This document shows positions 1 to 64,000 of a stretch of DNA of 64,000 nucleotides, in pieces (positions within the stretch are counted from its first letter, which is position 1; each line of letters starts with the position of its first letter). Source of the stretch: Candidatus Peribacteraceae bacterium (GTDB taxonomy: Bacteria > Patescibacteriota > Gracilibacteria > Peribacterales > Peribacteraceae); contig JAQVVD010000002.1 of NCBI GenBank assembly GCA_028699155.1, positions 25,773-89,772 of the forward strand, in the 5' to 3' direction. The notes beneath the pieces are model-generated. The model searched no databases. It saw only the letters and a list, made by a program, of their open reading frames with translations, and was not told the origin of the DNA. Position numbers and translations under genes: made by a program.

Positions 1-975
1 GACGAGAAGCCATAGTGCAGAAAATACCTTCCGTTTTTCTTTAATGAGTAAATATATGCATATGCATACATACAAAGGTACCCCCAAAATAAAGAACCAG
101 TGGTAGCCAATAAATGTTATCAGCTGCATTGGCTGCGAGAGAAAACTACTGAGTGATGTAATGAAATTTGTATCAAGAGTCATCCAGAAGAGGTCACTGA
201 TGTCCTGATAATTTTTAATGTATCCAATACCCAATGTATAATATGTCAAACATACAATCATTGGAATACCTACCCACATATTGCGGAGTGCAAATCTTGT
301 CGAAAAAACTTCTCTCAAATGTTTCTGCCTGAGAACAAGCAGGAAAAATACAATAATGCTGGTGGGTTTTACCAAGAGCGCCGTACTCCCCAGCAGTATG
401 GGGAAAAATATTTTTTCTCTACTCAAAAAGAGTCCAACGGCCAGTGTGCCGAGAATCATTGCAAAATAGTCTGGCATAATTTTCCCAGAAACAGATGCTG
501 CAATTGAAAATATCGGAAGAATCAGCATAGCCGGGCTGATATCTCTATTGGCAACTGTGACGCCTTTCCATGCTTTGTAATTTATCCAGCTCAAACCAAA
601 AAACATTAGGATGATCATAAGGTATGCAATGATCCTTCCGTTCTCTATCCCAAGCATAAAACTCGGCGCCAATATCAAATTGAGCAATGGAAATTCTGTT
701 GGCAGAATTCCGGTATTGTCACCGCTTTGCAATAATGCAGGTAGGTACCATGGGTTATTACTATTTTCTACTGTCCATCTAGACCAATAGCGTATCGCTA
801 TTCCTATTGTATGTAACTCCCGTGTGCCAAATGGAAGGTCGGGAGGCAACGGACTTCGAAGTATAAGAACGCCGATCCGCAAGAGCAGCAAGCCTATGGT
901 CGTAGATACAAACAGTCGCGTTATTGTTGTTCTGGTCGTTTTTGGAAACATATTCCTCATAAGGATACCATGCAT
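1..975 (-). CDS. polytopic membrane protein, C-terminus cut by window edge; possibly GT-C-type (ArnT/PMT-like) glycosyltransferase or polymerase
   Basis: Absent from supplied ORF track because it runs off the window. My own reverse-complement translation from ATG at 975 (in-frame TAA at 978-976 just upstream) is stop-free to position 1: MHGILMRNMFPKTTRTTITRLFVSTTIGLLLLRIGVLIL... with many hydrophobic helices. Co-oriented with and 64 nt downstream of gene 1040-2530. GC about 35-38% by hand count versus about 60% next door. Function call is weak. Confidence 0.6.
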   Translation of the reverse strand, partial: MHGILMRNMFPKTTRTTITRLFVSTTIGLLLLRIGVLILRSPLPPDLPFGTRELHTIGIAIRYWSRWTVENSNNPWYLPALLQSGDNTGILPTEFPLLNLILAPSFMLGIENGRIIAYLMIILMFFGLSWINYKAWKGVTVANRDISPAMLILPIFSIAASVSGKIMPDYFAMILGTLAVGLFLSREKIFFPILLGSTALLVKPTSIIVFFLLVLRQKHLREVFSTRFALRNMWVGIPMIVCLTYYTLGIGYIKNYQDISDLFWMTLDTNFITSLSSFLSQPMQLITFIGYHWFFILGVPLYVCICIYLLIKEKRKVFSALWLLV

Positions 976-1039
976 TTAGTTTATTGATACCGAGATTCGT
1001 ATGTGCCTTTACTACTTTTTTCCGTTTCCCTTTCCCCTA

Positions 1040-2530
1040 CTACAATCCTGCCTCCTGCTTGCATCGTACCTCGTGCCATTTGGGGACGCCGGGTTTCGTG
1101 TCTTCAAAACTGCCGTCCACATACGGGAAACACTCATCTGTCAGCACAAATTTGAGCACTGCATCCAACTGTGTATTGCATGGGCGGAATAGGCAGGTTG
1201 TCCGCAGGAAGAACGCCAGTTTTCTTGCAAGATTCCTGCCGCCCATGTCCTTTTTACTCGCCACTTCCGCCAGTACTCTCATCTCCTTGCGGACCATGGC
1301 GAGCTCCCGTTGCAATTGCAGATATGGGTCAGATGCCTTCGCGACGATTGCCGCTTCCTTCCTCGCCTGCCGGATATTCCAGTCACGGAAGAAGATCCTC
1401 CCGAATTCCCGCATGACGCGTTCCGTGAAGGGCAGCGACTCCTCCCTCTTTTCCGCTTTTGCCTGATCGGCATCGGCCACGAATTCGTCCGGGTATTTAA
1501 AGTCATCCGCTTGTGGGCGTACCTCGCCCCAGTACGTACGCATTTCCATGAATTCCCGCGCCAGCGTCGGTTCGTCTTTCACGAAGGAGAACGGTCCCCG
1601 TTTTTCCATGCGGGTTCCCCCCATTTTGAAGAGAGCGTTCTTCAGGATTTTGCCCGTTACCTGAGACGCAGTCTCACTTGAGTCAATGCATCCGAATTTC
1701 TCTCTGTGCACGCGTGCCTGTCCCCAGTGGCTCATGTCGGGATTCTCATTCCCGGTGAACGCATTCATTTCCATGATGATGTCCTTCAAGTTCGCCACAT
1801 TCGACAGGAATTCATCCTTGCGTGCCAGTAGCGTTTCCAGCGAGGAGTACTCTTCTCCTACAGAAGCAATACTCCTCAGATTCCCCATTGCTTCCAAATC
1901 GCAGCCGTAGCCCAGCGCCGTCGGAGGGAGGTAGTTGCTGTGGAACGGGCAAACAGGATCAGGCTGTTCCTGCCCGCCGGCATTCTGCTGCGGTTCCTCA
2001 AAAATCTGTACGATATGCCACCCCTCATCGACGTACATCGGGTCATTCGCGCCCGCGAGCAGATTGCGGTATCGTTCGTTCAAGAAGCGCAACACGCCTT
2101 TCAAATACGCGATTTTGCCTATATTCACGCTGGAAGATGACAGCGTTTCACTGCTCAATTTGCAGCGCACCTTCTCCATTTCCGCCTCCAGAATGAGCAG
2201 GTCGGCAAACAGGCAGGGGGTACTCTCTCTAAATCCCCGTTCCTCCTGCGACACGCGCAGCTCCGTATCCACCAGCTCGGCGATTGCGCCCGTTACTTCG
2301 CTCAGCCACGGGAAGAACAGAGAAGCCACTTCCAGATTGACATCTGAAAAAGCCTCTGCCGCCTGAATGCCCTGCTCCGCCCGTTCGATTGCCTTCTTCG
2401 TATAGTGGCTCGAGACCGGAGTAATCCCCAAGACCGTTGCCGATACTCCGGATGGGCAACTGGCTGCCAGCGCCTCTCCCGTGAAGGAGAGGAGGCAAAA
2501 GCCGATTGCAAGGAGGAAGGGGGTTCTCAT
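1040..2530 (-). CDS. secreted hypothetical protein, 496 aa (operon gene 5)
   Basis: Longest ORF in region. Signal-peptide-like N-terminus MRTPFLLAIGFCLLSFTGEALAAS. Its ATG overlaps the upstream stop (ATGA, 2527-2530). No family recognised. Confidence 0.8.
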   Translation of the reverse strand: MRTPFLLAIGFCLLSFTGEALAASCPSGVSATVLGITPVSSHYTKKAIERAEQGIQAAEAFSDVNLEVASLFFPWLSEVTGAIAELVDTELRVSQEERGFRESTPCLFADLLILEAEMEKVRCKLSSETLSSSSVNIGKIAYLKGVLRFLNERYRNLLAGANDPMYVDEGWHIVQIFEEPQQNAGGQEQPDPVCPFHSNYLPPTALGYGCDLEAMGNLRSIASVGEEYSSLETLLARKDEFLSNVANLKDIIMEMNAFTGNENPDMSHWGQARVHREKFGCIDSSETASQVTGKILKNALFKMGGTRMEKRGPFSFVKDEPTLAREFMEMRTYWGEVRPQADDFKYPDEFVADADQAKAEKREESLPFTERVMREFGRIFFRDWNIRQARKEAAIVAKASDPYLQLQRELAMVRKEMRVLAEVASKKDMGGRNLARKLAFFLRTTCLFRPCNTQLDAVLKFVLTDECFPYVDGSFEDTKPGVPKWHEVRCKQEAGL

Positions 2531-4983
2531 TCGCGGAAAATTTCACAATCCCCGGTAGAGTTGCGGGGGCAGGCGACGGTCGGAAAAGCAGTTTCACCCA
2601 TTTGTCTTCCGAACGTGCCTGCCGCCCGGAGAAGTTCGCTGAATTCTTTCAGAGCTTTCTCCAAATACTCCCCGTAGAGCGTGGAGCCGATTCTTGTCGC
2701 GATATTCCCCACGCTTTCCTGTAAGTTCGCAGTGTCGTCTATTTGCCCTTTGTCCTGCTCGACTAAGCTTAAGGCAGTACTGAAGTACGTCTGCAAAGGC
2801 AACGAAAGGCGCTTACCCGGGCTAAAAGCGCACAGAATAGGCGGAGAGAGACGCGGCAGGCCATTCATCTGGCAGAGGAGCGTATCGAGCTGTTGCAGGA
2901 GCTCCTGTCCTCTGTAGGGCGGCAGGAAGGTACGTGTGAGCGGGGGGACGGTGACGAATGTCGCGAGCTGCGGATCCTCGTTCATGCAGGAATCCCAGGG
3001 GAAGGCTTCGTCCTGCGTGACGTAGGGAACGCGCCCCGGGATCAGCCTGTGTTCTTCCAGCGATTCTTCAATGCACTGTCCGATGTAGCAGAGATTATTC
3101 CCAATCGTATTCTCGTACTGGGCCTCGCACCCGGGGCGGCAACTTGCCCTCAGAGATTCTTTTATGGAGAGTGCGCGTCCGTCTAGGTTGGTGATCGCAT
3201 CCTGACAGCTCGGCGCATTCTCGTCTTTCAGCGCCTCAGCGAGTTCTTCCATTCTCTTTTGGTATGCCGCTTCATCCGCCGGCGGACCGGTGCAGGCGTA
3301 TTCCCAATTGCTGCAACTGTCATTTGCGAGCATGGCAGCGCACTCTTCTATAGAAATGTTGGTTGTATCCAGCAGGCCATCTTCTGCTGTTGCCTTGCAG
3401 GCGATGAGATAGGGGAGGTACTCCTTCTCGCAACAGGTTTCCCTGTTAGTCTGGGGATTGATTTCTGTCTCCGGCGGCAGGTTGCACAACTGCTGCGCAT
3501 GTATCAGCTCATGGATGATAATGTAACGGGGATCCATGATGCTGTGTTGCGTAATGGCAATGGGGATAATGCCATCAACCGTTTTTTTGTACGTCGCGCC
3601 GCCGCTTATGTCTCTACAGAAGAGATCCACGACGCAGTTCGCGCATGGTCCCGGGGAGAGCGCATTCCCGTCTTCCGCTGGGGTGTCCTTCCTTAGCTCT
3701 TCCAGATCTACAGGCGTGCGCCAGCCGCCGCGTTGGCAGATATCCGGACCAGACGCTGTTTCCAGAATCGGTGAGGCGTACGGTTTGCAGGCGGCAAGGG
3801 TTATTGCGTTCTCGTCCCCATCAAATTCCTCTCCCTGGATCGGACAATGTTCCACAAACTGTTTTCTGCACAGGTATCCTCTCTGGGCGAACGGGTGCGA
3901 ACATATGCCATGTTTGGGAGCAGGTATGGCGGGCGGTTCCGGATATATTCCGCTCAGGACAGGAGTTCCTTCAGCGTGCAGCATGGGGAGAACGGGTTCC
4001 AGGGGCATACGCCAGAGGATGCCGACGTCATCTCTCTTCACCCAGAGCACCGCATCGCTCATTCCGGGGACTCCCAGCCCCTTGACCGGGAAGACTGCTG
4101 TATCTTTCGGTCCCAAATCCACGAAATCCTCCCGCGGCAGTTTCTGCCAAATGTTGTGCATTTCTCTTTCTAAGTCGCACCATCGTTTCCCGAGCATTTG
4201 GAGGTCTGTGCCTGCATATGGATTCGCCGCATTGTTTGAGCAGCTGTAGGCGAATGATTCGGGGTCATCTTCTTCTCCCGCCAGTTGCGCCGCGCTCTTC
4301 CCTTCCATCTGAACTTCCTGGTAGCCGTTGCGGTAGCGGAAGAACGCCGCCACAAGCTCGCCATAGTCCTCCTTCTGCGTCTCTCCCGCGTTCTCTATCA
4401 TCACCATTCCGCCCAGTATTCTCTCTATTGATTGGACGTGCGGCTTGATCGTGTCCGGCAGCTCCAGCTGTTTCATGCGCACCTGGTCCACAGGATTCGT
4501 CATGCGGTCCGTGCCTGATTGCCACAGAAGCGTTGCCTTGGGCAATTTGGTTGCAATCGCGTTCTCCCTCCCCGTATGGCCATCCATCTCCGGCTCGTAG
4601 CTGGATGCAATGAGTTGCAGCTCCCTCCCCAGCGCCCGGATCCACGCTTCCTTCCTCGCCAGTTCACTCAACTGTTCGGCGAACCCTTGGCATTCGCTTA
4701 TCCACACATCCCCAACTGTCTGCGCGATATCCTCGCAGACAGTCGCGTATTTCTTCTGCAGGCTGAGATCCACATGTTTCTCCTCAACAGGGAACTTCTC
4801 ATCCCCGAGCACGAGTGGCGCAAATTTCTGTATGGGCAACTCAGATACAAAATCCTGCTGGTCATACTCTGTCATCATGCGCATCTCGTCATAGAGGGTT
4901 CCCATTCCCAGCGCGTAGGCGCCCGCCGGCAGGAGAAGCAGTGATACGCAGCCGATACTCATGAAGGTGAAACGCATGGTCAT
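2527..4983 (-). CDS. secreted Cys-rich hypothetical protein, 818 aa, with HExxH motif (operon gene 4)
   Basis: Signal peptide MTMRFTFMSIGCVSLLLLPAGAYALG. About 30 Cys by my count. HELIH (residues 491-495) encoded at 3499-3513 in context RYIIIHELIHAQQLC. ATGA overlaps at both ends (4980-4983 and 2527-2530). Confidence 0.8.
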   Translation of the reverse strand: MTMRFTFMSIGCVSLLLLPAGAYALGMGTLYDEMRMMTEYDQQDFVSELPIQKFAPLVLGDEKFPVEEKHVDLSLQKKYATVCEDIAQTVGDVWISECQGFAEQLSELARKEAWIRALGRELQLIASSYEPEMDGHTGRENAIATKLPKATLLWQSGTDRMTNPVDQVRMKQLELPDTIKPHVQSIERILGGMVMIENAGETQKEDYGELVAAFFRYRNGYQEVQMEGKSAAQLAGEEDDPESFAYSCSNNAANPYAGTDLQMLGKRWCDLEREMHNIWQKLPREDFVDLGPKDTAVFPVKGLGVPGMSDAVLWVKRDDVGILWRMPLEPVLPMLHAEGTPVLSGIYPEPPAIPAPKHGICSHPFAQRGYLCRKQFVEHCPIQGEEFDGDENAITLAACKPYASPILETASGPDICQRGGWRTPVDLEELRKDTPAEDGNALSPGPCANCVVDLFCRDISGGATYKKTVDGIIPIAITQHSIMDPRYIIIHELIHAQQLCNLPPETEINPQTNRETCCEKEYLPYLIACKATAEDGLLDTTNISIEECAAMLANDSCSNWEYACTGPPADEAAYQKRMEELAEALKDENAPSCQDAITNLDGRALSIKESLRASCRPGCEAQYENTIGNNLCYIGQCIEESLEEHRLIPGRVPYVTQDEAFPWDSCMNEDPQLATFVTVPPLTRTFLPPYRGQELLQQLDTLLCQMNGLPRLSPPILCAFSPGKRLSLPLQTYFSTALSLVEQDKGQIDDTANLQESVGNIATRIGSTLYGEYLEKALKEFSELLRAAGTFGRQMGETAFPTVACPRNSTGDCEIFRE

Positions 4984-5765
4984 TTCAGGTCACGCATGGG
5001 ATCTTTGGCATCCCACGCGCGCGGGAGGCAGGCAGATGCTTCTGCCGCCGCCGCGAGAGCATTGCGGAAATCTTTGGTGGCTCTGTCAAAACACTCCACT
5101 TCCATCTCCAGAGACCGCAGCCTGCCGTAACCGTTCAGCAGCAGCAATACCCGGTTGAGCGAGGTGCGGGAGACCGCAATTTCGTGCCGGATCTTGCGTT
5201 CCTGTTTCTGGAATTCCCGGAACACGTTTCCCCACCACAGGATGGCGTCTTTCTGCCCATAGATTGCCTGCATTTCTTTCATGACATCCCCGAAGAGGTA
5301 GAAGTATCGTCCCACCAGCGCACACTCATACATTCTCAGGTGTTCCAGCAGCACGGTGTTCGTGTCCATGTAGCTGAGTTGCGCCAAATCCTGAGGGTCT
5401 TCCCAGGGGGGAAGCTGTCCCGCCAGCGCCAGCATGTTTCTTCCTGCGGGCAACAGGGTTTCCAGCGAGTCGCTCAGGCAGTCGATTTCGGAGCCGTCCA
5501 TCGATCGGTATTCTTCCACGATCACATTGACTCTCTCGTTGTATTCTCTGCTCCAAATATCAATCACATCTTCCTCTCCCTCCCCCAGTTCCTGCGGAGG
5601 AACCCATCGGAAGAGATTCAGGTGCTCGCTCCTTCCGCATGCGCCCAGAATCGGGTAATGGTCCTCAGGATTTCCTGCAGAGAACTGCGCCGTGAGATGA
5701 GGGGACTTTCCCTGCAAGAATGTCACTGCCAGCAATGCAAGCAGGATGCCGGTCAGCAGCCCCAT
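4980..5765 (-). CDS. secreted/membrane-anchored hypothetical protein, 261 aa (operon gene 3)
   Basis: Hydrophobic N-terminus MGLLTGILLALLAVTFLQG. Its stop overlaps the downstream start (ATGA 4980-4983). Lies 25 nt after the upstream gene. Confidence 0.75.
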   Translation of the reverse strand: MGLLTGILLALLAVTFLQGKSPHLTAQFSAGNPEDHYPILGACGRSEHLNLFRWVPPQELGEGEEDVIDIWSREYNERVNVIVEEYRSMDGSEIDCLSDSLETLLPAGRNMLALAGQLPPWEDPQDLAQLSYMDTNTVLLEHLRMYECALVGRYFYLFGDVMKEMQAIYGQKDAILWWGNVFREFQKQERKIRHEIAVSRTSLNRVLLLLNGYGRLRSLEMEVECFDRATKDFRNALAAAAEASACLPRAWDAKDPMRDLK

Positions 5766-5790
5766 CTTTCTCGCCGGTGAATGACAGGGA

Positions 5791-6780
5791 TTACTTGGTA
5801 TCTTCTATAGGGGAAGCGTCACAGTTGCCCAGGAAGCAGGGGATGCGGTTGTACTGGCCGATGATGTTGGTTGCCTGGCGGATGGTGAACGTGAGCGGCC
5901 ATTTGAGCTCCTGCAGAGACAGGTCGAAATTCCCTGCGAACTGCAGGATGGTGCGGTATGCCGCATCATACTCCACGGCGAATTTCAGCAGATCTGCCTC
6001 GCGGCGCAGCATCTCATTCCCGATGAGAATGCAGTATCGCTGCACTCTTGCCGCCTCCGATTCCTGCCGCTCTTCTATCGCAAAACGGCAGGCAGGAATG
6101 AGCATCCGCTCTTCCGGCAGGCAGCCGGGAACGTTCAGTTGCGCCGATGGTTCCGTGGTGGCAATGGAAGCGTTGACAGTATCGCAAACGTACTGCGTTC
6201 GGCACTGGAAGGTGCGCATGCTGGAGACCAGGAATGGAATGAGCTCCGATGTGAGCATTCGCTGCGTGTCGAAAATCCCGCGCCTTGCCTCCAGCTCCGA
6301 GCTGGTCCCATCGGTTTTTCCCTCATCGAATTCCATGTCTTCATCCTTTTGGAAACTCAGAGCCGTTTTCCAGCCATCCAACGTTTTGAACCACAGAATG
6401 CCGCTCTCGTCCGAGAAGGTCGTACCGATAGGCGCCCGTGCCGCGGCATCCGGGTCCATGCCAAACGCCTCTGCCGCTTCCGCATCACTTTTCTTCGTAT
6501 CCTGGCTTCCCTTTCCAGAAAGAGACGCCCAGTTCTTCTCTCCCCTCACATTCTTTACTTTGATCCAGGGATCCCCATCTTTGTCGAATTTCACCTTACC
6601 CAATGTCGCCCCCGTAGCCGATGGTTCCCCAAAGAGCACTGCGCGATAGAAACGTTGTTCTTTTGCGAGTTGGTCATGCACGGCGTTCTTGCAGAGGTCT
6701 TCGCTCGCCTGTGCTGCGCAGAGTGCAGGGAGCAATCCCGCTGCCAGCAAACATCCGGTATACAGCAGACGTTTTCTCAT
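5791..6780 (-). CDS. secreted hypothetical protein, 329 aa (operon gene 2)
   Basis: Track ORF 5791..7026 trimmed to the internal ATG at 6780, which gives signal peptide MRKRLLYTGCLLAAGLLPALCAAQA and overlaps the upstream stop (ATGA 6777-6780). The 82-aa extension upstream has no signal peptide and overlaps gene 6777-9842. Confidence 0.75.
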   Translation of the reverse strand: MRKRLLYTGCLLAAGLLPALCAAQASEDLCKNAVHDQLAKEQRFYRAVLFGEPSATGATLGKVKFDKDGDPWIKVKNVRGEKNWASLSGKGSQDTKKSDAEAAEAFGMDPDAAARAPIGTTFSDESGILWFKTLDGWKTALSFQKDEDMEFDEGKTDGTSSELEARRGIFDTQRMLTSELIPFLVSSMRTFQCRTQYVCDTVNASIATTEPSAQLNVPGCLPEERMLIPACRFAIEERQESEAARVQRYCILIGNEMLRREADLLKFAVEYDAAYRTILQFAGNFDLSLQELKWPLTFTIRQATNIIGQYNRIPCFLGNCDASPIEDTK

Positions 6781-9700
6781 CTCTCTTCTTTGGAAGGGGC
6801 GAATAGGAGCACGATTTCCACGGGGATATCGAACGAAACAACGACTTCTGCTGGCGGGCTCTGCAAATTGATACTCCTGGTGAGCGACTGCTCTATCATC
6901 TCGCTGCGGAGTCTGCCGATGAATTTCTCCTGCTCCTCTTCCGGCGGATAGCCGATTTCCCATCCGGCTTTCGCAAATGTTTGCTGCGGGTTCAGCAGGA
7001 CGCAAGCCCAGTCTTCCTTCTGGCATTCCAGCGGCTTGCGGAATTCTCCTGCAGAGAGGAAGTCCTCTTTCAGGAGAACGGCGGGGCGCGCGCCAATTCG
7101 GGTAAAGCGCTCAATCAGGTCCACTTCCACATGCCTGCATCGACCGGAGTTCGGACTCGCGCAGTCCAGTTCTTTCTGGTCTTTCACCTCGTGGAGCGTC
7201 TTCCAGAATACGGCGTACTCCTCGTCCATTTCCTCAATCACCTCGCGGATTTTTACCATTTGTTCCTTCGTCTTCGCAATGTCTATAGGCCAGTCTGGCG
7301 CTTGAACCATGGGCGGCAGATTCCTGCCTACCTCCACTTCCGGCACCTTCTCGCCGATGTCATCCGCGATCGAAGGAATGGGCGGGAGCGGCTGGAGTTT
7401 TGGGAAGGGCGGGTCGGGATTGTGATCACTGGGTGGTCGCAGGGCATCTGCGTTATAACTGATTTGTATCGGTTCCAGTACAGGAATGGCAATCGCACCG
7501 GTGGCGAGATGGAGCCTCGTGAGGTCGAAGACAAGATCCGGCGAGAGCATCCCTTGGAGAGTAGGGAGCCTCTTTGTCTCATCCGGATAACCATTTTCCA
7601 GTAGAGCGTCATTCTTCAGGTTTGGCCTGCCCGGCATCCACGGATCAAGCAGCGAGTAGATCGGCGTGGTGAAGCGATCGTTGCGGCACCACTGCAAATT
7701 GGTATCGTCATGGAAGTGCCGATAGGCTGCCTGTACTTTCTCCCACTCGGTTTTGAGATCCGCCATCGCCTGGCTGTTGCGCGTTTCCTGCCATGCGAAG
7801 AAGGTTTCCATAGTATCGAGCGCCCACCTGCCGACGTGCTCATTCATTTCATTATGGATTTTCAGATATTCCGCAAGGTAGCTGCTCAGTTCGGCTCGCA
7901 GTTGGCGATAGTCATCAATGCGATCCGCATACTCAGCCAGCCGATCCAGGAGTTTCTGTAAGTCGCCGCCGGCGTTCTCGCAGCTCTCCTCCTTGTTCTG
8001 GAATTTGTACCAGTGGCACCAGCCTTCCCGCAGCGCGCGCAGCTCCGTGGCGGAACCAAGGGGTACAGCGATCGGGATGCGCTCCTGCTCCACTTGCAGC
8101 AGGAGTGATTTTTCCAGGAATTCCGCTATCTCTCCCAGCAGGTCTTCGCGCAGTTCCAGCTGGATCTCTATCGGCTGCAAGAGCGTATTCTCCTTCCATT
8201 CGGCCAGTTCCTCCTCGGCAGGTTTCGTGATGAAGATCGGCTGGAGTGGGTCTAGGTCTATGGACCACGCTGGAGGCACCATGATTCGCAGCACCGGCGG
8301 GGTGAAGATTTTATTGCCTTCAGTCTGTTGTTCCTGCCACCACTCGACCAGTGTTCGTTTCAGGTTGGATTTTTCCGATTCTATCGGGTCGGTTGCAACC
8401 GTCTCATCGAATGCGCGGATGAGCGAGCCGCTTGAGACTGGTTTCTCCTCCGTCATTTGCACGGTGGCTCTCTGGTACTTGGACGGCATTTCCAGGAGAT
8501 GCACATCATCCGGCCCTCCATCATCCTCCAGATCATTGCGCCAGATTGTCATCTCTCCCTCCTGCGGCTCCTTCCCAAATGCGGGATCGGGGAAATCCAT
8601 ATCTTCCGCTGTTTCCCCTTTGCCTATCTGCGACGTGCGCATCCGTTCAATGGAAATATCCCTGTTACGGGAGATATCAATGACGCAATGTTTATCCTTT
8701 CGCATCACGATGCGCAGGCGCGGGTCGAACTCTGAATACCGTCCGTAGCAGCGGACAGCAATGCCGCCCTCCGCGTTGTTGTCTTTCGGTACTTCCGGTT
8801 TCACAGCATCCCGCGTGTAGGAGGCGGCTACATAGTTTCGATAGAAAGAAATGTACTGGCGCGATTGAATGTACTTTCTCTTCTTTCCATTCGGAAGTTC
8901 CGGTCCCTCCGTCACATCGGAAACAGGAATCTGCGCCCACGAAGGCGCTCTGCCGACACGGCAACCTGTTTCGTTAAAATTCCCCTTTGGCATGCGACCG
9001 AGCGTATTTCCGTGGGAATCTTGTGCGATAGCGCCCGGCGGGTCCACTGCCGCCCCATCTCCCTCGCATCGCAGACAGTTGCGGTTTGCATCCGGATGGC
9101 TCAGGCAGGCAGATCCTCCTTCGTTGCACGCTTCGTAATTCAATTGGGTGACAAGGACATTCGTGCAGCAGTAGAACCAACCGACGAACGTCACGCCGCC
9201 ATTGCAGTCCTGGGAGTTGGCTTCTGGCGGGCGGGATGGTTCATCCCGTGGGTTATTCCCCGTGTGTTCCTGGCATTCCTTACGAGGATATGTCACTGAT
9301 ACATTCCCCTCGTAATCAATCTTCACACATTGCCATTTGGGATACTGCCATCGATTTATCCTTGCACAGAGCTGCTGGCACTCGTTTGGATTTGCACACG
9401 GTGTTTTGCTGCTGGTATCCACGTAGTACGGCGGATTCCCCGGCCGGCAGGCAGTCGTCCATCCCAGGACGTTGTACCTGTCCGGGAACTGGTAGCCGTC
9501 ATTCAGTAATTGCCCCGTCTCCTCCCGCTCCGCCATTCCAAGCGTGATAAGCGCAAACGGATCCCCCTCCCTTCCGGGAAGACCCGAAACATCCGCGATG
9601 GTTTCTTCCGCGGATTTTTCCACATTCCATCCGCCGCACTGCGCCTGGTTTATATAGCTCTGCAATGCACTTACTGATTGTTCGACATTCTGGAATGTGT

Positions 9701-9842
9701 TCGGTGGATACGTCTTGTCCTTCAAGTCAAAGGTCGCGGCTTGTGCCGTATTTGCCAGGGGTACTCCTGCCAGAGTCCCGCCCAACACAAGGATGAGTGT
9801 TCTCTGGAGGATGGCGGCTCTGATTCCACGGCAGTGTGCCAT
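6777..9842 (-). CDS. large secreted hypothetical protein, 1021 aa, Cys-rich N-terminal third (operon gene 1)
   Basis: Signal peptide ...LILVLGGTLAGVPLANTAQAAT. About 17 Cys between residues 60 and 400. Long acidic/helical C-terminal part. First gene after the 215-bp intergenic region 9843-10057. Confidence 0.8.
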   Translation of the reverse strand: MAHCRGIRAAILQRTLILVLGGTLAGVPLANTAQAATFDLKDKTYPPNTFQNVEQSVSALQSYINQAQCGGWNVEKSAEETIADVSGLPGREGDPFALITLGMAEREETGQLLNDGYQFPDRYNVLGWTTACRPGNPPYYVDTSSKTPCANPNECQQLCARINRWQYPKWQCVKIDYEGNVSVTYPRKECQEHTGNNPRDEPSRPPEANSQDCNGGVTFVGWFYCCTNVLVTQLNYEACNEGGSACLSHPDANRNCLRCEGDGAAVDPPGAIAQDSHGNTLGRMPKGNFNETGCRVGRAPSWAQIPVSDVTEGPELPNGKKRKYIQSRQYISFYRNYVAASYTRDAVKPEVPKDNNAEGGIAVRCYGRYSEFDPRLRIVMRKDKHCVIDISRNRDISIERMRTSQIGKGETAEDMDFPDPAFGKEPQEGEMTIWRNDLEDDGGPDDVHLLEMPSKYQRATVQMTEEKPVSSGSLIRAFDETVATDPIESEKSNLKRTLVEWWQEQQTEGNKIFTPPVLRIMVPPAWSIDLDPLQPIFITKPAEEELAEWKENTLLQPIEIQLELREDLLGEIAEFLEKSLLLQVEQERIPIAVPLGSATELRALREGWCHWYKFQNKEESCENAGGDLQKLLDRLAEYADRIDDYRQLRAELSSYLAEYLKIHNEMNEHVGRWALDTMETFFAWQETRNSQAMADLKTEWEKVQAAYRHFHDDTNLQWCRNDRFTTPIYSLLDPWMPGRPNLKNDALLENGYPDETKRLPTLQGMLSPDLVFDLTRLHLATGAIAIPVLEPIQISYNADALRPPSDHNPDPPFPKLQPLPPIPSIADDIGEKVPEVEVGRNLPPMVQAPDWPIDIAKTKEQMVKIREVIEEMDEEYAVFWKTLHEVKDQKELDCASPNSGRCRHVEVDLIERFTRIGARPAVLLKEDFLSAGEFRKPLECQKEDWACVLLNPQQTFAKAGWEIGYPPEEEQEKFIGRLRSEMIEQSLTRSINLQSPPAEVVVSFDIPVEIVLLFAPSKEER

Positions 9843-10057
9843 GGTTGCTATAGTACTAAAAAAATGGCTAGTTTAAGCTATAACGCCTCTTGACGGATAG
9901 TCGCTTGCGATTGCAATCTTCATTTGTCCGGCAATATCTTCTTCTGGGGTGCAACTCATTTCGTTTTGTCATAACGAGGCATGCGGTGTACATTCGTTCA
10001 CATCTGCGGTAGGACATTTGTTCGAGGCATCCTTTACTTCCATCCCCCATTCGTCGC

Positions 10058-10930
10058 ATGTATTCCTATAACCGCGTTCACATCATCGGCTATCAGACGC
10101 AACCCGTTGAGCTTCGCCAGACGCCCAGCGGAACCAGTGTTACTGATCTGAACATTGTTGTTCCCTATGCGTTCACGTCGGAATCAGGCGAGCAAATTAC
10201 AGGCAAAGCGTTCCATACCGTGACCGTATGGGGATCTATGGCAGACATCGCCGGGCAGTATATCAAGCCGGGTGCGCAGGTATTCATCGGCGGGCGTTTG
10301 CAGACGGACAGCTGGGAAGATGAGCAGTCCGGCGAGAAGCGATCCAAAACGAAAATCGTTGCCATGGATATGATTTTGCTCGATCCAAAAGATGGACAGT
10401 TGCCCGCTGAGGAGGGTGCATCCATCATACATGGCATTAACCGCGCTGAAATCGTCGGGAATATCACGCGCGACCCGGAAGTCCGCACGACGACAAGCGG
10501 GCAACAGGTCGTGTCGCTCGGCGTTGCTACCAATGATCGTTGGCGCGATAAAGCCAGCGGAGAGGATCGTGAGCGTGCCGAATTCCACAATGTCGTCGTG
10601 TGGGGCGCTCTGGCGCAGCAGGTCAGCCAGCATATGAAGAAGGGCTCTAGAATTTACGCTACGGGTCGCGTGCAAACCCGGAGCTGGGAAACGCAGAGCG
10701 GAAGCAAGCGGTACACGACAGAGATTATTGCCGAAGATCTGGCTCTGTTGGGCGTGGCGCATTCCGGAGTCGTGGATGCCATCCAATCCTCCGGAGCGCC
10801 TGTTCGTGCGGCATCCAAAACAAGTGGCGCGGCTCCCCAACACGCCTCGGGCGCAGAGCCCGTCCCTGTTGGCTCTGTTCCGGAAGTGAAGTATGAGTCA
10901 GAGGTGAAAGTGGAGGATCTGCCGTTCTAA
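10058..10930 (+). CDS. ssb: single-stranded DNA-binding protein with two tandem OB folds
   Basis: Two SSB-like OB units in one chain (YNRVHIIGYQTQPVELRQTPSG...RLQTDSWED and INRAEIVGNITRDPEVRTTTSG...RVQTRSWET). Low-complexity tail ending in an acidic tip, VEDLPF. Confidence 0.85.
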   Translation: MYSYNRVHIIGYQTQPVELRQTPSGTSVTDLNIVVPYAFTSESGEQITGKAFHTVTVWGSMADIAGQYIKPGAQVFIGGRLQTDSWEDEQSGEKRSKTKIVAMDMILLDPKDGQLPAEEGASIIHGINRAEIVGNITRDPEVRTTTSGQQVVSLGVATNDRWRDKASGEDRERAEFHNVVVWGALAQQVSQHMKKGSRIYATGRVQTRSWETQSGSKRYTTEIIAEDLALLGVAHSGVVDAIQSSGAPVRAASKTSGAAPQHASGAEPVPVGSVPEVKYESEVKVEDLPF

Positions 10931-10950
10931 TCCTTCATCTTTCTTCTTTC

Positions 10951-11835
10951 TCATTGGGCGCATTCCGCGTTTCCTGTCGTGGAACCATCCTGCGAATACA
11001 GCCGCATTTCCACATCCAACGGTTCCACGACAGCAGTGCGAATTTCCCGGATGGCACGTTCCACATCACAGAATGTCGCTTCTCCCGTATTCAGGAGAAA
11101 ATTCGCGTGCTTCTCGCTGACTTGTATCCCTCCAAATTTTTCTCCTTTCAGATTTGCACGATCAATCAGTTGCCATGCCGGCGTTTTTCCTACGGCCTTG
11201 AAGCATGAGCCGGCAGTTTTTCTATGAGGTTGCGTCTCCATGCGCTTTCGCAAGAGACGCTCTATATCTGCCTGCACTTCCTTTGCCGGGCGCCGTGGAA
11301 CGCGCAATGTGGCGCGCCAGATAATTGGTGCCCCTTTCATCTCTTTGAATACGCTTCCGCGGTACGAAAACTCGCAATCTTCCCGTGAAAACGTTTTCCA
11401 TTTCCCCTCTACAAATACCGTTACGGATTGCACGAATGTATCCATCCACACGCCATTGGGACCCTGACCGGCATTCCCAAAAACAGCTCCTCCCACCATG
11501 CCGGGGATTCCTGTGAGTGCGGACAAATCCAATCCGTTCTCTGCGAGCTCATTCAGCAACATCGCAAGGTTCTTCCCGGCTTCCACGATTACCGTATCAC
11601 CTTCAATCTTCACATCACCTGCACCGATGCGTGCAACCAATGCATTGACCGTTCCATCCGCGAAGACCGTATTTGATCCTCCGCCCAGCACAATGAGCGG
11701 TACATGTAATTCTTGGGCTTTCCTCCACGCTTCTTCTACATCATTTTCAGATGCGATTTCGGCATAGTAACGCGCATTCCCTCCGATTCGCATAGTGGTT
11801 TTACTGCCGAGAGGAACATTCTCTTGTATCTCCAC
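10951..11835 (-). CDS. murB: UDP-N-acetylenolpyruvoylglucosamine reductase
   Basis: MurB-like sequence over the full length (TTMRIGGNARYYAEI, LGGGSNTVF, GSCFK, SEKHANFLLN). GTG start. Confidence 0.85.
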   Translation of the reverse strand: MEIQENVPLGSKTTMRIGGNARYYAEIASENDVEEAWRKAQELHVPLIVLGGGSNTVFADGTVNALVARIGAGDVKIEGDTVIVEAGKNLAMLLNELAENGLDLSALTGIPGMVGGAVFGNAGQGPNGVWMDTFVQSVTVFVEGKWKTFSREDCEFSYRGSVFKEMKGAPIIWRATLRVPRRPAKEVQADIERLLRKRMETQPHRKTAGSCFKAVGKTPAWQLIDRANLKGEKFGGIQVSEKHANFLLNTGEATFCDVERAIREIRTAVVEPLDVEMRLYSQDGSTTGNAECAQ

Positions 11836-11856
11836 GCAACCAGTTTAGCAGAGGAG

Positions 11857-12324
11857 CTACTTCTTCGAGAGCAAGCCCGAGAGCTTTTCCATCGTTTCCA
11901 GCAGCTTTTCACTCTTGTTTTTCCGCTTCATCTTCATGAGGGCGGCGGCGAGAATGGCAAGCCCCAGCAAGCCGCCAGCAATGATCAGCAGCTCACGCGT
12001 GCTGAGCGTGATCTCTAACCCAACCAGCAATACAAGCTGCAGAGCCGCGAGGACGAATATCCCGGCGAGCACACCCGTCCCCATCGTAGTGAGGACGAGT
12101 TGCGACTTATTTTCCTGTGTATCCTGCGGTGCGCTGGCGAGGCCCGTTAGCAGTTCGCTGCTCACAATGACCGCATCGTTCCCCCATTCTTTGAAGAGCG
12201 TCGTCACCTTGCGTTGCAGGACGAGCATGACGAATGTTTTAAATGAAACAGACGTCTTGCCTGCGATCACCGCCTTGCTGTCGCCTGCTTTGATTTCCAC
12301 CTCGATATCTTCATGGTTTGTCAT
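11857..12324 (-). CDS. hypothetical membrane protein, 155 aa
   Basis: ORF between gltX and murB on the same strand. C-terminal hydrophobic helices (GVLAGIFVLAALQLVLLVGL, LLIIAGGLLGLAILAAALM). Confidence 0.6.
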   Translation of the reverse strand: MTNHEDIEVEIKAGDSKAVIAGKTSVSFKTFVMLVLQRKVTTLFKEWGNDAVIVSSELLTGLASAPQDTQENKSQLVLTTMGTGVLAGIFVLAALQLVLLVGLEITLSTRELLIIAGGLLGLAILAAALMKMKRKNKSEKLLETMEKLSGLLSKK

Positions 12325-12362
12325 GGGGGCAATTCTACGTGATGTATACCATCCCTACAATG

Positions 12363-13862
12363 TCAGATCGCCTTTCTGGCTGCCTCCAGCCTTTTCAGTG
12401 TTGTTTCCCTCCCCAGCGCTGCTGCCACTTCAAATGCCCCAGGACTAAAGGGAAGGCCCGTTAATATTGCACGTAGAGGCCACAGATACTGACCCCTTTT
12501 TAGCTTTAAATGATTTAATGTTTTGTCGTAGAATCCCAAAATTAGTTTAATCTTGTTCACATTCCATTCATCATTTGGTATTGATGCGAGACGGTTAATT
12601 TGATCATCAATAATTTCAGGTAGTAGTTCTTTCGCAACTTTTTGCTTCTTGTTCGCAACAAGATCCAAATCAAATTTCGGTTCTTTGTAGAAGTAACTCA
12701 ACATTTCCGGAGCTTCTTTACAGAATGTAATACGCTCCTGGATGAGTGCGGCTTTTTGATCGAATTTTTTATCTTCGTTTGCCTCCGGGTACTTTCGTGC
12801 GACGAATGGCAGGATTTTCGCCGCGAACTCCGCCGGCGGAAATCGCCGTATCCATTGCCCCTGTAGCCAGTCCAATTTTTCCGTATCGAAGATCGCACCG
12901 CCTTTCTGCACGCGATCCAGTGAGAATCCATCAATGAGATCTTGCAGAGAGAAGAGTTCTTGAGTGGTGCCCGGATTCCAGCCCAAGAGCGCAAGAAAAT
13001 TCAGGAGTGCTTCCGGCAAGTAGCCCTTCTTGATGTAATCCTCCGCAGCCACGTCACCCTGGCGCTTGCTCAGCTTGGATTTATCTTTGTTCAGCAAAAG
13101 CGGTACGTGCGCGTAGCGCGGCTCCTTCCAGCCAAAATACTGGAAGAGTAGCAGATGCTTCGGCAGGGAGCTCAACCACTCTTCTCCACGGATCACAATC
13201 TGTATGTCCATCAGGTGATCATCCACCACATGTGCAAGATGGTAGGTGGGGAAGCCGTCACTCTTGAGCAGTACCTGGTCATCCACGGTTTTCCCCTGGA
13301 ATTCCAGTTTTCCGCGGATGTCGTCTTCGAACGTAATCAGTTGATTCGGTTCCACCTTCATGCGGATTACATAGGGTTCTCCTTTTTCGAGGCGTATGGT
13401 CACTTCCTCTTTCTTTAGCGTAAGTGAATTCTTCATGCGCATGCGCACAGATGCATCGTACCTCGGCGCGGCGATGCCATCCCGCGTCATTTCATCTCTC
13501 ATTTGGTCGAGCTCCTCCTTCGTATCGAAGGCATAGTATGCTGCGCCAATGTCTACGAGTTCTTCCGCATATTTTCTGTAGAGCGGAAGACGTTCCGATT
13601 GGATGTACGGTCCTCTGTCTCCCACCTGCGCCATTACTCCATCACGCACTATGGCTCCTTCATCAGGGTGCAGCCCTGCCCAGTGGAGCGTGTGGAGAAT
13701 ATTTTCGATTGCTCCGGGAATGCTGCGTTCCTGATCGGTGTCTTCTATCCGCAGGATGAATGCATCCTTACTCTGCTTTGCCAGAAGGTACGCATACAGG
13801 GCGGTCCGCAAGCCGCCGACATGCAGGAATCCCGTTGGTGAAGGGGCAAACCTTGTTCGCAC
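12363..13862 (-). CDS. gltX: glutamyl-tRNA synthetase
   Basis: Class I signature motifs PSPTGFLHVGGLRTALY (HIGH-type) and KLSKRQG (KMSKS-type). 499 aa. GTG start. Confidence 0.9.
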   Translation of the reverse strand: MRTRFAPSPTGFLHVGGLRTALYAYLLAKQSKDAFILRIEDTDQERSIPGAIENILHTLHWAGLHPDEGAIVRDGVMAQVGDRGPYIQSERLPLYRKYAEELVDIGAAYYAFDTKEELDQMRDEMTRDGIAAPRYDASVRMRMKNSLTLKKEEVTIRLEKGEPYVIRMKVEPNQLITFEDDIRGKLEFQGKTVDDQVLLKSDGFPTYHLAHVVDDHLMDIQIVIRGEEWLSSLPKHLLLFQYFGWKEPRYAHVPLLLNKDKSKLSKRQGDVAAEDYIKKGYLPEALLNFLALLGWNPGTTQELFSLQDLIDGFSLDRVQKGGAIFDTEKLDWLQGQWIRRFPPAEFAAKILPFVARKYPEANEDKKFDQKAALIQERITFCKEAPEMLSYFYKEPKFDLDLVANKKQKVAKELLPEIIDDQINRLASIPNDEWNVNKIKLILGFYDKTLNHLKLKRGQYLWPLRAILTGLPFSPGAFEVAAALGRETTLKRLEAARKAI

Positions 13863-13917
13863 GGTTGCATGGTAGTGGAGTTATGACTTTTCTGCACGGC
13901 AGTTTGGCCGTTGCAGC

Positions 13918-14487
13918 CTACAGATCCACATTGAATATGATCGGTTCAAGAGGTTTGTCCTGCTCATCCGTTGCTATTCTCGCAATAGCATCCACTGTCT
14001 CCATTCCATGCGTCACTCTGCCGAAGATGGTGTGTTTCTCCTGTAGCCATGGAGTTCCACCCTTTCTCTGGACGATGAAAAATTGGCTCAAATTCGAATT
14101 GCGCCCCTTATTCGCCATGGCTATGACTCCTCTGGTCATCCGCAAGTCATTCTGTTCATCCTCAAACGGCTGTCCAAAAATACTGGCTCCTCCAGTGCCG
14201 TCGCCACTGGGGTCTCCTCCCTGAATAACAAAGCCGTCAATTGCGCGATGGAATGTGAGCCCGTCATAGAATCCGCTCTTTGCCAGTTCCACGAAGTTCG
14301 TGACAGCTTTCGGTGCCTTATCTGCATACAGCTCGATTTGTATTTCGCCGAGCGTGGTCTGTATTGTTGCGGCGTATGTGCCGCTGAGAAGGGAAGTGGG
14401 ATATGCGCTGGCGGCATTGTGCATTCCCGAATCAGAAGCACACCCTGCGAGCACCATTGAGAGACCAATTAGAAGGGATCTCCTCAT
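13918..14487 (-). CDS. cyclophilin-type peptidyl-prolyl isomerase, lipoprotein
   Basis: Lipobox MRRSLLIGLSMVLAGCAS. Cyclophilin motifs FHRAIDGFVIQGGDP, GTGG, MANKG. Confidence 0.85.
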   Translation of the reverse strand: MRRSLLIGLSMVLAGCASDSGMHNAASAYPTSLLSGTYAATIQTTLGEIQIELYADKAPKAVTNFVELAKSGFYDGLTFHRAIDGFVIQGGDPSGDGTGGASIFGQPFEDEQNDLRMTRGVIAMANKGRNSNLSQFFIVQRKGGTPWLQEKHTIFGRVTHGMETVDAIARIATDEQDKPLEPIIFNVDL

Positions 14488-14492
14488 ACGTG

Positions 14493-15554
14493 CTACAGCG
14501 TAGATCCCTTCTGTTTTTTCGACAACGTTTCTTCTAGAACCCGGCAGATCCTCTCCGCTGCGTCTGGCTGGTGCAGTCGTCGTATTCTTTCAGAAAGACC
14601 CAACCTTTCCCCCTCGTCCTGTGCGACTCTTTCTAAGAGCGGGAGAAGGTTTTCCTGCAGAGCCGATTGTTGTAGGAGAATGCATCCTCCTTTGTTCGCC
14701 GCATATTCCGCATTCTTCTGCTGGTGGTCGTGTCCCACTCCCCGCAATGGAACCAAAATACCGGGGATGCCATTGGCCGCGAGCTCCCCGATGCTGCTGG
14801 CTCCCGCTCGGCTTAGAGCCACGTCTGCAATTGCGTACAAGTGTTTCAGTTCTTCTCTCACAAATGGGCGCGACCAGTATCCTGCCTGAGTATTTGCGCC
14901 CTCTTTTCCCCTTCCTGTGATGTGGATTACGTCAACTGACTTTTGCATCTCACAAAGAAGCTGCAGAACGGCCCGATTCAAGGATTCAGCTCCCTGGCTT
15001 CCCCCCATAACAAGCAGGATGGGGCGCGTGCCGGAAAAGCCGGTGATCCGCAATCCTTCTTCACGACTCCCCGATGTAGCATCAGCGCGCACAGGATTGC
15101 CGGTGTAGACGTGTTTCCCCCCGTCTCTCTCCGGCTGGAATCCCATGCATACGGCAGTTGCCCAACGGGCGGTGAACCGATTAGCATTTCCGCTCACCAC
15201 ATCGGATTCGTGCAGGATAATCGGAATCTGTCTCCAGTGCGCTGCGAGACAAACGGGTACACTCACATACCCGCCCTTACTCAAGAGAATGTCCGGCTTC
15301 TCCTGTTCTATGAGTTGAGCCGCATCGCGATATGCCAGGAAGAATTTCCACAGAAAATTCCAGGACAGTTTCGGCGCACGTACGGCAGTCCAGTCCAGAT
15401 GCTCTTTCCTTAAAAATTCGCTGTCATCCTCTCGTTCCGAGCAGACGAAATGCGCCTGCGCTCTGGGGTGAGCGCCCAGGAATTCCTGCCACACAGCCAC
15501 TGCCGGCGCGATATGCCCTATGGAACCGCCGCCGACAAAGAGGATTCTGCACAC
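14493..15554 (-). CDS. murG: undecaprenyldiphospho-muramoylpentapeptide beta-N-acetylglucosaminyltransferase
   Basis: ILFVGGGSIGHIAPAVAV N-terminus, LLVMGGSQGA, SRAGASSIGELA. Adjacent to ftsW. Confidence 0.85.
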   Translation of the reverse strand: MCRILFVGGGSIGHIAPAVAVWQEFLGAHPRAQAHFVCSEREDDSEFLRKEHLDWTAVRAPKLSWNFLWKFFLAYRDAAQLIEQEKPDILLSKGGYVSVPVCLAAHWRQIPIILHESDVVSGNANRFTARWATAVCMGFQPERDGGKHVYTGNPVRADATSGSREEGLRITGFSGTRPILLVMGGSQGAESLNRAVLQLLCEMQKSVDVIHITGRGKEGANTQAGYWSRPFVREELKHLYAIADVALSRAGASSIGELAANGIPGILVPLRGVGHDHQQKNAEYAANKGGCILLQQSALQENLLPLLERVAQDEGERLGLSERIRRLHQPDAAERICRVLEETLSKKQKGSTL

Positions 15555-15606
15555 TGTTTACAGAGTATATCAGGCTCTTTCCTGAGAATCCCCTCATTCC
15601 TGACGC

Positions 15607-16785
15607 TTACAGCTGCAGCGTTCTTCTGCTCTTTCGCCTCTCCCGCACAGCTTCCTCGGTTGAGTACATTGAAATATTCAGGAGCACTCCCACTCCCATG
15701 AGCAGCGCGAGGAGGGAAGAGCCGCCATAGCTGATGAATGGAAGTGTAATACCCGTGAGAGGGAAGAGCGAAACATTCACTGCGATATTGAGGATGGTTT
15801 GGACAGCTACCCACGTAGTGATGCCGGTTGCAACCAGGAAGCCGAATCGGTCCGGCGCCGTGCGTGCGATGTGGTACCCTCTCCACACGAAGATGCTGTA
15901 CATACCCAGGATGATCAGGAGCCGTACAAAGCCCAGTTCTTCCGCCATTGCCGCGAAGATTGTGTCTGCCTGTACCTCCGGGAGATAGCCGAATTTCTGT
16001 ACGGATTTCCCGTATCCCACCCCAAAGAATCCGCCGCTGCCAATAGCGATGAGCGCCTGTTTGATCTGGAAGCCGATTGATTCCGCAATAGATGGATCGT
16101 TCGGAGAGACGAATGCGCGGAACCGATTACGGATATAGCTCTTATTCAGGATAATTGGCAGACCAAGTATCCCCGCGATGGCTCCGCCCAGCAGCATATG
16201 GAGCACGTTTCCTCCTGCAATGAAGAACATCGTAATTGCTATTCCCGAGAGGACCAGAAACGAACCGAGATCCGGCTGAAGCGCCACAAGAATCGTGCTG
16301 ATAATCAGCAGCGTAGCGAATGGGAGAAATCCTTCCTTCATCGTGCCTACCAATTGCTCTCTTTTCTGGAGCCAGACTGCGAGGTAGAAGACGAGCGTGA
16401 GTTTCAGGAATTCCGATGGCTGTATGGAAGGCAGAAAGCCGATTCGCAGCCAGCTGTGTGCGGTTCCGTAATCTGCTCCGATGCCCGGGATAAATACTGC
16501 CATCAGGAGCAGGAGCGTTATTCCAAACAGGGGGAGCGCCAGTTTTTTCCAGGTGTGGTATGGGATAACCATAATGACGCACATTGCCGCCAGTCCGGTA
16601 AATGTATGCACCGAACTGCGAATCAAATAGAACGAATTGCCCGGGATATCGCGCACGCCCTGATCCACCAGTCGTTGTGTGATTTGGTAACTCTCAAACA
16701 CGCTGACGCTGGCGATCATCGCAAGCCCGAAGAATGCGAGAACGACGGTAATGCCGCAGAGGAGAAGGTCGAGTCGCTTGAACAA
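15607..16785 (-). CDS. ftsW: SEDS-family cell-division/elongation protein FtsW/RodA
   Basis: Ten-helix-like profile. Motifs QPSEFLKL, GSGGFFGVGYGKS, LPEVQADTIFA, TGITLPFISYGGSS. TTG start in the track, so the start is uncertain. Confidence 0.85.
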   Translation of the reverse strand: MFKRLDLLLCGITVVLAFFGLAMIASVSVFESYQITQRLVDQGVRDIPGNSFYLIRSSVHTFTGLAAMCVIMVIPYHTWKKLALPLFGITLLLLMAVFIPGIGADYGTAHSWLRIGFLPSIQPSEFLKLTLVFYLAVWLQKREQLVGTMKEGFLPFATLLIISTILVALQPDLGSFLVLSGIAITMFFIAGGNVLHMLLGGAIAGILGLPIILNKSYIRNRFRAFVSPNDPSIAESIGFQIKQALIAIGSGGFFGVGYGKSVQKFGYLPEVQADTIFAAMAEELGFVRLLIILGMYSIFVWRGYHIARTAPDRFGFLVATGITTWVAVQTILNIAVNVSLFPLTGITLPFISYGGSSLLALLMGVGVLLNISMYSTEEAVRERRKSRRTLQL

Positions 16786-16822
16786 GGGGCGGGAGACGGG
16801 AAAGAGAGATCAGGGATCGGGG

Positions 16823-17707
16823 TTAAGCGGGAATGCGCAGCTCTTTTTCTGCCTGGCGGATGCCTCTGAGAAACGCCTTTCGATGCTTCCCCGCAGTCGT
16901 TGGCAGCAACGAGGCAATCTCGTAGGCAATGCGCTTCCAGCCGTGCGGCATTCTATCGAATTCCGGCAACATCTTTGCCATGTGCACTACAGATACTCCC
17001 AGAATTTCCATGCGCCTCATAGAATCATCCATCGTGATTCTATGGTCATGCAGCGCCTTTGCTCTTGGATGGTAGTACAGCCGTATTCCTGTCGTACGGA
17101 GCCGCATGCCCCACTCCACATCTTCCCATCCATACAGAGAAACGTCCTCACGGAAGAAGTGTTTCTTCGCGAGTGCTGTTGGAAGGCTTATGTGGCTTGT
17201 ATATGTGAATTGGTGCTGTTTTTCTTCCGGGATAAACCTCTGTGAAAACTGTGCGATGGCAGGATATGCAAATTGCCATCCGCTCCGTTCGAGCCATTCC
17301 ATGACAGGCGTAATCTGCACATTTGGGTTCCAGGACGTATGTCCCAGTACCGCCGTTTTTGCGACGGTTTCGTGAGCGCGCAAATGCTCCTCGCATGCGC
17401 GCGCATCCAGGAAAATGTCATCACCGATGAAGAGGCAGTACGGGGCGCGGGCAGCTCGTATCCCGCGATTGCGCGCAACGCCCTGCTGTCGTTTCTCAAT
17501 TTCAAAAAATTGCAGCGGCACGCTCCACTTCCTTTTGGTTGCAGCTGCAACGGTTTCTTCGTCATGGCCGTCACTCACCACAATAACCTCCAGTTGTTTT
17601 GCGATCGTTTGCGATTCCAGAAAACGCAGGCACTCTACGAGCGTTTTCGGGCGCTTGTGCGTTGGGATGATGACCGAGAGGAGCGGCACGGAATCAGTAT
17701 TGCGCAT
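16823..17707 (-). CDS. family 2 glycosyltransferase
   Basis: LLSVIIPTHKRPKTL, VIVVSDGHDE, ARNRGI, FIGDDI motifs. Confidence 0.8.
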   Translation of the reverse strand: MRNTDSVPLLSVIIPTHKRPKTLVECLRFLESQTIAKQLEVIVVSDGHDEETVAAATKRKWSVPLQFFEIEKRQQGVARNRGIRAARAPYCLFIGDDIFLDARACEEHLRAHETVAKTAVLGHTSWNPNVQITPVMEWLERSGWQFAYPAIAQFSQRFIPEEKQHQFTYTSHISLPTALAKKHFFREDVSLYGWEDVEWGMRLRTTGIRLYYHPRAKALHDHRITMDDSMRRMEILGVSVVHMAKMLPEFDRMPHGWKRIAYEIASLLPTTAGKHRKAFLRGIRQAEKELRIPA

Positions 17708-17717
17708 TCATCGATAA

Positions 17718-17741
17718 GTAGTAAGAAAAATCCCTTACTAC
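17718..17741. repeat. 8-bp perfect inverted repeat in divergent GT2/tsaB intergenic region
   Basis: GTAGTAAG (17718-17725), 8-nt spacer, CTTACTAC (17734-17741). Lies within the 62-bp spacer between starts at 17707 (-) and 17770 (+). Confidence 0.5.
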
Positions 17742-17769
17742 ATGGCTCATACTCATCAATACTATTCGC

Positions 17770-18378
17770 GTGCAATGCCTCTTCATCGACATCGCCAGCC
17801 ATAGCGGATTGATTGCCTGCGCGGATGCGCAATCAGTCGTTTCCAGTCAATCTTGTGATCATAAGATTCGTGATGGGGAACTGCTCACGACAATTCAGAA
17901 CGTGCTCACGGGGGCCAGCTGGCAGCATGAAGATCTCACTTCTCTCGCCTGCGTGATTGGCCCCGGCGGTTTCACAAGTTTACGCATGGCCGTAGCATGT
18001 ACGAACGTTCTTGCAGACCAGCTCCATCTGCCGTCTGCCGGTATTCATCTCAGTGATCTTCTGTGTGCACGCGTGAAGGAAGAGCATTTTCTCTGGCTCC
18101 ATTCTACCAAGCGAGCCGAGCTCTTCGTGCGCGGTTTCGGAGACTATGCTTCGCGCTGGCCTGATCCGACGCATATGATGCTTGGAGATGTTGCCCGAAA
18201 TGTTCCGCAGGGGGCGCCCTGGGTTGGCGAATTATTGCCGCAGCATGCAGATGTTCTGCGCGAGTGCGCGCTGAAGGTGCTGGTTCCCGAAGACCCCGTG
18301 CAGGTTCTCCCCGCCTTCCTGTCTGGCATATCTTACGGAACGAATCTCCTTCTCCCCTGGTATGGTCGCACACCGTAG
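17770..18378 (+). CDS. tsaB: tRNA t6A biosynthesis protein TsaB (YeaZ-like)
   Basis: LFIDIASHSGLIA..., VIGPGGFTSLRMAVACTNVLADQLHLP typical of TsaB. GTG start. Confidence 0.7.
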   Translation: MQCLFIDIASHSGLIACADAQSVVSSQSCDHKIRDGELLTTIQNVLTGASWQHEDLTSLACVIGPGGFTSLRMAVACTNVLADQLHLPSAGIHLSDLLCARVKEEHFLWLHSTKRAELFVRGFGDYASRWPDPTHMMLGDVARNVPQGAPWVGELLPQHADVLRECALKVLVPEDPVQVLPAFLSGISYGTNLLLPWYGRTP

Positions 18379-18931
18379 ATTCGCTCCCCTCGCATGCTCT
18401 GCGTGCGCGCTCTTCCTCATAGGATGTGCGGGTACCGGCGAGAATGCAGCACTGTTCCACCGCTTTCAGGAATCTGCTTATCTGCAGGACCTCTGGGCGG
18501 AAACCTGTTCCTTCCCTCTTACAGAAGAAAGTCTTGTCTTACTGGCTTCCATCAACTTCTCTGGGAATGCACCCCGCCTCGTTTGCGACTGGTCACTTGC
18601 ACCCGTAGGCGCCAGCGACAGCGGCATCACTCTCGCGGAGGGTGTGACGGATTTGGATGCCCGGTGGGTCGGGTGCGGCCGCGATGCTGCGTTCCCGAAC
18701 CTCGTGTGGGACGCTGTCCGGAATCCGGGTTCGAATGTGGTGCATCTCGGGGAAGGGCTTTCTTCCGGTAGCCAGAGCGCAGTTGTGCTCATTGCCAAGT
18801 GCCACTATTGGGATGACTACTACTGTACAATCAAGAGAGCAAATCCCAATTGCAGCTTTCCGCATGCAGCCCAGATTTTGAGTATGGCATACGCTGTGCT
18901 GGATGCCGAGACGGGAGAAATTCTCTGGTAA
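18362..18931 (+). CDS. hypothetical lipoprotein, 189 aa
   Basis: Lipobox ALFLIGCAG. Overlaps the tsaB end by 17 nt. Several Cys. Confidence 0.6.
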   Translation: MVAHRRFAPLACSACALFLIGCAGTGENAALFHRFQESAYLQDLWAETCSFPLTEESLVLLASINFSGNAPRLVCDWSLAPVGASDSGITLAEGVTDLDARWVGCGRDAAFPNLVWDAVRNPGSNVVHLGEGLSSGSQSAVVLIAKCHYWDDYYCTIKRANPNCSFPHAAQILSMAYAVLDAETGEILW

Positions 18932-18981
18932 ATTTCTGAGAAAATTACAGCCAGAATCGTTGGAGGACACCCTCTTCTGCT

Positions 18982-21702
18982 ATGCTCTCTGCAATGTCTT
19001 TTATTGATTCTCTCAATCGTTTACTCGGGGATCCGAATGAGAAAGAGCTCAAAAAGCTCTGGCCGCTCGTGCATCAGGTGCGGGCATACAGCCAGACAGC
19101 CGATGTCCAGAATCTCACGCTTGAGGATCTCCCAAAGAGAACAGAAACATTCAGGCAGCGCATTGCAGATGGCGCGACAGTCGACGATCTGCTTGTTGAG
19201 GCATTTGCAACCGTGTTGCAGGCCTGCAAGCTCATTCGCGGCAGGAAGATGGCGTTGGGTAAACAGGAATTCGTGTGGGATATGGAGCCATACGATGTGC
19301 AGGTGCTCGGCGGAATCGTTCTGCATCGTGGGGATATAGCTGAAATGAAGACCGGCGAGGGAAAGACGCTCGTTTGCACCATGCCCGTGTATCTCAATGC
19401 TCTCTCTGGAAAAGGAGTGCATGTGGTGACTGTCAATGATTACCTCGCGCGGCGCGATGCAACCTGGATGGGCATGCTCTACGAAGCGCTCGGCATTTCC
19501 GCAGGGACGATCCTTCACGAGAAGAACCACCGCGAACGGCAGGAAGCGTATGCCTGTGACGTAACATACGGCACGAACAACGAATTCGGGTTCGATTATC
19601 TGCGCGATAACATGGCGACCTCTCTGGATCGGCAGGTGCAGCGGAGTCTTCACTATGCCATTGTTGATGAGGTGGATAGTATTCTGATTGATGAGGCGCG
19701 TACTCCGCTCATCATCAGCCAGCCCGCCGAGGAGTCCACGCAGAAATACATGCAGTACACGCATTTGGTGAAGCAGTTGCAGGAGAATGTGCACTTTAAC
19801 CGCGACGAGAAGCAACGCGTTGCCACGCTGACGGAAGAAGGCATTAAAAAAATGGAGGAACTGCTCGGAATCGAGAATATCTACACGGACAAAGGATTCG
19901 AAGAAGTGCATCACATTGAGCAGGCGCTTCGGGCACACGCAATTTACCAGCACGATGTTGACTATGTCGTGAAGGACGGGGAAATCATCATCGTCGACGA
20001 GTTCACGGGGCGTCTTATGCCCGGCCGGCGCTATGGGCACGGTCTCCATCAGGCCATTGAGGCGAAGGAGGGCGTGGAGGTGCAGCGGGAGAGCAAAACG
20101 CTCGCGACCATCACATTCCAGAATTACTTCCGCCTGTACGGCAAGCTTGCAGGCATGACTGGGACGGCGAAGACGGAGGAAGAAGAATTCGAATCGATCT
20201 ATCACATGAGGACCATCATGATTCCGACCAACAGGCCGGTCGTCCGCGCCGACAGATCCGATGCCATCTATCGGACAATGGAAGCAAAATTCAAGGCAGT
20301 CGCTCACATTGCGAAGGAGAAACATGCAAAAGGGCAGCCTGTTCTCATTGGCACCACCTCGATCGAAAAGTCGGAGGCACTTGGTGCGCTCCTTACGAAC
20401 ATGAAGATTCCGCATCAGGTGCTCAATGCGAAATTCCACCAGAAAGAAGCGGAGATTATCGCACAGGCGGGGCAGCGAGGATCTGTCACTATCGCAACGA
20501 ACATGGCTGGCCGCGGAACAGATATTAAGTTAGGTGAGGATGTCGCCGGGCTTGGCGGCCTTGCCATCCTCGGCACCGAACGGCACGAAGCGCGCCGTAT
20601 CGACAATCAGTTGCGCGGACGAAGCGGTCGCCAGGGCGATCCGGGCGAGAGCCAGTTCTTCGTTTCCATGGAAGATGAAATTATGCGCCTGTTCGGCGGA
20701 GATCGACTGAAGGGGATGATGGAGCGCCTGCGTGTTCCGGATGATCAGCCGCTCGAGAACAACATCGTCTCGCGCAGCATTGAGAGCGCACAGAAGCGCG
20801 TCGAGGGTCGAAATTTTGACATTCGCCGCCATGTTGTCCAGTACGACGACATCATGAATACCCATAGGGGGATCATCTACAAGCGACGCCAGAATATTCT
20901 GGTGCGCCTTGCAGCTACCGGGAGTGATGCGGCAGAGACAGAACAGCCGCTCCATGAGGATGTGTTGGCTGCCATGCGCAAGGAAATCGAATCGCTCGTT
21001 GCGCTCCATGCCTCTTCCCATGATTCTGAACAGTGGAATGCGCGGGAAATCGTCGAAACCGTCTGTGCGTTGCACCCGGCCTTCGGAAGAGATGTCACCG
21101 TAGAGAAAATATCCTCCTTCCAGGATGCTGCAGAGCTTCAGGCATTCCTCATTGACTTGGTTATTTCCTTCTACGATGTGAAATGTTCCCAGGAAGAGCA
21201 GCAGGTCGTTGCGCAGGCGGAGCGCGCCGTCACGCTGCGGGCAATCGATACGCACTGGATGAATCACATTGATGACATGGCTCATCTGCGCGAACAGGTC
21301 GCGTTTTCCGGATACGCGCAGAGGGATCCGCTGATCGAGTACAAAGACCAGGGATTCCGGAGATTTCAGCAGCTGCTTGTGGCCATTGATTCTACGATTG
21401 TCCGCGCTCTCCTCCAGGCAGATTTCCGACAATTTGCTCCGCAGATTCTCTTGAGGCAGACAGATGAGGATCTGGAGGGTTTGCGAACGAATGAGGACGA
21501 GATTGCCGCAGAGTTCAGTGATACAGGCGTGGAACGAGAAGCACAACACATGCAAGACGGCGGGCAGAATCCGATTGTTGTCCGGGCGAACGGACATTCC
21601 CGCACATCGAAGGTACAGCCTGCGCATGTGCAGAAGGTCGGACGGAATGATTTTTGTCCCTGCGGGAGCGGGAAGAAATACAAGAAATGCCACGGGAAGT
21701 AA
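18982..21702 (+). CDS. secA: preprotein translocase ATPase SecA
   Basis: Full-length SecA (MKTGEGKTLV Walker A, DEVDSILIDEARTPLIIS, TNMAGRGTDIKLG). C-terminal zinc finger CPCGSGKKYKKCHG. Confidence 0.95.
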   Translation: MLSAMSFIDSLNRLLGDPNEKELKKLWPLVHQVRAYSQTADVQNLTLEDLPKRTETFRQRIADGATVDDLLVEAFATVLQACKLIRGRKMALGKQEFVWDMEPYDVQVLGGIVLHRGDIAEMKTGEGKTLVCTMPVYLNALSGKGVHVVTVNDYLARRDATWMGMLYEALGISAGTILHEKNHRERQEAYACDVTYGTNNEFGFDYLRDNMATSLDRQVQRSLHYAIVDEVDSILIDEARTPLIISQPAEESTQKYMQYTHLVKQLQENVHFNRDEKQRVATLTEEGIKKMEELLGIENIYTDKGFEEVHHIEQALRAHAIYQHDVDYVVKDGEIIIVDEFTGRLMPGRRYGHGLHQAIEAKEGVEVQRESKTLATITFQNYFRLYGKLAGMTGTAKTEEEEFESIYHMRTIMIPTNRPVVRADRSDAIYRTMEAKFKAVAHIAKEKHAKGQPVLIGTTSIEKSEALGALLTNMKIPHQVLNAKFHQKEAEIIAQAGQRGSVTIATNMAGRGTDIKLGEDVAGLGGLAILGTERHEARRIDNQLRGRSGRQGDPGESQFFVSMEDEIMRLFGGDRLKGMMERLRVPDDQPLENNIVSRSIESAQKRVEGRNFDIRRHVVQYDDIMNTHRGIIYKRRQNILVRLAATGSDAAETEQPLHEDVLAAMRKEIESLVALHASSHDSEQWNAREIVETVCALHPAFGRDVTVEKISSFQDAAELQAFLIDLVISFYDVKCSQEEQQVVAQAERAVTLRAIDTHWMNHIDDMAHLREQVAFSGYAQRDPLIEYKDQGFRRFQQLLVAIDSTIVRALLQADFRQFAPQILLRQTDEDLEGLRTNEDEIAAEFSDTGVEREAQHMQDGGQNPIVVRANGHSRTSKVQPAHVQKVGRNDFCPCGSGKKYKKCHGK

Positions 21703-21763
21703 TCTCTCAGCCGGGAGGGCAAACGGTTTTACCTTTTCGCATTTCGTTCTAAAATTCCTCCCC

Positions 21764-22732
21764 ATGCCCAAGCCGCAGCACATTGTCGGCCACGCATCGA
21801 TTCTGTCTGAGCTGGTGCGCGACCTGCAGATAGGCAATGTCTCACATGCGTATCTTCTCTCCGGCGTTCGGCACCTCGGAAAAATGTCCATTGCACGCTG
21901 GTTTGCGAAAGAGCTTCTCTGTGCGGATCTCCCCGAAGATGAGCGGGAACAGGCGGAAAAACGCATTGAGAAACTCACGCATCCGGATCTTCTCATTCTC
22001 GATCAGTTGTGGATAGAGGGGGTTTGCGATGACTGGAAGGTGATAGCACGCACATCCAATATTTCCCAAGATCATCGGGCCAAGAAGCCGGCTGCGAAGA
22101 CGGACGTGATTAGCATTGATGATATCCGCACTCTGCAGGATCGTTTGTATGAAACAGCCATAGGTCGTTACAAGTGTTGCATTATACGCTCCGTGGAGCG
22201 CATGAAAGCAGAAGCTGCAAACGCATTCCTAAAAATTCTAGAAGAGCCGCCGCCGGGACTGGTGTTCCTGCTAACGACGCAGTCGCTCTCCACACTGCTT
22301 CCCACCGTTGTTTCCCGCGCTCGCATACTACGATTCCGCCGTTTGCCGCACCGGGATTTGTTGCCGCTCCTTGAAGGCGTATCCGATGACGACAGGCAAT
22401 TCATCCTGCGCATTGCGCAGGGCGCTCCCGGCATTGTCCGTACATTCCGGGATGACCCCGAGTCACTTCTGTTGCGTCGCCAGGTGCATGCGAAAGCGAT
22501 TTCCTTCTGGCGCACACCGTCTCTGCGGGGGCGCATGCTTCTTCTGCAGCCGTTGCAGAAACGCGGGGACGAAGCGGATCTTTTTCTCCTGCATCTGGCG
22601 CTTGCCCTACGCGAACAAGCCGTTGCGACAGGTCGTGTGGCAGCATTCCATCGGCTTGCCAGCGGTCTTGCCACAAATGCGCATCGCGGCTTGTTGCTCC
22701 AGCAGTTCGCTTTGACCGTTGATACCAAATAA
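21764..22732 (+). CDS. holB: DNA polymerase III delta-prime subunit
   Basis: Track ORF 21464.. trimmed to ATG 21764 (MPKPQHIVGHASI...). The upstream extension overlaps secA. Motifs SHAYLLSGVRHLGK, ANAFLKILEEPP, SRARILRF. Confidence 0.8.
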   Translation: MPKPQHIVGHASILSELVRDLQIGNVSHAYLLSGVRHLGKMSIARWFAKELLCADLPEDEREQAEKRIEKLTHPDLLILDQLWIEGVCDDWKVIARTSNISQDHRAKKPAAKTDVISIDDIRTLQDRLYETAIGRYKCCIIRSVERMKAEAANAFLKILEEPPPGLVFLLTTQSLSTLLPTVVSRARILRFRRLPHRDLLPLLEGVSDDDRQFILRIAQGAPGIVRTFRDDPESLLLRRQVHAKAISFWRTPSLRGRMLLLQPLQKRGDEADLFLLHLALALREQAVATGRVAAFHRLASGLATNAHRGLLLQQFALTVDTK

Positions 22733-22794
22733 CGCAGAAATTCACGCCTTTCGCTTGATTCTTTCCCTCAAGGAATGATAGCTTTCCTTGTCCT

Positions 22795-23559
22795 TTGGTG
22801 TACGTATTTGTCCTTCTCGGGTCACTTTTCGGAATGTGCGCTCTCCTTGGCGTGCGTTTCGTCCTCCGGCATCGCGCCGTACGCAAGTTCGTACGCAGCG
22901 TCAAAGCTCGTACAGACTATGCGGCGGAGCGCGGATTCCATGCAGTTGAGGAAACGCGCATCCAGCGCCCCAGGAGAACCCCACGCATTACGTCGCGAGA
23001 ATTGCAGGAGGTGAGGGCTCTGGTCAAACGGGCTGAGCTCGCGTTCGCACGCGAGAAATACGAAGAAGTGGAACGTCTGTACATACAGGCGCTCACCATT
23101 GACCCGGATGCTCAGGGGGTGCAAGCCGAACTCGCGAAGCTCTACCTCACCACGGGTCGCGCACCAAAAGCGGCTGCGCTCTACAGAGAATTACTGGAGA
23201 CATCAGACGATGTTTCCTACTGGAGCAACCTGGGGCTCGCTTACTATCGCCAGGGGCAGTATGAACGCGCCTGTCGCGCATACCAGGAGGCACTCAATCG
23301 CGATGCGGCCAATCCAGAACGTGCCTACGCGCTAGGGCGTGCCTGCATCGCAGCGGCGCGTTTTGAGGAAGCGGCTCCTCTCCTGGAGAAAGCTGGCGCG
23401 CGCCTTGCAAGGGATACAGAGCTCCTCCACATGCTTGCCGAGTGCTACATGCAAATTGGCTGCACGGAGAGCGCGGGAGAAACGTACAGGCGCATCAATA
23501 AATTGCAGCCATACGATGAGCAGGTCAAAGCGAAACTCGCGGCATTGGCAAGCGCCTAG
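22795..23559 (+). CDS. membrane-anchored TPR-repeat protein
   Basis: N-terminal helix MVYVFVLLGSLFGMCALLGV, followed by TPR-like repeats (YIQALTIDPD, WSNLGLAYYRQGQYERACRAYQEAL). Confidence 0.7.
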   Translation: MVYVFVLLGSLFGMCALLGVRFVLRHRAVRKFVRSVKARTDYAAERGFHAVEETRIQRPRRTPRITSRELQEVRALVKRAELAFAREKYEEVERLYIQALTIDPDAQGVQAELAKLYLTTGRAPKAAALYRELLETSDDVSYWSNLGLAYYRQGQYERACRAYQEALNRDAANPERAYALGRACIAAARFEEAAPLLEKAGARLARDTELLHMLAECYMQIGCTESAGETYRRINKLQPYDEQVKAKLAALASA

Positions 23560-23843
23560 ATATCTATCACATCAACTTCCACGTCGCCATTCTGCAGCTT
23601 TGCCTGGCAACCGAGGCGTTCCTGCGCATCTGAGATGCCCATGTTTTCCTCCCTTTCCGTCCTTGCAGACAGATGGTCGTTGCCCTTCTTTATTTTACAT
23701 AAACATGTCGTACAGAAGCCGTTCCCTCCACAGGCGTGTTCGATCGGGATCCCGTTATCAATTCCGATTTGCAGGAGTGTTTCACCCTGCTTTCCCTCCA
23801 CTGTTTTCGTTTGGCCTCCGTACGTAAATGTAACCTTCGGCAT
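23556..23843 (-). CDS. 2Fe-2S ferredoxin
   Basis: CGGNGFCTTCLC plus a distal GCQ cysteine. Start set at MPKVTFTYGG (the track start at 23861 is also possible). Divergent from sufC. Confidence 0.75.
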   Translation of the reverse strand: MPKVTFTYGGQTKTVEGKQGETLLQIGIDNGIPIEHACGGNGFCTTCLCKIKKGNDHLSARTEREENMGISDAQERLGCQAKLQNGDVEVDVIDI

Positions 23844-23949
23844 GGGTGCAGTATTGAACACATGCGTTCCCCAGGCAAGTTCTGTCGTGCGGGAATGCCT
23901 GAATTTGCTTCCACTTCACCGCTCCCCGCTCAATACTACTGTTACCCAC

Positions 23950-24717
23950 ATGGCTTCCATTCTTTCCATCAGGGATCTCACCGTATCTGTCGCAGATAGG
24001 CCTGTCGTTACGGGTTTGTCTCTGCGCATAGAACAAGGGGAAATCCATGCGATTATGGGACCGAACGGGTCCGGCAAATCCACGCTCGCACACGCCCTTA
24101 TGGGGCATCCTTCCTACCAGATTACCGGCGGGTCTGTTCGATTCCAGGGGAAGGATCTCCTTCGCCTCAAGCCGCATGAACGTGCGCGAGCCGGGCTTTT
24201 CCTCGCATTCCAGTATCCGCGCGAGCTCTCCGGCGTGAGCCTCCGGAATTTTCTCTTCACCGCTTTCAATGCGCAGATGGCAGCTCGCGCCCCGGAGCGC
24301 AAACAAGTGTCTCCCATTAAATTCAAGCAGCTGCTGGAGGAAAAAATGAAGCAGCTCTCTCTGCGTTCCGCCTTTGCCGAACGATCGCTGAATCAGGGGT
24401 TTAGCGGCGGCGAGAAGAAGAAGGCGGAAATTCTGCAGCTCCTCATGCTGCAACCGGCGCTCGCGTTGCTCGATGAAACAGACAGCGGTCTGGATATCGA
24501 CGCTCTCAGAATCGTTGCAGAGGGTGTTCGTTCGCTGCGCGGTCCGGAGTTCACGTGTCTCCTCGTGACCCACTATGCGAGACTGTTGCAGTACATTATC
24601 CCGGATAAAGTCCATGTGATGGTGCACGGATCCATTGTGGAGAGCGGCGGCCCGGAATTGGCGTATCGCCTGGAACAAGAGGGATATATGCGTTATGGAG
24701 TACAGGAAGCATCGTAA
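23950..24717 (+). CDS. sufC: Fe-S cluster assembly ATPase SufC
   Basis: Track ORF 23635.. trimmed to ATG 23950 (MASILSIRDLTV). GPNGSGKSTL, FSGGEKKKAEILQL, LLDETDSGLD. Confidence 0.9.
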   Translation: MASILSIRDLTVSVADRPVVTGLSLRIEQGEIHAIMGPNGSGKSTLAHALMGHPSYQITGGSVRFQGKDLLRLKPHERARAGLFLAFQYPRELSGVSLRNFLFTAFNAQMAARAPERKQVSPIKFKQLLEEKMKQLSLRSAFAERSLNQGFSGGEKKKAEILQLLMLQPALALLDETDSGLDIDALRIVAEGVRSLRGPEFTCLLVTHYARLLQYIIPDKVHVMVHGSIVESGGPELAYRLEQEGYMRYGVQEAS

Positions 24718-24781
24718 CGAGCACCTCCGCTTTTCCCATGGCTTCTTTTGGCATATACTCTGAGCTCTTTCCCCATTTTCT

Positions 24782-25519
24782 ATGGTATCTCCCACGAAGA
24801 CTTCTACAGCGGCTCTCCTCCTTGCCATTCTCCTTGCAGGAGGCATGTTCGTACTTGGGAAGTACGTTGAACGGCAGGACTTCTCACCTGTTACCATCTC
24901 TGTCCAGGGGCGCGGTGAAGTGACCGCGGTGCCAGATATCGCCGAACTTACATTCGGCGCGGATACGTTGCGGCAAGCCACAGCGGAACAAGCCATGAGT
25001 GTTCTCTCCACGAAGATGAATGCGGTTATGGATGCCGTGAAACAGCAGGGGATTGAGGAGAAAGACATTACAACCCAGAATCTCTCGTTACAGCCTTCCT
25101 ATGATTGGGCAGACGGCAAGCGCATCGATCGCGGATTTGAGGCGAACCAGAGCCTGCGCGTGAAAATTCGAGACCTTACGAAGATCGGTCAGGTACTGAC
25201 TGCTGCAACAAGCGCTGGCGCTAACCAGGCAGGAGGCGTCAGTTTCACCATCGACGATCCGGAGAATCTTCAGGTTGGCGCGAGAGAGAAGGCCATTGCC
25301 AATGCCGAGGAGAAAGCGCGCGCTCTTGCTCTCCAACTCGGGAAACAACTGGGAAAGCTAAAAGGATTCTCTGAGGGGGGCAGCGGAGTGCCCGTGCCCA
25401 TGCCGTCCTATGCTATGGATCAGGCGTTGATGAGAGGAGGCGCCGTAGAATCCATCGCAGTTCCCTCCGGTGAGCAGGAGGTCGTCGTAACGGTGATGAT
25501 GACCTACGAACTTCGGTAG
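24782..25519 (+). CDS. SIMPL/DUF541-like membrane-anchored protein
   Basis: N-terminal TM helix, then ISVQGRGEVTAVPDIAELTFG... and C-terminal SGEQEVVVTVMMTYEL, a pattern typical of SIMPL-domain proteins (from memory). Confidence 0.6.
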   Translation: MVSPTKTSTAALLLAILLAGGMFVLGKYVERQDFSPVTISVQGRGEVTAVPDIAELTFGADTLRQATAEQAMSVLSTKMNAVMDAVKQQGIEEKDITTQNLSLQPSYDWADGKRIDRGFEANQSLRVKIRDLTKIGQVLTAATSAGANQAGGVSFTIDDPENLQVGAREKAIANAEEKARALALQLGKQLGKLKGFSEGGSGVPVPMPSYAMDQALMRGGAVESIAVPSGEQEVVVTVMMTYELR

Positions 25520-25520
25520 G

Positions 25521-25880
25521 TCATTCTCCCGCCTGGCGTATTACATCGGGGTTCAAACCAGCCGCTTCTACCAGCGTGCGCAGCCGCTCAAGCAGTTTCA
25601 CTCGTATGTGCGTGAGCTGCAGAACCTTCTCCTCGTCTTTGCGCTGCAGCAAATCAGATGTTAATCGATGCAATTCAAGGATTCTTTTACTCATTTCGGC
25701 AGCTGTGGCTACAGTCAGAGGCTCCGTATCCTGCAGTATTGCAATTCGCGCAAGCGCTGCTCGAATGCCTCTGGCTGTGACATACGCCGCTTCCCGTACG
25801 TGTTTTCTGGTGCAGAGGTGCGACCAGTGCCATTGCGCTGTCAAATTTTCCGGCACATCGTTCGTGTTTTGCTTTCTCAT
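25521..25880 (-). CDS. hypothetical protein, 119 aa, helical
   Basis: ORF whose start overlaps the upstream stop by 4 nt (25877-25880). No family recognised. Confidence 0.5.
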   Translation of the reverse strand: MRKQNTNDVPENLTAQWHWSHLCTRKHVREAAYVTARGIRAALARIAILQDTEPLTVATAAEMSKRILELHRLTSDLLQRKDEEKVLQLTHIRVKLLERLRTLVEAAGLNPDVIRQAGE

Positions 25881-26326
25881 GAGAGGAGTTTCGCAAGTTC
25901 CTTATGGGCGATAGTGACAAGAGAGCCTGTGACGACCAGCAGCAGCCCCAGAACGATGGGGAGATCAATGCGTTCACCAAGCTTCAATGCATTGAATACA
26001 ACCGCTGCGACGGGCGCTGTCGCAATCCAGAGTGAAATTACAATGAGGAAACTATGGAATCCGTCGTTTCCGTACTGAAAACCCATTCCGTAGAGCAAGT
26101 TGATAAGGATAGGTATCCAGATGAATTTGAGTTGTATCACCAGGAGACTGATGAGAGGCGATTCGTACTGGAAGCCAAACAAGCTTCCTCTTGGCGGGAC
26201 AGTGCCCATGTAGTAGCCGTACCATGTGATGAGGAGTTGTGCGGCGAAGAAAGCGGTGACGGTCAGGAGTTTTGTCATCATGCAGGCAGTATCCCACGGC
26301 TCTGTCGTTTGAGAAAGTTGCAACAT
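25877..26326 (-). CDS. small multi-pass membrane protein (SMR/EamA-like?)
   Basis: Four hydrophobic helices. The real start may be the internal MMTKLL (about 26281). Confidence 0.5.
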   Translation of the reverse strand: MLQLSQTTEPWDTACMMTKLLTVTAFFAAQLLITWYGYYMGTVPPRGSLFGFQYESPLISLLVIQLKFIWIPILINLLYGMGFQYGNDGFHSFLIVISLWIATAPVAAVVFNALKLGERIDLPIVLGLLLVVTGSLVTIAHKELAKLLS

Positions 26327-27041
26327 GCGTGGGCTGCTCTACTATTGGCACATGTTTCGCAAGATATTTGCCATTGCCGCCCTTCTCCTGATGGTTTCGG
26401 CGGCAGCTGTGGCTATGACATACCGTTATCTGGACCAGAGGTATCAGTTGCTCCTTACCGCACATCAGGATGACTTTGAGCTGCGAATGGCAACTTTGGA
26501 TAGCGAGCTCCAATCTTGTTTAGACAATGGCACAGGTATGGGGAGCGGACAATTGCTCTCTGATACCTGCCCTCCATTCAATGCTGATGAGCCGGATGCG
26601 GCAGTAGAATACCGCGACGAATCGCATGGTATCGCTGTACAGCTCCCTTACAATGCCCACTGGGGTTTCGGCGCGTCTGTTTCGGAGGGGTACCAGGAGC
26701 TTTCCGGCATTGACGGGATCCTCTTCGGGCGACCTACAGTCGTGGATCAGTGCAGGTGGGCCCGCACAGGGCAACTGACATTTCTTCCTGCACGATCTGC
26801 CGAAGCAATAGCGGAAGATGTAGCCACGCGTCTGGGTTTTTCTGATGGGGAGGCGCCTTCTGATGTATTTGTCACGCAAATCCCATTGGAGGGTCATATG
26901 TACTATTCCTATGAATTACCGGGGTTCTGCCTCATGAAGAACTTCGAACTGATCGGCGAGCGTTATAATTACATATTCTCCTCCTGCGCGGAGTATTCAG
27001 AAGATCTGCTCGCGGCGCTTGTATCAGTCGAGCTGCTCTAG
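26325..27041 (+). CDS. hypothetical membrane-anchored protein, 238 aa
   Basis: N-terminal helix FRKIFAIAALLLMVSAAAVAM. No family recognised. Confidence 0.55.
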   Translation: MRGLLYYWHMFRKIFAIAALLLMVSAAAVAMTYRYLDQRYQLLLTAHQDDFELRMATLDSELQSCLDNGTGMGSGQLLSDTCPPFNADEPDAAVEYRDESHGIAVQLPYNAHWGFGASVSEGYQELSGIDGILFGRPTVVDQCRWARTGQLTFLPARSAEAIAEDVATRLGFSDGEAPSDVFVTQIPLEGHMYYSYELPGFCLMKNFELIGERYNYIFSSCAEYSEDLLAALVSVELL

Positions 27042-27542
27042 CTATCGCACGTAACGTTTCTGCGCTGCCAAATCGCAGACTACGTCACGAACAACCTCGT
27101 GGAAAGATTTTGCGTGTATCGCCTTCCGTATGGTGTACGCAAGCCAGCCGGTTGCCATGAATCCTGAGACAATAAACATGGCGCGCCATTCCGCCGGCGC
27201 GAGCCCAAGCGCGCTTCTGAAATCTGCCGTGATGAGTGAAATCAGAATCGTCAATACCGTTGAAAGCGGTGCAATCCATTCTCTCTTCCCCAGTTTTGCG
27301 AGATTTCTCTTGAGGCACAGGAGGGTTTTGTCTTGTGTGACGACGATAATTTTCTGGTCGGTATTCTTGTTGATTTTTACAACGCGCGCTTCCAGATCAC
27401 CCGTGAGCGTATTCAAAAATGATGCTTGTGCGATTGTTTCCTCTGCATAGAGGGGGTCATCTTCCAGTTCTACTTCCAGTAATTCGCGATGGTTTGCATC
27501 CGGTTCGGACAGGATACGATGTATGTTGTTGGTCAACTGCAT
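27042..27542 (-). CDS. hypothetical protein with two C-terminal TM helices, 166 aa
   Basis: Soluble acidic N-terminal half, then WIAPLSTVLTILISLI and AMFIVSGFMATGWLAYTI. Its stop abuts the stop of the convergent gene (TAGCTA at 27039-27044). Confidence 0.5.
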   Translation of the reverse strand: MQLTNNIHRILSEPDANHRELLEVELEDDPLYAEETIAQASFLNTLTGDLEARVVKINKNTDQKIIVVTQDKTLLCLKRNLAKLGKREWIAPLSTVLTILISLITADFRSALGLAPAEWRAMFIVSGFMATGWLAYTIRKAIHAKSFHEVVRDVVCDLAAQKRYVR

Positions 27543-27674
27543 GGCAGAAGAGGGAAGTGGGTAAGGTTGGAAGTTGAGATATGCGAAAGTGGTGTACCGT
27601 ATCTTCCTTCGCAGGAAGTGTCAAACTGTGGTGATCTACAATTTTGAGCAGCAGGTCAAAATTATTACGTTTCC

Positions 27675-29105
27675 ATGCGGAATCGTTATACTGCTCTTTC
27701 CATGGTTCCCCGCCGCATTTTCTCCGGTCTTACCCGCAGCACGTTCGATGAGGCGAATCCTGCGCCATATGCCGAGGGCGCAAAACGCGGCGTCGATGAA
27801 GCAGTGGTCAGACACATCAGTGAGGAGAAGCGCGAGCCGAAGTGGATGCTGGAACATCGGCTTGCTTCCCTCCTGTCTTTCCAAAGCATGCCTCTGCCTG
27901 CGTGGGGTCCAGATCTCAGCCATCTGGATCTTGAAAATATCATTTACTACGCATCGCCAGGCATAGCGGAGACTGAAGACTGGGGCGAGGTGCCCGAGGA
28001 AGTTCGACGGGTCTATGACCGGCTTGGGATTCCCGAGGCGGAGCGCAAAGTGCTCGCCGGCGTGGGGGCGCAGTATGAGAGCGATGTGATCTATCACAAG
28101 CTTAAATCGCAGTGGAAGGAGCAGGGAGTGATCTTTCTGGATATGGACAATGCGTTGCAGGAGCACCCCGATCTTGTGCGCGAATACTTCATGAAATGCG
28201 TCCCGTCTACCGATCATAAGTTTGCGGCTCTTCATGGGGCTGTCTGGTCCGGAGGCACATTCCTGTATGTTCCTGCCGGCGTAAAAATCGCGGAGCCCCT
28301 GCAGGCGTACTTCCGCATGAATGCCAAGAATATGGGGCAGTTCGAGCATACGCTCATTGTGGTTGAGGAGGGGGCAGAGGTGCACTACATCGAGGGATGC
28401 AGCGCCCCAAAATACGGCAGCCAGGCGCTCCATGCGGGGTGCGTGGAGGTATTCGTCAAACCCGGAGCGAAGTGTCGGTACTCATCGGTGGAGAACTGGA
28501 GCCGCGATACGTTCAACCTCAATACAAAGCGCGCCATTGTGCAGAAAGATGCAGTTATGGAGTGGATCGGCGGCACTATGGGGAGCGGCCTTACTATGCT
28601 CTACCCTTCCTCTCTCCTCGTCGGAGAAGGTGCGCAGTGCGATCATCTGAGCATTGCCTTCGCAAATGAGGGGCAGTGGCAGGATACGGGGGGCAAGGTG
28701 AAACACCTGGCTTCCCATACCGGGAGCAATATTGTCAGCAAATCCGTCAGTGTTCGGGGAGGAATGACGGTGTTTCGCGGCGCTATCTCCATTGCTCCGG
28801 ACTTGCAGGATTGTACGGCGCACATGGCGTGCGATTCGCTGCTGCTCGATGCGTTGAGCCGCACGGAGACGATTCCCCATCTCACCATTGCGAGCAATGA
28901 TGTGACGGTTGCACATGAAGCAACGGTGGGTAGGCTGAATACCGAGGACATCTTCTACCTCACGTCGCGCGGGCTTTCCGAAGAAGAGGCGAAAGCCATG
29001 ATTGTGAGCGGGTTCCTCGAGCCGATTATCCGCCTGTTGCCGCTCGAATATGCCGTGGAGATGAATCGGCTTATCGAGCTCGAAATGGAGGGTTCGGTTG
29101 GATGA
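27675..29105 (+). CDS. sufB: Fe-S cluster assembly scaffold SufB
   Basis: Full-length SufB-like sequence (EPKWMLEHRL, FEHTLIVVEEGAEVHYIEGCSAP, HEATVGRL, YLTSRGLSEEEAKAMIVSGF). Confidence 0.9.
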   Translation: MRNRYTALSMVPRRIFSGLTRSTFDEANPAPYAEGAKRGVDEAVVRHISEEKREPKWMLEHRLASLLSFQSMPLPAWGPDLSHLDLENIIYYASPGIAETEDWGEVPEEVRRVYDRLGIPEAERKVLAGVGAQYESDVIYHKLKSQWKEQGVIFLDMDNALQEHPDLVREYFMKCVPSTDHKFAALHGAVWSGGTFLYVPAGVKIAEPLQAYFRMNAKNMGQFEHTLIVVEEGAEVHYIEGCSAPKYGSQALHAGCVEVFVKPGAKCRYSSVENWSRDTFNLNTKRAIVQKDAVMEWIGGTMGSGLTMLYPSSLLVGEGAQCDHLSIAFANEGQWQDTGGKVKHLASHTGSNIVSKSVSVRGGMTVFRGAISIAPDLQDCTAHMACDSLLLDALSRTETIPHLTIASNDVTVAHEATVGRLNTEDIFYLTSRGLSEEEAKAMIVSGFLEPIIRLLPLEYAVEMNRLIELEMEGSVG

Positions 29106-29442
29106 TTTGTTTCACTTGTTGATACTCAAGTTATTCATCGATAGTTCTTGCATAAATTATTGGGCATGCTTCAATACTCTATTGATGAGTACTCTTCTCC
29201 CTTCCTTGCTACGGCAGCATATCTCCTTCTGCGTTTTGCTGTTCTGTCTCATTGTTATGGCAAGCTCTTTTGCGAGCTGCGAGCCGTAAGAATAGATGTG
29301 CAGGGACAGCTGTAGCGCAACCATTTCTCATATTCATGAGGGGGATCTGTTCTCTGGCAATTCTTGACTTTCTTTCATGCAGTTGCATAGATTCTCATGC
29401 TAAAATAGCATCCTATTTCGTGTACCTGTTTCAGGTTTTTAC

Positions 29443-30031
29443 ATGTCACGTCCATTGAGTCACTATCGCGCCATGCTTGCTGTGTTCAAAAAAACATTCC
29501 AGCCGTTGATACTCCTGCAGACAGTCCAGGCACGCGCCCGGTATTTCTACCTTTCGATTCTTCTCGCAGCACTGGCGGGATTTTTTAGCTTCATAGAAAT
29601 GATGCTTCTCATGAAGTTGGTACAGGGAATTATTTCGGGCGATTTTAGCGCGATCACGCGCGTATTCCAATTCCGTTTCATCCCTCCGGCATTCTCATTC
29701 TCAGCAGCATCATACAGCATGGTTATGATCGTATATGTCACAATTTTTTTCCTGTTTGCCATTTTCACAAGCGTTCTTTCGTACGCGTCTGCGCTGAGTA
29801 TCGAGTACCAGATTCAGAGCGCAGACAGAAACCTGCGTTCCATGGTGTTCTCCCGCTTTCTCCAATTCGGAAAGCAGTACTACGATAAAAAAGGTCTGCC
29901 TGGCCTACAGGCGATTCTCCTGCGGCACACCCGACTCCTGGCCGAACAGTTGCGCTCCTATCACCAAATGCTCAGCAAATTATTTCTGCTGCTGGCATAT
30001 CTCACTGTGCTTTTTCTCCTCTTCATGTCGC
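29443..30031 (+). pseudogene. truncated ABC exporter (N-terminal transmembrane domain only)
   Basis: The first ~196 aa align by eye with the TMD of the intact ABC exporter at 40686 (e.g. RNLRSMVFSRFLQFGKQYYDKK vs RTLHHLRKTLFAKYLSFGKLFFDR). After ...LFLLFMS the frame reads the antisense of a GT2 fragment. No NBD. Confidence 0.65.
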
Positions 30032-30282
30032 ACGCCTGCGTTGCATGCCGCATAAGAATTATGTATCTGGTTTTCCTGCAGGAATACGCAGGAATACCTG
30101 GTAGCAATATCGCGGATATCTTCTGTGGAACCGTTATCCACAACGATGATTTCCCACCTATCTCTCGGATATGTCTGCGTCTGCAGACCAGTGAGAGTAT
30201 GCACAAGCCCTGCCCGGTTATCGTAGACAGGTATGACAATCGAAACGAAAGGCAGCGTCGTAGAGGGAGCCCTGAGTGGCAT
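30027..30282 (-). pseudogene. truncated family 2 glycosyltransferase (N-terminal ~85 aa only)
   Basis: LPFVSIVIPVYDNRAGL, EIIVVDNGSTED, AACNAGV, after which similarity stops at about 30027. Abuts the ABC fragment tail-to-tail. Confidence 0.65.
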
Positions 30283-30354
30283 GTCCCAATACTAGCGGAG
30301 GAAGGAATGCATGACGTACTAATTCTTACATAAATACGTAAACGCGCATCACCC

Positions 30355-30372
30355 CATCGCCGAGTAGAGAAG
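30355..30372 (-). repeat. 3' arm of 16S precursor processing stem
   Basis: CATCGCCGAGTAGAGAAG is the exact reverse complement of 32160-32177. Confidence 0.7.
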
Positions 30373-30550
30373 TTGTCTATCGAGCCTCAGAGCGCTGCAC
30401 CCTTGCGAGGCAAGGAGCAAGGCACTGAGGAGTAACCCTCGATCAATTAGATCCGTGTTGGCGTTGGCTACTGGCCAGAGCACGGCAGGTAAACCTTTCA
30501 TTGCCTATCCTTCGACAGTGCTCAGGATGACAATTTGGGCATTTCCCTGG

Positions 30551-32021
<1,471 letters not shown>

Positions 32022-32159
32022 AAGAGAGATTATAGCTCTCAAAGTAAAAACTAGAGACCACCACGATACCAGACGCAGAGCGTCGGTACATGATGGATCA
32101 ATATATTCAAAATTAGTAGATGAGTAGCTGCTATTCGAGTGATCGAATAAGAGTACTCG

Positions 32160-32177
32160 CTTCTCTACTCGGCGATG
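32160..32177 (-). repeat. 5' arm of 16S precursor processing stem
   Basis: CTTCTCTACTCGGCGATG (plus strand) pairs perfectly with 30355-30372. About 140 nt upstream of the mature 5' end. Confidence 0.7.
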
Positions 32178-32231
32178 CTGTGAATGAGCGCGGTCCGTTT
32201 CCCCCTAAATCGTTTGAAGGGCGGCGGAGCT

Positions 32232-32264
32232 AAAAAACCTTACTGCGCACTCAAACTTGCGCAG
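32232..32264 (-). terminator. candidate hairpin/T-tract between GT4 gene and 16S leader
   Basis: 7-bp stem CTGCGCA/TGCGCAG (32243-32249 / 32258-32264) with an 8-nt loop. On the minus strand it is followed by TAAGG then TTTTTT. The T-tract is offset from the stem, so this is a weak call. Confidence 0.3.
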
Positions 32265-32321
32265 AGCCAGATAAGGATAGTGTCTCTCTCTGCTTGGTCA
32301 AGGTAAATTCCCGCAGTTTTC

Positions 32322-33416
32322 TTACTTTTTTCTGCTTCTCTTTGCATCCAGCCACGCGGCGAGTGGGACGGTAATCGTTCGCGGGAGGAATGTTTCCTGG
32401 AAGAGTTTGCGCCCGCTTTCCGCGATTTTCTGCCGCATTTCCATATCTCCTTTGAGCTCCAGAATGGCTTCCGCCAGTGCCGCAGCATCTCCCGGCTTCG
32501 TGAGTATGGCATTCGTTCCATGGAGCAGAGCAGAACGTGCTGCAGGCGTATCACCCGTGATGAGCGGTTTCCCCATACAGAGGATGTCATACACCTTGTG
32601 CGGGATCACACGCTGCGCTTTCTCCGATGTTCCGAATATACCCAGGCACATGTCTGCATCTGCGATGGCTTCCGCCAATTCTTCCATCGGCTGGTACGGT
32701 GCGAACGCAACGTTCTCCAGGTGCAACACCTCTGCGAGGCGTCGTATTTCTTCGTAGGTTTGTCCTCCGCCGATAATGTGGAATTTCACCGTAGGATCTC
32801 TCCTTTGCACTTCTGCGGCAGCATGGAGAATTATCTCTATTCCCTGCAGAGGAATGAATGTTCCATGAAAGAGCACGGTGCACGTATCGGCTCCATGTTC
32901 ACGTGAGGGCTGCGGCTGGAACACGTCCGTTCTGCACCCGACCGGCAACACCAGTATTTTTTCCGTTTGGATTCCGTACCGTTCCACGAAGTACTGCTTC
33001 TGCAATTCAGTATCGATCAATATAACATCCGCCAGAGTGCAGCTCAGCCAATCCATGAACGACAATGTGCGTGCGTGCAGGCTGCCCGCGGGGACGGATT
33101 TTCTGTCTTCCACATTCGTGTCATACAGGGACACAAACACGTCAAATACGATCGGTTTCCCTGTGATTCTGCCCAGCAGCCATGCGAGCGGCATGACGTA
33201 GTGGCCGGGGAATGGCACGAACATCACATCAATCTGTTTTCGCAGTTTCCAGTACTTCCCGCAGAGGTCTCTGTACTTCGCGAGGAAGCCGCGTTTCTGC
33301 GTGCTGCATTCGATGACATCGAATCCGCGTTCTTTCAGGCCGGTTGCGATTACCCAGTAACGTGCGCCGCCCAGAAAGTCATACCCGAATGCGCAGATGG
33401 TCATACTGTTCTTCAT
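32322..33416 (-). CDS. GT4-family (GT-B) glycosyltransferase
   Basis: Track ORF trimmed to ATG 33416 (MKNSMTICAFGY...). The extension is a read-through of the palindromic intergenic repeats. C-terminal half is typical of group-1 GTs (FHIIGGGQ, VIPHKVYDILCMGKPLITGDT). Confidence 0.75.
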   Translation of the reverse strand: MKNSMTICAFGYDFLGGARYWVIATGLKERGFDVIECSTQKRGFLAKYRDLCGKYWKLRKQIDVMFVPFPGHYVMPLAWLLGRITGKPIVFDVFVSLYDTNVEDRKSVPAGSLHARTLSFMDWLSCTLADVILIDTELQKQYFVERYGIQTEKILVLPVGCRTDVFQPQPSREHGADTCTVLFHGTFIPLQGIEIILHAAAEVQRRDPTVKFHIIGGGQTYEEIRRLAEVLHLENVAFAPYQPMEELAEAIADADMCLGIFGTSEKAQRVIPHKVYDILCMGKPLITGDTPAARSALLHGTNAILTKPGDAAALAEAILELKGDMEMRQKIAESGRKLFQETFLPRTITVPLAAWLDAKRSRKK

Positions 33417-33444
33417 TGTTGCTAGTAGAGTAAATCCAAAGCAT

Positions 33445-33497
33445 GAAATCCGAAATTCGAAACTGTCTCGAATTTCGTGCTTCGAATTTCGGATTTC
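33445..33497. promoter_or_regulatory. nested palindrome (candidate operator) in divergent GT4/GT4 promoter region
   Basis: 17-nt perfect inverted repeat GAAATCCGAAATTCGAA (33445-33461) / TTCGAATTTCGGATTTC (33481-33497). A third copy of the core TCGAATTTCG sits at 33468-33477. All lie inside the 95-bp spacer 33417-33511. Confidence 0.6.
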
Positions 33498-33511
33498 TCT
33501 ATCCTTCTTGT

Positions 33512-34675
33512 ATGAGGATTGCGTACTGCGCGCATGTACGGCTGCCGAGTGAGCGCGCACACGGGCACCAGATCGCCCATGTGTGCGATGCGATGATTGC
33601 GCTCGGGCATGAGGTTACGCTCTTTGCTCCTACGCGCAGGAGCGCGATCACCGAGGATTACCACACGTACTACGGCGCAAATAAATCCGTACAAGTGCGA
33701 TACCTGCCAAGTTTCGATCAGCATACGCTCCCGGTCGGAAAGGGCGCTTTTGGCCTTTGGCTCTCCAACATCAGCTTACGAAGGGCATTCAGGAAAGCTC
33801 TTACGGGAGCGCAGTTGGATCTGCTCTACACCCGCTCGCCCGCGCTGCTCCCGAGTCTCCTCCACACAGGAATTCCGGTTCTCCTTGAGCTCCATCAGCT
33901 CCCGCGCCGCAACCGGAAGTCCTTCGTACATCTCTGCAATAATTGCCGCAGCGTTGCCTGCCTCACGTCACCCATGAGAGACGAACTCCTGCAGTGGGGA
34001 GTGGATCCATCCAAACTCTTTGTGGAAGGGGATGCCGTGGATGCCACATGGCTCACGCGCGTTCCTGATACCCATCGGTTCCGCCAACGGTATGAAATTC
34101 CAGAGAATGTTCCTGTTGTTGGATACGCCGGGCAGCTCGCATCGATGGGCATTGAGAAGGGTGTAGAAGTTCTCCTCCAATCTCTTGTTCAAATCCATAG
34201 GAATGGGATGCAAGTACATGCGTTGATTGCCGGAGGCCCCGCATCGGCTCAACAAAAATTCGAGGTTTCTCTCTCATCGGACATGGAGCCATTCGTACAT
34301 TTTACCGGTTCGCTTAAGCAACAGGACATTCCGGATCTCCTGGCCTCCTGTGATGTTCTGGTGTACCCGGCACCGCGTTCAGATCATTCATACTTTCAGC
34401 GGGATACATCGCCCCTTAAGCTCTTCGAGTACATGGCGGTCGGCAAGCCGATTGTGTGTGCCGATCTCCCGCCGCTGCACGATGTCCTCAGCGAGGAGCA
34501 TGTTACTTTTGCAGTTCCGGGCGATGCGGAATCTTTCTCCGGGGCGATTGCGTCGGTCCTATCGGATCCGGATACGGCGTTCCGCAAAGTTGCACGGGCA
34601 AAACAGCTTGTTGCGTCTCATACATGGGAGAAGCGCATGGAACGGATACTCAGATCCGTTCGTACATACTCTTGA
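33512..34675 (+). CDS. GT4-family glycosyltransferase
   Basis: Trimmed to ATG 33512 (MRIAYCAHVRLPSERAHGHQIAH...). EYMAVGKPIVCADLPPL motif. Confidence 0.8.
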   Translation: MRIAYCAHVRLPSERAHGHQIAHVCDAMIALGHEVTLFAPTRRSAITEDYHTYYGANKSVQVRYLPSFDQHTLPVGKGAFGLWLSNISLRRAFRKALTGAQLDLLYTRSPALLPSLLHTGIPVLLELHQLPRRNRKSFVHLCNNCRSVACLTSPMRDELLQWGVDPSKLFVEGDAVDATWLTRVPDTHRFRQRYEIPENVPVVGYAGQLASMGIEKGVEVLLQSLVQIHRNGMQVHALIAGGPASAQQKFEVSLSSDMEPFVHFTGSLKQQDIPDLLASCDVLVYPAPRSDHSYFQRDTSPLKLFEYMAVGKPIVCADLPPLHDVLSEEHVTFAVPGDAESFSGAIASVLSDPDTAFRKVARAKQLVASHTWEKRMERILRSVRTYS

Positions 34676-34706
34676 GACCTCTAAAAAAACACTGAATTGG
34701 CACAGT

Positions 34707-34742
34707 TCGACAGAGCTCACTGTGACATTCTGTCGAGTTTTT
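34707..34742 (+). terminator. intrinsic terminator candidate between convergent genes
   Basis: 8-bp stem TCGACAGA (34707-34714) / TCTGTCGA (34729-34736), then G + TTTTT (34738-34742). An A7 run at 34683-34689 could serve the opposite strand. Confidence 0.45.
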
Positions 34743-34758
34743 AGCGGTTCCTATTGTT

Positions 34759-35643
34759 TTACTTCTCCGAATTCCTGTAGCGCACCACGATTTCTGCGAG
34801 CATGCCAAAGAGCCCGATCTGGAATCCGGTGAGCAGCATGAGCATGCCGGCATCGGAAATGTTCGCTTCGTTCCAGAGCGTGTAACTTATCGCACCTATC
34901 CCAATGAGAACGAGGAACACGCTCGGTATCAGGAAGAAGCGCATCGGGCGAAAGTAGGTTGTAATGCGGATGATGAGCCCCAAGAACCCTACGAAGTTCC
35001 CCACGCCGTTCATCCCGGATGAGAGCGAGCTCTTCCCCTGTCTCTTAAAGTATTCGATGGGAACGAATTCCACGAGGTAGTCATTCGTGAGCGCTGCCAG
35101 CGTCGTAGTGATTGTGAAGGAGAACCGCTGCGGATAGATGTGCATGAATCGCAGAGCAAATTCTTTCGTAAAGATGCGCATGCCGGAATTCAGATCGGGT
35201 ATCCGCATTCCGGTGAGCATGTTGGCCAGCTTATTCACGATGAATTTTGCAGGTCTGCGGATCGGAGGAATCTTCACGCCCTTCTTCACCCTCGCTCCTA
35301 TCACCATGTCCAGATTCCCTTCCCTCATTACATGGAGCAGATGAGGGAATTGTCCTATCGGGTACGTCCCATCCGCATCGGTTATGCCTAAAACTTCCCC
35401 TTTGGCACGACGGATGCCGGTCTTAATGGACGCGCTGTATCCGGTGTTGCGCGGATGCGCGATGACGATCAGATTCGGTAGCTGCATTTCAGAAAGTCTT
35501 GCAGCTGTTCCATCCGTGCTCCCGTCATTGATCACGAGGATTTCAAATTCTTCTCCTGCGCCCGTAAGCGTTTCGTGTGCGGTCCGCACAGTCTCTCCAA
35601 TGGACGCTTCCTCGTTGAATGTGGGGATGATGAGGGAAAACAC
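34759..35643 (-). CDS. polyprenyl-phosphate glycosyltransferase (GT2, GtrB/DPM1/ArnC-like)
   Basis: FSLIIPTFNEE, LVINDGSTDGT, ITDADGTYP, plus two C-terminal TM helices, as in GtrB/ArnC-type enzymes. Confidence 0.75.
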   Translation of the reverse strand: MFSLIIPTFNEEASIGETVRTAHETLTGAGEEFEILVINDGSTDGTAARLSEMQLPNLIVIAHPRNTGYSASIKTGIRRAKGEVLGITDADGTYPIGQFPHLLHVMREGNLDMVIGARVKKGVKIPPIRRPAKFIVNKLANMLTGMRIPDLNSGMRIFTKEFALRFMHIYPQRFSFTITTTLAALTNDYLVEFVPIEYFKRQGKSSLSSGMNGVGNFVGFLGLIIRITTYFRPMRFFLIPSVFLVLIGIGAISYTLWNEANISDAGMLMLLTGFQIGLFGMLAEIVVRYRNSEK

Positions 35644-35729
35644 GGCGAAATGCTATTCCCCCTACTCCGATCATTCCAGCTTTTCCGTGTTTTATGGTTG
35701 GGAAAATGATTTTTCGCTAGCATGCGCAT

Positions 35730-37391
35730 ATGCCAGAAAACCTGCGGGATGTTTATGCCCAAAAAGCACTATCTCAGATTCCGCGTCTCCTGAGTTTGCA
35801 GGACAGGAATCCTTACTCCCCAACGTACGGATGTTTCAAGAGGACGTACTGGCTGGATAAAGTAGCGGACTTTCCCGATGCTCTCCCGCAATTCGGCGTG
35901 CTCTCCCTTGCGCTTGCATACTGCAATGAGATGCCGGGAAACATGTTTAGAGACCAACCCAAGGTACGGGAATGGATTCTCGCCGGGATGCGTTTTTGGA
36001 CGGAGATCCAGCATCGCGACGGATCGTTCGATGAGTTCTATCCCAATGAGCGCGGATGGACCGGGCCGACCGGGTTCACACTGTATGCGATGCTGAAGAG
36101 CTACATGCTCCTTCGTGATCGCGGTGAGTTCCCCACTGAATTTGTCGATCGGCTCTTTGCCTCCTGCCGCAAGGCGGCGGATTACATCATCAAGTGGGAT
36201 GAGCATGGCGTACTCGCGAATCATCATGCGATGGGGGTTCTGCCGGTTTGGTACGCGTACCATGTTTTGGGTGACGAGGATTTGCATGCAGGGTACGAGA
36301 AGAAGCTGGAAGAATTTCTTTCGTACCATACTTCTGAAGGGTGGTCGCTTGAGTATGACGGCGCTGATATCGGCTATCTTTCCGCCACAGTGAGTTTCTT
36401 GGGCAAGGTCTACAAGCTCAACAAGGATGTACGCCTCAAGAAGGTCATGGAGGAATCAATCGAATTCCTCAGCCACTTTGTCTATCCCAACGGGTTCTAT
36501 GCCGGGAGCATGGGGAGCCGCAATACACTGCATTTCTACTCGCATGGCTGTGAGATTCTCGCTCCGGAAATGCCTCTGGCGGGCAGAGTGGCCGATGCAT
36601 TACTGGAGAGCCTGCGTGACGGGAAGATTGTGCCGGCGGAATTGCAGGCAGATAGATATTTCCTGTACCGAATACCTGAGCACCTTGAGTCGTACATCGA
36701 TTATGGGGAGAGGAGCGGGGATGCAAAACTCCCTTACGAGAGAGAAGATTTCCGCACGGTGTTTCCTTCCGGGCGTTTCTATATTGAGAAAAAGGGTCAT
36801 ATTTATCTCATTGCCAATGCTGCAAAAGGAGGGGTAACCAAAGTGTTTGATGCGCACGCAACGAAACAGCTCACAAGCGATTGCGGCATGCTGGGGCGTA
36901 CCAGTGACGGGCGCGTTATCACTACGCAGTGGATTGATTCTGAGTATTCTTTTGAGCCCAGGGAACACGGGTACTCCGTGTCCGGATGTATGCATTATGT
37001 GCCTGCGAACAAGCTGTTCACTCCCCTCAAATTCATCCTCTTTCGCCTGTTCCTCCTGACGTTTGGATGGCACACGGGCATGGCGTACAGGATCAAAGGT
37101 TTCATTCGCAAACTCCTGATGCTCAAGAGCGGCAAGAGCGGAGTGCGTTTCGAGCGCGATGTTACGATACAAGGCCAGTCGGTTTCCATCGTTGATCGCA
37201 TTAAGCTTGCAGGCGGGGTGCGGTTGTCCTCGCTGCAAATTGGCGATGAATTCTTTGTTCGTTACGTGCCCCAGTCACGTTACTTTCAATCACAGGAGTT
37301 CGATACGGCGCCAACCATACTCACTGCAGAGCAACTGGATGAGTTGCACGATCGTAGAGCATTGACCATTGAGCGCACTTTCACTCCGTGA
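35730..37391 (+). CDS. hypothetical protein, 553 aa; possibly alpha/alpha-toroid + beta-sandwich polysaccharide-modifying enzyme
   Basis: Long clean ORF inside the glycan locus. The helical repeat-like N-terminal half (WTEIQHRDGSFDEFYPNERGW) is reminiscent of heparinase II/III-type folds. The function call is a guess. Confidence 0.5.
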   Translation: MPENLRDVYAQKALSQIPRLLSLQDRNPYSPTYGCFKRTYWLDKVADFPDALPQFGVLSLALAYCNEMPGNMFRDQPKVREWILAGMRFWTEIQHRDGSFDEFYPNERGWTGPTGFTLYAMLKSYMLLRDRGEFPTEFVDRLFASCRKAADYIIKWDEHGVLANHHAMGVLPVWYAYHVLGDEDLHAGYEKKLEEFLSYHTSEGWSLEYDGADIGYLSATVSFLGKVYKLNKDVRLKKVMEESIEFLSHFVYPNGFYAGSMGSRNTLHFYSHGCEILAPEMPLAGRVADALLESLRDGKIVPAELQADRYFLYRIPEHLESYIDYGERSGDAKLPYEREDFRTVFPSGRFYIEKKGHIYLIANAAKGGVTKVFDAHATKQLTSDCGMLGRTSDGRVITTQWIDSEYSFEPREHGYSVSGCMHYVPANKLFTPLKFILFRLFLLTFGWHTGMAYRIKGFIRKLLMLKSGKSGVRFERDVTIQGQSVSIVDRIKLAGGVRLSSLQIGDEFFVRYVPQSRYFQSQEFDTAPTILTAEQLDELHDRRALTIERTFTP

Positions 37392-38085
37392 GTGCGCCCT
37401 TCTCGGCTACGAGAATATTGGTGACGCCAAATGGCAGGGGCTTTTCCAGTAATCTGAATACCGGCAGAAGCAGTTTGGAAAAAGGCATGCGGTTTGGCGT
37501 GAGCGCTCCGAATGTACAAGAGTCAATGAGGCGCAATCCCGCGCTCTCTGCGATGCCTCTGACATATCCATTGGAGAATGCCAACCCACCGTGCTCTTCC
37601 CTTTTTACAATGCTGAAGAGCGAAACAAGCGGGTTGTTTCTATTCGGTTCGATGCATGCCACATACCTTTTTGAGACTCTTCCCATTTCCCTCAGTACCT
37701 GCACCCTGTCTTTCCGCTCGATGTGGTGCAGAACCGCATGGCAGAAGGCGATGTCGAATGTGTTATCCGGGAACGGGAGGCTGCGGGCATCTGCCACTAT
37801 TTTTTTCTCGACGGGATTATTGGCGAGTATTACATCAGAATAATCCACAGCTGTTACATCTCCGGCTTCACCCCACCAGTAGCTGAAGTACCCGTTTCCC
37901 GCTCCCACATCCAGAATGGTCGGTTTTTCAGGCAGATTTATTCTCTTTCTGATATGTGCGATTTTTGGCGAAACGTACGCCCTGATTACGGGGTTTCTCG
38001 GGTCTTTTCTGGAAAGCTGCACAGCGCTCTTCCAGTACTCTTCTTGCCGGGCTTGGAAGGGGGATTCCTTCATGGCAGGCAGCAC
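37381..38085 (-). CDS. class I SAM-dependent methyltransferase
   Basis: ILDVGAGNGYFSYWW motif I, FDIAFCHAVLHHI. Confidence 0.75.
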   Translation of the reverse strand: MLPAMKESPFQARQEEYWKSAVQLSRKDPRNPVIRAYVSPKIAHIRKRINLPEKPTILDVGAGNGYFSYWWGEAGDVTAVDYSDVILANNPVEKKIVADARSLPFPDNTFDIAFCHAVLHHIERKDRVQVLREMGRVSKRYVACIEPNRNNPLVSLFSIVKREEHGGLAFSNGYVRGIAESAGLRLIDSCTFGALTPNRMPFSKLLLPVFRLLEKPLPFGVTNILVAEKGALTE

Positions 38086-38089
38086 TATA

Positions 38090-38938
38090 TCATTGATGCC
38101 TTTCGCCTTGTACCCAGTACAATCCGCCGATCCCGCTTGCCAGTACGTTCATTGTGAACATCAGAATTGCGAGGGCCACGGCCAGGGGCGGGGGAATCGC
38201 GAATGGGCTGAGCAGTACTATCAGCGCCGCATCCCGGGTGCCCAACCCTGCAGGAGCGATAGGAAGCAGTGACAGGATCCCCGTTATTGTTATGGCAGCC
38301 ACCAAGGGTGGCCAGGGGATGCCTATTCCTATCGAGCGCGCCAGAAGCGCCGCCCAGAGCAGATAGCATGCCCATGCAACAATGGTAAGGGTTAACATGC
38401 TGAGCAGTATTTGCTTTCTGAACGTCGCAGTGAGGAGCGTCAGTGTTTTGAACAAGCGAATCAGCCGTTTTTTTATCAGGAATACGCCTGTAATAGAACC
38501 CATTCCCAGGCACAGGCATAGCAGAGCCCAATGCCATCCAAACAGTATGCCAATACCCACGCATCCCAGCAGTGCGATGACGAGGAAATCGGATAGGCGT
38601 TCAAGCAGCACCAGCGCAATTCCTGACCTTGCAGGCACGCCTATTTTTTTTAAGTACACAGCGCGCCCCAGTTCCCCGATTTTGCCGGGGGTTATCGTTC
38701 CCAGGAAAACACCGGTGCTAAAGAGCTTCCAGGATTCGAAAAGTGTTGGTTCCCTGCCCGTGCTCCGCACCAATATATGCCAGCGTATCGTCTTTAACAG
38801 ATAATTTGCTGCGAATGGAATAAGCGAAAGGAACAGAAGCGAGAGGTTCCCGTTCGATAAGTATCCCAACAGCGATGCCGTGTCTATATTCCAGAGTATC
38901 ACGGCGAAAAGCCCGACTCCGATGAGTTTTATAAGCAT
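38090..38938 (-). CDS. flippase-like membrane protein (lysyl-PG synthase TM-region / UPF0104-like)
   Basis: Trimmed to MLIKLIGVGLFAVILW (ATG 38938). Motif KTIRWHILV...TPGKIGELGRAVYLKK is typical of this family (from memory). Start uncertain; upstream in-frame Mets reach 39139. Confidence 0.55.
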   Translation of the reverse strand: MLIKLIGVGLFAVILWNIDTASLLGYLSNGNLSLLFLSLIPFAANYLLKTIRWHILVRSTGREPTLFESWKLFSTGVFLGTITPGKIGELGRAVYLKKIGVPARSGIALVLLERLSDFLVIALLGCVGIGILFGWHWALLCLCLGMGSITGVFLIKKRLIRLFKTLTLLTATFRKQILLSMLTLTIVAWACYLLWAALLARSIGIGIPWPPLVAAITITGILSLLPIAPAGLGTRDAALIVLLSPFAIPPPLAVALAILMFTMNVLASGIGGLYWVQGERHQ

Positions 38939-38975
38939 GTACAATGCGCGATTCTTTGTTTGTACCACGCGAACA

Positions 38976-40619
38976 ATGCTACACTTGGCGGCAATTGCTG
39001 TCATGCGATTCAAGCGGTTTCCAATTTGGGCCCACCTGGTACTGCTCTCCATTTTTTGCGTGGGCATGATCGGCATCTGGCTGATGCCGCTCTTCATCGC
39101 CGGGTTCCCGTATGAAATTTCCGGCTTCATCCCAACCATCCGGGAATTTGCGAGAACAGGATTGTCGCCGGTTGGGAACGGGAGAATCGTGGTTGCGCTC
39201 TGGTGGCTCCAATCCGTTTTCGGGTGGGAGAATATTCTGGGATGGAACGCAGTCAGCGCCGCATTTTTCGCCGCCGCGCTTTTCCCGTGGTGGTGGAGCG
39301 TTTACAGGTTGTTCGATGCCCGCTCTGCGTGGCTGTCCACCGTGATTCTCAGCCTCATGCCTGTCTTCTGGATCGAGGCGGTACGGTTGAGCGGATACAG
39401 CATGGCGCTCTTCTTCCTGTTCCTGGGTTTTGCACTCTTCATAGAGCTTCGTTCGCGCAATCGTCTCGCTGCAGCCGCGGCATTTGGCATCTGTTTCGGC
39501 GCCGTGCTTGTGAGCCGGGACGCGTTCCAGGCGTTTCTCCCCTGGCTCATAGTCGGCTATGCATGGTATGAACGCAAAAAATTCAAGAGCATGATCTTCG
39601 AGTTGGGAATTGCATGCGTATTGGCGTACACGGTCTTCACGCTTCCGTTGGTTTGCAATGTTGTGAACTCAGAAGGTCCGTTATCTGAGAGGTTCGCAGT
39701 ACTTCTTCCTTCGCTGGATCGCACTATGCCGGCGACAGGACATCTGTATCCGGATGCTTACACGTATGAATTCGACCGCGAATCTTTCGAAGAACTGACC
39801 AGGCAACGGGTGGAAGAGGCGTCTTTCCTGGTTCAGCAGGAAGACGCCAATGTGCGGAAGATGTTCGGCGTGAGCAACTGGGGATTTTTTGAGGCCATTA
39901 CGAACAGTGTCTGGCTCTTTCTCAACGCTATTCCAAGCCTCTTTCTCATGGACACGGTTGGCGGCGTTTTCCTGTGGCTCTTCATTCTTCCGGGCATAGG
40001 GTACGTATTTACTCACAACAGGAAGCTCTTCTCCATGCAGTTGGGACTGTTCCTTTCCATGGAGTTTCTCTTTCGATTCGTTCTCCACTATCACAGGACG
40101 CACCTGATGGATTTCGGTTGGATGCTGGCGCTGTTCGCCGGTCTGGGGATTGTTTCTGTCAGTACGGTGCTCGCCCAGTCATGGAAGAAAGTTTCTGTCA
40201 CAACACTTTCCGCCATTATAGTCGTTCTGCTTGCCGGGCAGCTTTTACAGGCGAATCGAAAACAGTTTGCGCGCATGTATGCGGAGACCGATGATTACCT
40301 GGCTTTTGCCGCCTCTGCGGCTGTGGAAGCTCTGCCGGACGATAGCGTGGTAGCGTACCCCCGCATTCCAAAGCTGCTCTACTTTACCGATAGAGCGCAT
40401 TTCATACTGCACGACGATACGATCGATCGCCTGAGCGGGCAGGGGAGGCTCCGCGATCCATTCAGGCACTACGGAGTCACGCATATCATCGGTTATTCCG
40501 ATGAGCGCGCGGCATTGATACAAGATGCCGTACCCGGCATCCAGGTCGTCTCTTTCGCAGAGGAAAATCCGGTTGTCGTTACGCCTTTTGTACGATTGCT
40601 GCTCCATACCATCCGCTGA
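38976..40619 (+). CDS. GT-C fold membrane glycosyltransferase (ArnT/PMT, GT39/83-like)
   Basis: Trimmed to ATG 38976. About 10 or more TM helices followed by a soluble C-terminal domain. N-terminal region resembles the PMT_2-type arrangement. Confidence 0.55.
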   Translation: MLHLAAIAVMRFKRFPIWAHLVLLSIFCVGMIGIWLMPLFIAGFPYEISGFIPTIREFARTGLSPVGNGRIVVALWWLQSVFGWENILGWNAVSAAFFAAALFPWWWSVYRLFDARSAWLSTVILSLMPVFWIEAVRLSGYSMALFFLFLGFALFIELRSRNRLAAAAAFGICFGAVLVSRDAFQAFLPWLIVGYAWYERKKFKSMIFELGIACVLAYTVFTLPLVCNVVNSEGPLSERFAVLLPSLDRTMPATGHLYPDAYTYEFDRESFEELTRQRVEEASFLVQQEDANVRKMFGVSNWGFFEAITNSVWLFLNAIPSLFLMDTVGGVFLWLFILPGIGYVFTHNRKLFSMQLGLFLSMEFLFRFVLHYHRTHLMDFGWMLALFAGLGIVSVSTVLAQSWKKVSVTTLSAIIVVLLAGQLLQANRKQFARMYAETDDYLAFAASAAVEALPDDSVVAYPRIPKLLYFTDRAHFILHDDTIDRLSGQGRLRDPFRHYGVTHIIGYSDERAALIQDAVPGIQVVSFAEENPVVVTPFVRLLLHTIR

Positions 40620-40685
40620 TTGCCGGAACTCCCGCCGCGTCTTCTTGTGGCGCGTGCCCCCTTCCGCTAGCGTTTTAGCGCACTC

Positions 40686-42500
40686 ATGCGCACGAAAGAG
40701 CAATCCATCTACGGTAAGATGCTTTATCTGCTCCGGCAGATTCACATTCATCCGGCATATCTGCTGATTCCCATAAGCCTCTCCATTGTTTCAGCATTAC
40801 TGGAGGGCGTCGGCATCGGTTTGCTGATACCCATTCTCAACGGATTCCTGCAGCAAAATTTCGCGTTTCTTCTGGAAATGCCTGTGATCGGCGGAGTTTT
40901 CCAGCGACTTCCCGAGCCGATTCTGGCCAATGACAAGATGCTGTTTGGAATCCTACTAACGGGATTCATCAGCCTCTACATCGCCAAAAACATCTTCAAG
41001 TATTTCTCCATTGTGTGCATTCGTTATTTTTCTCAACGTACGCTGCACCATCTGCGCAAGACGCTCTTCGCGAAGTACTTAAGTTTCGGGAAACTCTTTT
41101 TCGATCGTACGAATATCGGGCATCACAGTACGCTCCTGCTCGAGTTTTCCAGCATAGCGCTGCGGCCGATCTTCATGCTGGACAAGCTGGTTTCAGCCGT
41201 GTTTTCCATGCTGGCGTATCTGGCGGTCATGTTCTTTATTTCCTGGCGGCTCACTCTTATCGCGCTTCCGTTATTCCTGGTTTTGCACCTGATTGTGCGT
41301 ACGCTCGTCTGCAGGATAAAGGATTTGTCGCGCGCCCTTGCGGAACAGGGGAATGAGCTTGGGAAGAAATCCGTGGAAATTCTGGCCACTATTCCCCTCA
41401 TTAAATCCAGCCGCACAGAGCACAGGGAGCAGGAGCTCTACACGCAGATCAGCGACAGGAAGGCGCGTCTGGATTTTCGCGTGGAAATTCTCACGGCGCT
41501 CATTCTGCCCTTGCAGGAAATAATCACTGTCCTCGTCGCTGCCGGGGTTTTTGTGGGCGCTTTGGCCTGGTTTGGGCGCGCAAGTATCGGCACGGCGCCG
41601 ATGCTCATTGTGTATGCCTACATTATCTTCAATGCTTCCAATAAGTTCGGCGCGATCTCCGGTTTTCGCGGTACTATGGCCGGAGCGTACGGACCGCTCG
41701 ACAAGGTGCTCGCGATTTTTAACGACACATCCAAGTTTTTCGTGAGAGGCGGAAGCAAGGAATTCAAAGGGCTGCAAGATGCCATTACATTCAAAAACCT
41801 CTCCTTCTCGTACACGGAAGGGCAGGACGTGCTCCACAATCTCTCTTTCAGGATTACGAGGGGTGAAATGACGGCAATCGTCGGTCCCACCGGCGCGGGG
41901 AAGAGCACGCTTATTAACCTTCTGATGCGGTATTACGATTGCCCGGAGAAAAGCATCTTCATAGACCAGACTGATATACGCGAATTCTCCCTGGATTCCT
42001 ACATCCAGCGCGTGGCATTGGTAAGCCAGGACACTCTGCTGCTGCACGATACGTTACGCAGCAATATTGCGTACGGCCTCGCACACGTTTCTGAGGAGGA
42101 TATGCGGCGCGCCGTAGAACGTGCGCGTCTTTCCGAATTCGTAGCCGGTTTGCCGGAAGGCCTGCAAACACTCATAGGCGATCGAGGCGTCCGCTTGAGC
42201 GGAGGAGAGAAGCAGCGCGTTTCCATTGCGCGCGCTCTGCTCAAGGAAGCGGAAATTTTGATTTTAGACGAGGCGACCAGTTCCCTTGACAGCCATACGG
42301 AACGATTGATTCAAGAGGCGATTGATGAGGCGACAAAAGACCGTACCTCCATTGTTATTGCGCATCGATTGAGCACCATTCAGCACGCAGACACGATTCT
42401 TGTCATACAGAACGGCAGACTCGTGGAGGAGGGGGGAGTGCAGGAGTTGCTGGATCGCAAAGGGATATTTTTTGAACTGTGGGAAGAGCAGAAGTTCTAA
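40686..42500 (+). CDS. ABC exporter, fused TMD-NBD (MsbA-like)
   Basis: Six-helix TMD, then GPTGAGKSTL, LSGGEKQRVSIARAL, ILILDEATSSLD. Confidence 0.85.
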   Translation: MRTKEQSIYGKMLYLLRQIHIHPAYLLIPISLSIVSALLEGVGIGLLIPILNGFLQQNFAFLLEMPVIGGVFQRLPEPILANDKMLFGILLTGFISLYIAKNIFKYFSIVCIRYFSQRTLHHLRKTLFAKYLSFGKLFFDRTNIGHHSTLLLEFSSIALRPIFMLDKLVSAVFSMLAYLAVMFFISWRLTLIALPLFLVLHLIVRTLVCRIKDLSRALAEQGNELGKKSVEILATIPLIKSSRTEHREQELYTQISDRKARLDFRVEILTALILPLQEIITVLVAAGVFVGALAWFGRASIGTAPMLIVYAYIIFNASNKFGAISGFRGTMAGAYGPLDKVLAIFNDTSKFFVRGGSKEFKGLQDAITFKNLSFSYTEGQDVLHNLSFRITRGEMTAIVGPTGAGKSTLINLLMRYYDCPEKSIFIDQTDIREFSLDSYIQRVALVSQDTLLLHDTLRSNIAYGLAHVSEEDMRRAVERARLSEFVAGLPEGLQTLIGDRGVRLSGGEKQRVSIARALLKEAEILILDEATSSLDSHTERLIQEAIDEATKDRTSIVIAHRLSTIQHADTILVIQNGRLVEEGGVQELLDRKGIFFELWEEQKF

Positions 42501-43321
42501 TGCCTGGCCCGCAGCCGATACACGCCCACTGCTCCACCGTGTTTTTCCGTTCCCTGAAACGGAACCACGCATGTTTGCAGCCAGGCAAGGAATTCATCAA
42601 TTTGCGCCTGAGAGGTTGCCATCTTCGCGTCACGCACAACGTTGGGGAGTCTCCTTTTGAAATCCTCCACCATTTTCGTTCCCTGTCCCCATTCGTGATC
42701 AACGGTGAACCAGTCGAGTTCCATCCCGAGATCATCCGCCCACGCATCAAAGTTCTTTGGCGTGAGATAATGTATATCTGCCAATGTTATGGGGGCATGG
42801 AACATATGCCACAATGTTTGCAGAATGTACCCGCGCGGATTCAACCAATTAGGGCACGTCAGTACCAATTCCCCCTCAGGTTTCATCATCCCCTTCATCC
42901 GCTTGAGCGCATCGAGCGGGTCATCCATATGCTCCAGTGTTCCCAATGAAATAATAATATCGAATTCCCCCTCCATTTCCCGTAGCTGTCTGGATTGGAA
43001 TAAAAGGTTTTTCGCTTCATGTTTCTTCTGTGCTTCCGCGATCGCTTCTTTCGAGTAATCGATCCCCACTACGTTTTTTGCGCCCATTTCTGCGATATAG
43101 GAGCACATATCCCCTGTTCCACATCCCACATCCAATACATCTTTTCCCTTCCAATCCAGCAGTTCCAGCACCGCTCTGAATTCTTCCGGCATGTCCTGTG
43201 TCTGCAGCCGAAACTGAGTGTAGTGCGATCGTTCGCCTTTCCTGTACACCGAATCATAGAATTCCCTGAGTTGCACATTTTTTTTCATAGCTCCACTATC
43301 ACTGGTTCCTCCCAGATTCAC
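42497..43321 (-). CDS. class I SAM-dependent methyltransferase
   Basis: VLDVGCGTGDMCSYIAEMG motif I. 4-nt convergent overlap with the ABC gene. Confidence 0.75.
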   Translation of the reverse strand: MNLGGTSDSGAMKKNVQLREFYDSVYRKGERSHYTQFRLQTQDMPEEFRAVLELLDWKGKDVLDVGCGTGDMCSYIAEMGAKNVVGIDYSKEAIAEAQKKHEAKNLLFQSRQLREMEGEFDIIISLGTLEHMDDPLDALKRMKGMMKPEGELVLTCPNWLNPRGYILQTLWHMFHAPITLADIHYLTPKNFDAWADDLGMELDWFTVDHEWGQGTKMVEDFKRRLPNVVRDAKMATSQAQIDEFLAWLQTCVVPFQGTEKHGGAVGVYRLRARH

Positions 43322-43350
43322 AATATATATACGCGCACTTTCTGCATGTA

Positions 43351-44451
43351 ATGCACGCGAAAAAGCCCCGAAAAAGCATGCGTTTCTGTACAGAGTTGCG
43401 ATACTATTGCCTCATAGTAAAGATTATTGCCATCATTCCGGCAAGATCCGGTTCGAAAGCCATTCCTCATAAGAATATACAGCTTTTTGCGGGCAAGCCT
43501 CTCATGGCGCATTCCATCGAGCAGGCGCTTCGGAGCAAGCTGATCGAACGCGTGATTGTGAGTACCGATAGCCAGGAGTACGCAGCAATTGCGCGTGAAG
43601 CAGGCGCAGAGGTTCCATTCCTTCGGCCTGCCGAACTCTCCACAGATCACTCTACCGATTTGGAGGCCTTCACCCATGCGCTTACGTGGTTGCAGGAGCA
43701 CGAGGGGGCGGCGCCTGACATCTGCGTCCACCTGCGCCCGACTCATCCCAATCGGCGCGTAGCAGACATCGATGCCGCTATCCAAGTTCTTCTGGATCAT
43801 CCCGAATTCGATTCTGTTCGCAGCGTTGCTCCTGCGCGCCAGACGCCATTTAAAATGTGGATGATGCAGGATGATCATGCCATTATCCCTGCTATTCAAT
43901 CCGGGCTGAAAGACGCATACAACCTGCCGCGACAAATGCTCCCCAAGGCCTACGTGCAGAATGCCTGCATCGATGTCGTCCGTTCTGCGGTTATCCTCCA
44001 AAAAGGATCCATGACAGGCGACAGGATCTACGGGTATGCGATGGAGGAGGATTTTGACATTGATACGCCCGACGAGTTGAAGCGCGCGGAGCAGGCGTTG
44101 CTTGCCGCCAGGATTCAGCAGCCGATTCAGCCTGGCGAGACGCGCACATTCTGTTTCGATATTGATGGCGTGATTGCCGGTCTGGTCTCCGGCAATGATT
44201 ACGCGCTCTCTCAGCCGCAGCAGGAAATGGTTGCGCTCATTCAGCATCTGCATAGCGAAGGGCATCGCATCATTCTGCATACTGCACGCGGCTCCATGAC
44301 AGGGAAGGATTGGCGCGAAGTGACCGAAAGACAGCTGAAAGAGTGGGGAGTCCCCTATGAAGAACTGCACTTTGGCAAACCTGCGGCAGACGTGTACGTT
44401 GATGATCGCGCATGGAATCCGGTTGCTTCTGTTTCCCCGTTGTCACAATGA
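43351..44451 (+). CDS. CMP-ulosonic/nonulosonic acid synthetase (acylneuraminate cytidylyltransferase family) fused to a small HAD phosphatase domain
   Basis: IAIIPARSGSKAIPHKNI N-terminal domain. C-terminal ~105 aa carries HAD motifs FDIDGVI, HTARG, GKP...VYVDDRA (from about 44140). Start may be the second Met (43378). Confidence 0.75.
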   Translation: MHAKKPRKSMRFCTELRYYCLIVKIIAIIPARSGSKAIPHKNIQLFAGKPLMAHSIEQALRSKLIERVIVSTDSQEYAAIAREAGAEVPFLRPAELSTDHSTDLEAFTHALTWLQEHEGAAPDICVHLRPTHPNRRVADIDAAIQVLLDHPEFDSVRSVAPARQTPFKMWMMQDDHAIIPAIQSGLKDAYNLPRQMLPKAYVQNACIDVVRSAVILQKGSMTGDRIYGYAMEEDFDIDTPDELKRAEQALLAARIQQPIQPGETRTFCFDIDGVIAGLVSGNDYALSQPQQEMVALIQHLHSEGHRIILHTARGSMTGKDWREVTERQLKEWGVPYEELHFGKPAADVYVDDRAWNPVASVSPLSQ

Positions 44452-45941
44452 GCGAGTACTTCCACAAATTGTTCATCTTCGAGATGGCCAACAACCACCA
44501 GGGCAGCGTGGAACACGGCAAACGCATCATTGATGCCATGGCGGATATCGCGAAGAAGCATTCCATTCGTGCGGGTATCAAGTTCCAGTTCCGGGATCTT
44601 GATACATTCATCCATCCTCGTTTTCGCAACGATACGAATGCCAAGCACATCAGCCGGTTCCTCGGCACCAGGCTCTCCAGGGAGCAATTCCAGGAAATGA
44701 TTGCCTATGCACGCAGCAGAGGATTGCTGGCCATTTCCACCCCGTTTGATGAGGCGTCTGTTGACCAGTGCACCGAGCAGGATATAGACATCATCAAAGT
44801 TGCCAGCTGCAGCGCCATGGATTGGCCGCTTTTGGATGCGGTTTCACGCTCCGGCAAACCGGTCATCATTTCCACGGCCGGCGTACAGTTTTCTGACATC
44901 GATAAAATCGTCAGCTTCTTCTCCCATCGCGGAGTGACCTTTGCAGTTCTGCACTGCGTTGGCATGTATCCTGCGCCCGATACAGAGCTGAATCTGGATA
45001 TCATCCCGCGCATGATCAAGCGGTACCCTGCTATCCCCATTGGGTACTCCGGGCATGAAGCGCCGGATAATACGCATGTCGCCATTGCGGCAGTGAGCAA
45101 AGGCGCAATGCTCCTCGAGCGCCATGTAGGCGTTCCTACAGATGGCGCGACGCTCAATGCGTACTCCATGAATCCGCAGCAGACGGATGCATGGGTGCAG
45201 GCTGCAAAACTTGCGTGGGAGATGGCAGGCTCGAACGAGAAAATTGTTCCTGGCGGAGAGGCGGCTTCCCTCCGATCACTGATGCGCGGCACGTATGCGC
45301 GCACAGCCATCAAAGCCGGACAGGTTCTCCGTCCGGAGGACGTATACTTCGCAATGCCCGTACAAGAGGGACAGCTTACGAGCGGGGAATTCGGCGGGTA
45401 TCGAGCCGTCTTTGCCGCATCTCGCGACTATGCGCCGGATGAGCCGATCTACGAAGTACAGAAGGAAGATCCGGTCCTCCTGGCACGGGAAGTCATCCAT
45501 CAAGCGCAAGGAATGCTCAATGAAGCAGGTATTCATGTGGGAGATGATTCTACGATCGAACTCTCGCACCACTATGGCATGGAACGTTTCCGTGAAGTCG
45601 GCGCCGTCATTGTGAACATCATCAACCGCGAATACTGCAAGAAGCTCATCATCATGCTGCCCGGACAGCGCCATCCGCTCCATCAGCATGAGCGCAAGGA
45701 AGAGACATTTGAGCTCCTCTCCGGCGATCTGGAAGTGCAGTTGGACGGTGCTATCACGCGCATGATTCCGGGAGATCGTCTGCTTGTAAAACGTAATTCT
45801 TCCCATAGCTTCTTCACGAAAGAGGGTGCGATATTCGAGGAAATATCCACAACCCACTACAAGGGAGATTCGTTCTACGAAGACAAGGAAATCAGTGCGC
45901 TTGACCCCATGCAGCGCAAGACAGTTGTTGCCAGCTTCTAG
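44448..45941 (+). CDS. NeuB-family PEP-condensing synthase fused to SAF and C-terminal cupin domain
   Basis: Trimmed to ATG 44448 (ATGA overlap with the upstream stop). EMANNHQGSVEHG, IKFQ, IIKVASC, GYSGHE for the NeuB TIM barrel. SAF-like segment around residue 280-335. Cupin GQRHPLHQHERKEETFELLSG around 45600-45857. Confidence 0.75.
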   Translation: MSEYFHKLFIFEMANNHQGSVEHGKRIIDAMADIAKKHSIRAGIKFQFRDLDTFIHPRFRNDTNAKHISRFLGTRLSREQFQEMIAYARSRGLLAISTPFDEASVDQCTEQDIDIIKVASCSAMDWPLLDAVSRSGKPVIISTAGVQFSDIDKIVSFFSHRGVTFAVLHCVGMYPAPDTELNLDIIPRMIKRYPAIPIGYSGHEAPDNTHVAIAAVSKGAMLLERHVGVPTDGATLNAYSMNPQQTDAWVQAAKLAWEMAGSNEKIVPGGEAASLRSLMRGTYARTAIKAGQVLRPEDVYFAMPVQEGQLTSGEFGGYRAVFAASRDYAPDEPIYEVQKEDPVLLAREVIHQAQGMLNEAGIHVGDDSTIELSHHYGMERFREVGAVIVNIINREYCKKLIIMLPGQRHPLHQHERKEETFELLSGDLEVQLDGAITRMIPGDRLLVKRNSSHSFFTKEGAIFEEISTTHYKGDSFYEDKEISALDPMQRKTVVASF

Positions 45942-45992
45942 TGAAACAGTCTTCCTTTCTCCTCGTTCTGCTTCATATTTACTGATAAGCTC

Positions 45993-47507
45993 GTGCCGTT
46001 TCCTATGGATCAATCTGCATCCAATCCTCCGATACGAGCTATTGCCGGGAGGTTCTCCTTCCGTTTTTCCAAGCAGGCGCTTTCACGCGTGTTCAAGCAC
46101 CGTCCTTTTGAATACTGCGCCCTGATTTCCAAGGGCAAGGAGCCGGATTTTTTTGCTGAAATTCCCTTGGAGAACCAGGAGTGGTTTGATTCCGGCGAGG
46201 TGCGCGGCTGCAAATATGCCGGGGTTGATTGGAATGCGCTTGCGCCTTTGGATGCCACGCTCATTGAGCGCATGCGCGAGTGCGAATGTATGTTCATGGA
46301 TGTCATCGCCCGACTGGAGTGGAAGCGCAGCATACCGTATGCAACCCGCAAGCGCTGGTATCTGCAGCACCTCCGTTTCTGGAATGATTACCTTTCCCGG
46401 CATCGCATCAATCTGTATCTCTCCGCATGGATGCCGCACGAGCTCCCGGATCTCATCATTTACTATTTGTGCAAGGCAAGGAGCATTCCTGTCCTATACT
46501 TTGACGCCTCTGCTGTGCGAGACACATCTTTTGCCGAACACGATATCAAGCAGTCATCCATCCAGATTCGCCAACGCTACGAGGAGCTTGCAGCGGAGTA
46601 TGCCGATGTAACTGACCCAAAAGACATACCCCTGAGTGACCGGTTTGAACAGCGGTACCAGGCGCTCACTGCCCCAATGGGAGAAGAGCCTCCGCTTGAG
46701 AACGTTTGGAATACCACCTATTTCGACCATGTTCGAAAGCTGCTGATTGAGAAGCCGCTGTTTTTCTGCAAGTGCGCCCTGCAGTATGTAACTCCCAGGG
46801 GCATTGCCAGGGCGCGCAGCACATGGCGACGGAAGAGAATTATTGAGGAACGCAATGCATTCTACGAGGCGCATGCCGTAACGCCCGATTTATCCAAACC
46901 GTTTGTGTACATGACGCTGCATTACCAGCCGGAGGCATCTACTATTCCGATGGCCGGCGCATATCGGGAGCAATTGCTTATTGCGCAGACGCTGAATGCC
47001 TGCCTGCCTGATGGCGTGATCATTTACGTAAAAGAGCACCCCCGCAATAGTGGCTGGCTGCAGCGGAGCATTGCGTACTATGAGGATTTTCTGGCGCTCG
47101 AAAAAGTGCGTTTTGTGCCCCGCTCATTCGATACATTCACACTCCGCGAACATTGCATGGCGGTTGCCACGGCAACCGGCACTATCGGGTTCGAGGCGCT
47201 TTTTCGCGGCAAGCCCACGCTCATGTTCGGCCATAGGTTCTATCAGTACGCGCCGGGCGTCTATCAAATCCATTCCATGGATGACTGCAGGCGCGCCGTA
47301 CACGATATTTTCGTTGAGAAGAAAGCACCCACGCTCAAAGAGGCGCGCTTGTTCATGAAAGCAATGGATGACACATGCATACATGGCACGCTGAATATCT
47401 GGCATCTCAAAGTCTCACACTTATCAGATGAGGAGCATATGCAAGCCAATGCGGAGGCGATGCTACACGAGCTTTCCCTGCTTGCTCCGGCGATAGCAGC
47501 CGTGTAA
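45993..47507 (+). CDS. KpsS/KpsC-like (Capsule_synth-type) putative CMP-sugar ulosonic-acid transferase, paralog 1
   Basis: LHYQPEAST...YVKEHPRN...VATATGTIGFEALFRGKP. Family assignment is from memory of the LQxxxD / HP motif pattern. Start may be ATG 46005. Confidence 0.5.
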   Translation: MPFPMDQSASNPPIRAIAGRFSFRFSKQALSRVFKHRPFEYCALISKGKEPDFFAEIPLENQEWFDSGEVRGCKYAGVDWNALAPLDATLIERMRECECMFMDVIARLEWKRSIPYATRKRWYLQHLRFWNDYLSRHRINLYLSAWMPHELPDLIIYYLCKARSIPVLYFDASAVRDTSFAEHDIKQSSIQIRQRYEELAAEYADVTDPKDIPLSDRFEQRYQALTAPMGEEPPLENVWNTTYFDHVRKLLIEKPLFFCKCALQYVTPRGIARARSTWRRKRIIEERNAFYEAHAVTPDLSKPFVYMTLHYQPEASTIPMAGAYREQLLIAQTLNACLPDGVIIYVKEHPRNSGWLQRSIAYYEDFLALEKVRFVPRSFDTFTLREHCMAVATATGTIGFEALFRGKPTLMFGHRFYQYAPGVYQIHSMDDCRRAVHDIFVEKKAPTLKEARLFMKAMDDTCIHGTLNIWHLKVSHLSDEEHMQANAEAMLHELSLLAPAIAAV

Positions 47508-47549
47508 TACGCTCAAATCGGTTCGGTGCTTCCGTAAGGTTCCAGTAAG

Positions 47550-48794
47550 ATGGGTTCTATGAAGATCGTCCTTCTTAACGACGATATGTTGCCTGAGGCG
47601 AGGGGCGGCGCCGCGGTTGTTGTCGATCGTCTGCGGCGGGCGTTCACGGAACAGGGCCACGAAGTCATGCTCATTTCGACGCATCAAGATACCGCCAATA
47701 ATGTGCGGAATGTGCAGGATGGCATCGGCAGGATCATGCAGATCCCGGTGCGCTATGATTTTCGCAAGAGGCATCGCTATTGTGTCTCTAAACCGGCCGG
47801 TGTGCTGGACGCGATTGATGCGGCGCTCCGCGAGTACAAGCCCGATATCGTCCATGCGCACAATGTACATTCGTCTATAACGTACAGCGCACTCCGGGTT
47901 GCGCAGAGGCATACCGATTCCCTGTTCCTGACTGCCCATGACACATTCCTCGTTTCGTTCGGGCGCGTGTGCGGCGGTGCATATGAGCGGGACGCTCTTG
48001 CGGGGCGCGGACACCACATGCGGTTTACCGAGCATATACAGGCTGTCGGGAGACGGTACTGGCCGCTGCGCAACAGTGCGATCAGGCGGATTCTAGAGCA
48101 GACGGGGACACAGGTGATTGCCATCAGTGAGGCGCTCAAGATATTTCTTGAAGCCAACGGTATTCGGGTTTCTGCAGTCGTGCACAACGGCGTAGAGGTG
48201 AACCCGCCCATTGGCCAGGATGCCGTTGGAACATTCCGGCATACGCACAAGCTCACTGGTCCGACAATTCTCTACGGAGGCCGAATGAGTGAAGACAAGG
48301 GGAGTCTTGAACTATTGCGCGCGTTTCCGCTTGTGCGCAAACATTGTCCCAATGCGCAACTTCTGCTGCTTGGCGATCCGGAGCGTATTGCCTCCGCTTT
48401 GGACATGCTGTCGCAGCAGGATCGGCAGGGGGTTATTCTTGCAGGCTGGCTGCCGCAGGAGCAGGTGCGCATAGCATTCGCCGCTGCAACGGTTGTCACC
48501 ACGCCGTCAATTTATCTCGATTCATTCAATCTGATGAATATTGAGGCGATGGCCGAGGGGACGCCTGTTGTCGGGACATGTTTTGGCGGGACGCCGGAAA
48601 CAATCGTAGACGGCGTAACAGGGTACGTTTGCAATCCTCATGAGACATCCGCTTACGCCCAAGCTCTTACAACTATTCTTTCAGACAGCAGCCTGGCCAA
48701 GCGCATGGGTGATGCCGCACGGGTGCATGTGGTAAAGGAATTCTCGCTCGAGAAACAGGCTGCGCAGTACATGCATCTCTATTCGCGAGCGTGA
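47550..48794 (+). CDS. GT4-family glycosyltransferase
   Basis: KIVLLNDDMLPEARGGAAVVV, NIEAMAEGTPVVGTCFGGTPE. Confidence 0.8.
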   Translation: MGSMKIVLLNDDMLPEARGGAAVVVDRLRRAFTEQGHEVMLISTHQDTANNVRNVQDGIGRIMQIPVRYDFRKRHRYCVSKPAGVLDAIDAALREYKPDIVHAHNVHSSITYSALRVAQRHTDSLFLTAHDTFLVSFGRVCGGAYERDALAGRGHHMRFTEHIQAVGRRYWPLRNSAIRRILEQTGTQVIAISEALKIFLEANGIRVSAVVHNGVEVNPPIGQDAVGTFRHTHKLTGPTILYGGRMSEDKGSLELLRAFPLVRKHCPNAQLLLLGDPERIASALDMLSQQDRQGVILAGWLPQEQVRIAFAAATVVTTPSIYLDSFNLMNIEAMAEGTPVVGTCFGGTPETIVDGVTGYVCNPHETSAYAQALTTILSDSSLAKRMGDAARVHVVKEFSLEKQAAQYMHLYSRA

Positions 48795-48828
48795 CGCATG
48801 CATGTGCGGATAGATGAGAGGAGAGTTC

Positions 48829-50265
48829 TCACCGCCAGTACGGCTGTATTTTTTCCCGCATGGTTTTCCCCATTATCACCGCTTTTTCCTCCTGCGTGTG
48901 TTCCTCGTGGGAGCCTGTCGGACCTCCCACATACGGCTGCGTACAATTTTCTATTGCCCGTAGGAAAAGCCGCATGTCTCTCAATGTCGGGGTTTCCCCG
49001 TTTTCCACAATACTCTGTACGGCTTTCTTGCAATCCTCGTTTGTGCTGACCCTATGCACCCCCGGTGCATACTGAAAGAACCTGTGCCCAAACATTATTA
49101 CAGGTTTGCCTTTAAACAGCGCTTCCAGCCCGGCTGTTCCTGTTGCTGTTGCTACGGCTACCGCATGCGCTGTCAGCACAAACGTACTAAAGTCCCTTCG
49201 TATGAGTTTGACCGATGGAATATTTGCCAGTGTTTCATAGAATGCTTTGCTGCGGCATATTTCCCCCTGTGCAGGGTGTTCTTTGATGTAAATCTTTACG
49301 TCCGGCGGCAGATGTGCCGCCAGCATTTGCGCCATGAGTTCCTGATTGTTGAATACGCCTGCCATTGGACATGTTGTGGCTTCTGGTTGCAGGTGCAGTG
49401 GTAGGTAAATGTATCTTTCCTTCAGGTCTGGCTCCTCTGCCATCTGATCGTACAACTTGGAAGTATTATGCTGGCTGACTTTTCTTGTCCAGAATTCCAG
49501 TGAAAGCAGTGAGGAGAGTAAATATTTCGGTTTCTTAAAGAGCAGTTCCAGTGCGGTTTTGCCCCATTTAAGGAAGAAACTTCGGCGTGCCAGATGTTTC
49601 TCTCTGCGGAACATGTACCACGGGTCCTCGTTTTTGGTCGTATACTTCCGGAAGATTTCCTCAAATTTGTCGGAGAGCTTCACTTCCTGTTTCGGATCGT
49701 TGTTTTCCGCCTGCACAACAGCCAGCTCTCTCCGAAGTGCCTCCCCCGCTTCTCTGTAATCGCTCTCCAGAAGGAAGGCATCCATGATCACAAATCTCTC
49801 TATGTAGAAGAACGGGATCTGCTTTATTTTGCAGAGGGAGTACAGCACGTAATCGTAGCACTGGTGCGGCACGGTATAGCTCAGTACCAAATCAATTTTT
49901 TTGGTTTCGAGCAGATGATTAAAATAGAGGAAATGCCGGAGGTACTGCCGCTTTCTCTCATGGTAAGAAATGTCCCGGTACTTTGTGTACCGGTCTACCA
50001 TAGCTATGAATGTCGCCTCACAACCGCGCATTTTTTCCATCAGGTCTTCATCCAGCGGCGTGACCGCATTCCAATCCACATTTGAATGTTCCTCCCTCAT
50101 CAATTCTTTGGCAGGCAGCCAAATGTGCTCTTTTGCATCCAGTGTTGGCCATTGCTGCTTGTCATTCAGTATGGAAATGCAGGTATCCATCTTCAGCCCT
50201 TTTAGAGCTGCTTCCACAATCTCTTTGCACAGCACGCCGTCGAACGCTTTTAAAATGATATTCAC
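48829..50265 (-). CDS. KpsS/KpsC-like putative ulosonic-acid transferase, paralog 2
   Basis: About half the residues are identical by eye to 45993-47507 over the C-terminal domain (LHLQPEATT...YIKEHPAQ...VATATGTAGLEALFKGKP). Confidence 0.5.
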   Translation of the reverse strand: MNIILKAFDGVLCKEIVEAALKGLKMDTCISILNDKQQWPTLDAKEHIWLPAKELMREEHSNVDWNAVTPLDEDLMEKMRGCEATFIAMVDRYTKYRDISYHERKRQYLRHFLYFNHLLETKKIDLVLSYTVPHQCYDYVLYSLCKIKQIPFFYIERFVIMDAFLLESDYREAGEALRRELAVVQAENNDPKQEVKLSDKFEEIFRKYTTKNEDPWYMFRREKHLARRSFFLKWGKTALELLFKKPKYLLSSLLSLEFWTRKVSQHNTSKLYDQMAEEPDLKERYIYLPLHLQPEATTCPMAGVFNNQELMAQMLAAHLPPDVKIYIKEHPAQGEICRSKAFYETLANIPSVKLIRRDFSTFVLTAHAVAVATATGTAGLEALFKGKPVIMFGHRFFQYAPGVHRVSTNEDCKKAVQSIVENGETPTLRDMRLFLRAIENCTQPYVGGPTGSHEEHTQEEKAVIMGKTMREKIQPYWR

Positions 50266-50303
50266 GGTCTAAGTATGACAAAAAGCATACTCTCCGCCTA
50301 CGA

Positions 50304-51389
50304 TTAGCTCACCAATTCCCAAGTAAGCGGAGTTCCTCTCTCGATTCGTGCAGCCGCTTTTTTCCCAAGCACATTTTCAAACTCCTTTGGCGGCAGGCCG
50401 TTTGCGGGGCGAATGGATCGGACATTCTCTTCTGAGAATATCTCCCCCTTCTGCATGTTCCTTACTACGAATAAAGACCGGCGGAATTGCAGGCTCTTCT
50501 TATCCTGGCCGCTCGCGCCGTACGATACGTTTCCCAGTATTGTCTTATTAAGCTTATCTCCGGGGGTAGGGGATTGTTCCTGCGCCCGGATTGCATCCAC
50601 CATTTCTTTAAATTCATTCGGCTCTAATGAAAACGCGTTATCCGGTCCCGGTTTGCTCCGATCGAGTGTGAAGTGTTTTTCAATAACACATGCACCTAGT
50701 GCAACTGCGGTGAGCGGCACCTCTTGTTCCAATGAGTGATCGGAAAGCCCTACGGGGAGCTTGAACCGTTCCATCATATCCGGAATGGTTGCAAGGTTCA
50801 TTTCCTCTGGTTTTGCGGGATACGCACTGGTGCATTTGAGTAGAATAATTTGATCATTCTCCGAAGAATGTACCGCATCTACAGCATCTTGAATTTCTTG
50901 AATACTTCCCATTCCGGTCGAGATTATTACAGGCTTGCCTTTTGCAGCAATGTAGCGAATTAGTGGTATATCAACCAGTTCGAAAGATGCGACCTTGAAT
51001 GCTGGGACTCCCATTTCGTCTAGAAAATCCACCGCTTTAGTATCGTGTGGCGTGGAAAACAGATCCATACCTAATTCATTTGCAAGATTCATTAATTTTG
51101 GTTGCCAACCCCAAGGCGCATATAACTCTTCGTAGAGCTCATACAGATTCCGGCCCTCCCATGCCGTGCCTTTTTCAATCATGAATTCCCTTTTGTTGCA
51201 TTGCAACGTGATCGAATCGGGAGTGAATGTAAGCAGTTTGACTGCATCTGCACCCGCAGCCTTCATTTCGTGAAGCATTCTGACAGCACAGTCAAAGTCT
51301 TGAAGATGATTCCCTGACATTTCGGCGATTACGTACGTTGGGTGGCCAGTTCCAACAATTTTATCGCCAATAGATACTGTCGAGCTCAT
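50304..51389 (-). CDS. nonulosonic acid synthase (PseI/LegI/NeuB family) with SAF domain
   Basis: VIAEMSGNHLQD, AVKL, FKVASFELVD, GLSDHS, C-terminal SAF. ATGA overlap with the upstream gene (51386-51389). Confidence 0.85.
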   Translation of the reverse strand: MSSTVSIGDKIVGTGHPTYVIAEMSGNHLQDFDCAVRMLHEMKAAGADAVKLLTFTPDSITLQCNKREFMIEKGTAWEGRNLYELYEELYAPWGWQPKLMNLANELGMDLFSTPHDTKAVDFLDEMGVPAFKVASFELVDIPLIRYIAAKGKPVIISTGMGSIQEIQDAVDAVHSSENDQIILLKCTSAYPAKPEEMNLATIPDMMERFKLPVGLSDHSLEQEVPLTAVALGACVIEKHFTLDRSKPGPDNAFSLEPNEFKEMVDAIRAQEQSPTPGDKLNKTILGNVSYGASGQDKKSLQFRRSLFVVRNMQKGEIFSEENVRSIRPANGLPPKEFENVLGKKAAARIERGTPLTWELVS

Positions 51390-52075
51390 CGGATTTCACG
51401 AATTAATTCGAAGGCTTCTGCCGCTCCAAATCCCGACACACTGCCCCAATAAATTGCATGTGCCCTCAAGACTTCCTCCGAACGAGGGTGCGGGAATGCG
51501 CGCATTTCTTGTTCGTAGACTTTCATTGCAGATATTTTGCTTTCCAACGTATTGCTAATGTCCTCGAATGTTGTTGGGTGGAATCTTGGGGAAAAAGACT
51601 GGAATGCCCATTCGGTTGACGATGGTACCTCGTATGCGTACACCTGTTTTACTGTTCCCCCTTCCATTGGACGCGTTGCGGTGAGTACTGCCCTGAATGT
51701 GCGCTCATGGTCGATGTTTAGATCTCCCCCATGTTGGGTGAATACCATAGAAGGTTTTATTTGCTTAACATGGTCCTCTACCATTTTTATGATTTCCAAA
51801 AGCGGCACGGTATCGAACCTATTATCAGGAAGATGCCCGATTTTCACGCTTTGTGCCCCAAGAATTTTCCCAGCCTTTGCAGCTTGGGTATGCAATTCTT
51901 GTATTTGCTTTTTGTCTGTTTCCGCGGGGCTGGAATATCTGGACGTGATACCTTCTCCCAGTATAATAATATGAACAGAGTTCCCTTCTTTTGCGAGCTT
52001 TGCAATTGTTCCTCCACAGCCTAGCACCTCATCGTCTGGGTGTGCGGCAACAACTAGAATATCCATTTTTCTCAA
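51386..52075 (-). CDS. PIG-L/LmbE-family N-deacetylase
   Basis: ILVVAAHPDDEVLGCGGTIAK signature. Confidence 0.8.
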   Translation of the reverse strand: MRKMDILVVAAHPDDEVLGCGGTIAKLAKEGNSVHIIILGEGITSRYSSPAETDKKQIQELHTQAAKAGKILGAQSVKIGHLPDNRFDTVPLLEIIKMVEDHVKQIKPSMVFTQHGGDLNIDHERTFRAVLTATRPMEGGTVKQVYAYEVPSSTEWAFQSFSPRFHPTTFEDISNTLESKISAMKVYEQEMRAFPHPRSEEVLRAHAIYWGSVSGFGAAEAFELIREIR

Positions 52076-52208
52076 GAAGTAGAGATAATTATAAACATAT
52101 CAATTCTATAATCCGCGCGAAAATTTACTAATTTTTTTCACAGTATTTCAAAAATTATACAATGAAATTGTATTCGTTCAATTCCTTCTGCCATATATCA
52201 TACAGCCA

Positions 52209-53144
52209 GTGCTTAATGTTTTAATTACTTGCGCAGGCGGAGCGGGGTCACAGTATTTGGCCGAGTCTGTACGCAATACGTACAATATCTTTCTTGCAGA
52301 TGGGAATGACGAAATAGTTGCTGCTCATTCGGATCTGCCGTTTCAAAAAATTCCGCTTGGATCAGACCCTGCCTACAAAGCATCAATTACCACACTCGTA
52401 AAGAAACTAAAAATAGATTTTATTGTCCCCGGCGCGGATGAAGAATTGATACCGCTCGCTATCTTGCATGAAGAGAGTGTCGTCAAGTGCGTGATGCCTA
52501 TCAAGCATTTTGTTGAGGCATGTTTGCACAAAAAGAAGCTTATGCATTTACTCCACCAGCACGGTCTTTCAACACTACTCCCCTTTGCTACGGAAGACGA
52601 GGTGGTATTTCCCGCAGTTGCAAAACCAATTTTCGGCAGAGGGTCGTATCAAGCCCATCGGATTGATACCAAACATCAATTAGAAGGGTATTTGAAACTT
52701 TACAGCAAAACATTCCCAGAAATATTAGTGCAGCCATGCATAGATGGTCAGGAGTATACGGTTTCGGTGATTCTAAATAACATGAACAAGCTCATTGGCA
52801 TTGTCCCAAAGCGCATCATTCGCAAAAAGGGCATTACGCAAGTCGCAGTAACAGAAAACAATGCTTGTATTGAGGAAGTGTGCAAGAAAATTGTCGAAAC
52901 AATGAATCCGTGCGGTCCGTTCAACGTGCAACTAATGTTGCTAAAAAATACGTGTTACATATTTGAAATTAATCCACGACTCTCCACTACTGCGGTACTT
53001 ACGGACAAAGCCTTTGGGAATGAAATAGATCTATTTATTCGGCACTATGATCACGACAGAATTTTTCCATTACCTGCAATGAGAGAGAGGGTGTACCTTT
53101 ATCGAGGCACTCAAAATTTCTTTGTTGATGCAGCAAATATTTAG
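52209..53144 (+). CDS. ATP-grasp enzyme
   Basis: Size and layout are typical of ATP-grasp ligases (FIVPGADEE, VAKPIFGRGS, EYTVSV, FEINPRLS). GTG start. Confidence 0.65.
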   Translation: MLNVLITCAGGAGSQYLAESVRNTYNIFLADGNDEIVAAHSDLPFQKIPLGSDPAYKASITTLVKKLKIDFIVPGADEELIPLAILHEESVVKCVMPIKHFVEACLHKKKLMHLLHQHGLSTLLPFATEDEVVFPAVAKPIFGRGSYQAHRIDTKHQLEGYLKLYSKTFPEILVQPCIDGQEYTVSVILNNMNKLIGIVPKRIIRKKGITQVAVTENNACIEEVCKKIVETMNPCGPFNVQLMLLKNTCYIFEINPRLSTTAVLTDKAFGNEIDLFIRHYDHDRIFPLPAMRERVYLYRGTQNFFVDAANI

Positions 53145-53160
53145 CATCTTGGCGCGTTTA

Positions 53161-53850
53161 TCATAGTGGGAATCTTTTACCATCTGATCGGATCACCAGA
53201 TTTTCATCTATAGAAAGTGCGCCCATGTATTTTCCATATCCAGCTCCCAAATCTATATTTATGTATCCTTTCTCTATTGTCGGCTCATTTCCGAGGTATG
53301 TATTCCCCGCCACGATTCTGTACAGGTCTAGATATTTTCTGTTCATCGGAATGTCTTTTGGTCGCAAGAAGAAATTTCTCTCTTCAAAGTTCAAAATTTT
53401 CTTTGTGTATTGCTCTTTTAATAGACCGGCATGAAGTGCCAAATAGTCTTTTGTGATGTACCAATCCTTCGTTTTATCAATCAAATTAAAATATAGTTGT
53501 AGCCTATCTTTTAATAGTTCTACGTTGTTGTTCAGCAGTGCGTGCTGCACTTTTTTTGGATATTGTTGCAATGCCTCCATCCCTCCATATTGCAGGAGAA
53601 ACGACTGTCTTTCGAGATCCTGCCCATTTACATATTTGTCCCATACGAACTCATGATTCCCTCTAATGAAGATACAATGACATTCTTTATCAAGTTCGTT
53701 TAAAAGCTGAAGAGTCTGTTCGGTATTTGTTTGTTTATCAATATAGTCTCCAAGAAAAATAAGTGTAGTGCTGCTTTCTGGCCGGATCTGCCGAAGCAAT
53801 GATTCTAACTCTCGTACGTTTGCGTGAATGTCGCCAATTATGTAGGTCAT
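53161..53850 (-). CDS. calcineurin-like metallophosphoesterase
   Basis: IIGDIHAN, FLGDYIDK, RGNHEF motifs. Confidence 0.75.
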   Translation of the reverse strand: MTYIIGDIHANVRELESLLRQIRPESSTTLIFLGDYIDKQTNTEQTLQLLNELDKECHCIFIRGNHEFVWDKYVNGQDLERQSFLLQYGGMEALQQYPKKVQHALLNNNVELLKDRLQLYFNLIDKTKDWYITKDYLALHAGLLKEQYTKKILNFEERNFFLRPKDIPMNRKYLDLYRIVAGNTYLGNEPTIEKGYINIDLGAGYGKYMGALSIDENLVIRSDGKRFPL

Positions 53851-54524
53851 AACATTTCGAAAATATTAACGTCGTCTCCAGACGATTTGCCAAATTCCCC
53901 CTTTGCAGTTCTCAGGATAATATCGGCGACATCTTGCGGAGGGACTCCACGATAACCTGTCATGTCTGTTTTAGTCATTCCGGGGTGGACTGATACGATA
54001 CGCAAGCTTTTTTCATCAAGTGCCAATGCTTTTGTAAAACCCCTGATGCCCCATTTTGTCGCGCAGTATGGGGCTAGTTCTGGATCACCCATGTATCCAG
54101 CACCGCTTCCAATGGAAATTATTGTCTCCCGAATGTATGGCAGAAGAAGTTTTGTCAATTTAAGTGTGCCCTCAAGGTTTGTTCGAATTTGATATTCGAT
54201 TTCATCAAATGTTTGATCGCGAAGCCGTTTCCAAACTATAACACCTGCGTTATTAATTAGTACATTTAGGTGCCCATAATTACTTTTTATAAATTCTGCG
54301 CACATCTCGATACTCTTATTATTTCCGAGGTTTAGCTCTATTTCCTCAGCCCTTTCTGCACCAAGATCATGACATTTTTTACACAAATCTTGTGCCATTT
54401 TCCTGTTTCTTTGGTACGTAACCAAAAGAATGGCACCCTCTCCTGCAAGTTTGTATGCAGTCTCTGCACCGATGCCCCGACTGCCACCCGTAAGAAGAAT
54501 GGTTTTACCTCGGAGCAGATTCAT
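53847..54524 (-). CDS. short-chain dehydrogenase/reductase
   Basis: LLTGGSRGIGAE, NNAG, YCATK motifs. Confidence 0.8.
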   Translation of the reverse strand: MNLLRGKTILLTGGSRGIGAETAYKLAGEGAILLVTYQRNRKMAQDLCKKCHDLGAERAEEIELNLGNNKSIEMCAEFIKSNYGHLNVLINNAGVIVWKRLRDQTFDEIEYQIRTNLEGTLKLTKLLLPYIRETIISIGSGAGYMGDPELAPYCATKWGIRGFTKALALDEKSLRIVSVHPGMTKTDMTGYRGVPPQDVADIILRTAKGEFGKSSGDDVNIFEML

Positions 54525-54590
54525 AGTTTTATCCTAAGTTACGAGCCACTAGATCACAACCTTTTACCGCAGAATCCACTTCTAATTCCC

Positions 54591-56102
54591 TCAGTCCTCG
54601 TTCATGTTTTTGGATAAATAGTAGACTGGAAAACCATGCTCCACCCCTGTTTTTTCCCCTGAAAATCCAGCCTTCCTAAACGCCCGCACTGACGCTGAAT
54701 TTTTCTGTTTTATTGTCGCCTGAAAGTTGTGTGCGCTATGTACAGACCACATTCGCCGTATGCCGATATTTATTAGGGCGGAACCATATCCCTTCCCTTG
54801 AAATTTCGGATCAATGTGCACATCAATTTCTACTGTCATTCCATCGGGAATGCTATTAAATCGAATTTGACCGATCGGTTGATTCTCACTGTTTATTGCT
54901 ATAAATATTTGGCATTCTCGGTCGCTTAGCGATCGGAGAAACCACTCAATATGATCCTCCCACTCAATTGGTTCGGAATGGAAAGCTGCAGCTCGGACAG
55001 TCCGATTATTCGCCCATTGAAACAATAGATTGCAGTCAGCTTTTCTAGCATCCCGCAACCATAATTTTTCATTTGCAAGTTCCATACACACTCTGGCTGC
55101 GCCATGACCGTCGACCAGTGATTTTCCTGCTTGAGACATCGTCGTACGTTTGACCTGATCAGTCAGCAACTTGCGGAGCGCATCCGATATTTCTTTTGGC
55201 GATACATCTGCATGCCAGCCGAGATTGACGGCAGCATCGGACTCTTCCATTCCCTCTGCGACTGCCCTTTGATTATCGGCCAGAACAATGGAGAGCGCAG
55301 GAAGGCCGACGCAGGCAAGCTCATAGCACGTGGTTCCTCCTCCAGAGATTGCGATATCGGCCCACTCCATAAGCCTTTTCATGTTCGTTGCATCTACGAT
55401 GATTTCCATTCCTCTCGCGTCCCCGTCGGTTTGTATGCGTTGGATGTTCGGGTTCACGCCGCCTACAACGATTGTGGCTGCAAGTCCTTTAACAGATGTA
55501 ATAGCTTCAATGACTTTCGCCGTCACATTTTCCGGATCGCTGCCGCCGAGGGTAACCAGAATTTTTCGTGCCGCAGGGGCAATTTCTTTCTCGGCCGTTT
55601 CCTGCGCGAACTCTTTTCTTAGCAGTGCAAAAGTGGTTCCGAGCAGCAGCTTTGTTTCCGGTTCCCGTGATTCATACAACTCTTCCGATGCGTACACATT
55701 CTGGTTTAAGACAATGTCTGCGCAGTAATGCTCTGCATGTCCGTAATCATCAATAAACAGTAATTTGTGCCCATTCTGTTTTATGGATTGCTGGTACGAG
55801 GCAGAGAAATCGTACCCGTCCACAACGATCCACTGCGCATTGGTTTTCGTGGCACACGCTGCCGTTTCTACCGCATCTTCTTCCGTATATGGTTCAGCGG
55901 AGAGGGCGCGCACAGTGCATCCTTCCTCCTCAATTCTTTTTCGGATGGTATCCGGCAGTGTCTTCGAAAGAAATTCCACCATGCCGCTCCCGGCTTTCCA
56001 CTCCTGTGCAAGTGCGAGGCACCGCATGGCATGACCGGCGCCGATTTGCGTGCCTGCATCGGTTCTAATGACAAGATTCTCGCGCATGAGGATGTATTGC
56101 AT
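54591..56102 (-). CDS. PseG-like UDP-sugar hydrolase fused to GNAT N-acetyltransferase (PseH-like)
   Basis: VIRTDAGTQIGAGHAMRCLALA N-terminus (PseG/SpsG signature). C-terminal ~165 aa is GNAT (QGKGYGSALI). Start is either ATG 56102 (TAATG overlap with the upstream stop) or 56087. Confidence 0.75.
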   Translation of the reverse strand: MQYILMRENLVIRTDAGTQIGAGHAMRCLALAQEWKAGSGMVEFLSKTLPDTIRKRIEEEGCTVRALSAEPYTEEDAVETAACATKTNAQWIVVDGYDFSASYQQSIKQNGHKLLFIDDYGHAEHYCADIVLNQNVYASEELYESREPETKLLLGTTFALLRKEFAQETAEKEIAPAARKILVTLGGSDPENVTAKVIEAITSVKGLAATIVVGGVNPNIQRIQTDGDARGMEIIVDATNMKRLMEWADIAISGGGTTCYELACVGLPALSIVLADNQRAVAEGMEESDAAVNLGWHADVSPKEISDALRKLLTDQVKRTTMSQAGKSLVDGHGAARVCMELANEKLWLRDARKADCNLLFQWANNRTVRAAAFHSEPIEWEDHIEWFLRSLSDRECQIFIAINSENQPIGQIRFNSIPDGMTVEIDVHIDPKFQGKGYGSALINIGIRRMWSVHSAHNFQATIKQKNSASVRAFRKAGFSGEKTGVEHGFPVYYLSKNMNED

Positions 56103-56839
56103 TAAATATACTGGCCCGCATCTACCTTGAGTACCTGCCCGGTAATGTGCCGCGCCTCTTCGCTGCACAAGAATGCAACCACGGGCGCGATATCTTCGGG
56201 TTGCCCCAATCGTTTTATGGCGCATTCACTCAAGACAAGCTCGCGCACGGAATCCGGCGTGTCCACTTGCGATGTTGTTTCTATAAAACCGGGAGCAACC
56301 ACATTTACATTGATATTGTATTCGCCCAATTCCAGTGCGGCGGCTTTTATCAGGCCGGTCAGGCCCGCCTTCGCCGCGTTGTAGCTTGCGGTTCCACGGC
56401 GTGCGCGCAGACCGTTGATTGATCCGATGGAGACGATTTTTCCCGCCTTCTGTTGTATGAAAACAGGGGAGACGGCATGGATGTAGTTGAATGTTCCCTT
56501 CAGTGTCACATCAATCACTTCGTCCCAGTCTTCCTCCGAAAGCTCCCACAGAGTCCCTTTGCGCGCAATGCCGGCACTGCATACCAATGCATGTAAGCCG
56601 CCAAGCTGCTTCTCTATCGTTTGTACTATCTCTTTTGCGCGTGAAAAGTCGGCTGCATTTGCCTGTATGGCAATTGATTTTCCGCCCAATGCTTCTACTT
56701 CTTTCACTAAAGACTCGGCTGCCTCTTTTTCACTCAAGTATGTAAAGGCTACGTCATTGCCAGCTTTTGCGAGCGTTCGTACGATTTCCGCCCCAAGTCC
56801 GCGTGATCCTGCCGTTACCAGTGCTACGCGTTTTTGCAC
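56102..56839 (-). CDS. SDR, FabG-like 3-oxoacyl reductase
   Basis: ALVTAGSRGLGAEI, YNAAK, overall FabG-like. Confidence 0.8.
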   Translation of the reverse strand: MQKRVALVTAGSRGLGAEIVRTLAKAGNDVAFTYLSEKEAAESLVKEVEALGGKSIAIQANAADFSRAKEIVQTIEKQLGGLHALVCSAGIARKGTLWELSEEDWDEVIDVTLKGTFNYIHAVSPVFIQQKAGKIVSIGSINGLRARRGTASYNAAKAGLTGLIKAAALELGEYNINVNVVAPGFIETTSQVDTPDSVRELVLSECAIKRLGQPEDIAPVVAFLCSEEARHITGQVLKVDAGQYI

Positions 56840-56862
56840 GGGAAAATGCTATCACAATTGCG

Positions 56863-57852
56863 CTACTTGTCGCTCATTTTTGCCGTATTTCTGGCCTGCA
56901 GGGCAATTTGCAGAGCGGCATTTGCTTCCGCCAGATTCCTCCGGGGGGCCTGCTGCGTTTCAATGCATTCCAAAAAGTGCTTCATTTCATCGATATACAT
57001 GTCATTTGGTTCCCAATTTTCAGGTTCAGCAAAGGAATCCACGATCTTTCCGTCCCGGTTCTTCACTTCCACAATTTTCTCAGTAAAGTCCCACCTTATG
57101 GATCCTTTAGTGCCTGTAATCGCGCAGAAACGCCTGTATTCCGGTTCGGTAAAACTCAGGTGCACATGGCTTTTCATTCCTCCTTCATGCACCAAATTAA
57201 TATCGGCTGTACCATCGATTTCCGGCAGACCAATTGTTGCCGCTGACTGGGTTGTGGCCTGCGCGATTTTTGCCGGGCCGAAGTACCAGAGAGCCAGGTC
57301 AATTTCATGGATGCAGTCGAGCACTGCCCCGCCCTGGGCAGGATCTGCGCTGTAGCTCTTTTTGTAGTCCTGCTGCGGTCTCCAGTTTGGCAGATAGGAT
57401 CCTGTGTACACCTCTGCCTCAAGAATTTTTCCTATCCTTCCTTCATCAAGCAGCTTCTTTACCATTGCGGGTCCCGGGTGGAACCGCATATTGCAGCCGA
57501 CCATGCAGGCGCGGTTTCGCTTGGCGGTCTCTTCCTGCAATTCGTCGATTCTTTCGGGGGTATGTGAGAGCGGTTTTTCTATAAATACGTGCGCGCCTGT
57601 TTTTGCCGCTTCGAGCGCTTGCGGCACATGCGTGATCGTCGGGCCGCATGCCAACACGATTGACGGCTTATAGCGCGTGAGCGCCTCAGTGAAATCCGCA
57701 AACGGCTCAACTTGCAGTTCATCCGCAGCGTTTTTGAGGTGATCCGCATCAGGATCGCTTACCGCTAAATCGTTTATCCCTAAAACCCGAAGATTGCGCA
57801 GATGCCGCATTCCGATCGAGCCTGCTCCGCTCACAAGGATCCGCCGCTTCAT
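56863..57852 (-). CDS. Gfo/Idh/MocA-family oxidoreductase
   Basis: Trimmed to MKRRILVSGAGSIGMRH (ATGA overlap 57849-57852). EKP motif IEKPLS. Confidence 0.8.
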   Translation of the reverse strand: MKRRILVSGAGSIGMRHLRNLRVLGINDLAVSDPDADHLKNAADELQVEPFADFTEALTRYKPSIVLACGPTITHVPQALEAAKTGAHVFIEKPLSHTPERIDELQEETAKRNRACMVGCNMRFHPGPAMVKKLLDEGRIGKILEAEVYTGSYLPNWRPQQDYKKSYSADPAQGGAVLDCIHEIDLALWYFGPAKIAQATTQSAATIGLPEIDGTADINLVHEGGMKSHVHLSFTEPEYRRFCAITGTKGSIRWDFTEKIVEVKNRDGKIVDSFAEPENWEPNDMYIDEMKHFLECIETQQAPRRNLAEANAALQIALQARNTAKMSDK

Positions 57853-59027
57853 TTGGCATAGTGGGTACAAACCTTCCTTACCGCCTCCACTATGTCCTGC
57901 GCATCATCATCAGTCATTCCTGTGAACAGCGGCAATGAGATGATTTCTTCGTACGCCTTTTCTGCCACAGGGAACATTCCTTTCTTCGTGCAGAATGTCC
58001 TTTGGTAGAAGGGGTGCAGATGCACCGGAATGTAGTGCACATTCACGCCGATATTTTCCGCACGCAACGCTTCGAACGCCTTTGTGCGGTCTATGCCCAG
58101 CCGCACGACGTAGAGGTGGTAGGCATGCGACACATTATCGCGGACTTTGAGCGGAGTTACCGCCGACATTCCTGCAAACGCCTCGTCGTACATGCCCGCA
58201 ATTTCCTGCCTGCGCTTTGTCCATTTCGGAACATTCTTCAGCTGGCTCATGCCAAGCGCGCATTGAAAATCCGTTAGGCGGTAGTTATAGCCAAGATCCG
58301 TCATTTCGTAGAACCAGGATCCTCTCTCCTGCCGTTCGCGATGGTCGCTTGTGAGACCGTGATTCCTGAATTGCCGCATCTTCTTCGCATAGTCCTCGTT
58401 GTCTGTTGTGATCATTCCGCCTTCGCCCGTTGCAATCGGTTTTACCGCATGGAAACTGAAGGTATTTATATCAGCGAGCGTGCCGACCCTCTTTCCATTC
58501 TCTAATCCGCCAATGGCGTGGCACGCATCATCCACAAGCGGCAAATTATGTTCCCTGGCAATTGTCCGCAGCGCCTCATACTCGCACGGTTGCCCCGCGT
58601 AATCCACGGAGATTATCGCCTTGGTTTTCTCCGTAATCGCCTCTTCGACTTTCGTTGGATCTATGAGGAGCGTATCCGGTTCGCTATCCACGAATACGGG
58701 GGTGCCACCCTGGAACACAATGGCGTTTGCAGTAGATGCAAATGTCATTGTCGGCACTATTACCTCATCTCCTTTCCTTACACCCAATGCGAACATCGCC
58801 GCGTGGAGCGCAGCCGTTCCATTGCTTACAGCAATCGCTTCTTTTGCCCCTGTAAAGGAGGCAAATACTTCTTCAAACTTTCCTACAGTCGGTCCGGTTG
58901 TAAGCCAGTCAGACCGAAGCACTTCTTCCATGGCACGAATGTCATCATCGCTTACCGTCTGTCGGCTGTAGGGGAGCAGCTTCTCCCGCACCGGAGTTCC
59001 GCCGTCGATGGCGAGCTTTTCCTGCAT
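57849..59027 (-). CDS. DegT/DnrJ/EryC1-family PLP aminotransferase (PseC-like)
   Basis: Trimmed to MQEKLAIDGG (ATG 59027). FHAVKPIATGEGG lysine motif. Confidence 0.8.
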   Translation of the reverse strand: MQEKLAIDGGTPVREKLLPYSRQTVSDDDIRAMEEVLRSDWLTTGPTVGKFEEVFASFTGAKEAIAVSNGTAALHAAMFALGVRKGDEVIVPTMTFASTANAIVFQGGTPVFVDSEPDTLLIDPTKVEEAITEKTKAIISVDYAGQPCEYEALRTIAREHNLPLVDDACHAIGGLENGKRVGTLADINTFSFHAVKPIATGEGGMITTDNEDYAKKMRQFRNHGLTSDHRERQERGSWFYEMTDLGYNYRLTDFQCALGMSQLKNVPKWTKRRQEIAGMYDEAFAGMSAVTPLKVRDNVSHAYHLYVVRLGIDRTKAFEALRAENIGVNVHYIPVHLHPFYQRTFCTKKGMFPVAEKAYEEIISLPLFTGMTDDDAQDIVEAVRKVCTHYAK

Positions 59028-59038
59028 TTTCCAAATAG

Positions 59039-60004
59039 CTACATCATCTTTTTCAGCTGATCTACAGTCAGCCATTCCTCATTCGTGTCACTGGCGTATC
59101 TGAATCCGTCAGTGATATTGGACTTCGGCCAACTCTCTTTTCTCCATGTTGTGTTTTCGGGGAAAATCACAAAGGAATCACTGCGTTCCATTGCGTTTCT
59201 GCTCTCATCTTCCGAAAGGAGCACTTCATGCAGTTTTTCCCCCGGGCGAATGCCCACGATTTTCTTCTTGCAGTCGGGAGCCAGTGCCTCGGCAAGATCT
59301 ACGATCTTCATGCTCGGAATTTTCGGTACGAACACTTCGCCGCCGATCATTTCTTCAATCGAGTTGATGACGAACTGCACGCCCTGTTCCAGGGTGATCC
59401 AGAACCGCGTCATGCGTTCATCGGTTATGGTGACTGTGCCCGTTTCTCGCTGTTTCTTAAAGAGAGGGATAACGCTGCCGCGGCTCCCCACTACGTTTCC
59501 GTAGCGCACGCATGCAAAGCGTGTTTTCGCCGTACCGCTGTATGCATTCCCCTGCGTAAACACTTTTTCTGCCACAAGTTTGGTGGCGCCGTATAGATTC
59601 ACGGGATTCACCGCCTTATCCGTGCTCAGTGCCAGCACTTTTTTCACTCCGGAATCCAGCGCGGCTTCTATGATGTTCTCCGCTCCTCCTATGTTCGTTT
59701 TTACGGCCTCAATCGGGTTATATTCACATGCCGGTACATGCTTGAGCGCCGCCGCATGCACCACAATATCCACACCTGTCATCGCCCGGCGCAGCCGGTC
59801 GCGGTCGCGAACGTCTCCGATGAAGTAGCGCATGCGGGGATCATCAAATCCTTCGCGTTGCATCTCATACTGCTTGAGTTCATCGCGGCTGAACACGATT
59901 ACCTTCTTTGGCTTATGCTCTTTCAGCACTGTTTCAATGAATTTTTTCCCGAAGGATCCGGTGCCGCCGGTTACGAGAATTGAGAGAGAATCCAGGTTGC
60001 CCAT
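59039..60004 (-). CDS. pseB: UDP-N-acetylglucosamine 4,6-dehydratase (PseB/FlaA1/CapD-like)
   Basis: Trimmed to MGNLDSLSILVTGGTGSFGKKF. SRDELKQ, STDKAVNPVNLYGATK. Confidence 0.8.
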   Translation of the reverse strand: MGNLDSLSILVTGGTGSFGKKFIETVLKEHKPKKVIVFSRDELKQYEMQREGFDDPRMRYFIGDVRDRDRLRRAMTGVDIVVHAAALKHVPACEYNPIEAVKTNIGGAENIIEAALDSGVKKVLALSTDKAVNPVNLYGATKLVAEKVFTQGNAYSGTAKTRFACVRYGNVVGSRGSVIPLFKKQRETGTVTITDERMTRFWITLEQGVQFVINSIEEMIGGEVFVPKIPSMKIVDLAEALAPDCKKKIVGIRPGEKLHEVLLSEDESRNAMERSDSFVIFPENTTWRKESWPKSNITDGFRYASDTNEEWLTVDQLKKMM

Positions 60005-60036
60005 ATGATGCGAATCGTAGCACAAAACAGGAGAAA

Positions 60037-60984
60037 TTAAGTGATTTTCCGTTGTTTCTCCTTCGGTTTCCATATCAACACTGACGTTGGGTTTAGAGGG
60101 CTTACACCATAGACATCATAATCGTTGCGCAGGATTTCAATATCATTCCGATTTTGTACGATGCTGAGCAGATCTTGATTATAGTCATTCATTTTTGTGT
60201 ATTTCTTCCTCATCATACCCAAGAGCGTATTGTCACAATTTTCATGAATTGGTTCCATATGCACTACTGCAACAAGGCGATCAAAGTATTGTGAAAGTGT
60301 CTGGATCACATTCTCTGCTGTCGGCAACTGTTCGATTGCGTGCCTGGTGATGAGGAGCACCTTCGAGTTCGCACCGCATTGTTCCAGAATGTTGTATGTA
60401 CTGTCATAAAAATTACAGTACTTTACCGAAATCAGTGGCGAGTTCTCATACAGCATACTTGCTGTTTCGATAGCATTTTTCGAGTATTCTCCGCCAATGT
60501 ATTTTTTGCCCGGGTATTTTTTGCTCAGTTCCCAAAGGTTGATTCCGTACCCGCATCCTATTTCAACCACCGTATCAACTTTTTTCATGAAAGGCTTGGC
60601 GTACTTTGTCAGCAGATTCGCATTGAAGTCTGCGATTCGGTCCGCGGGCATTTCGTACAGTTTTCCTTTGCGCGAGATGCAGATCTTGCCAAGATTGCCT
60701 GATCTTAATTCATAATTTTTTACATCACTCGCATCGATAATTTCTTTTTGTCTTTTTACGAACATCAGGCAATCCGCATATTTATCCTTATCGTATTCGC
60801 TATCTATTTTTTCGACTGTTCTTCGGGGGGTTTGCCACCCCTTTATGCCAAGCAATCTTTCTGGCCAGGGTGACCATTGCGGCAATTCATTCAAAGGAAT
60901 TTTCCTTGCGAAGCAGCTCGTTTTAGACATGATTTTTTGCAGGGGATGATGTAACACATTTTTATTCCTTTGCGCATATGGCAT
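60037..60984 (-). CDS. class I SAM-dependent methyltransferase-like protein
   Basis: VVEIGCGYGINLWEL motif I. About 40% GC. Start may be the internal MSKTS (60930). Confidence 0.65.
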   Translation of the reverse strand: MPYAQRNKNVLHHPLQKIMSKTSCFARKIPLNELPQWSPWPERLLGIKGWQTPRRTVEKIDSEYDKDKYADCLMFVKRQKEIIDASDVKNYELRSGNLGKICISRKGKLYEMPADRIADFNANLLTKYAKPFMKKVDTVVEIGCGYGINLWELSKKYPGKKYIGGEYSKNAIETASMLYENSPLISVKYCNFYDSTYNILEQCGANSKVLLITRHAIEQLPTAENVIQTLSQYFDRLVAVVHMEPIHENCDNTLLGMMRKKYTKMNDYNQDLLSIVQNRNDIEILRNDYDVYGVSPLNPTSVLIWKPKEKQRKIT

Positions 60985-60999
60985 TGCAGCCGGATTGTA

Positions 61000-61749
61000 T
61001 CACTTGCGCTGATATTGTTTCCACCTTCTGAAAACGTTTTTGTTCAGCTTCATTATGTCTGGGTTTTCGTCCAGGAATGCGAGCATTTCATGCAGGCTGA
61101 AATTGTTTCGGGGGGCAAAATTATCCACAATTGCTTCGATCACTCTCGCATCTTCTTCCGTATCCACATCCAAGTGGATATCCGGGCGATGTAGGTTTCC
61201 CTGCGCTTCGATATTCATGATTTTGTATATCTCGGGATGCTGCCGCATGCACAACGTCCCGTGTTCACGCACTGCAGGATCCTGCGTGCGTTCCGCCGCT
61301 TCTTTGAGCGTTTGGACGGCAAATACCTCTGCGTAGCATCCCGATGGGTATGACGCCTTCATGTCGTTGCCGATCAGATCATAGGAGTCATCCTGCCGAT
61401 ATATGCCGATAAGCTCATCAATGACTGCGGGATCAATGAGCGGTCCGTCGCCATATACCTGTACTCCGATATCCGCTTTTTCCTGTTCCAACGCTCCGAT
61501 CATGCGTGCGACAACGTCATCTTCCGGCCCTCTATGACAAGAGATGTTTTTCTCTTTGCACAGTTGCGCAAGCACATCATTCTCAGCACCTTCAGGTATT
61601 GCCACCACGATGCCGTCGATTTTTTGGGATTGCCGGACACGGTCAATCAAATGTTCAATCATCGGCTTCCCTCCTATGTCGTGCATGTGTTTGCCCGGGA
61701 GCCGCTCAGACCCCATGCGCGCGGCGATGATCGCAACAATTTTTGGCAT
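61000..61749 (-). CDS. cytidylyltransferase (SpsF/PseF-like, CTP_transf_3)
   Basis: Trimmed to MPKIVAIIAARMGSERLPGKHM, an SpsF-type signature. Confidence 0.75.
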   Translation of the reverse strand: MPKIVAIIAARMGSERLPGKHMHDIGGKPMIEHLIDRVRQSQKIDGIVVAIPEGAENDVLAQLCKEKNISCHRGPEDDVVARMIGALEQEKADIGVQVYGDGPLIDPAVIDELIGIYRQDDSYDLIGNDMKASYPSGCYAEVFAVQTLKEAAERTQDPAVREHGTLCMRQHPEIYKIMNIEAQGNLHRPDIHLDVDTEEDARVIEAIVDNFAPRNNFSLHEMLAFLDENPDIMKLNKNVFRRWKQYQRK

Positions 61750-61843
61750 TGTTTGTACTGTGGAATAGTACTCTCGTATGTGCAAGAGTTTATGGTGAGT
61801 TGCACCCACTTTCTACCTCGTGGGTTTGTAAGACACGATTGGC

Positions 61844-62941
61844 TTACTTCTTCTCTTGTATAGCCAAAAAACGTTGCTGTAACTTCCCTGTAAGATCATG
61901 GATTCTCCTGCTTTGCTCGGCAAGTGTAGCCAGGTATCCTTCCCGATCGTCTGTAATTTCCTGGCAGCAACTCATTCCTCTTTCAATCCACTTAGACGCC
62001 TCTTCTGGTTGCGCAGCAGTTTGGGCGGCCTTGGCTGCAGCCAAACATGCTTCTGCCTGGTGGTATAGCGTATTGCTTACCCAACTTTGCGCAGTTGTAT
62101 TGCCTTGGGAAGCCAGAATCTTCATTTCCGCAGCATCATTTTCAAATTGTGCAACAAGCTGATACGGATCTTGCGCATCATCTTTGAGCAAGCAGAGATT
62201 CCGCGAGTCACGAGCGATACAGGCAGCTCCATCCAGACCTTGTTTTACCGCTACATTCAATGATTTCTGATACAGCTCTGCGGCCTCTTTCCACTCTTCG
62301 GCATACAAATGGATGGTTGCCTGCTCAAAGAGCGTTCGGGCAACCGAGTCCCAATTTTCAACTTGTCCATACTCTTTCAGCACTTCCGCAAACATGTGCT
62401 TTGCCATCGCTATTTGCGCATTTCCATTACTTTTTTGTCCTTGTGCAATCAAATGAAAACCCAACCGCCTCATGCGGTTTCCATTAAATTCCTTCGCTTT
62501 TCGGGCGAAATTTTCCGCTGCAGTGGTTCCTTGTTCCTGCATACACCGTCCCAGGAGAGCAATGAGGAAGTTACTGTCATCAAAATCCCGCACGGTCATG
62601 TTATGCGCCTCTTTAAGCGTAAAATTGCCGCTGCCTTCCTGCTCCGCTTCACGCTCAAAGAAGTATGCGGCAAGTTCGTCCATTGCCTGCTGTGCCGCTT
62701 TTGCATCTACTGCCGCCAATGCATTCCATTGCTGCCGGAATTCCAATAAGTGTCTACGTGCGAATGCATTGTATGTTTCCGCAGTTTCCTGTGCATGCGG
62801 GGCAACCGACTCTTTCACCCCTTTTTGCAGATTGGCTATTAATTCGGCGATATGCCGGGCAACTTCGGCGTCTGCGTCGCTTTTGTTCTGCGGAGCAGTT
62901 TCTGTCGAATCGGGTGTTTCATTCGGTATGGGATCACTCAT
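61844..62941 (-). CDS. hypothetical all-alpha cytoplasmic protein, 365 aa
   Basis: Clean ORF at the head of the minus-strand pse-like operon. No signal peptide. Helical/TPR-like composition. Confidence 0.55.
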   Translation of the reverse strand: MSDPIPNETPDSTETAPQNKSDADAEVARHIAELIANLQKGVKESVAPHAQETAETYNAFARRHLLEFRQQWNALAAVDAKAAQQAMDELAAYFFEREAEQEGSGNFTLKEAHNMTVRDFDDSNFLIALLGRCMQEQGTTAAENFARKAKEFNGNRMRRLGFHLIAQGQKSNGNAQIAMAKHMFAEVLKEYGQVENWDSVARTLFEQATIHLYAEEWKEAAELYQKSLNVAVKQGLDGAACIARDSRNLCLLKDDAQDPYQLVAQFENDAAEMKILASQGNTTAQSWVSNTLYHQAEACLAAAKAAQTAAQPEEASKWIERGMSCCQEITDDREGYLATLAEQSRRIHDLTGKLQQRFLAIQEKK

Positions 62942-63043
62942 AGTTATATGATAATTTAAAAAATAAATATGTCAATTCAACATAAACGTTCCTCGTTGTC
63001 AGATGCTAGGTGCCTTTTTGGTTCCCTACTATTCTTGCCTTCG

Positions 63044-64000
63044 ATGCGCATTGCCCTCTTCTCTTCCACCATTGATGCCAGTGACGGCTATGGAAACATT
63101 ACGTATGAGCTCTCTGCGCACTATGCGAAGCTTGGACTGGATATCACGCTGTTTCTCCCCAGGTCTCAGCAGGAGGTTGCCGATAGGCTCGCTCTGCCGT
63201 TCCCCGTTCGCTGCGAACTGCCCGAGTACATCTTCCGTTTGCACCAGCCGAAGGCGCTCGCTTACTGGCGCAGGGTCGATCTATCAGGATTCGATATCGC
63301 TCATTCCCTCTTCGCATTTCCCTACTGTCTGATTGCGGCGCGTTCCGCCAGGAAGGCGGGTATTCCTTTCATCATGGGGGCGCAGGGGACGCATGGCGTT
63401 CGTCCGCTCACGTACTTTGCGGAGCGGCGTGTACTCAAATGGTGCTATCGCCAGGCGCGGTGCATCGCCGTTCCCAGTGAGTATACGAAGCGGATGATCC
63501 TGCAGTATGCAGAAGAATCATACGACATCCAGGTCATTCATAATGGCGTGCACTTCGACCGGTTCCAGAAACATGTTGATCCAGCTCCGATATGCAAAAA
63601 ATACGGGGATTCCATCAAGCTGCTCACTGTAGGAGGGCTGTGGGGGCGCAAAGGGCATGATATCGTTCTGCGCGCACTGCAGCGGGTTTTGCAGCGCCGC
63701 ACAGACGTGCAGTACATCATCGTCGGGGACGGGAATGCGCGTGCATCATTGCAGGCACTCGCGCAGGAACTGGGTGTTGCTGCGCATGTGGATTTTGCAG
63801 GCCGCCAGTCCGGGGATGACCTTGTCCGCTACTTCCAGGCATGCGATATCTATGTGCACACTCCCAAGGTGACCGACGATCTCAAATTCGAGGGATTCGG
63901 GATCGTCTATCTGGAGGCCAGCGCCTGCGGTAAGCCGATTGTGGCGACCGATGCCGGCGGCATACGCGATGCGGTGCTGGACGGGGAAACCGGCCTCATT
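63044..64000 (+). CDS. GT4-family glycosyltransferase, C-terminus cut by window edge
   Basis: Absent from the ORF track (runs off the window). My translation from ATG 63044: MRIALFSSTIDASDGYGNITYELS...GFGIVYLEASACGKPIVATDAGGIRDAV, stop-free to 64000. Confidence 0.8.
   Translation, partial: MRIALFSSTIDASDGYGNITYELSAHYAKLGLDITLFLPRSQQEVADRLALPFPVRCELPEYIFRLHQPKALAYWRRVDLSGFDIAHSLFAFPYCLIAARSARKAGIPFIMGAQGTHGVRPLTYFAERRVLKWCYRQARCIAVPSEYTKRMILQYAEESYDIQVIHNGVHFDRFQKHVDPAPICKKYGDSIKLLTVGGLWGRKGHDIVLRALQRVLQRRTDVQYIIVGDGNARASLQALAQELGVAAHVDFAGRQSGDDLVRYFQACDIYVHTPKVTDDLKFEGFGIVYLEASACGKPIVATDAGGIRDAVLDGETGLI

Follow-up and report, generated by a model that had tools for sequence, protein, structure and literature searches.

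Five adjoining minus-strand genes (A–E) of a Peribacteraceae bacterium (Peregrinibacteria, CPR) form a single operon with translational coupling, the products of which may assemble, in the wall zone and against the outer surface of the cytoplasmic membrane, into one hetero-oligomeric complex. We give a probability of about 0.45 to this reading, in which the complex is core and vertically inherited in Peribacteria, and not accessory or host-specific. A good part of bacterial diversity falls within the CPR, and the cell surfaces through which its members must depend on other organisms have, to our knowledge, hardly been characterised. A predicted exported five-gene set of 8.8 kb, which occupies a single locus in all the related genomes found and has no detectable relative among curated families or solved structures, offers a bounded target in this setting.

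The operon occupies positions 1040–9842 (~8.8 kb) of the window, that is, the whole 64,000-nucleotide stretch of DNA that was analysed. The proteins are of 1021, 329, 261, 818 and 496 aa for A–E, and the coordinates and lengths in the preliminary description are confirmed, together with its three ATGA overlaps and single 25-nt gap. The features, in the direction of transcription, are as follows.

9843–10057, between divergent genes: intergenic region of 215 nt separating gene A (minus) from ssb (plus), from the ORF list
6777–9842, minus strand: gene A, 1021 aa, from the ORF list; a homologue is present at each locus whose flank is long enough
6777–6780, minus strand: ATGA stop/start overlap of A and B; the 4-nt overlap is also found in 17/42 other loci
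5791–6780, minus strand: gene B, 329 aa with the ATG at 6780 as its start; predicted to be exported
5766–5790, minus strand: B–C spacer of 25 nt; its last letters, GAGAAAG, are purine-rich and a candidate ribosome-binding site
4980–5765, minus strand: gene C, 261 aa, from the ORF list
4980–4983, minus strand: ATGA stop/start overlap of C and D, also in 22/46 other loci
2527–4983, minus strand: gene D, 818 aa, from the ORF list; predicted to be exported
3154–3693, minus strand: zincin-like domain of D (residues ~431–610), supported by motif conservation and predicted secondary structure
2527–2530, minus strand: ATGA stop/start overlap of D and E, also in 31/46 other loci
1040–2530, minus strand: gene E, 496 aa, from the ORF list; predicted to be exported

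The longest ORF for gene B runs from 5791 to 7026 (411 aa). Since its homologues are 254–332 aa long and carry a signal peptide at their start, we take the ATG at 6780 as the start codon. The spacing between B and C is −8 to +5 nt in most other loci. That the genes form one translationally coupled operon, as first described, is supported by the recurrence of the 4-nt overlaps in other genomes at the frequencies listed above. Coupled junctions and signal peptides are repeated across dozens of divergent homologous loci, and these features of the locus are therefore beyond what chance would produce. The operon promoter presumably lies in the intergenic region between A and ssb (9843–10057), although no sigma-70-like site was detected there on the minus strand, and in a scan for promoters and terminators the sites were no commoner than in shuffled sequence.

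The set is conserved as a unit. A–E occur together, intact and in the same order in 62 GTDB species-representative genomes, wherever the contig is long enough, and a second search, seeded with family B instead, recovered the same order in 44 metagenome contigs; the refuting outcome named in the preliminary description, genes that never occur together elsewhere or are disrupted in relatives, is thus not seen. The homologues carry the names Peribacteraceae or Peregrinibacteria. In the complete genome of Ca. Peribacter riflensis the set corresponds to genes 963–967 (1030, 279, 263, 821 and 521 aa), which are annotated only as 'hypothetical'. Across the class Peribacteria the operon is single-copy, has a fixed architecture and can be aligned over its full length, and no paralogues of A–E were found in the window.

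Such constancy bears directly on the idea that the genes are a mobile or viral cassette, or one for toxins or defence. The families are orphans, one homologue gives a sub-threshold match to a zincin associated with eCIS, and a low-GC segment adjoins gene E, all of which might be expected of a cassette. However, the operon sits at one chromosomal locus in all genomes examined, its GC content (0.54–0.56) is that of the genome, and the low-GC ORF (1–975) lies outside it. The PHROGs search gave no match and the PADLOC search only noise at E≥0.01, and scans of 2.9 million viral contigs with D and E found no relatives. A phage, defence or mobile cassette is effectively refuted by the lack of any family match and by the fixed locus, and we consider this origin extremely improbable.

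The neighbourhood raises a different alternative, namely an extracytoplasmic cell-wall or division module that replaces missing divisome or peptidoglycan-remodelling parts and acts with FtsW, MurG and MurB. Upstream and on the same strand lie FtsW (15607–16785), MurG (14493–15554), an exported cyclophilin (13918–14487) and MurB (10951–11835), an arrangement kept in other genomes. The universal presence of A–E would suit an essential process, and D contains a metallopeptidase-like motif. On the other hand, a divergent ssb stands between the operon and MurB, and dnaE follows, which makes the region look like a general housekeeping island. The order GltX – small TM protein – MurB – SSB(-) – A-B-C-D-E is found in all 62 loci with enough flank, and dnaE lies directly downstream of the operon in about 50/57 loci, so that the operon lies between ssb and dnaE. 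Because gene order is kept lineage-wide over the whole neighbourhood, regardless of function, adjacency to cell-wall or replication genes says little about what A–E do; a functional tie to ssb or dnaE was dropped for the same reason. None of the five resembles a known peptidoglycan hydrolase, PBP or divisome protein in Pfam, NCBIfam or PDB sequences, and the peptidase-like domain of D appears dispensable. We therefore regard a dedicated wall or division module as distinctly unlikely.

Export of all five proteins is supported by their N-termini. Each has a hydrophobic core (11-mer Kyte-Doolittle 2.2–3.0), in line with the signal-peptide-like N-termini noted from the outset, and A, B, D and E have AxA-type sites (AQA-A, AQA-S, AYA-L and ALA-A, respectively); these signal peptides were called heuristically, from hydrophobicity and AxA sites. 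In C the N-terminal hydrophobic helix lacks an AxA site, and the subunit may therefore be membrane-proximal or tethered. Some homologues of C have a cleavable signal and others an uncleaved anchor, and two sequences are lipobox-like. Each of the five families keeps its signal peptides and has next to no internal TM segments; a Kyte-Doolittle scan of the five window proteins found no internal TM segment. Apart from the N-termini, one stretch alone is hydrophobic, and weakly so (19-mer Kyte-Doolittle at least 1.6), at residues 997–1016 of A, ending ...LLFAPSKEER. Neither LPxTG (searched as LP.[TSA]G) nor lipobox motifs were found in the five window proteins.

In their exported subunits, fixed gene order and coupled translation, A–E resemble the gene sets for type IV pili, the type II secretion pseudopilus and sortase-assembled pili, and this combination implies assembly outside the membrane. 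The likeness ends there, as A–E have no prepilin (class III) signals and no LPxTG, and the operon contains no ATPase, secretin, platform protein or sortase. Searches of Pfam and NCBIfam returned no pilus or secretion component. Type IV pilins and pseudopilins were rejected on the grounds that the N-termini are of Sec type with AxA sites (except in C) and match no pilin profile; sortase-anchored surface proteins, as no LP.[TSA]G motif was found and the only hydrophobic stretch near the C-terminus of A is weak; and S-layer proteins, as no SLH or other S-layer anchoring domain was found with Pfam and NCBIfam in the window proteins or with Pfam in 195 homologues. The absence of pilin, S-layer, ATPase, secretin and sortase hallmarks that had been remarked on by eye thus holds in profile and motif searches.

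The proteins are enriched in cysteine, which makes up 2.77% of A–E (81/2925 residues); for eight housekeeping proteins encoded in the window the figure is 0.81%. The earlier label 'Cys-rich' is correct in direction, but the enrichment (3.4-fold) is moderate. Conserved cysteines number 14 in A, 8 in B, 5 in C and 8 in E, and D has 30 cysteines and 23 conserved Cys columns. After removal of the signal peptide, the count is odd in 52/54 homologues of D and 33/43 of C, and even in 42/46 of E and 39/46 of B; for A (even in 26/40) parity is not significant, and the binomial p-values throughout ignore the phylogenetic relatedness of the homologues. The commonest totals are 14, 16, 18 and 22 in E and 25, 29, 31 and 33 in D, such that the even parity of B and E and the odd parity of D are held while totals shift in steps of two. 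Conserved parity of this kind argues for disulfide bonding. Odd parity is a feature of the neighbouring genes C and D only, which leads us to predict one unpaired cysteine in each and, between them, a C–D intermolecular disulfide. The proposal that the five proteins make up one extracellular assembly is strengthened by this pattern of parity, although it is still reached by inference.

Large Cys-rich exported proteins have been described in this lineage, a precedent that the preliminary description overlooked (PMC4736985). The set of Ca. P. riflensis published by Anantharaman et al. has 2.4–11.4% Cys and a mean length of 1655 aa, includes a 14-gene cluster with 7.2 ± 2.4% Cys, has been given weak labels (pappalysin or Myxococcus Cys-repeat) and differs from strain to strain (PMC4736985). 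Like A–E, these proteins are exported, Cys-enriched and encoded in clusters. A–E differ in having about 1.9–3.7% Cys, no repeats and one-to-one counterparts across the class, and no pappalysin or Cys-repeat match was obtained for any of them. Genes 963–967 are absent from Table S4 of PMC4736985, and identity with the 14-gene cluster was rejected, the genes being different.

The same literature gives some weight to a surface apparatus that projects from the envelope and attaches to a host or partner cell in an episymbiotic lifestyle. Many biosynthetic pathways are missing from Peribacteria, for which a symbiotic life has been inferred, and a part in attachment has been proposed for their large Cys-rich exported proteins (PMC4736985). 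In keeping with such a role, A–E appear to be exported and disulfide-rich, and they evolve ~2–3 times faster than their housekeeping neighbours (1.1–1.5 vs 0.46–0.73 substitutions per site). This apparatus is nevertheless unlikely, given that the operon has a single copy and a fixed five-gene layout that can be aligned over its full length across the class. A–E show no repeats and no lectin, Ig, FN3 or other adhesin domains, they lack the variation in copy number and domains usual for host-range determinants, and the Peribacter paper does not count them with the variable, hyper-Cys-rich proteins to which it draws attention. Core envelope machinery fits better than a host-specific adhesin, since the set is single-copy, repeat-free, fixed in architecture, located at one housekeeping locus and vertically inherited. 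The rate of A–E is that expected for extracytoplasmic proteins.

No recognisable family was seen in the proteins by eye, and this holds for the four profile collections searched. Pfam and NCBIfam gave no match to the five window proteins at E≤1, and Pfam run one by one against 195 homologues (five alignments) gave no recurrent family. When all five family profiles were searched with hmmsearch against PDB sequences (E≤10), only chance matches were returned, and hhalign comparisons among the five families indicate that they are not paralogues of one another. The AF2 model of A (pLDDT 49.1) rests on 11 sequences, because a profile-seeded protein search gave the same 10 sequences and added none. 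Protein A has a Cys-rich, mixed-beta N-terminal half and a helical C-terminal half with a predicted helix of ~89 residues (627–715). Foldseek found nothing in the PDB at E<2 for the model of A, and its searches of the PDB and BFVD gave no match at E<0.001. As both models are mediocre (pLDDT 49.1 and 61.8, respectively), the missing structural matches are weak evidence. The most conserved motifs in A are 'TNMPWC.NDRFTTPIYSLLD.W.PGR' and 'CVHVEMDL.ERF.RIGARPAV', and the most conserved motif in D, a family of about 290 representatives, is 'YENTIGNNLCYIGQCIEES...RLIPGR'.

The model of D is confident over residues 40–125, 170–345 and 431–610, the last of which (pLDDT 72–88) corresponds to the zincin-like domain. 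An HExxH...E motif, also overlooked in the preliminary description, is found here: HELIH (residues 491–495; nt 3499–3513) lies within a predicted helix (485–500) that follows strands at 451–478, and E521 (nt 3421–3423), the inferred third zinc ligand, lies 26 residues past H495 in the next predicted helix (514–534). The domain also has four invariant cysteines (C500, C517, C518 and C529). HExxH on a helix after a small beta-sheet, with Glu on the next helix, is likewise the layout of gluzincins (M78 ImmA/IrrE; M76, M91). In IrrE the ligands are His82, His86 and Glu113, with a spacing of 27 residues, and known M78 proteins are cytoplasmic regulators. The domain of D, in contrast, sits inside an 818-aa, Cys-laced protein that is predicted to be exported, and falls below every family threshold.

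Similarity searches with D gave weak matches to zincins, and none of the structural matches was significant. The best Foldseek matches in BFVD were IrrE proteins, weak at E=0.15 (probability 0.89, TM 0.47 on the target), and in the PDB an M61 peptidase, weak at E=1.1. Pfam matches of the D family to M76, M91, YgjP-like and, in one homologue, eCIS_core were sub-threshold (E=0.003–0.17, 12–18 bits against cut-offs of 22–26), and no curated peptidase family profile reached threshold for D. All of these weak matches fall in zincin families, and we call the domain zincin-like on the basis of a short motif and sub-threshold matches. The full motif is intact in 49/54 species representatives, and HExxH in ~70% of 123 wider homologues; by residue, H491 is kept in 88, E492 in 85, H495 in 92 and E521 in 100 of about 123 sequences. 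Ligands are lost in the other ~30%, and in the short D variants of one subgroup the whole domain is deleted while D still stands in a five-gene operon. The domain would therefore be dispensable for assembly. It probably binds zinc in most lineages and may trim a partner subunit or an envelope substrate.

A peptidase-like domain invites a further alternative, in which A–E are five co-regulated but independent secreted proteins that form no stable complex, such as a nutrient-scavenging set led by a metalloprotease. The motif in D would agree with this, as would the inference that Peribacteria take amino acids from external proteins (PMC4736985). Yet independent proteins would hardly account for the invariant co-occurrence, order and coupled stop/start codons, or for odd Cys parity in the adjacent C and D only, and the supposed lead enzyme has lost its motif in about 30% of homologues and its whole domain in a subgroup where all five genes are still present. 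A, B, C and E show no enzyme signatures. A set of this kind is quite improbable.

A hetero-oligomeric complex at the membrane's outer face could arise as follows. (i) Stop/start coupling, which is observed, would supply the subunits in linked amounts. (ii) A–E would be exported by Sec, as the heuristically called signal peptides suggest; a SecA gene is present in the same window. (iii) Signal peptides would be cut from A, B, D and E, and C would probably stay membrane-proximal, by an uncleaved helix or, in some lineages, a lipid anchor. (iv) Oxidative folding would yield disulfide-stabilised subunits, as Cys parity suggests. (v) The unpaired cysteines of C and D would then join in the predicted intermolecular bond. 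(vi) D would add its small HExxH...E domain as an accessory to the assembly. Such a complex might scaffold the envelope, help to build the wall or surface layer, serve in uptake or make contact with another cell.

It is conceivable, if only tentatively, that A–E represent a new kind of envelope machine, one indispensable to this CPR lineage and made of five families that are confined to Peribacteria and bound to one another by disulfides, the C–D link among them; it might serve, for example, in lipid or peptide uptake or in partner docking. Should the complex prove essential, it would define the Peribacteria envelope and mark the lineage cleanly; a role limited to that of a structural scaffold in the wall zone would make it chiefly of taxonomic interest. 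The sequence itself makes testable predictions: that Sec exports the whole set, that the cysteines of B and E are paired, that a disulfide links C to D, and that the zincin domain of D is dispensable.

Among A, D and E the evolutionary distances vary together to a degree beyond the housekeeping control, with partial Mantel r of 0.59–0.75 against ≤0.59 for controls, a weak signal in that the ranges overlap; MurB distances were left out of this mirror-tree comparison as too noisy. The low-GC ORF that adjoins gene E is found in this genome only.

Five minus-strand genes, here called A to E, form a real operon, and its products most likely assemble into a hetero-oligomeric complex at the membrane's outer face, in the zone of the wall. 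Four of the open reading frames (ORFs) are exactly as the preliminary description gave them, and the start it had assumed for B is supported by homologues: the longest B ORF extends to 7026 (411 aa), and since B homologues have 254-332 aa with a signal peptide at their start, we place the start at the ATG at 6780. The reported ATGA overlaps and 25-nt gap are likewise present on the minus strand.

Genes and junctions of the operon (A, C, D and E from the ORF table)
6777-9842, minus strand: gene A, 1021 aa
ATG at 6780, minus strand: start of gene B, 329 aa
4980-5765, minus strand: gene C, 261 aa
2527-4983, minus strand: gene D, 818 aa
1040-2530, minus strand: gene E, 496 aa
6777-6780, 4980-4983 and 2527-2530, minus strand: ATGA junctions
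5766-5790, minus strand: B-C spacer of 25 nt, with GAGAAAG at its end

Four-nucleotide overlaps recur in related loci at the A-B (17/42), C-D (22/46) and D-E (31/46) junctions, and such translational coupling would supply the subunits in linked amounts.

Named homologues come from MAGs of Candidatus Peribacteraceae and Peregrinibacteria. Scanned with the D profile, GTDB genomes (one for each species) gave 62 loci, nearly all labelled Peribacteria, Peribacterales or Peregrinibacteria, of which all ORFs were translated and then compared with the window proteins. In each locus with sufficient flank, GltX is followed by a 155-aa membrane protein, MurB, SSB (opposite strand) and A-B-C-D-E, with dnaE directly after E in about 50 of 57, and a separate JGI metagenome scan seeded with family B added 44 further contigs of the same arrangement; the five genes thus occur together, in the same order, wherever the flank suffices. 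In the complete Ca. Peribacter riflensis genome the set corresponds to genes 963-967 (1030, 279, 263, 821 and 521 aa), all annotated 'hypothetical protein' (PMC4736985). The authors of that genome remarked on how unusually heavily it invests in large exported proteins rich in cysteine, for which they proposed a role in attachment, and their Table S4 lists 20 of them (2.4-11.4% Cys, mean 1655 aa; PMC4736985); genes 963-967, however, are absent from that list. The full Peribacteria-type SSB and A-E arrangement was also seen in a MAG labelled Kiritimatiellales (L031, JAIPIN010000018.1), of which this contig is probably a binning contaminant.

Identity to the window proteins is 25-58% for A-E, compared with 55-77% for GltX and SSB and mostly 52-62% for MurB, and corrected distances are 1.1-1.5 substitutions per site against 0.46-0.73 for the housekeeping neighbours. 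No paralogue of A-E was found within the window. These observations indicate a vertically inherited, single-copy, fast-evolving and never fragmented operon. These properties bear on the leading rival reading, raised in the preliminary description, of a surface apparatus for host or partner-cell contact: because the set is universal, single-copy and fixed in architecture, without repeats or adhesin domains, we consider core envelope machinery more likely than an adhesin specific to a host.

All five window proteins begin with a hydrophobic segment, as had been claimed, and such segments are kept across all five families. AxA-type cleavage sites are present in A, B, D and E and absent from C; the window proteins have no internal TM-like segments, save a weak hydrophobic stretch at A 997-1016, and neither LPxTG motifs nor lipoboxes were found in them. 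Export of the subunits would run through Sec (the gene for SecA lies at 18982-21702), and C is the likely membrane-proximal one. The description of the proteins as Cys-rich also holds, with cysteine at 2.77% in A-E versus 0.81% in eight housekeeping proteins from the window.

Cysteine parity by family (cysteines counted downstream of each signal peptide's hydrophobic core)
A: even in 26/40 (not significant); commonest totals 22 and 24
B: even in 39/46; commonest total 8
C: odd in 33/43; commonest total 5
D: odd in 52/54; commonest totals 25, 29, 31 and 33
E: even in 42/46; commonest totals 14, 16, 18 and 22

Totals shift by steps of two with parity retained, as would be expected were cysteines gained and lost in disulfide pairs; the pattern supports oxidative folding outside the cytoplasm, where disulfides would stabilise the subunits. 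The significance given by the binomial p-values (1.6e-13 for D) is overstated, the sequences being related; the varying totals nonetheless point to many independent events. The genes of the two odd-count families, C and D, are neighbours and overlap; on the simplest reading of the counts, C is probably joined to D by one intermolecular disulfide.

Neither Pfam nor NCBIfam gave a match at E<=1 for the five window proteins, and no family recurred among 195 homologues scanned singly, in agreement with the earlier statement that they have no recognisable family. PHROGs returned nothing, PADLOC only noise, and PDB sequences nothing against the profiles of all five families; no relatedness among the families was detectable, and no relatives were found in viral contigs scanned with D and E. 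Membership among pilins, sortase substrates, S-layer proteins, phage or defence systems was tested and rejected. Searched exhaustively with HMMER, 1.84 billion representatives yielded 288 proteins that match the D profile; among the 150 listed, most have 750-950 aa, with short variants of ~630-690 aa and some fragments, and the family looks closed and outside any wider superfamily. AlphaFold2 modelled D with a mean pLDDT of 61.8 (confident at 40-125, 170-345 and 431-610) and A poorly (49.1, from 11 sequences). Foldseek against PDB and BFVD gave no match with E<0.001, which is weak evidence because the models are moderate (D) or poor (A). On present evidence A-E belong to no described system and are new both as protein families and as a gene set; they might yet join something known through better models, especially of multimers, or an AlphaFold DB search. 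Conserved hypothetical proteins are abundant in CPR genomes, so A-E are not astonishing; they offer a bounded candidate, open to testing, for an envelope structure that would define the lineage.

The most conserved motifs sit where the monomer models are unfolded (D 614-720; A 715-747 and 902-930), and these regions may be subunit interfaces or may reflect too shallow alignments. A, D and E show covariation of their pairwise distances above the housekeeping control (partial Mantel r 0.59-0.75 versus <=0.59), which is suggestive at most.

In the D alignment, HELIHAQQxC (491-500) is nearly invariant and Glu521 is conserved. The model places HExxH on a helix (485-500) that follows strands at 451-478, and the Glu on a second helix (514-534), a predicted layout that is that of a small gluzincin; this minimal fold is the nearest molecular analogy, for one domain of D. 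Weak matches to D, wherever they occur, are zincins only: four IrrE/ImmA (M78) proteins among the top 40 in BFVD (best E=0.15, probability 0.89), an M61 peptidase at rank 2 in PDB, and Pfam M76, M91, YgjP-like and eCIS_core, all below threshold. Assignment to any curated peptidase family was tested and rejected. Of 54 species representatives, 49 have the intact motif, a figure biased by the motif's use as one of two search patterns; in an unbiased search the ligands are kept in ~70% of sequences and the flanking cysteines in nearly 100%. The whole HExxH domain is missing from about 19 homologues with 630-690 aa, and the one whose locus was inspected lies inside a normal five-gene operon. In most lineages the domain probably provides a metal site or a peptidase, which would probably serve maturation or turnover. 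The system does not owe its cohesion to this domain, because the ligands are lost in ~30% and the domain is absent from short variants. The short subgroup includes P0081, P0089, P0105 and others (L067 10001-11929); P0081 (L067, L068) has an otherwise normal operon, in which A (925-957 aa) and E (469 aa) are shorter. Among other D homologues, P0013 (L004) has KELVV in place of HExxH, P0004 (1029 aa) seemingly duplicates part of the Cys-rich peptidase-like region, and some carry large lineage-specific insertions.

The upstream cell-wall genes FtsW, MurG and MurB would suggest a role in wall or division; this adjacency is uninformative, because the whole neighbourhood is syntenic lineage-wide and ssb and dnaE flank the operon. 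Other features of the window are as follows.

1-975, minus strand (GC profile over 1-2000): low-GC (0.47) ORF for a multi-pass membrane protein, downstream of E
10058-10930, plus strand: SSB, 290 aa, two SSB/OB-fold domains (two Pfam stretches)
11857-12324, minus strand: 155-aa membrane protein between gltX and murB
13918-14487, minus strand: cyclophilin-type peptidyl-prolyl isomerase between murG and gltX
30551-32021, minus strand: complete bacterial 16S rRNA gene
~32300-34700, 44400-47500 and 50000-56200: large surface-polysaccharide gene block

ORF 1-975 has no Pfam match and no homologue in the 66 related loci compared; it looks like a lineage-specific insertion or rearrangement at the site where about 50 of 57 other genomes have dnaE. 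The tandem SSB domains, an arrangement best known from Deinococcus-Thermus, are kept beside the operon in all loci, with SSBs of 286-349 aa. The 155-aa protein matches holin superfamily III (Phage_holin_3_6, E=4e-4) only below threshold, and most related genomes have it in the same place, with 44-72% identity. The cyclophilin, with a lipoprotein-like signal (LAGC|ASD) and conserved synteny, is probably an exported folding catalyst, judging by that signal, and could serve exported proteins such as A-E. No 23S or 5S rRNA (Rfam) or tRNA (ARAGORN) was found in the 64 kb, and the rRNA genes appear unlinked. The polysaccharide block encodes GT1/GT4 glycosyltransferases, a NeuB sialic-acid synthase-cupin fusion, a capsule synthesis protein and a GT28-GNAT fusion, and its low GC (0.40-0.47 at 50-56 kb) suggests that the glycan genes were horizontally acquired.

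Follow-up and report, generated by a model that had tools for sequence, protein, structure and literature searches.

A two-gene, four-domain cassette predicted to make a CMP-activated ulosonic acid in a Peribacteraceae glycan locus

Two adjoining genes of a Candidatus Peribacteraceae bacterium, lying in a 64,000-nucleotide stretch of DNA that was analysed as a whole (henceforth called the window), raise the question of which activated sugar could be made by two polypeptides that join a cytidylyltransferase to a HAD phosphatase (gene A) and a NeuB-type synthase to a cupin (gene B). The initial annotation had read them as an ATGA-coupled pair packing four activities. The coupling is borne out by the sequence itself, where an ATGA at 44448-44451 holds both the start codon of gene B (44448-44450) and, one base further on, the stop codon of gene A (44449-44451). 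The domains of all four activities were recovered by domain searches and fold matches (Table 1). The frame of gene B is also open from 44412 (ORF list: 44412/44448..45941, + strand). An NCBI protein that is 100% identical to gene A (P0121, annotated as a Candidatus Peribacteraceae acylneuraminate cytidylyltransferase family protein) starts at Met10 (43378) and has 357 aa.

Table 1. Coordinates of the gene pair, its domains and neighbouring features in the window.
Feature	Coordinates	Strand	Basis
Gene A: cytidylyltransferase-HAD phosphatase	43351..44451	+	ORF, 366 aa
CMP-ulosonate (NeuA/PseF-like) cytidylyltransferase domain, aa ~24-255 of gene A	43420..44115	+	PF02348, TIGR03584
Cap-less HAD phosphatase domain (TIGR01689 / AfhF type), aa 262-366 of gene A	44134..44448	+	motifs, PDB profile search, fold
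Gene B: NeuB-SAF-cupin fusion	44448..45941	+	ORF, 497 aa from ATG at 44448
NeuB-type PEP-condensing TIM barrel + SAF/antifreeze-like domain, aa 1-340 of gene B	44448..45467	+	PF03102
D-lyxose/D-mannose isomerase-type cupin, aa 341-497 of gene B	45468..45938	+	PDB profile search, AF2, Foldseek
MsbA-type ABC exporter, same glycan locus	40686..42500	+	ABC_membrane + ABC_tran matches
SAM-dependent methyltransferase, divergent	42497..43321	-	Methyltransf_23/11/25 matches
~500-aa protein, weak Capsule_synth (KpsS/KpsC-like) similarity, directly downstream	45993..47507	+	PF05159 E 2e-10
Paralogue of Capsule_synth-like protein	48829-50265	-	similarity to 45993..47507 product
Second NeuB of window = PseI	50304-51389		PseI equivalog 453 bits, over cutoff

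All motifs quoted at the outset were found, namely DIDGV (residues 270-274), TAR (311-313), GKP (342-344) and DD (351-352) in gene A and GQRHPLHQHERKEETF (406-421) in gene B, and the residues named with them are invariant in alignments of 33 (gene A) and 37 (gene B) sequences. Full-length homologues of each fusion number in the thousands, at 55-66% identity. A frameshift or assembly artefact was excluded for both fusions, because they are conserved across phyla and adjoin each other; neither arose by chance or artefact.

The N-terminal part of gene A was matched by Pfam CTP_transf_3 (PF02348) over aa 26-163 (E 3e-24; 86 bits vs a gathering score of 22.6) and by the NCBIfam model PseF (TIGR03584) over aa 26-247 (E 1e-40; 140 bits, under the cutoff of 206). 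In a profile search of the PDB, the best matches were NeuA enzymes (9ftb at E 1e-28, as well as 6ifd and 1eyr), and the CMP-Kdn synthetase of P. parvum (9t4z) was also matched (E 2e-12). The IPARSGSK..KN motif, i.e., the N-terminal PARxGSK nucleotide-binding motif, is invariant in the 33 sequences of the gene A family. Together, the PF02348 and HAD matches agree with the proposed joining of an acylneuraminate cytidylyltransferase domain to a HAD domain.

The HAD region was hit by the NCBIfam model TIGR01689 (EcbF/BcbF) over aa 267-358 at E 2e-6, with 27.7 bits under a curated cutoff of 162, and by HAD_PNKP at E 6e-4. Its kinship to the TIGR01689 / AfhF type was therefore assigned from the PDB profile matches (9iqw at E 1e-19 and 30% identity; 1xpj at E 2.5e-11) and from the fold (AF2 model, pLDDT 87; top Foldseek match 9iqw), and not from the TIGR01689 cutoff. 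The loss of the nucleophilic Asp had been named as a finding that would speak against a phosphatase; Asp270 is invariant and all four catalytic motifs are intact, with D270 and D272 (motif I), T311 (motif II), K343 (motif III) and D351/D352 (motif IV) invariant in the 33 sequences. The initial comparison with small capsule-biosynthesis phosphatases holds, as the nearest solved relative, AfhF (9iqw), is a sugar-phosphate phosphatase of that family. The HAD falls in another subfamily than the KdsC/YrbI-type Kdn 9-phosphate phosphatase of the Bacteroides route: the Foldseek matches 3e81 and 1k1e were at E about 0.04 only (for the KDN9P phosphatase 3e81, E 0.04 and TM 0.48).

In gene B, the NeuB domain (PF03102) was matched over aa 43-265 (E 8e-44; 150 bits vs a cutoff of 22.1). 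Pfam SAF was weak (17 bits, cutoff 21) and is called in homologues. The closest structure to the NeuB-SAF part is 3g8r (E 4e-125 with the family profile), whose alignment runs through residue 335 and which supports the presence of the SAF domain. N. meningitidis NeuB was matched by the gene B family profile at E 1e-32, and H203 and H226, which align to its metal-binding His, are invariant in the 37 sequences. Since the cutoffs of both equivalog models were missed, namely those for N-acetylneuraminate synthase (NeuB_NnaB, TIGR03569; 147 bits vs 400) and for pseudaminic acid synthase (PseI, TIGR03586; 135 bits vs 340), gene B belongs to a NeuB subfamily distinct from the Neu5Ac and Pse synthases. 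At the position of Arg314 of N. meningitidis NeuB, which we take to be an N-acetyl contact, the gene B family has a near-invariant Met (FAMP motif).

The cupin is the most conserved region of the gene B protein. It was matched by Cupin_2 (aa 401-456, E 4e-8) and in part by Pfam Lyx_isomer (PF07385; aa 376-419, 18.6 bits, just under the cutoff of 20.8), and many gene B homologues have a precomputed PF07385 match. The top two hits of the PDB profile search were 2y0o (E 2.8e-14) and 7nzo (E 1.3e-13), i.e., the D-lyxose/D-mannose isomerases YdaE of B. subtilis and TsLI of Thermofilum. The AF2 model of the domain (pLDDT 92.8) gave 2y0o, 7nzo, 7nzp and 7nzq as its top six Foldseek matches (TM 0.77-0.80, rmsd 1.6-2.8 A), with a match that spans the entire domain and its N-terminal helix; 7nzq and 7nzp are complexes with D-mannose and D-fructose. 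Residues K62, H75, H77, K86, E88, H143 and E156 of the Thermofilum enzyme correspond to K399, H412, H414, K417, E419, H453 and E465 of gene B, all seven of which are invariant or nearly so, and thus the four metal ligands (H-x-H...E...H) and the catalytic Lys and Glu, with the sugar contacts Lys (YCxK), Lys (KxETF) and Glu (E-x-S), are kept. The counterpart of Thermofilum D163 is ambiguous in the alignment and is possibly the invariant D474, and H412, the first metal-binding His, is Gln in a minority of homologues (P0100, P0117, P0391). Profile search, fold and conserved ligands thus bear out the likeness to D-lyxose/D-mannose isomerases first proposed for this domain. A 3,4-ketoisomerase of the FdtA type, considered as a possible better match, was rejected, as the best PDB and Foldseek matches were isomerases of the 2y0o/7nzo types. 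The gene B cupin is a D-lyxose/D-mannose isomerase-type domain, and isomerase activity is predicted for it from these residues and the modelled fold. In characterised D-lyxose isomerases, mutation of the metal ligands or of the catalytic Lys and Glu abolishes activity; these enzymes work on free sugars and not on phosphosugars, D-lyxose is their preferred substrate with the Thermofilum enzyme turning over mannose at <2% of that rate, and Arg175 confines the latter to pentoses (PMC8378251). Arg175 is without an aligned counterpart in gene B. Compared with the known isomerases, the cassette cupin is about 24% identical, is fused to NeuB, may take a phosphorylated substrate and alone has an additional invariant SHH (373-375) and a D486/R490/K491/T492 tail; the extra invariant basic residues among these (H374, H375, R490, K491) could, speculatively, bind phosphate.

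How often the two fusions occur and co-occur was surveyed across genomes, and both proved widespread, conserved and adjoining. More than 6000 homologues of gene B were found, the best 120 of which are almost all about 498 aa long with PF03102 and PF07883. The cupin family was matched in at least 575 species genomes, from which scan 80 species loci were kept, and the pair of NeuB-cupin and cytidylyltransferase is shared by hundreds of species of bacteria and by some archaea. NeuB and cupin are fused in all 80 kept loci (80/80), and a cytidylyltransferase adjoins them in 74 of 83, with a HAD on 51 of those 74; reciprocally, two chosen cytidylyltransferase-HAD homologues each have a NeuB-cupin gene alongside. 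The TIGR01689-type HAD is absent from the other 23 of the 74 (about 30%), for most of which no other phosphatase was found nearby. A phosphatase has been recruited to the cassette repeatedly: in one locus (L084), an unrelated HAD-IA is fused to NeuB-cupin (P0246) beside a HAD-less cytidylyltransferase, and stand-alone HAD-IA genes adjoin NeuB-cupin in three others (L047, L055, L063). As a phosphatase can be fused to either partner, the fusion pattern leaves the order of steps unfixed. The pair stands by itself in Xanthocytophaga agilis, where further genes for sugar tailoring are absent; a common metabolite is therefore the expected input. A more distant clade of the NeuB-cupin fusion (46% identical), in Chromobacterium and Azoarcus, is part of a CDP-hexose-type cluster, and no cytidylyltransferase-HAD gene was found up to 10 kb away; a tailored deoxysugar may therefore be the substrate of some family members. 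A literature search found no biochemistry for any member of either fusion family.

From these data, genes A and B are proposed to form a self-contained cassette of four activities leading from a ketose phosphate of central metabolism to a CMP-activated 3-deoxy-2-ulosonic acid, most likely CMP-Kdn, a proposal to which we give an even chance; substrate, phosphorylation state of the intermediates, step order and product are those suggested by comparative genomics and precedent. In brief, the cupin of gene B, as a metal-dependent ketol-isomerase, would convert fructose 6-phosphate to mannose 6-phosphate (ketose to manno-configured aldose), and the NeuB barrel of the same polypeptide would condense this aldose with PEP to Kdn 9-phosphate. 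The HAD of gene A would then strip the terminal phosphate, which would make the route irreversible, and the cytidylyltransferase would form CMP-Kdn for use by locus-specific transferases, i.e., the Capsule_synth-like protein in the window, Maf in Clostridia, where flagellin is the target, and in other loci the capsule enzymes of Wzx/Wzy systems. Routes that run via a phosphorylated ulosonate (Kdo: KdsA/KdsC; Kdn: BT1714/BT1713; animals: NANS/NANP) dephosphorylate after condensation.

The step logic of the proposed route is that of the Kdo pathway and of the Bacteroides and animal 9-phosphate sialic acid routes. The Kdn 9-phosphate route of Bacteroides thetaiotaomicron (BT1714 synthase, BT1713 phosphatase, CMP-Kdn synthetase) and the animal NANS/NANP/CMAS route likewise pass from a NeuB-family synthase to a HAD phosphatase and a CMP-sugar synthetase, and neither they nor the cassette need a ManNAc-forming epimerase; vertebrate CMAS also has a C-terminal HAD-like domain. 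The cassette differs from them in its cap-less TIGR01689/AfhF-type instead of KdsC/YrbI-type HAD, which keeps every catalytic residue on the cytidylyltransferase, in a dedicated isomerase fused to the synthase and in a distinct NeuB subfamily. With the Kdo pathway (KdsD-KdsA-KdsC-KdsB) it has in common the four-step logic of isomerase, PEP condensation, HAD and CMP activation, whereas a cupin stands for the SIS domain, NeuB for the KdsA barrel, a TIGR01689 HAD for KdsC and a NeuA/PseF-like enzyme for KdsB, all four being non-orthologous or distantly related; NeuB-type stereochemistry on arabinose 5-phosphate would, we infer, not yield Kdo. The cassette is best read as Kdo-pathway logic, probably built from non-orthologous isomerase and phosphatase parts. 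AfhF of phage HY126 and the 'capsule biosynthesis phosphatase' EcbF-BcbF of TIGR01689 belong to the same small cap-less HAD family as the cassette HAD; AfhF is Mg-dependent and takes the terminal primary phosphate off a sugar (D-arabinofuranose 1,5-bisphosphate, in a UDP-arabinose route), and is a stand-alone protein, whereas the cassette HAD is fused. The structure 3g8r, a 'probable spore coat polysaccharide biosynthesis protein E' of Chromobacterium violaceum, stems from a construct without cupin, whereas the genomic protein (P0391, 495 aa) is a NeuB-SAF-cupin fusion that is 46% identical to gene B and lies in the CDP-hexose-type cluster mentioned above, with no cytidylyltransferase-HAD adjoining. 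A precedent for a two-gene module with a NeuB-isomerase fusion is Serratia marcescens KL1/KL2, where a neuA-neuB pair begins the capsule locus and is required for a Kdn capsule (Neu5Ac at about 1:20), and where NeuB (746 aa) has an extra sugar-phosphate isomerase domain, COG1082, of a fold that differs from the cassette cupin (PMC9000132).

Other readings were weighed against the route through Kdn 9-phosphate. It is unlikely that the same enzymes make CMP-Kdn from unphosphorylated sugars, with the HAD first dephosphorylating a hexose phosphate to free fructose or mannose, or having a side role, the cupin turning fructose into mannose and NeuB condensing free mannose with PEP. Free sugars are the rule in all characterised D-lyxose isomerases and in the ligand complexes 7nzp and 7nzq, bacterial NeuB, PseI and LegI are generally known to take unphosphorylated aldoses (ManNAc for NeuB), and both the loci without a recognisable phosphatase and the fusion of a HAD to NeuB-cupin in P0246 fit such a scheme. 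However, the loss of fructose 6-phosphate or mannose 6-phosphate to a phosphatase would be a drain on central metabolism, hexoses are scarce unphosphorylated inside cells, the HAD is mostly fused to the last enzyme, as fits consecutive steps three and four, and the four extra basic residues of the cupin could, if the speculation holds, hold a phosphate; to our knowledge, no ulosonate pathway begins by dephosphorylating a hexose phosphate. Less probable again is a deaminated ulosonic acid of different chain length or configuration made by the same logic, with 8 carbons (from xylulose 5-phosphate via D-lyxose 5-phosphate) or 10 (from sedoheptulose 7-phosphate via D-glycero-D-manno-heptose 7-phosphate). 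The preference of the isomerase family for D-lyxose over mannose, the action of AfhF, the best solved HAD relative, on a pentose 5-phosphate and the separation of the NeuB subfamily from characterised synthases point that way; Kdn is, however, widely detected, the Serratia precedent yields Kdn and the pentose-restricting Arg175 lacks an aligned counterpart, and we know of no 8- or 10-carbon ulosonic acid of such origin in bacteria.

That the pair in the window draws on neighbouring genes for its input, a tailored sugar of the 6-deoxy or amino kind, with the cupin as a C2 epimerase acting via the ketose and, e.g., a 5-hydroxy analogue of legionaminic or pseudaminic acid as product, is improbable. 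In its favour, the genes of a full, separate Pse-type pathway, additional tailoring enzymes included, are found 4-16 kb downstream, and the neighbours of NeuB-cupin in Chromobacterium and Azoarcus are genes for an NDP-hexose dehydratase, DegT, a TPP-enzyme and a methyltransferase. Against it, the Pse cluster brings a PseI synthase (over the equivalog cutoff) and a cytidylyltransferase of its own, a sugar released from a nucleotide would hardly call for a phosphatase, and no NDP-sugar dehydratase or aminotransferase was found near the pair in Xanthocytophaga, a capsule locus and many flagellar islands. In line with the initial annotation, no ManNAc-forming epimerase is found near the pair in the window; the neighbouring sugar genes there belong to the separate pseudaminic acid pathway. 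We consider it very improbable that the cupin is a regulatory, sugar-binding or ring-opening module instead of an isomerase, with the NeuB aldose coming from elsewhere, e.g., as mannose 6-phosphate from ManA: many cupins are generally known to be non-enzymatic, the Lyx_isomer score is just under its threshold and Gln replaces the first metal-binding His in a subset of homologues, but its conservation, its four metal ligands with catalytic Lys and Glu and its fold match over the whole domain, N-terminal helix included, speak for an isomerase.

The cassette is associated with glycosylation systems that use ulosonic acids, its settings being flagellin-glycosylation islands with Maf, Wzx/Wzy capsule loci and the Peregrinibacteria glycan locus of the window; 41 loci have Maf (MptE-like) glycosyltransferases and 29 have flagellin genes, and one pair-bearing locus is a Wza/Wzc/Wzx capsule locus. 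A bolder and rather unlikely reading is that NeuB-cupin and cytidylyltransferase-HAD form a route, spread horizontally and so far unrecognised, to a deaminated, CMP-activated ulosonic acid for flagellins or surfaces, with a cupin acting on a phosphosugar or with an undescribed product (8- or 10-carbon, or of new configuration). If true, a phosphosugar-using cupin would be the first in its D-lyxose-isomerase-type family, and many Lachnospiraceae of gut and rumen would carry the sugar on their flagellins, as would candidate-phylum bacteria and DPANN archaea on their surfaces. Within the Peregrinibacteria, the MsbA-type exporter is conserved in three further loci (L002, L004, L005), in each of which a Capsule_synth-like gene directly follows NeuB-cupin; the product of this gene in the window is a candidate transferase for the activated sugar. 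The divergent methyltransferase is a possible tailoring enzyme with a moderate association to the pair: it has the same position in one of these loci, from Peribacteraceae (L002), and in three others (L025, L027, L037) weaker homologues of it are flanked by the cytidylyltransferase and NeuB-cupin genes.

Two open reading frames overlap where bases 44448-44451 read ATGA, so that the stop of gene A, a cytidylyltransferase-HAD fusion, overlaps the start of gene B, a NeuB-SAF-cupin fusion. Two genes carrying four domains had been proposed in the initial annotation; this was confirmed, and all motifs quoted there were found in place. The product of gene A is identical to P0121, a public protein of Candidatus Peribacteraceae (Peregrinibacteriota, candidate phylum) that starts at Met10. 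Thousands of full-length homologues (55-66% identity) were retrieved for each fusion, many top homologues of the two sharing contigs, and a frameshift or assembly artefact was ruled out because both fusions are widely conserved. Elsewhere the window carries ordinary chromosomal genes, e.g., MurB, MurG, FtsW, GltX, and SufB.

Positions of the gene pair, its domain matches, and genes in and around the neighbouring pseudaminic-acid-type cluster
Feature	Position	Strand	Description
Gene A	43351-44451	+	ORF, 366 aa
Gene A, CTP_transf_3	aa 26-163		E 3e-24
Gene A, PseF-like	aa 26-247		E 1e-40, under its cutoff
Gene A, HAD	aa 267-358		weak; TIGR01689 E 2e-6, HAD_PNKP E 6e-4
Gene B	44448-45941	+	ORF, 497 aa
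Gene B, NeuB	aa 43-265		E 8e-44
Gene B, SAF			weak match
Gene B, Cupin_2	aa 401-456		E 4e-8
Gene B, Lyx_isomer			sub-threshold match
PseI	50304-51389	-	over equivalog cutoff
ATP-grasp gene	52209-53144	+
Metallophosphoesterase	53161-53850
SDR	53847-54524
PseG-PseH	54591-56225		GT28_C-GNAT fusion
Cytidylyltransferase of Pse pathway	61000-61809

The cytidylyltransferase domain of gene A is NeuA/PseF-like according to family and PDB profile matches. In the HAD domain, all four motifs (D270 and D272, T311, K343, D351/D352) were invariant among 33 homologues, and a PDB profile search returned 9iqw (E 1e-19), 1xpj (E 2.5e-11), and then the phosphatase domain of T4 polynucleotide kinase as the best solved relatives. 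The domain model (pLDDT 87) was matched by Foldseek to the same 9iqw, which is AfhF of phage HY126, a D-arabinose 1,5-bisphosphate phosphatase. AfhF is Mg-dependent and takes off the terminal 5-phosphate en route to UDP-arabinose (PMC13326640). The intact motifs, including the nucleophile D270, and the likeness to 1xpj and to AfhF, the nearest relative, mark the domain as a predicted member of the 'capsule biosynthesis phosphatase' family, a small cap-less enzyme acting on sugar phosphates, in agreement with the resemblance noted in the initial annotation. The KdsC/YrbI-type phosphatases that serve Kdo-8-P and Kdn-9-P are, in contrast, a different HAD type, and this assignment was ruled out, with 3e81 and 1k1e found only at E about 0.04 (Foldseek).

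For the cupin domain of gene B, a profile of 27 cupin domains was run against the PDB, and the best two matches were the D-lyxose isomerases of Bacillus subtilis (2y0o, E 2.8e-14) and Thermofilum (7nzo, E 1.3e-13), with alignments spanning the N-terminal helix through the C-terminal tail. An AlphaFold model of the cupin domain only (pLDDT 92.8) had the same D-lyxose isomerases, including complexes with D-mannose and D-fructose, as its six top Foldseek matches (TM 0.77-0.80, rmsd about 1.7 A), followed by lower-coverage matches to E. coli Z5688, L-ribose isomerases, archaeal phosphomannose isomerases, and KdgF. Assignment to KdgF, phosphomannose isomerase, or a generic cupin was rejected, as KdgF and the archaeal phosphomannose isomerases scored far below the D-lyxose isomerases and were matched over the barrel only (TM about 0.5). 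No FdtA-type 3,4-ketoisomerase was present among the listed PDB profile and Foldseek matches of the cupin; with the top matches of both searches all being D-lyxose isomerases, the earlier suggestion of a D-lyxose/D-mannose isomerase type rather than an FdtA type was upheld. Sugar and metal contacts of the Thermofilum isomerase are K62, H75, H77, K86, E88, H143, E156, and D163, and mutation of the equivalents of K86, E156, and D163 abolishes activity (PMC8378251). By alignment, the counterparts in gene B are K399, H412, H414, K417, E419, H453, and E465 (that of D163 being ambiguous), and these seven were invariant or nearly so among 37 homologues. S373-H374-H375 and the C-terminal D486...R490-K491-T492 were invariant in the NeuB-cupin family and have no counterpart in the isomerases.

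The NeuB part of gene B scored far under the curated Neu5Ac synthase and pseudaminic acid synthase cutoffs, and the family profile matched 3g8r at E 4e-125 versus E 1e-32 for Neisseria meningitidis NeuB; on these scores it is predicted to be a separate subfamily. The metal-binding histidines of NeuB are retained, and a near-invariant Met aligns with Arg314 of Neisseria NeuB, which touches the N-acetyl group and is Ala in the 4ipi mutant sequence. Met in place of this Arg is in keeping with a substrate that lacks an acetamido group. The entry 3g8r ('SpsE', 350 aa) comes from a truncated construct; in full, the product of the Chromobacterium violaceum gene (locus L086, 10001-11488) is a 495-aa NeuB-SAF-cupin protein (P0391), and the sole solved structure of the NeuB-cupin subfamily therefore lacks the isomerase domain.

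A cupin-profile scan of one genome per species gave at least 575 confirmed matches, and 83 loci were analysed (80 kept from the scan and 3 from direct look-ups). NeuB and cupin were fused in 80/80 scan loci. Of the 83 loci, 74 had a cytidylyltransferase, and several of the nine that lacked one ended at a contig edge; a TIGR01689-type HAD was found in 51 loci, and a cytidylyltransferase without it in 23. NeuB-cupin adjoined both cytidylyltransferase-HAD proteins checked from the homologue list (2/2), so the linkage is reciprocal. Carriers were Lachnospiraceae and other Clostridia, Paenibacillus, Cytophagales, Verrucomicrobia, Planctomycetes, Gammaproteobacteria, Myxococcota, Chloroflexota, Actinomycetota, candidate-phylum bacteria, and DPANN archaea. 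No fusion was detected by tblastn in 72,556 plasmids, which gave only ordinary PseI/NeuB-like genes. Cupin matches at E <= 1e-30 amounted to 215 representatives (50% clustering), some of them stand-alone proteins of about 170 aa. One stand-alone cupin (P0287, 169 aa; L085, 4466-6510) adjoins a 467-aa protein with a HAD-IA phosphatase as its C-terminal half and without any family match over its N-terminal 237 aa; NeuB genes were not found near this cupin in L085.

With domain identities, active-site conservation, and linkage established, a route from fructose 6-phosphate to CMP-Kdn is favoured with middling confidence, its substrate, phosphorylation state, step order, and product all being proposals. 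Fructose 6-phosphate would be converted to mannose 6-phosphate by the cupin as ketose-phosphate isomerase, condensation with PEP would give Kdn 9-phosphate, the phosphatase would release Kdn, and CMP activation would yield CMP-Kdn. The four domains match the four-step scheme of the Kdo pathway (ketose-phosphate isomerase, PEP condensation, phosphatase, CMP activation), and likewise that of 9-phosphate sialic acid routes. The Kdn route is favoured because the isomerase family converts aldoses of manno and lyxo configuration into their ketoses and back, because acetamido-sugar genes are unneeded and the pair can occur alone (in Xanthocytophaga agilis, sugar-tailoring genes are absent around it), and because there is a precedent in the Kdn capsule of Serratia marcescens. 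That capsule requires a neuA-neuB pair, in which NeuB carries another isomerase domain (PMC9000132); compared by description, the two systems share a NeuB with an isomerase domain but differ in the type of that domain.

Beside a HAD-less cytidylyltransferase, an unrelated HAD sometimes stands in. P0246 (L084, 1803-3974) is a 723-aa NeuB-cupin-HAD(IA) triple fusion that adjoins a 244-aa HAD-less cytidylyltransferase, the pair being flanked by two GFO/IDH/MocA-type oxidoreductases, and stand-alone HAD-IA genes lie beside NeuB-cupin in 3 loci. That two types of phosphatase were recruited independently speaks for a phosphorylated intermediate; this argument is, however, weakened by about 30% of loci, in which no phosphatase was seen.

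The same route might run on free sugars, which is regarded as unlikely. A different chain length, starting from xylulose 5-phosphate or sedoheptulose 7-phosphate, is considered quite unlikely, and from the isomerase family's substrate pattern and NeuB stereochemistry we infer that Kdo is an unlikely product. A non-catalytic cupin is considered highly improbable.

A tailored deoxysugar as substrate is held to be improbable; the distant clade bears on it. NeuB-cupin of C. violaceum and Azoarcus sp. KH32C, which shares 46% identity with that of the window, lies in a different gene setting, a CDP-hexose-like cluster (L086/L087, about 6.8-18 kb each) with sugar-1-phosphate nucleotidyltransferase, 4,6-dehydratase, a 437-469 aa DegT protein, TPP enzyme, a C-methyltransferase-like (Methyltransf_14) protein, and radical SAM enzymes, plus a NUDIX hydrolase in C. 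violaceum and a flagellin gene near the cluster in Azoarcus. No cytidylyltransferase-HAD was found within 10 kb of NeuB-cupin in these two. In P0391 of C. violaceum, and likewise in P0100 and P0117, Gln replaces the first metal-binding His. Either two pathways are merely adjacent there, as in the window, or this clade uses a different sugar. A link to the higher-carbon CMP-ulosonic acid of Magnetospirillum was dropped because that compound has two N-acetyl groups.

Mass spectrometry detects Kdn and related sialic-acid-like sugars in many microbes, environmental as well as host-associated, and Kdn and Neu5Ac synthases are currently indistinguishable by genome annotation (PMC10483923). If the pair makes CMP-Kdn, it would be a simple genomic marker of Kdn-type glycans in at least 575 species, including many gut and rumen Lachnospiraceae with the pair in flagellin glycosylation islands. 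It would also provide a two-gene tool leading from central metabolites to a CMP-activated sialic acid analogue, and a clear case of one four-step logic rebuilt with unrelated isomerase and phosphatase folds. Compact routes to a CMP-activated sialic-acid-like sugar are already known, and the fusions to a cupin isomerase and to an AfhF-type phosphatase are new and very widespread variants; literature searches returned neither a description of either fusion nor an assigned product, and public annotation is generic (e.g., 'N-acetylneuraminate synthase family protein').

Just downstream of the pair, a complete separate pseudaminic-acid-type pathway (50304-61809, minus strand) also includes a PIG-L deacetylase, a GFO/IDH/MocA oxidoreductase, a PseC-like aminotransferase, a PseB-like dehydratase, and a methyltransferase. 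The ATP-grasp/metallophosphoesterase/SDR stretch has a lower G+C, about 0.40-0.47 across roughly 50 to 56 kb. This pathway has its own PseI and cytidylyltransferase. The cassette would thus supply the locus with activated ulosonic acid independently of it, as a second source. Gene A is unlikely to be the PseF of this neighbour, because of that cytidylyltransferase and because A accompanies B in loci without Pse genes.

In the window, as in its relatives among the Peregrinibacteria, the genes around the pair encode an ABC exporter, a methyltransferase, a GT4, and two Capsule_synth-like proteins. The two Capsule_synth-like proteins (45993-47507, plus strand; 48829-50265, minus strand) are paralogues, each about 500 aa long, whose similarity to Capsule_synth (KpsS/KpsC-like) is only weak and which lack an NCBIfam match; among the loci examined, homologues were found in Peregrinibacteria loci only. 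Both are candidates for transferring the locus's two activated ulosonic acids. Two further ORFs have no Pfam match (38880-40619, plus strand, 579 aa; 29443-30333, plus strand, 296 aa), the former of which may not be genuine because an opposite-strand LPG_synthase_TM gene (38090-39139) overlaps it.

Elsewhere, one pair is set in a Wza/Wzc/Wzx capsule locus. In Clostridia, the pair was found among Maf-type flagellin glycosyltransferases in 41 loci, and flagellin genes were present in 29 loci, accompanied by FliS, CDP-ribitol-type genes, and glycerol/ribitol-phosphate transferases. These Clostridia islands (L053, L037, L089, and about 40 others) combine Maf (MptE-like), the cassette, and large GT1-like proteins with an IspD-like cytidylyltransferase, an SDR (CDP-ribitol-synthase-like), and one to three Glyphos_transf genes, which suggests flagellin glycans bearing an ulosonic acid plus alditol phosphate.

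Follow-up and report, generated by a model that had tools for sequence, protein, structure and literature searches.

The window analyzed here, a 64,000-nucleotide stretch from a member of the Peribacteria (candidate phyla radiation), carries a full set of genes for pseudaminic acid (Pse), a surface sugar, within a large polysaccharide locus that also encodes a second ulosonic acid pathway, an ABC exporter, a methyltransferase and several glycosyltransferases. Across positions 50304 to 61749 lie 12 uninterrupted open reading frames, in which Pfam and NCBIfam recovered the domains that a first-pass annotation of this DNA had named; calling genes independently on a Logan contig from this organism gave the same genes in the same order. 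Only the ATP-grasp gene is on the forward strand. The four gene overlaps reported at first pass could be read in the sequence, as ATGA at 51386-51389, 53847-53850 and 57849-57852 and as TAATG at 56102. We found no flagellar or Maf genes at the Pse locus.

We called orthology with the curated NCBI equivalog cutoffs. Four proteins passed: PseB, the inverting UDP-GlcNAc 4,6-dehydratase (59039 to 60004; TIGR03589, 517 bits against a cutoff of 408), the aminotransferase PseC (57849 to 59027, alternative start 59075; TIGR03588, 458 against 423), the UDP-sugar hydrolase PseG (54591 to 56102, with a C-terminal GNAT N-acetyltransferase domain; TIGR03590, 239 against 154) and the pseudaminic acid synthase PseI (50304 to 51389; TIGR03586, 453 against 340). 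Models of the legionaminic acid (Leg) pathway failed (LegB, 64 against 475; LegC, 247 against 420), as did NeuB for the synthase (294 against 400), and the pseB product scored far below the FnlA cutoff. The four passing scores and the failing Leg and Neu models together identify the pathway, at the level of orthology, as Pse and not legionaminic, which answers the PseB-or-LegB question left by the first-pass annotation. That annotation had also singled out the catalytic residues of the synthase. All residues invariant in 50 family members are kept in this PseI, whose best solved match is PseI 8h2c (E = 1.6e-81).

By orthology, PseB and PseC convert UDP-GlcNAc into UDP-4-amino-4,6-dideoxy-beta-L-AltNAc, the PseG domain removes UDP to free the sugar, and PseI condenses the freed sugar with phosphoenolpyruvate (PEP). 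The canonical CMP-Pse pathway of Helicobacter pylori and Campylobacter jejuni (PseB, PseC, PseH, PseG, PseI and PseF) has these four orthologs in common with the window and shares its logic, from UDP-GlcNAc through a 2,4-diamino-altrose to PEP condensation and CMP activation. The window differs in having a SpeG/RimL-like GNAT fused to PseG in place of PseH, an SpsF-type cytidylyltransferase in place of PseF, and seven extra enzymes interleaved with the core genes.

The core set described at first pass thus holds for PseB, PseC, PseG and PseI but not, as orthologs, for the remaining two steps. The GNAT domain scored 40 bits on the PseH model (cutoff, 93); its closest solved relatives are SpeG-type N-acetyltransferases, while the PseG part has a solved relative in C. 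jejuni PseG (3hbm). Judged by position and domain family, the fused GNAT would acetylate the 4-amine, and so fill the role of PseH without being its ortholog. The fusion recurs in related loci L002, L005 and L008 and was already known from Aeromonas caviae FlmD, a PseG-PseH chimera that likewise combines PseG glycosyltransferase-like and RimL-like acetyltransferase domains in one protein (PMC7874193). The flagellin glycosylation islands of Aeromonas also resemble the window in having deacetylase, reductase and methyltransferase genes scattered among the pse genes (PMC7874193). However, the pairing of an ATP-grasp enzyme with a metallophosphoesterase is not described there, and the Aeromonas locus is flagellar and has Maf transferases, whereas the window has a Capsule_synth-type protein after PseI.

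The cytidylyltransferase (61000 to 61749, reverse strand; CTP_transf_3, PF02348, 95 bits) scored 36 bits on the PseF model (cutoff, 206) and, among solved structures, matched the "cytidylyltransferase" 6oew best, along its full length. SpsF-type and PseF/NeuA-type enzymes are mutually exclusive in related loci, with both present in 1 of 28, and Bacillus subtilis SpsF is a putative CMP-Leg synthetase (PMC7439481). By the same reasoning from position and family, the SpsF-type enzyme would form the CMP sugar, presumably that of a Pse derivative, taking the part of PseF without orthology to it.

The functional locus reaches beyond 50304, as far as 43351, and this extension contains two putative transferases as well as the second ulosonic acid pathway. 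Directly after pseI, a KpsS/KpsC-like Capsule_synth protein (48829 to 50265, reverse strand; PF05159, 51 bits) would, from its position and domain family, transfer the CMP-activated Pse derivative to a glycan; homologs follow PseI in L003, L008, L009, L011, L016, L020 and L026. The second module (43351 to 47507, forward strand) encodes a NeuA-like protein fused to a HAD phosphatase, a NeuB-like protein fused to a cupin, and another Capsule_synth-like protein. Its cytidylyltransferase matches NeuA structures, and the solved match of its NeuB-like part is 3g8r (E = 1.4e-91) rather than a PseI or NeuB entry. Between pseB and the SpsF-type gene lies a class I SAM-dependent methyltransferase-like gene (60037 to 60984, reverse strand) that appears to be lineage specific: its Methyltransf matches are weak, all at or below the Pfam cutoffs, no homolog was found in 79 related loci, and its GC content is 0.42, against 0.52 in the core genes.

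The first-pass annotation had grouped the deacetylase, the ATP-grasp ligase and a FabG-like reductase as a system for exchanging an N-acyl group. Comparative genomics strengthened the idea for the first two but gave the ligase other partners, a metallophosphoesterase and a second short-chain reductase (SDR2). The FabG-like protein (56102 to 56839, reverse strand; adh_short_C2, PF13561, 201 bits) falls below the FabG and PhaB equivalog cutoffs and slightly above that of one FabG subfamily (NF009466, 225.8 against 222), and its clear homologs are confined to the closest clusters, L002, L003 and L008. The Gfo/Idh/MocA oxidoreductase (56863 to 57852, reverse strand; PF01408, PF22725), whose start overlaps the pseC stop, recurs in loci with an SpsF-type cytidylyltransferase and adjoins it in L086. 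On this comparative evidence FabG lies outside the cassette, and FabG, Gfo and the SpsF-type enzyme form a separate recurrent set. EpaA and EpaB of Acinetobacter baumannii prophages, related to AciE and LgaG, epimerize Pse at C8 to 8-epi-Pse with a CTP_transf_3 cytidylyltransferase, a reductase and an adh_short_C2 SDR (PMC12053666). The SpsF-like, Gfo and FabG-like proteins are their counterparts at the domain level, but in the window each is a protein of its own, and the reductase belongs to the Gfo/Idh/MocA rather than the aldo-keto reductase family. By this analogy the set may also invert a secondary alcohol.

The cassette itself consists of SDR2 (53847 to 54524, reverse strand; a classical short-chain reductase, PF00106, 141 bits), the lambda-phosphatase/ApaH-like metallophosphoesterase (53161 to 53850, reverse strand; PF00149), the ATP-grasp amide ligase (52209 to 53144, forward strand; PF02655, PF15632) and usually a PIG-L/LmbE-type zinc de-N-acetylase (51386 to 52075, reverse strand, likely start ATG at 52066; PF02585, 93 bits). 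It recurs beside Pse genes in dozens of unrelated microbes. Among 39 loci with close ATP-grasp orthologs, we counted partners within 10 kb and found the metallophosphoesterase in 32, PIG-L in 31, PseI in 34 and PseC in 32; several misses reflect truncated contigs, and the loci are not phylogenetically independent. Of the cassette-linked synthases, 45/50 are PseI at E ≤ 1e-95. In most related loci 0 to 900 bp separate the metallophosphoesterase and ATP-grasp genes, and in distant lineages the two are adjacent or overlapping, in the order reductase, phosphoesterase, ligase; the pair still adjoins in Desulfovibrio, Methanospirillum, Lachnospiraceae and SAR11. Depending on the locus, the reductase position is taken by one of three unrelated folds: classical SDR, extended SDR or aldo-keto reductase. 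In the window the SDR2 stop overlaps the metallophosphoesterase start, and PIG-L is coupled to PseI; in L085 and L086 it is PseI and the ATP-grasp gene that are coupled. In L003 the cassette also encloses a TylF O-methyltransferase, and some relatives have the ATP-grasp protein fused to a GNAT or a formyltransferase. In 33 complete loci, PIG-L and a GNAT tended to co-occur: both were present in 20, both missing in 5 and 8 were mixed (Fisher p = 0.03, uncorrected for phylogeny). The tailoring genes are thus not peculiar to this genome, nor are the metallophosphoesterase and second SDR the loose extras that they were taken for at first pass.

The AlphaFold model of the ATP-grasp protein (pLDDT 95) is closest in fold to amide-forming ligases (2pn1, L-amino-acid ligases, PurT and PylC), and 33 homologs all keep its K139, E182, E253, N255 and R257. 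The PIG-L zinc and catalytic residues H12, D14, D15, D122 and H123 are kept in at least 93% of 41 orthologs; the protein scores below both the BshB and MshB equivalog cutoffs. The metallophosphoesterase (pLDDT 96.5) has as nearest folds the Pnkp phosphatase domain, lambda phosphatase and ApaH. Its motif V metal-binding histidine, present in 34 of 35 homologs, is Asn183 in the window, and this copy may be weakened.

We propose, with a probability of about one half, that the locus would make a CMP-activated Pse derivative for transfer to a glycan and that the cassette would replace an N-acetyl group with another acyl group. By family analogy, PIG-L would strip one N-acetyl, most likely the 2-N-acetyl from GlcNAc (the future N5), and the ATP-grasp enzyme would spend ATP to acylate the exposed amine with a carboxylic acid. 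To complete this acyl group, the lambda-phosphatase-like enzyme would then take off a phosphate and the reductase would reduce a carbonyl. These are precisely the steps that a phosphorylated three-carbon acid (3-phosphoglycerate, 3-phosphohydroxypyruvate or PEP) would call for, and the outcome would be a hydroxyacyl group of the glyceroyl or lactoyl type that the methyltransferase could go on to methylate. Which acid is joined, at which nitrogen and at what stage (UDP-sugar, free Pse or CMP-Pse) are matters of inference. Since ATP-grasp ligation itself yields no phosphorylated product, a phosphatase step makes sense only if the acid is assumed to be phosphorylated. Pse5Am7Gra is made by Tannerella forsythia, but a glyceroyl gene was not found in the cluster of that species (PMC6120980), so the glyceroyl idea lacks a positive example.

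The logic proposed here also operates in mycothiol and bacillithiol synthesis, where a PIG-L-family de-N-acetylase (MshB/BshB) frees a sugar amine and an ATP-dependent ligase re-acylates it, followed by the GNAT MshD; a GNAT is present in the window locus too. The window differs in its deacetylase, as scored above, in an ATP-grasp ligase rather than the class I tRNA-synthetase-like MshC, in the proposed Pse intermediate as substrate, and in the added phosphoesterase and reductase. A Leg-like cluster of Candidatus Kuenenia stuttgartiensis has a deacetylase between nonulosonate genes, and CMP-nonulosonates with a free or re-acylated (formylated) amine were detected, so N-acyl exchange precedes glycan assembly there (bioRxiv 10.64898/2026.04.20.719630). 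That backbone is of the Leg type, however, re-acylation is by a formyltransferase, and neither a phosphoesterase nor a reductase is described. The Cj1438 and Cj1435 enzymes of C. jejuni, discussed below, are a further precedent for our proposal, as amide formation on a sugar by an ATP-grasp domain there involves a phosphorylated partner and is followed by dephosphorylation (PMC11800379).

Recognizable PseG is absent from about half of the related loci, so that the phosphoesterase might instead work on the nucleotide sugar. The ligase and phosphoesterase could then stand in for PseH and PseG or supplement them, with the ligase acylating the 4-amine of the PseC product without acetyl-CoA and the ApaH-like enzyme cleaving the UDP-sugar pyrophosphate, with PIG-L optional. 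ApaH does hydrolyze a nucleotide pyrophosphate bond, many pair-carrying loci have no detectable PseG within 10 kb (e.g., L085, L086, L010, L013 and L025), and no GNAT was seen in loci such as L056, L074 and L078. We nevertheless consider this unlikely. PseG accompanies the pair in the window and 20 further loci and a GNAT is present in 22 of 33, so the pair is not simply a substitute; moreover, the nearest folds of the phosphoesterase are mostly phosphomonoesterases, PseG or PseH could sit elsewhere in those draft genomes, and the reductase goes unexplained.

Slightly less probable is that the cassette couples a phosphorylated amino alcohol as an amide to a glycan carboxylate, such as C1 of Pse or that of a uronic acid, and that the phosphatase then dephosphorylates it. 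Experimental precedent for this order comes from the glucuronamide of the C. jejuni HS:2 capsule, where the Cj1438 ATP-grasp domain links serinol-P or ethanolamine-P to the sugar as an amide and the dedicated phosphatase Cj1435 then strips the phosphate (PMC11800379), and it would directly explain a phosphatase coupled to a ligase. The ATP-grasp family there (TupA-like) and the phosphatase family are not those of the window, and the sugar there contributes the carboxylate whereas here it most likely contributes the amine. Against this reading, the cassette has no conserved aminotransferase or decarboxylase to supply an amine, and PIG-L, present in 31 of 39 loci, is left without a role. Least probable is plain Pse5Ac7Ac with the extra genes serving other sugars, since, although a large polysaccharide locus could interleave unrelated sugar-modifying genes, the cassette's linkage to PseI and PseC persists across phyla and domains regardless of the surrounding locus, and the cassette is translationally coupled to Pse genes.

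We found no paper on this cassette in the literature. What is new here is the comparative result: a conserved cassette of reductase, metallophosphoesterase and ATP-grasp ligase, usually with a PIG-L deacetylase, next to PseI and PseC.

Twelve uninterrupted ORFs make up the sugar cluster at positions 50304-61749, 11 of them on the minus strand and 1, encoding an ATP-grasp protein, on the plus strand. We assigned their domains with Pfam and NCBIfam, judging bit scores against the curated cutoffs, and the gene and domain assignments of the first-pass annotation were borne out for all 12. In coordinate order the products are PseI (50304-51389), a PIG-L deacetylase (51386-52075), the ATP-grasp protein (52209-53144), a calcineurin-like metallophosphoesterase (53161-53850), the classical short-chain dehydrogenase SDR2 (53847-54524), PseG fused to a GNAT domain (54591-56102), a FabG-like SDR (56102-56839), a Gfo/Idh/MocA oxidoreductase (56863-57852), PseC (57849-59027), PseB (59039-60004), a weakly recognizable class I methyltransferase (60037-60984) and a CTP_transf_3 cytidylyltransferase (61000-61749). 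The four gene overlaps previously described are real, having the sequence ATGA in three cases and TAATG in the fourth. An independent gene call on a 16-kb Logan contig from the same organism gave identical genes in identical order. The divergent PIG-L and ATP-grasp genes are separated by a 133-bp AT-rich spacer (52076-52208), which is likely a bidirectional promoter region.

The PIG-L deacetylase, ATP-grasp protein, metallophosphoesterase and SDR2 reductase are referred to here as the cassette. The genes for the last three and for the methyltransferase, which is specific to this lineage, have a GC content of 38 to 43%, compared with 52% for those encoding PseB, PseC, the Gfo-type oxidoreductase and the FabG-like protein. 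This low GC content suggests that the cassette genes at 52209-54524 and the methyltransferase gene at 60037-60984 were acquired laterally.

The first-pass annotation had described the pathway as being of pseudaminic or legionaminic type, to be tested by the enzyme families and by the catalytic residues of the synthase, and the outcome favors pseudaminic acid. Four proteins passed the cutoffs of their pseudaminic acid models: the inverting UDP-GlcNAc 4,6-dehydratase PseB (TIGR03589; 516.6 bits, cutoff 407.75), the aminotransferase PseC (TIGR03588; 458.3 bits, cutoff 423.5), the UDP-sugar hydrolase PseG (TIGR03590; 238.8 bits, cutoff 153.55) and the synthase PseI (TIGR03586; 452.8 bits, cutoff 340.25). 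The best solved match to the PseG part was Campylobacter jejuni PseG (3hbm), and that to PseI was the pseudaminic acid synthase 8h2c (E = 1.6e-81). PseI also keeps every residue that is invariant across an alignment of 50 linked synthases. These residues are E23, N27, H28, K51, K132, S216, H218, E237, K238, H239 and R327; the histidines of the SDH and EKH motifs are among them, as is the SAF-domain arginine. We rejected a legionaminic or neuraminic acid pathway on the subthreshold scores to the LegB (64 bits, cutoff 475), LegC (247 bits, cutoff 420) and NeuB_NnaB (294 bits, cutoff 400) models.

Two labels held only in part. A GNAT domain and a cytidylyltransferase are present, as had been proposed, but the more specific names PseH-like and PseF-like do not fit the scores: the GNAT domain reached 40.2 bits against the PseH model (TIGR03585; cutoff 93.1), and the cytidylyltransferase reached 35.7 bits against the PseF model (TIGR03584; cutoff 205.7). 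The closest solved relatives of the GNAT domain are SpeG-type acetyltransferases, and we infer a PseH role for it solely from its fusion to PseG. Such a PseG-GNAT fusion is already known as FlmD of Aeromonas caviae (PMC7874193). The best solved match to the cytidylyltransferase was 6oew, itself an uncharacterized cytidylyltransferase. SpsF, which belongs to the same Pfam family, CTP_transf_3, is a putative CMP-legionaminic acid synthetase in Bacillus subtilis (PMC7439481). In pseudaminic acid clusters the SpsF-type and PseF/NeuA-type enzymes are mutually exclusive, both being found in just 1 of the 28 loci that have either. This pattern supports the idea that the SpsF-type enzyme would be the activating enzyme here, in place of PseF.

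We then considered the cassette enzymes individually. The ATP-grasp protein exceeded the cutoffs of PF02655 and PF15632, and its AlphaFold model (pLDDT 95.4) superimposed with TM scores of 0.7 to 0.8 on 2pn1, 3vot and PurT. Its nearest folds were, in order, the uncharacterized 2pn1, L-amino-acid ligases, PurT and PylC; PurT uses formate to form an amide on an amino sugar phosphate. Residues K139, E253, N255 and R257, which comprise the lysine that binds ATP and the E-x-N site for magnesium, are invariant in the homologues. By predicted fold and by its ATP and magnesium residues, the protein is a putative ATP-grasp amide ligase.

The PIG-L protein scored 93 bits against PF02585 (cutoff 28) and conserves the expected zinc and catalytic residues H12, D14, D15, D122 and H123, which form the HPDD motif and the downstream D-H zinc ligand. 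It is not a BshB/MshB equivalog (69 bits, against 182). The metallophosphoesterase model (pLDDT 96.5) most closely resembled the bacterial Pnkp phosphatase domain, lambda phosphatase, a cold-active phosphatase and ApaH. Of the five metal-binding motifs of lambda-phosphatase/PPP-like metallophosphoesterases, DxH, GDxxD, GNH[ED], H and GH, the first four are kept (D7, H9, D35, N65, H66 and H140), whereas motif V has Asn183 where all but one of 35 homologues have His. The Asn recurs in a 99%-identical variant from a different sample, so the substitution is not a sequencing error. We dropped the idea that the enzyme is an LpxH-type UDP-sugar pyrophosphatase, given that its fold neighbors are lambda phosphatase, Pnkp and ApaH.

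To place the cassette in other genomes, we looked for relatives of the ATP-grasp protein. It has hundreds of them at 40 to 62% identity, many in Patescibacteria and none with a functional name. A single-sequence scan of genome contigs found no close relatives, but an alignment-based scan of contigs representing one genome per species did, yielding 79 loci whose ORFs we searched with profiles built from the window proteins. In every one of the first contexts obtained (loci L002, L003/L004, L005, L085 and L086), the ATP-grasp gene lay with PIG-L and metallophosphoesterase genes beside pseI and pseC, and a PseG-GNAT fusion was often present as well. Close ATP-grasp orthologues were present in 39 loci; of these, the metallophosphoesterase was encoded within 10 kb in 32, PIG-L in 31, PseI in 34, PseC in 32 and PseB in 32, several of the misses being contigs that end near the gene. 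The nearest version of the whole sugar cluster in species-representative genomes was that of L008, from a Peribacteria genome. A search of the PADLOC defense-system library with the cassette gave no meaningful match.

The association persists at greater distances. In Desulfovibrio, Methanospirillum, Lachnospiraceae and Pelagibacteraceae, where the ATP-grasp protein is only 22 to 29% identical, the genes for ligase and phosphoesterase continue to adjoin or overlap each other, usually in the order reductase, phosphoesterase, ligase, with pseI or pseG adjoining. Which fold serves as the reductase varies: the window and Methanospirillum have a classical SDR in this position, Desulfovibrio, Pelagibacteraceae and L086 have an extended SDR of the RmlD-like kind, and L002, L003 and L008 have an aldo-keto reductase. 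These different folds represent nonorthologous displacement of a simple carbonyl reductase. Of the 50 synthases linked to the ligase-phosphoesterase pair, 45 hit the PseI model with E ≤ 1e-95, so the association is specifically with pseudaminic acid.

Several variants of the arrangement were seen. Many cassette-bearing clusters (L085, L086, L010, L013, L025 and others in Patescibacteria) lack a recognizable PseG in the surrounding 10 kb; its gene may lie elsewhere in the genome, or another enzyme may release the sugar from UDP. The ATP-grasp protein is fused to a formyltransferase in relative P0010 and to a GNAT domain in relatives P0065 and P0118, and in Methanospirillum a GNAT-formyltransferase fusion (L069, 10695-11783) adjoins it. 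In the patescibacterial locus L085 (12326-15273), a small GNAT gene comes after the cassette, and beyond it lie three succinyl-CoA-ligase/citrate-lyase-like genes (ATP-grasp_2 plus Citrate_bind, CoA_binding and Citrate_synt), which may provide a dedicated acyl-CoA supply.

PIG-L family enzymes remove the 2-N-acetyl group from GlcNAc-type glycosides, and ATP-grasp enzymes of this structural neighborhood join a carboxylate to an amine via an acyl phosphate. The simplest reading of the cassette would be de-N-acetylation by PIG-L followed by ATP-dependent re-acylation by the ATP-grasp ligase, and mycothiol and bacillithiol synthesis likewise proceeds by deacetylation and then ATP-dependent re-acylation. 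A phosphomonoesterase-like enzyme and a carbonyl reductase are tightly coupled to the ligase, which suggests an incoming acid that is phosphorylated and has, or gives rise to, a carbonyl. Candidates that would fit are 3-phosphoglycerate, 3-phosphohydroxypyruvate and PEP, leading to glyceroyl- or lactoyl-type groups. We infer the acid, the nitrogen and the stage of re-acylation.

N-acyl exchange of this kind is supported by the presence of a TylF O-methyltransferase gene inside the cassette of L003, by the fusions of the ATP-grasp protein to GNAT and formyltransferase domains, and by the Methanospirillum GNAT-formyltransferase fusion. It is also supported by two precedents. In C. jejuni, the ATP-grasp domain of Cj1438 joins a sugar to a phosphorylated partner through an amide, after which Cj1435 takes the phosphate off (PMC11800379); in Kuenenia, a legionaminic-type sugar is deacetylated and re-acylated at the nucleotide-sugar level (bioRxiv 10.64898/2026.04.20.719630). 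N-Glyceroyl and methylated glyceroyl pseudaminic acids occur in nature (PMC5378307; bioRxiv 10.64898/2026.04.20.719630). Across 33 reasonably complete loci, PIG-L and GNAT were jointly present in 20 and jointly absent in 5, with 8 mixed (Fisher P = 0.03, kinship ignored). This pattern fits the idea that the ligase would take a free amine directly where there is no acetyltransferase and would need the deacetylase where there is one. We put at roughly 0.3 the probability of the full proposal, that the reductase, lambda-phosphatase-like and ATP-grasp proteins, with or without PIG-L, form a widespread route to non-acetyl (hydroxyacyl or aminoacyl) N substituents of pseudaminic acid that dispenses with acyl-CoA, uses a phosphorylated central metabolite as acyl donor and is common to candidate-phyla-radiation bacteria, Proteobacteria, Bacteroidota, Clostridia, SAR11 and methanogens.

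The first-pass annotation had placed the FabG-like protein in one functional combination with the deacetylase and the ATP-grasp ligase. This did not hold up: the FabG-like and Gfo genes do not travel with the cassette. Among the 79 related loci, clear FabG-like homologues are confined to the nearest clusters. Gfo occurs with an SpsF-type cytidylyltransferase in 9 related loci, the two adjoining in L086, and with only the PseF/NeuA type in 3 more; several further loci have Gfo with neither. [quoted passage not shown] Compared by domain type, the window has these same three as separate genes, which makes an epimerized pseudaminic acid backbone a real possibility, although the EpaA/EpaB reductase is an aldo-keto reductase and that of the window has a Gfo fold. 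When phage records were searched with the FabG-like gene for relatives resembling EpaB, the hits were ordinary fabG genes in fatty acid operons or unannotated contigs. Alternatively, the FabG-like protein might make a 3-hydroxyacyl donor instead of acting in epimerization; it scored 214 bits against the acetoacetyl-CoA reductase model, for which the cutoff is 302.

The surroundings of the cluster suggest where the sugar may go. After pseI comes a gene for a Capsule_synth (KpsS/KpsC-like) protein (48829-50265), with homologues likewise in 7 related loci, and we regard it as a putative transferase of the activated sugar. Upstream, on the plus strand, lie genes for a fusion of a NeuA-like cytidylyltransferase with a HAD phosphatase (43351-44451), a 3g8r-type NeuB-like synthase that carries a cupin at its C terminus (44412-45941), a second Capsule_synth-like protein (45993-47507) and a GT4 glycosyltransferase (47550-48794). 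The synthase matches the solved structure 3g8r (E = 1.4e-91) rather than PseI or NeuB. Judged by its gene content, 43351-48794 resembles another ulosonic acid pathway, one that depends on phosphate, and the set of isomerase-like cupin, synthase, phosphatase and cytidylyltransferase would suit a Kdn-like 9-phosphate route. Further upstream, in 32322-42500, two candidate GT4 ORFs (32322-33560 and 33443-34675) overlap on opposite strands; this part of the wider glycan locus also encodes a GT2, a class I methyltransferase, a membrane protein with an LPG_synthase_TM domain and an ABC exporter resembling MsbA. SufB (27675-29105) is 70 to 78% identical to SufB in about 80 Candidatus Peribacteria and Peregrinibacteria genomes, with nothing closer, which places the window in a Peribacteria-like lineage of the candidate phyla radiation. 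The annotated ORFs of the window include neither flagellar nor Maf genes, so the glycan target is more likely a polysaccharide, a lipid-linked glycan or a surface protein than flagellin.

The core pseudaminic acid pathway and the PseG-GNAT fusion are already known. In our literature search, no paper described the cassette or connected pseudaminic acid with an ATP-grasp ligase, a metallophosphoesterase or an LmbE/PIG-L deacetylase, and a 2026 paper on pseudaminic acid glycosylation in Clostridium does not mention these genes. On comparative and structure-predictive evidence throughout, the window cluster is a well-preserved instance of a tailoring cassette that is widespread and has no name. 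Workers on Tannerella have noted how little is known of nonulosonate-modifying enzymes (PMC5378307) and that the 7-N-glyceroyl group still lacks an assigned gene (PMC6120980). The idea that the cassette accounts for the 7-N-glyceroyl group of Tannerella forsythia lends no support, no such genes being reported in that cluster.

The N-acyl groups of such sugars determine antigenicity, phage recognition and antibody binding. To our knowledge, few of the enzymes behind the non-acetyl variants have been described. One such route has a concrete candidate in this small cassette, which accompanies the pse genes in different domains of life. In the Peribacteria lineage of the window, which has a small genome, about 18 kb is spent on what look like two activated ulosonic acids, and the presence of two such pathways in a candidate-phyla-radiation cell would bear on surface presentation by episymbiont-like cells.
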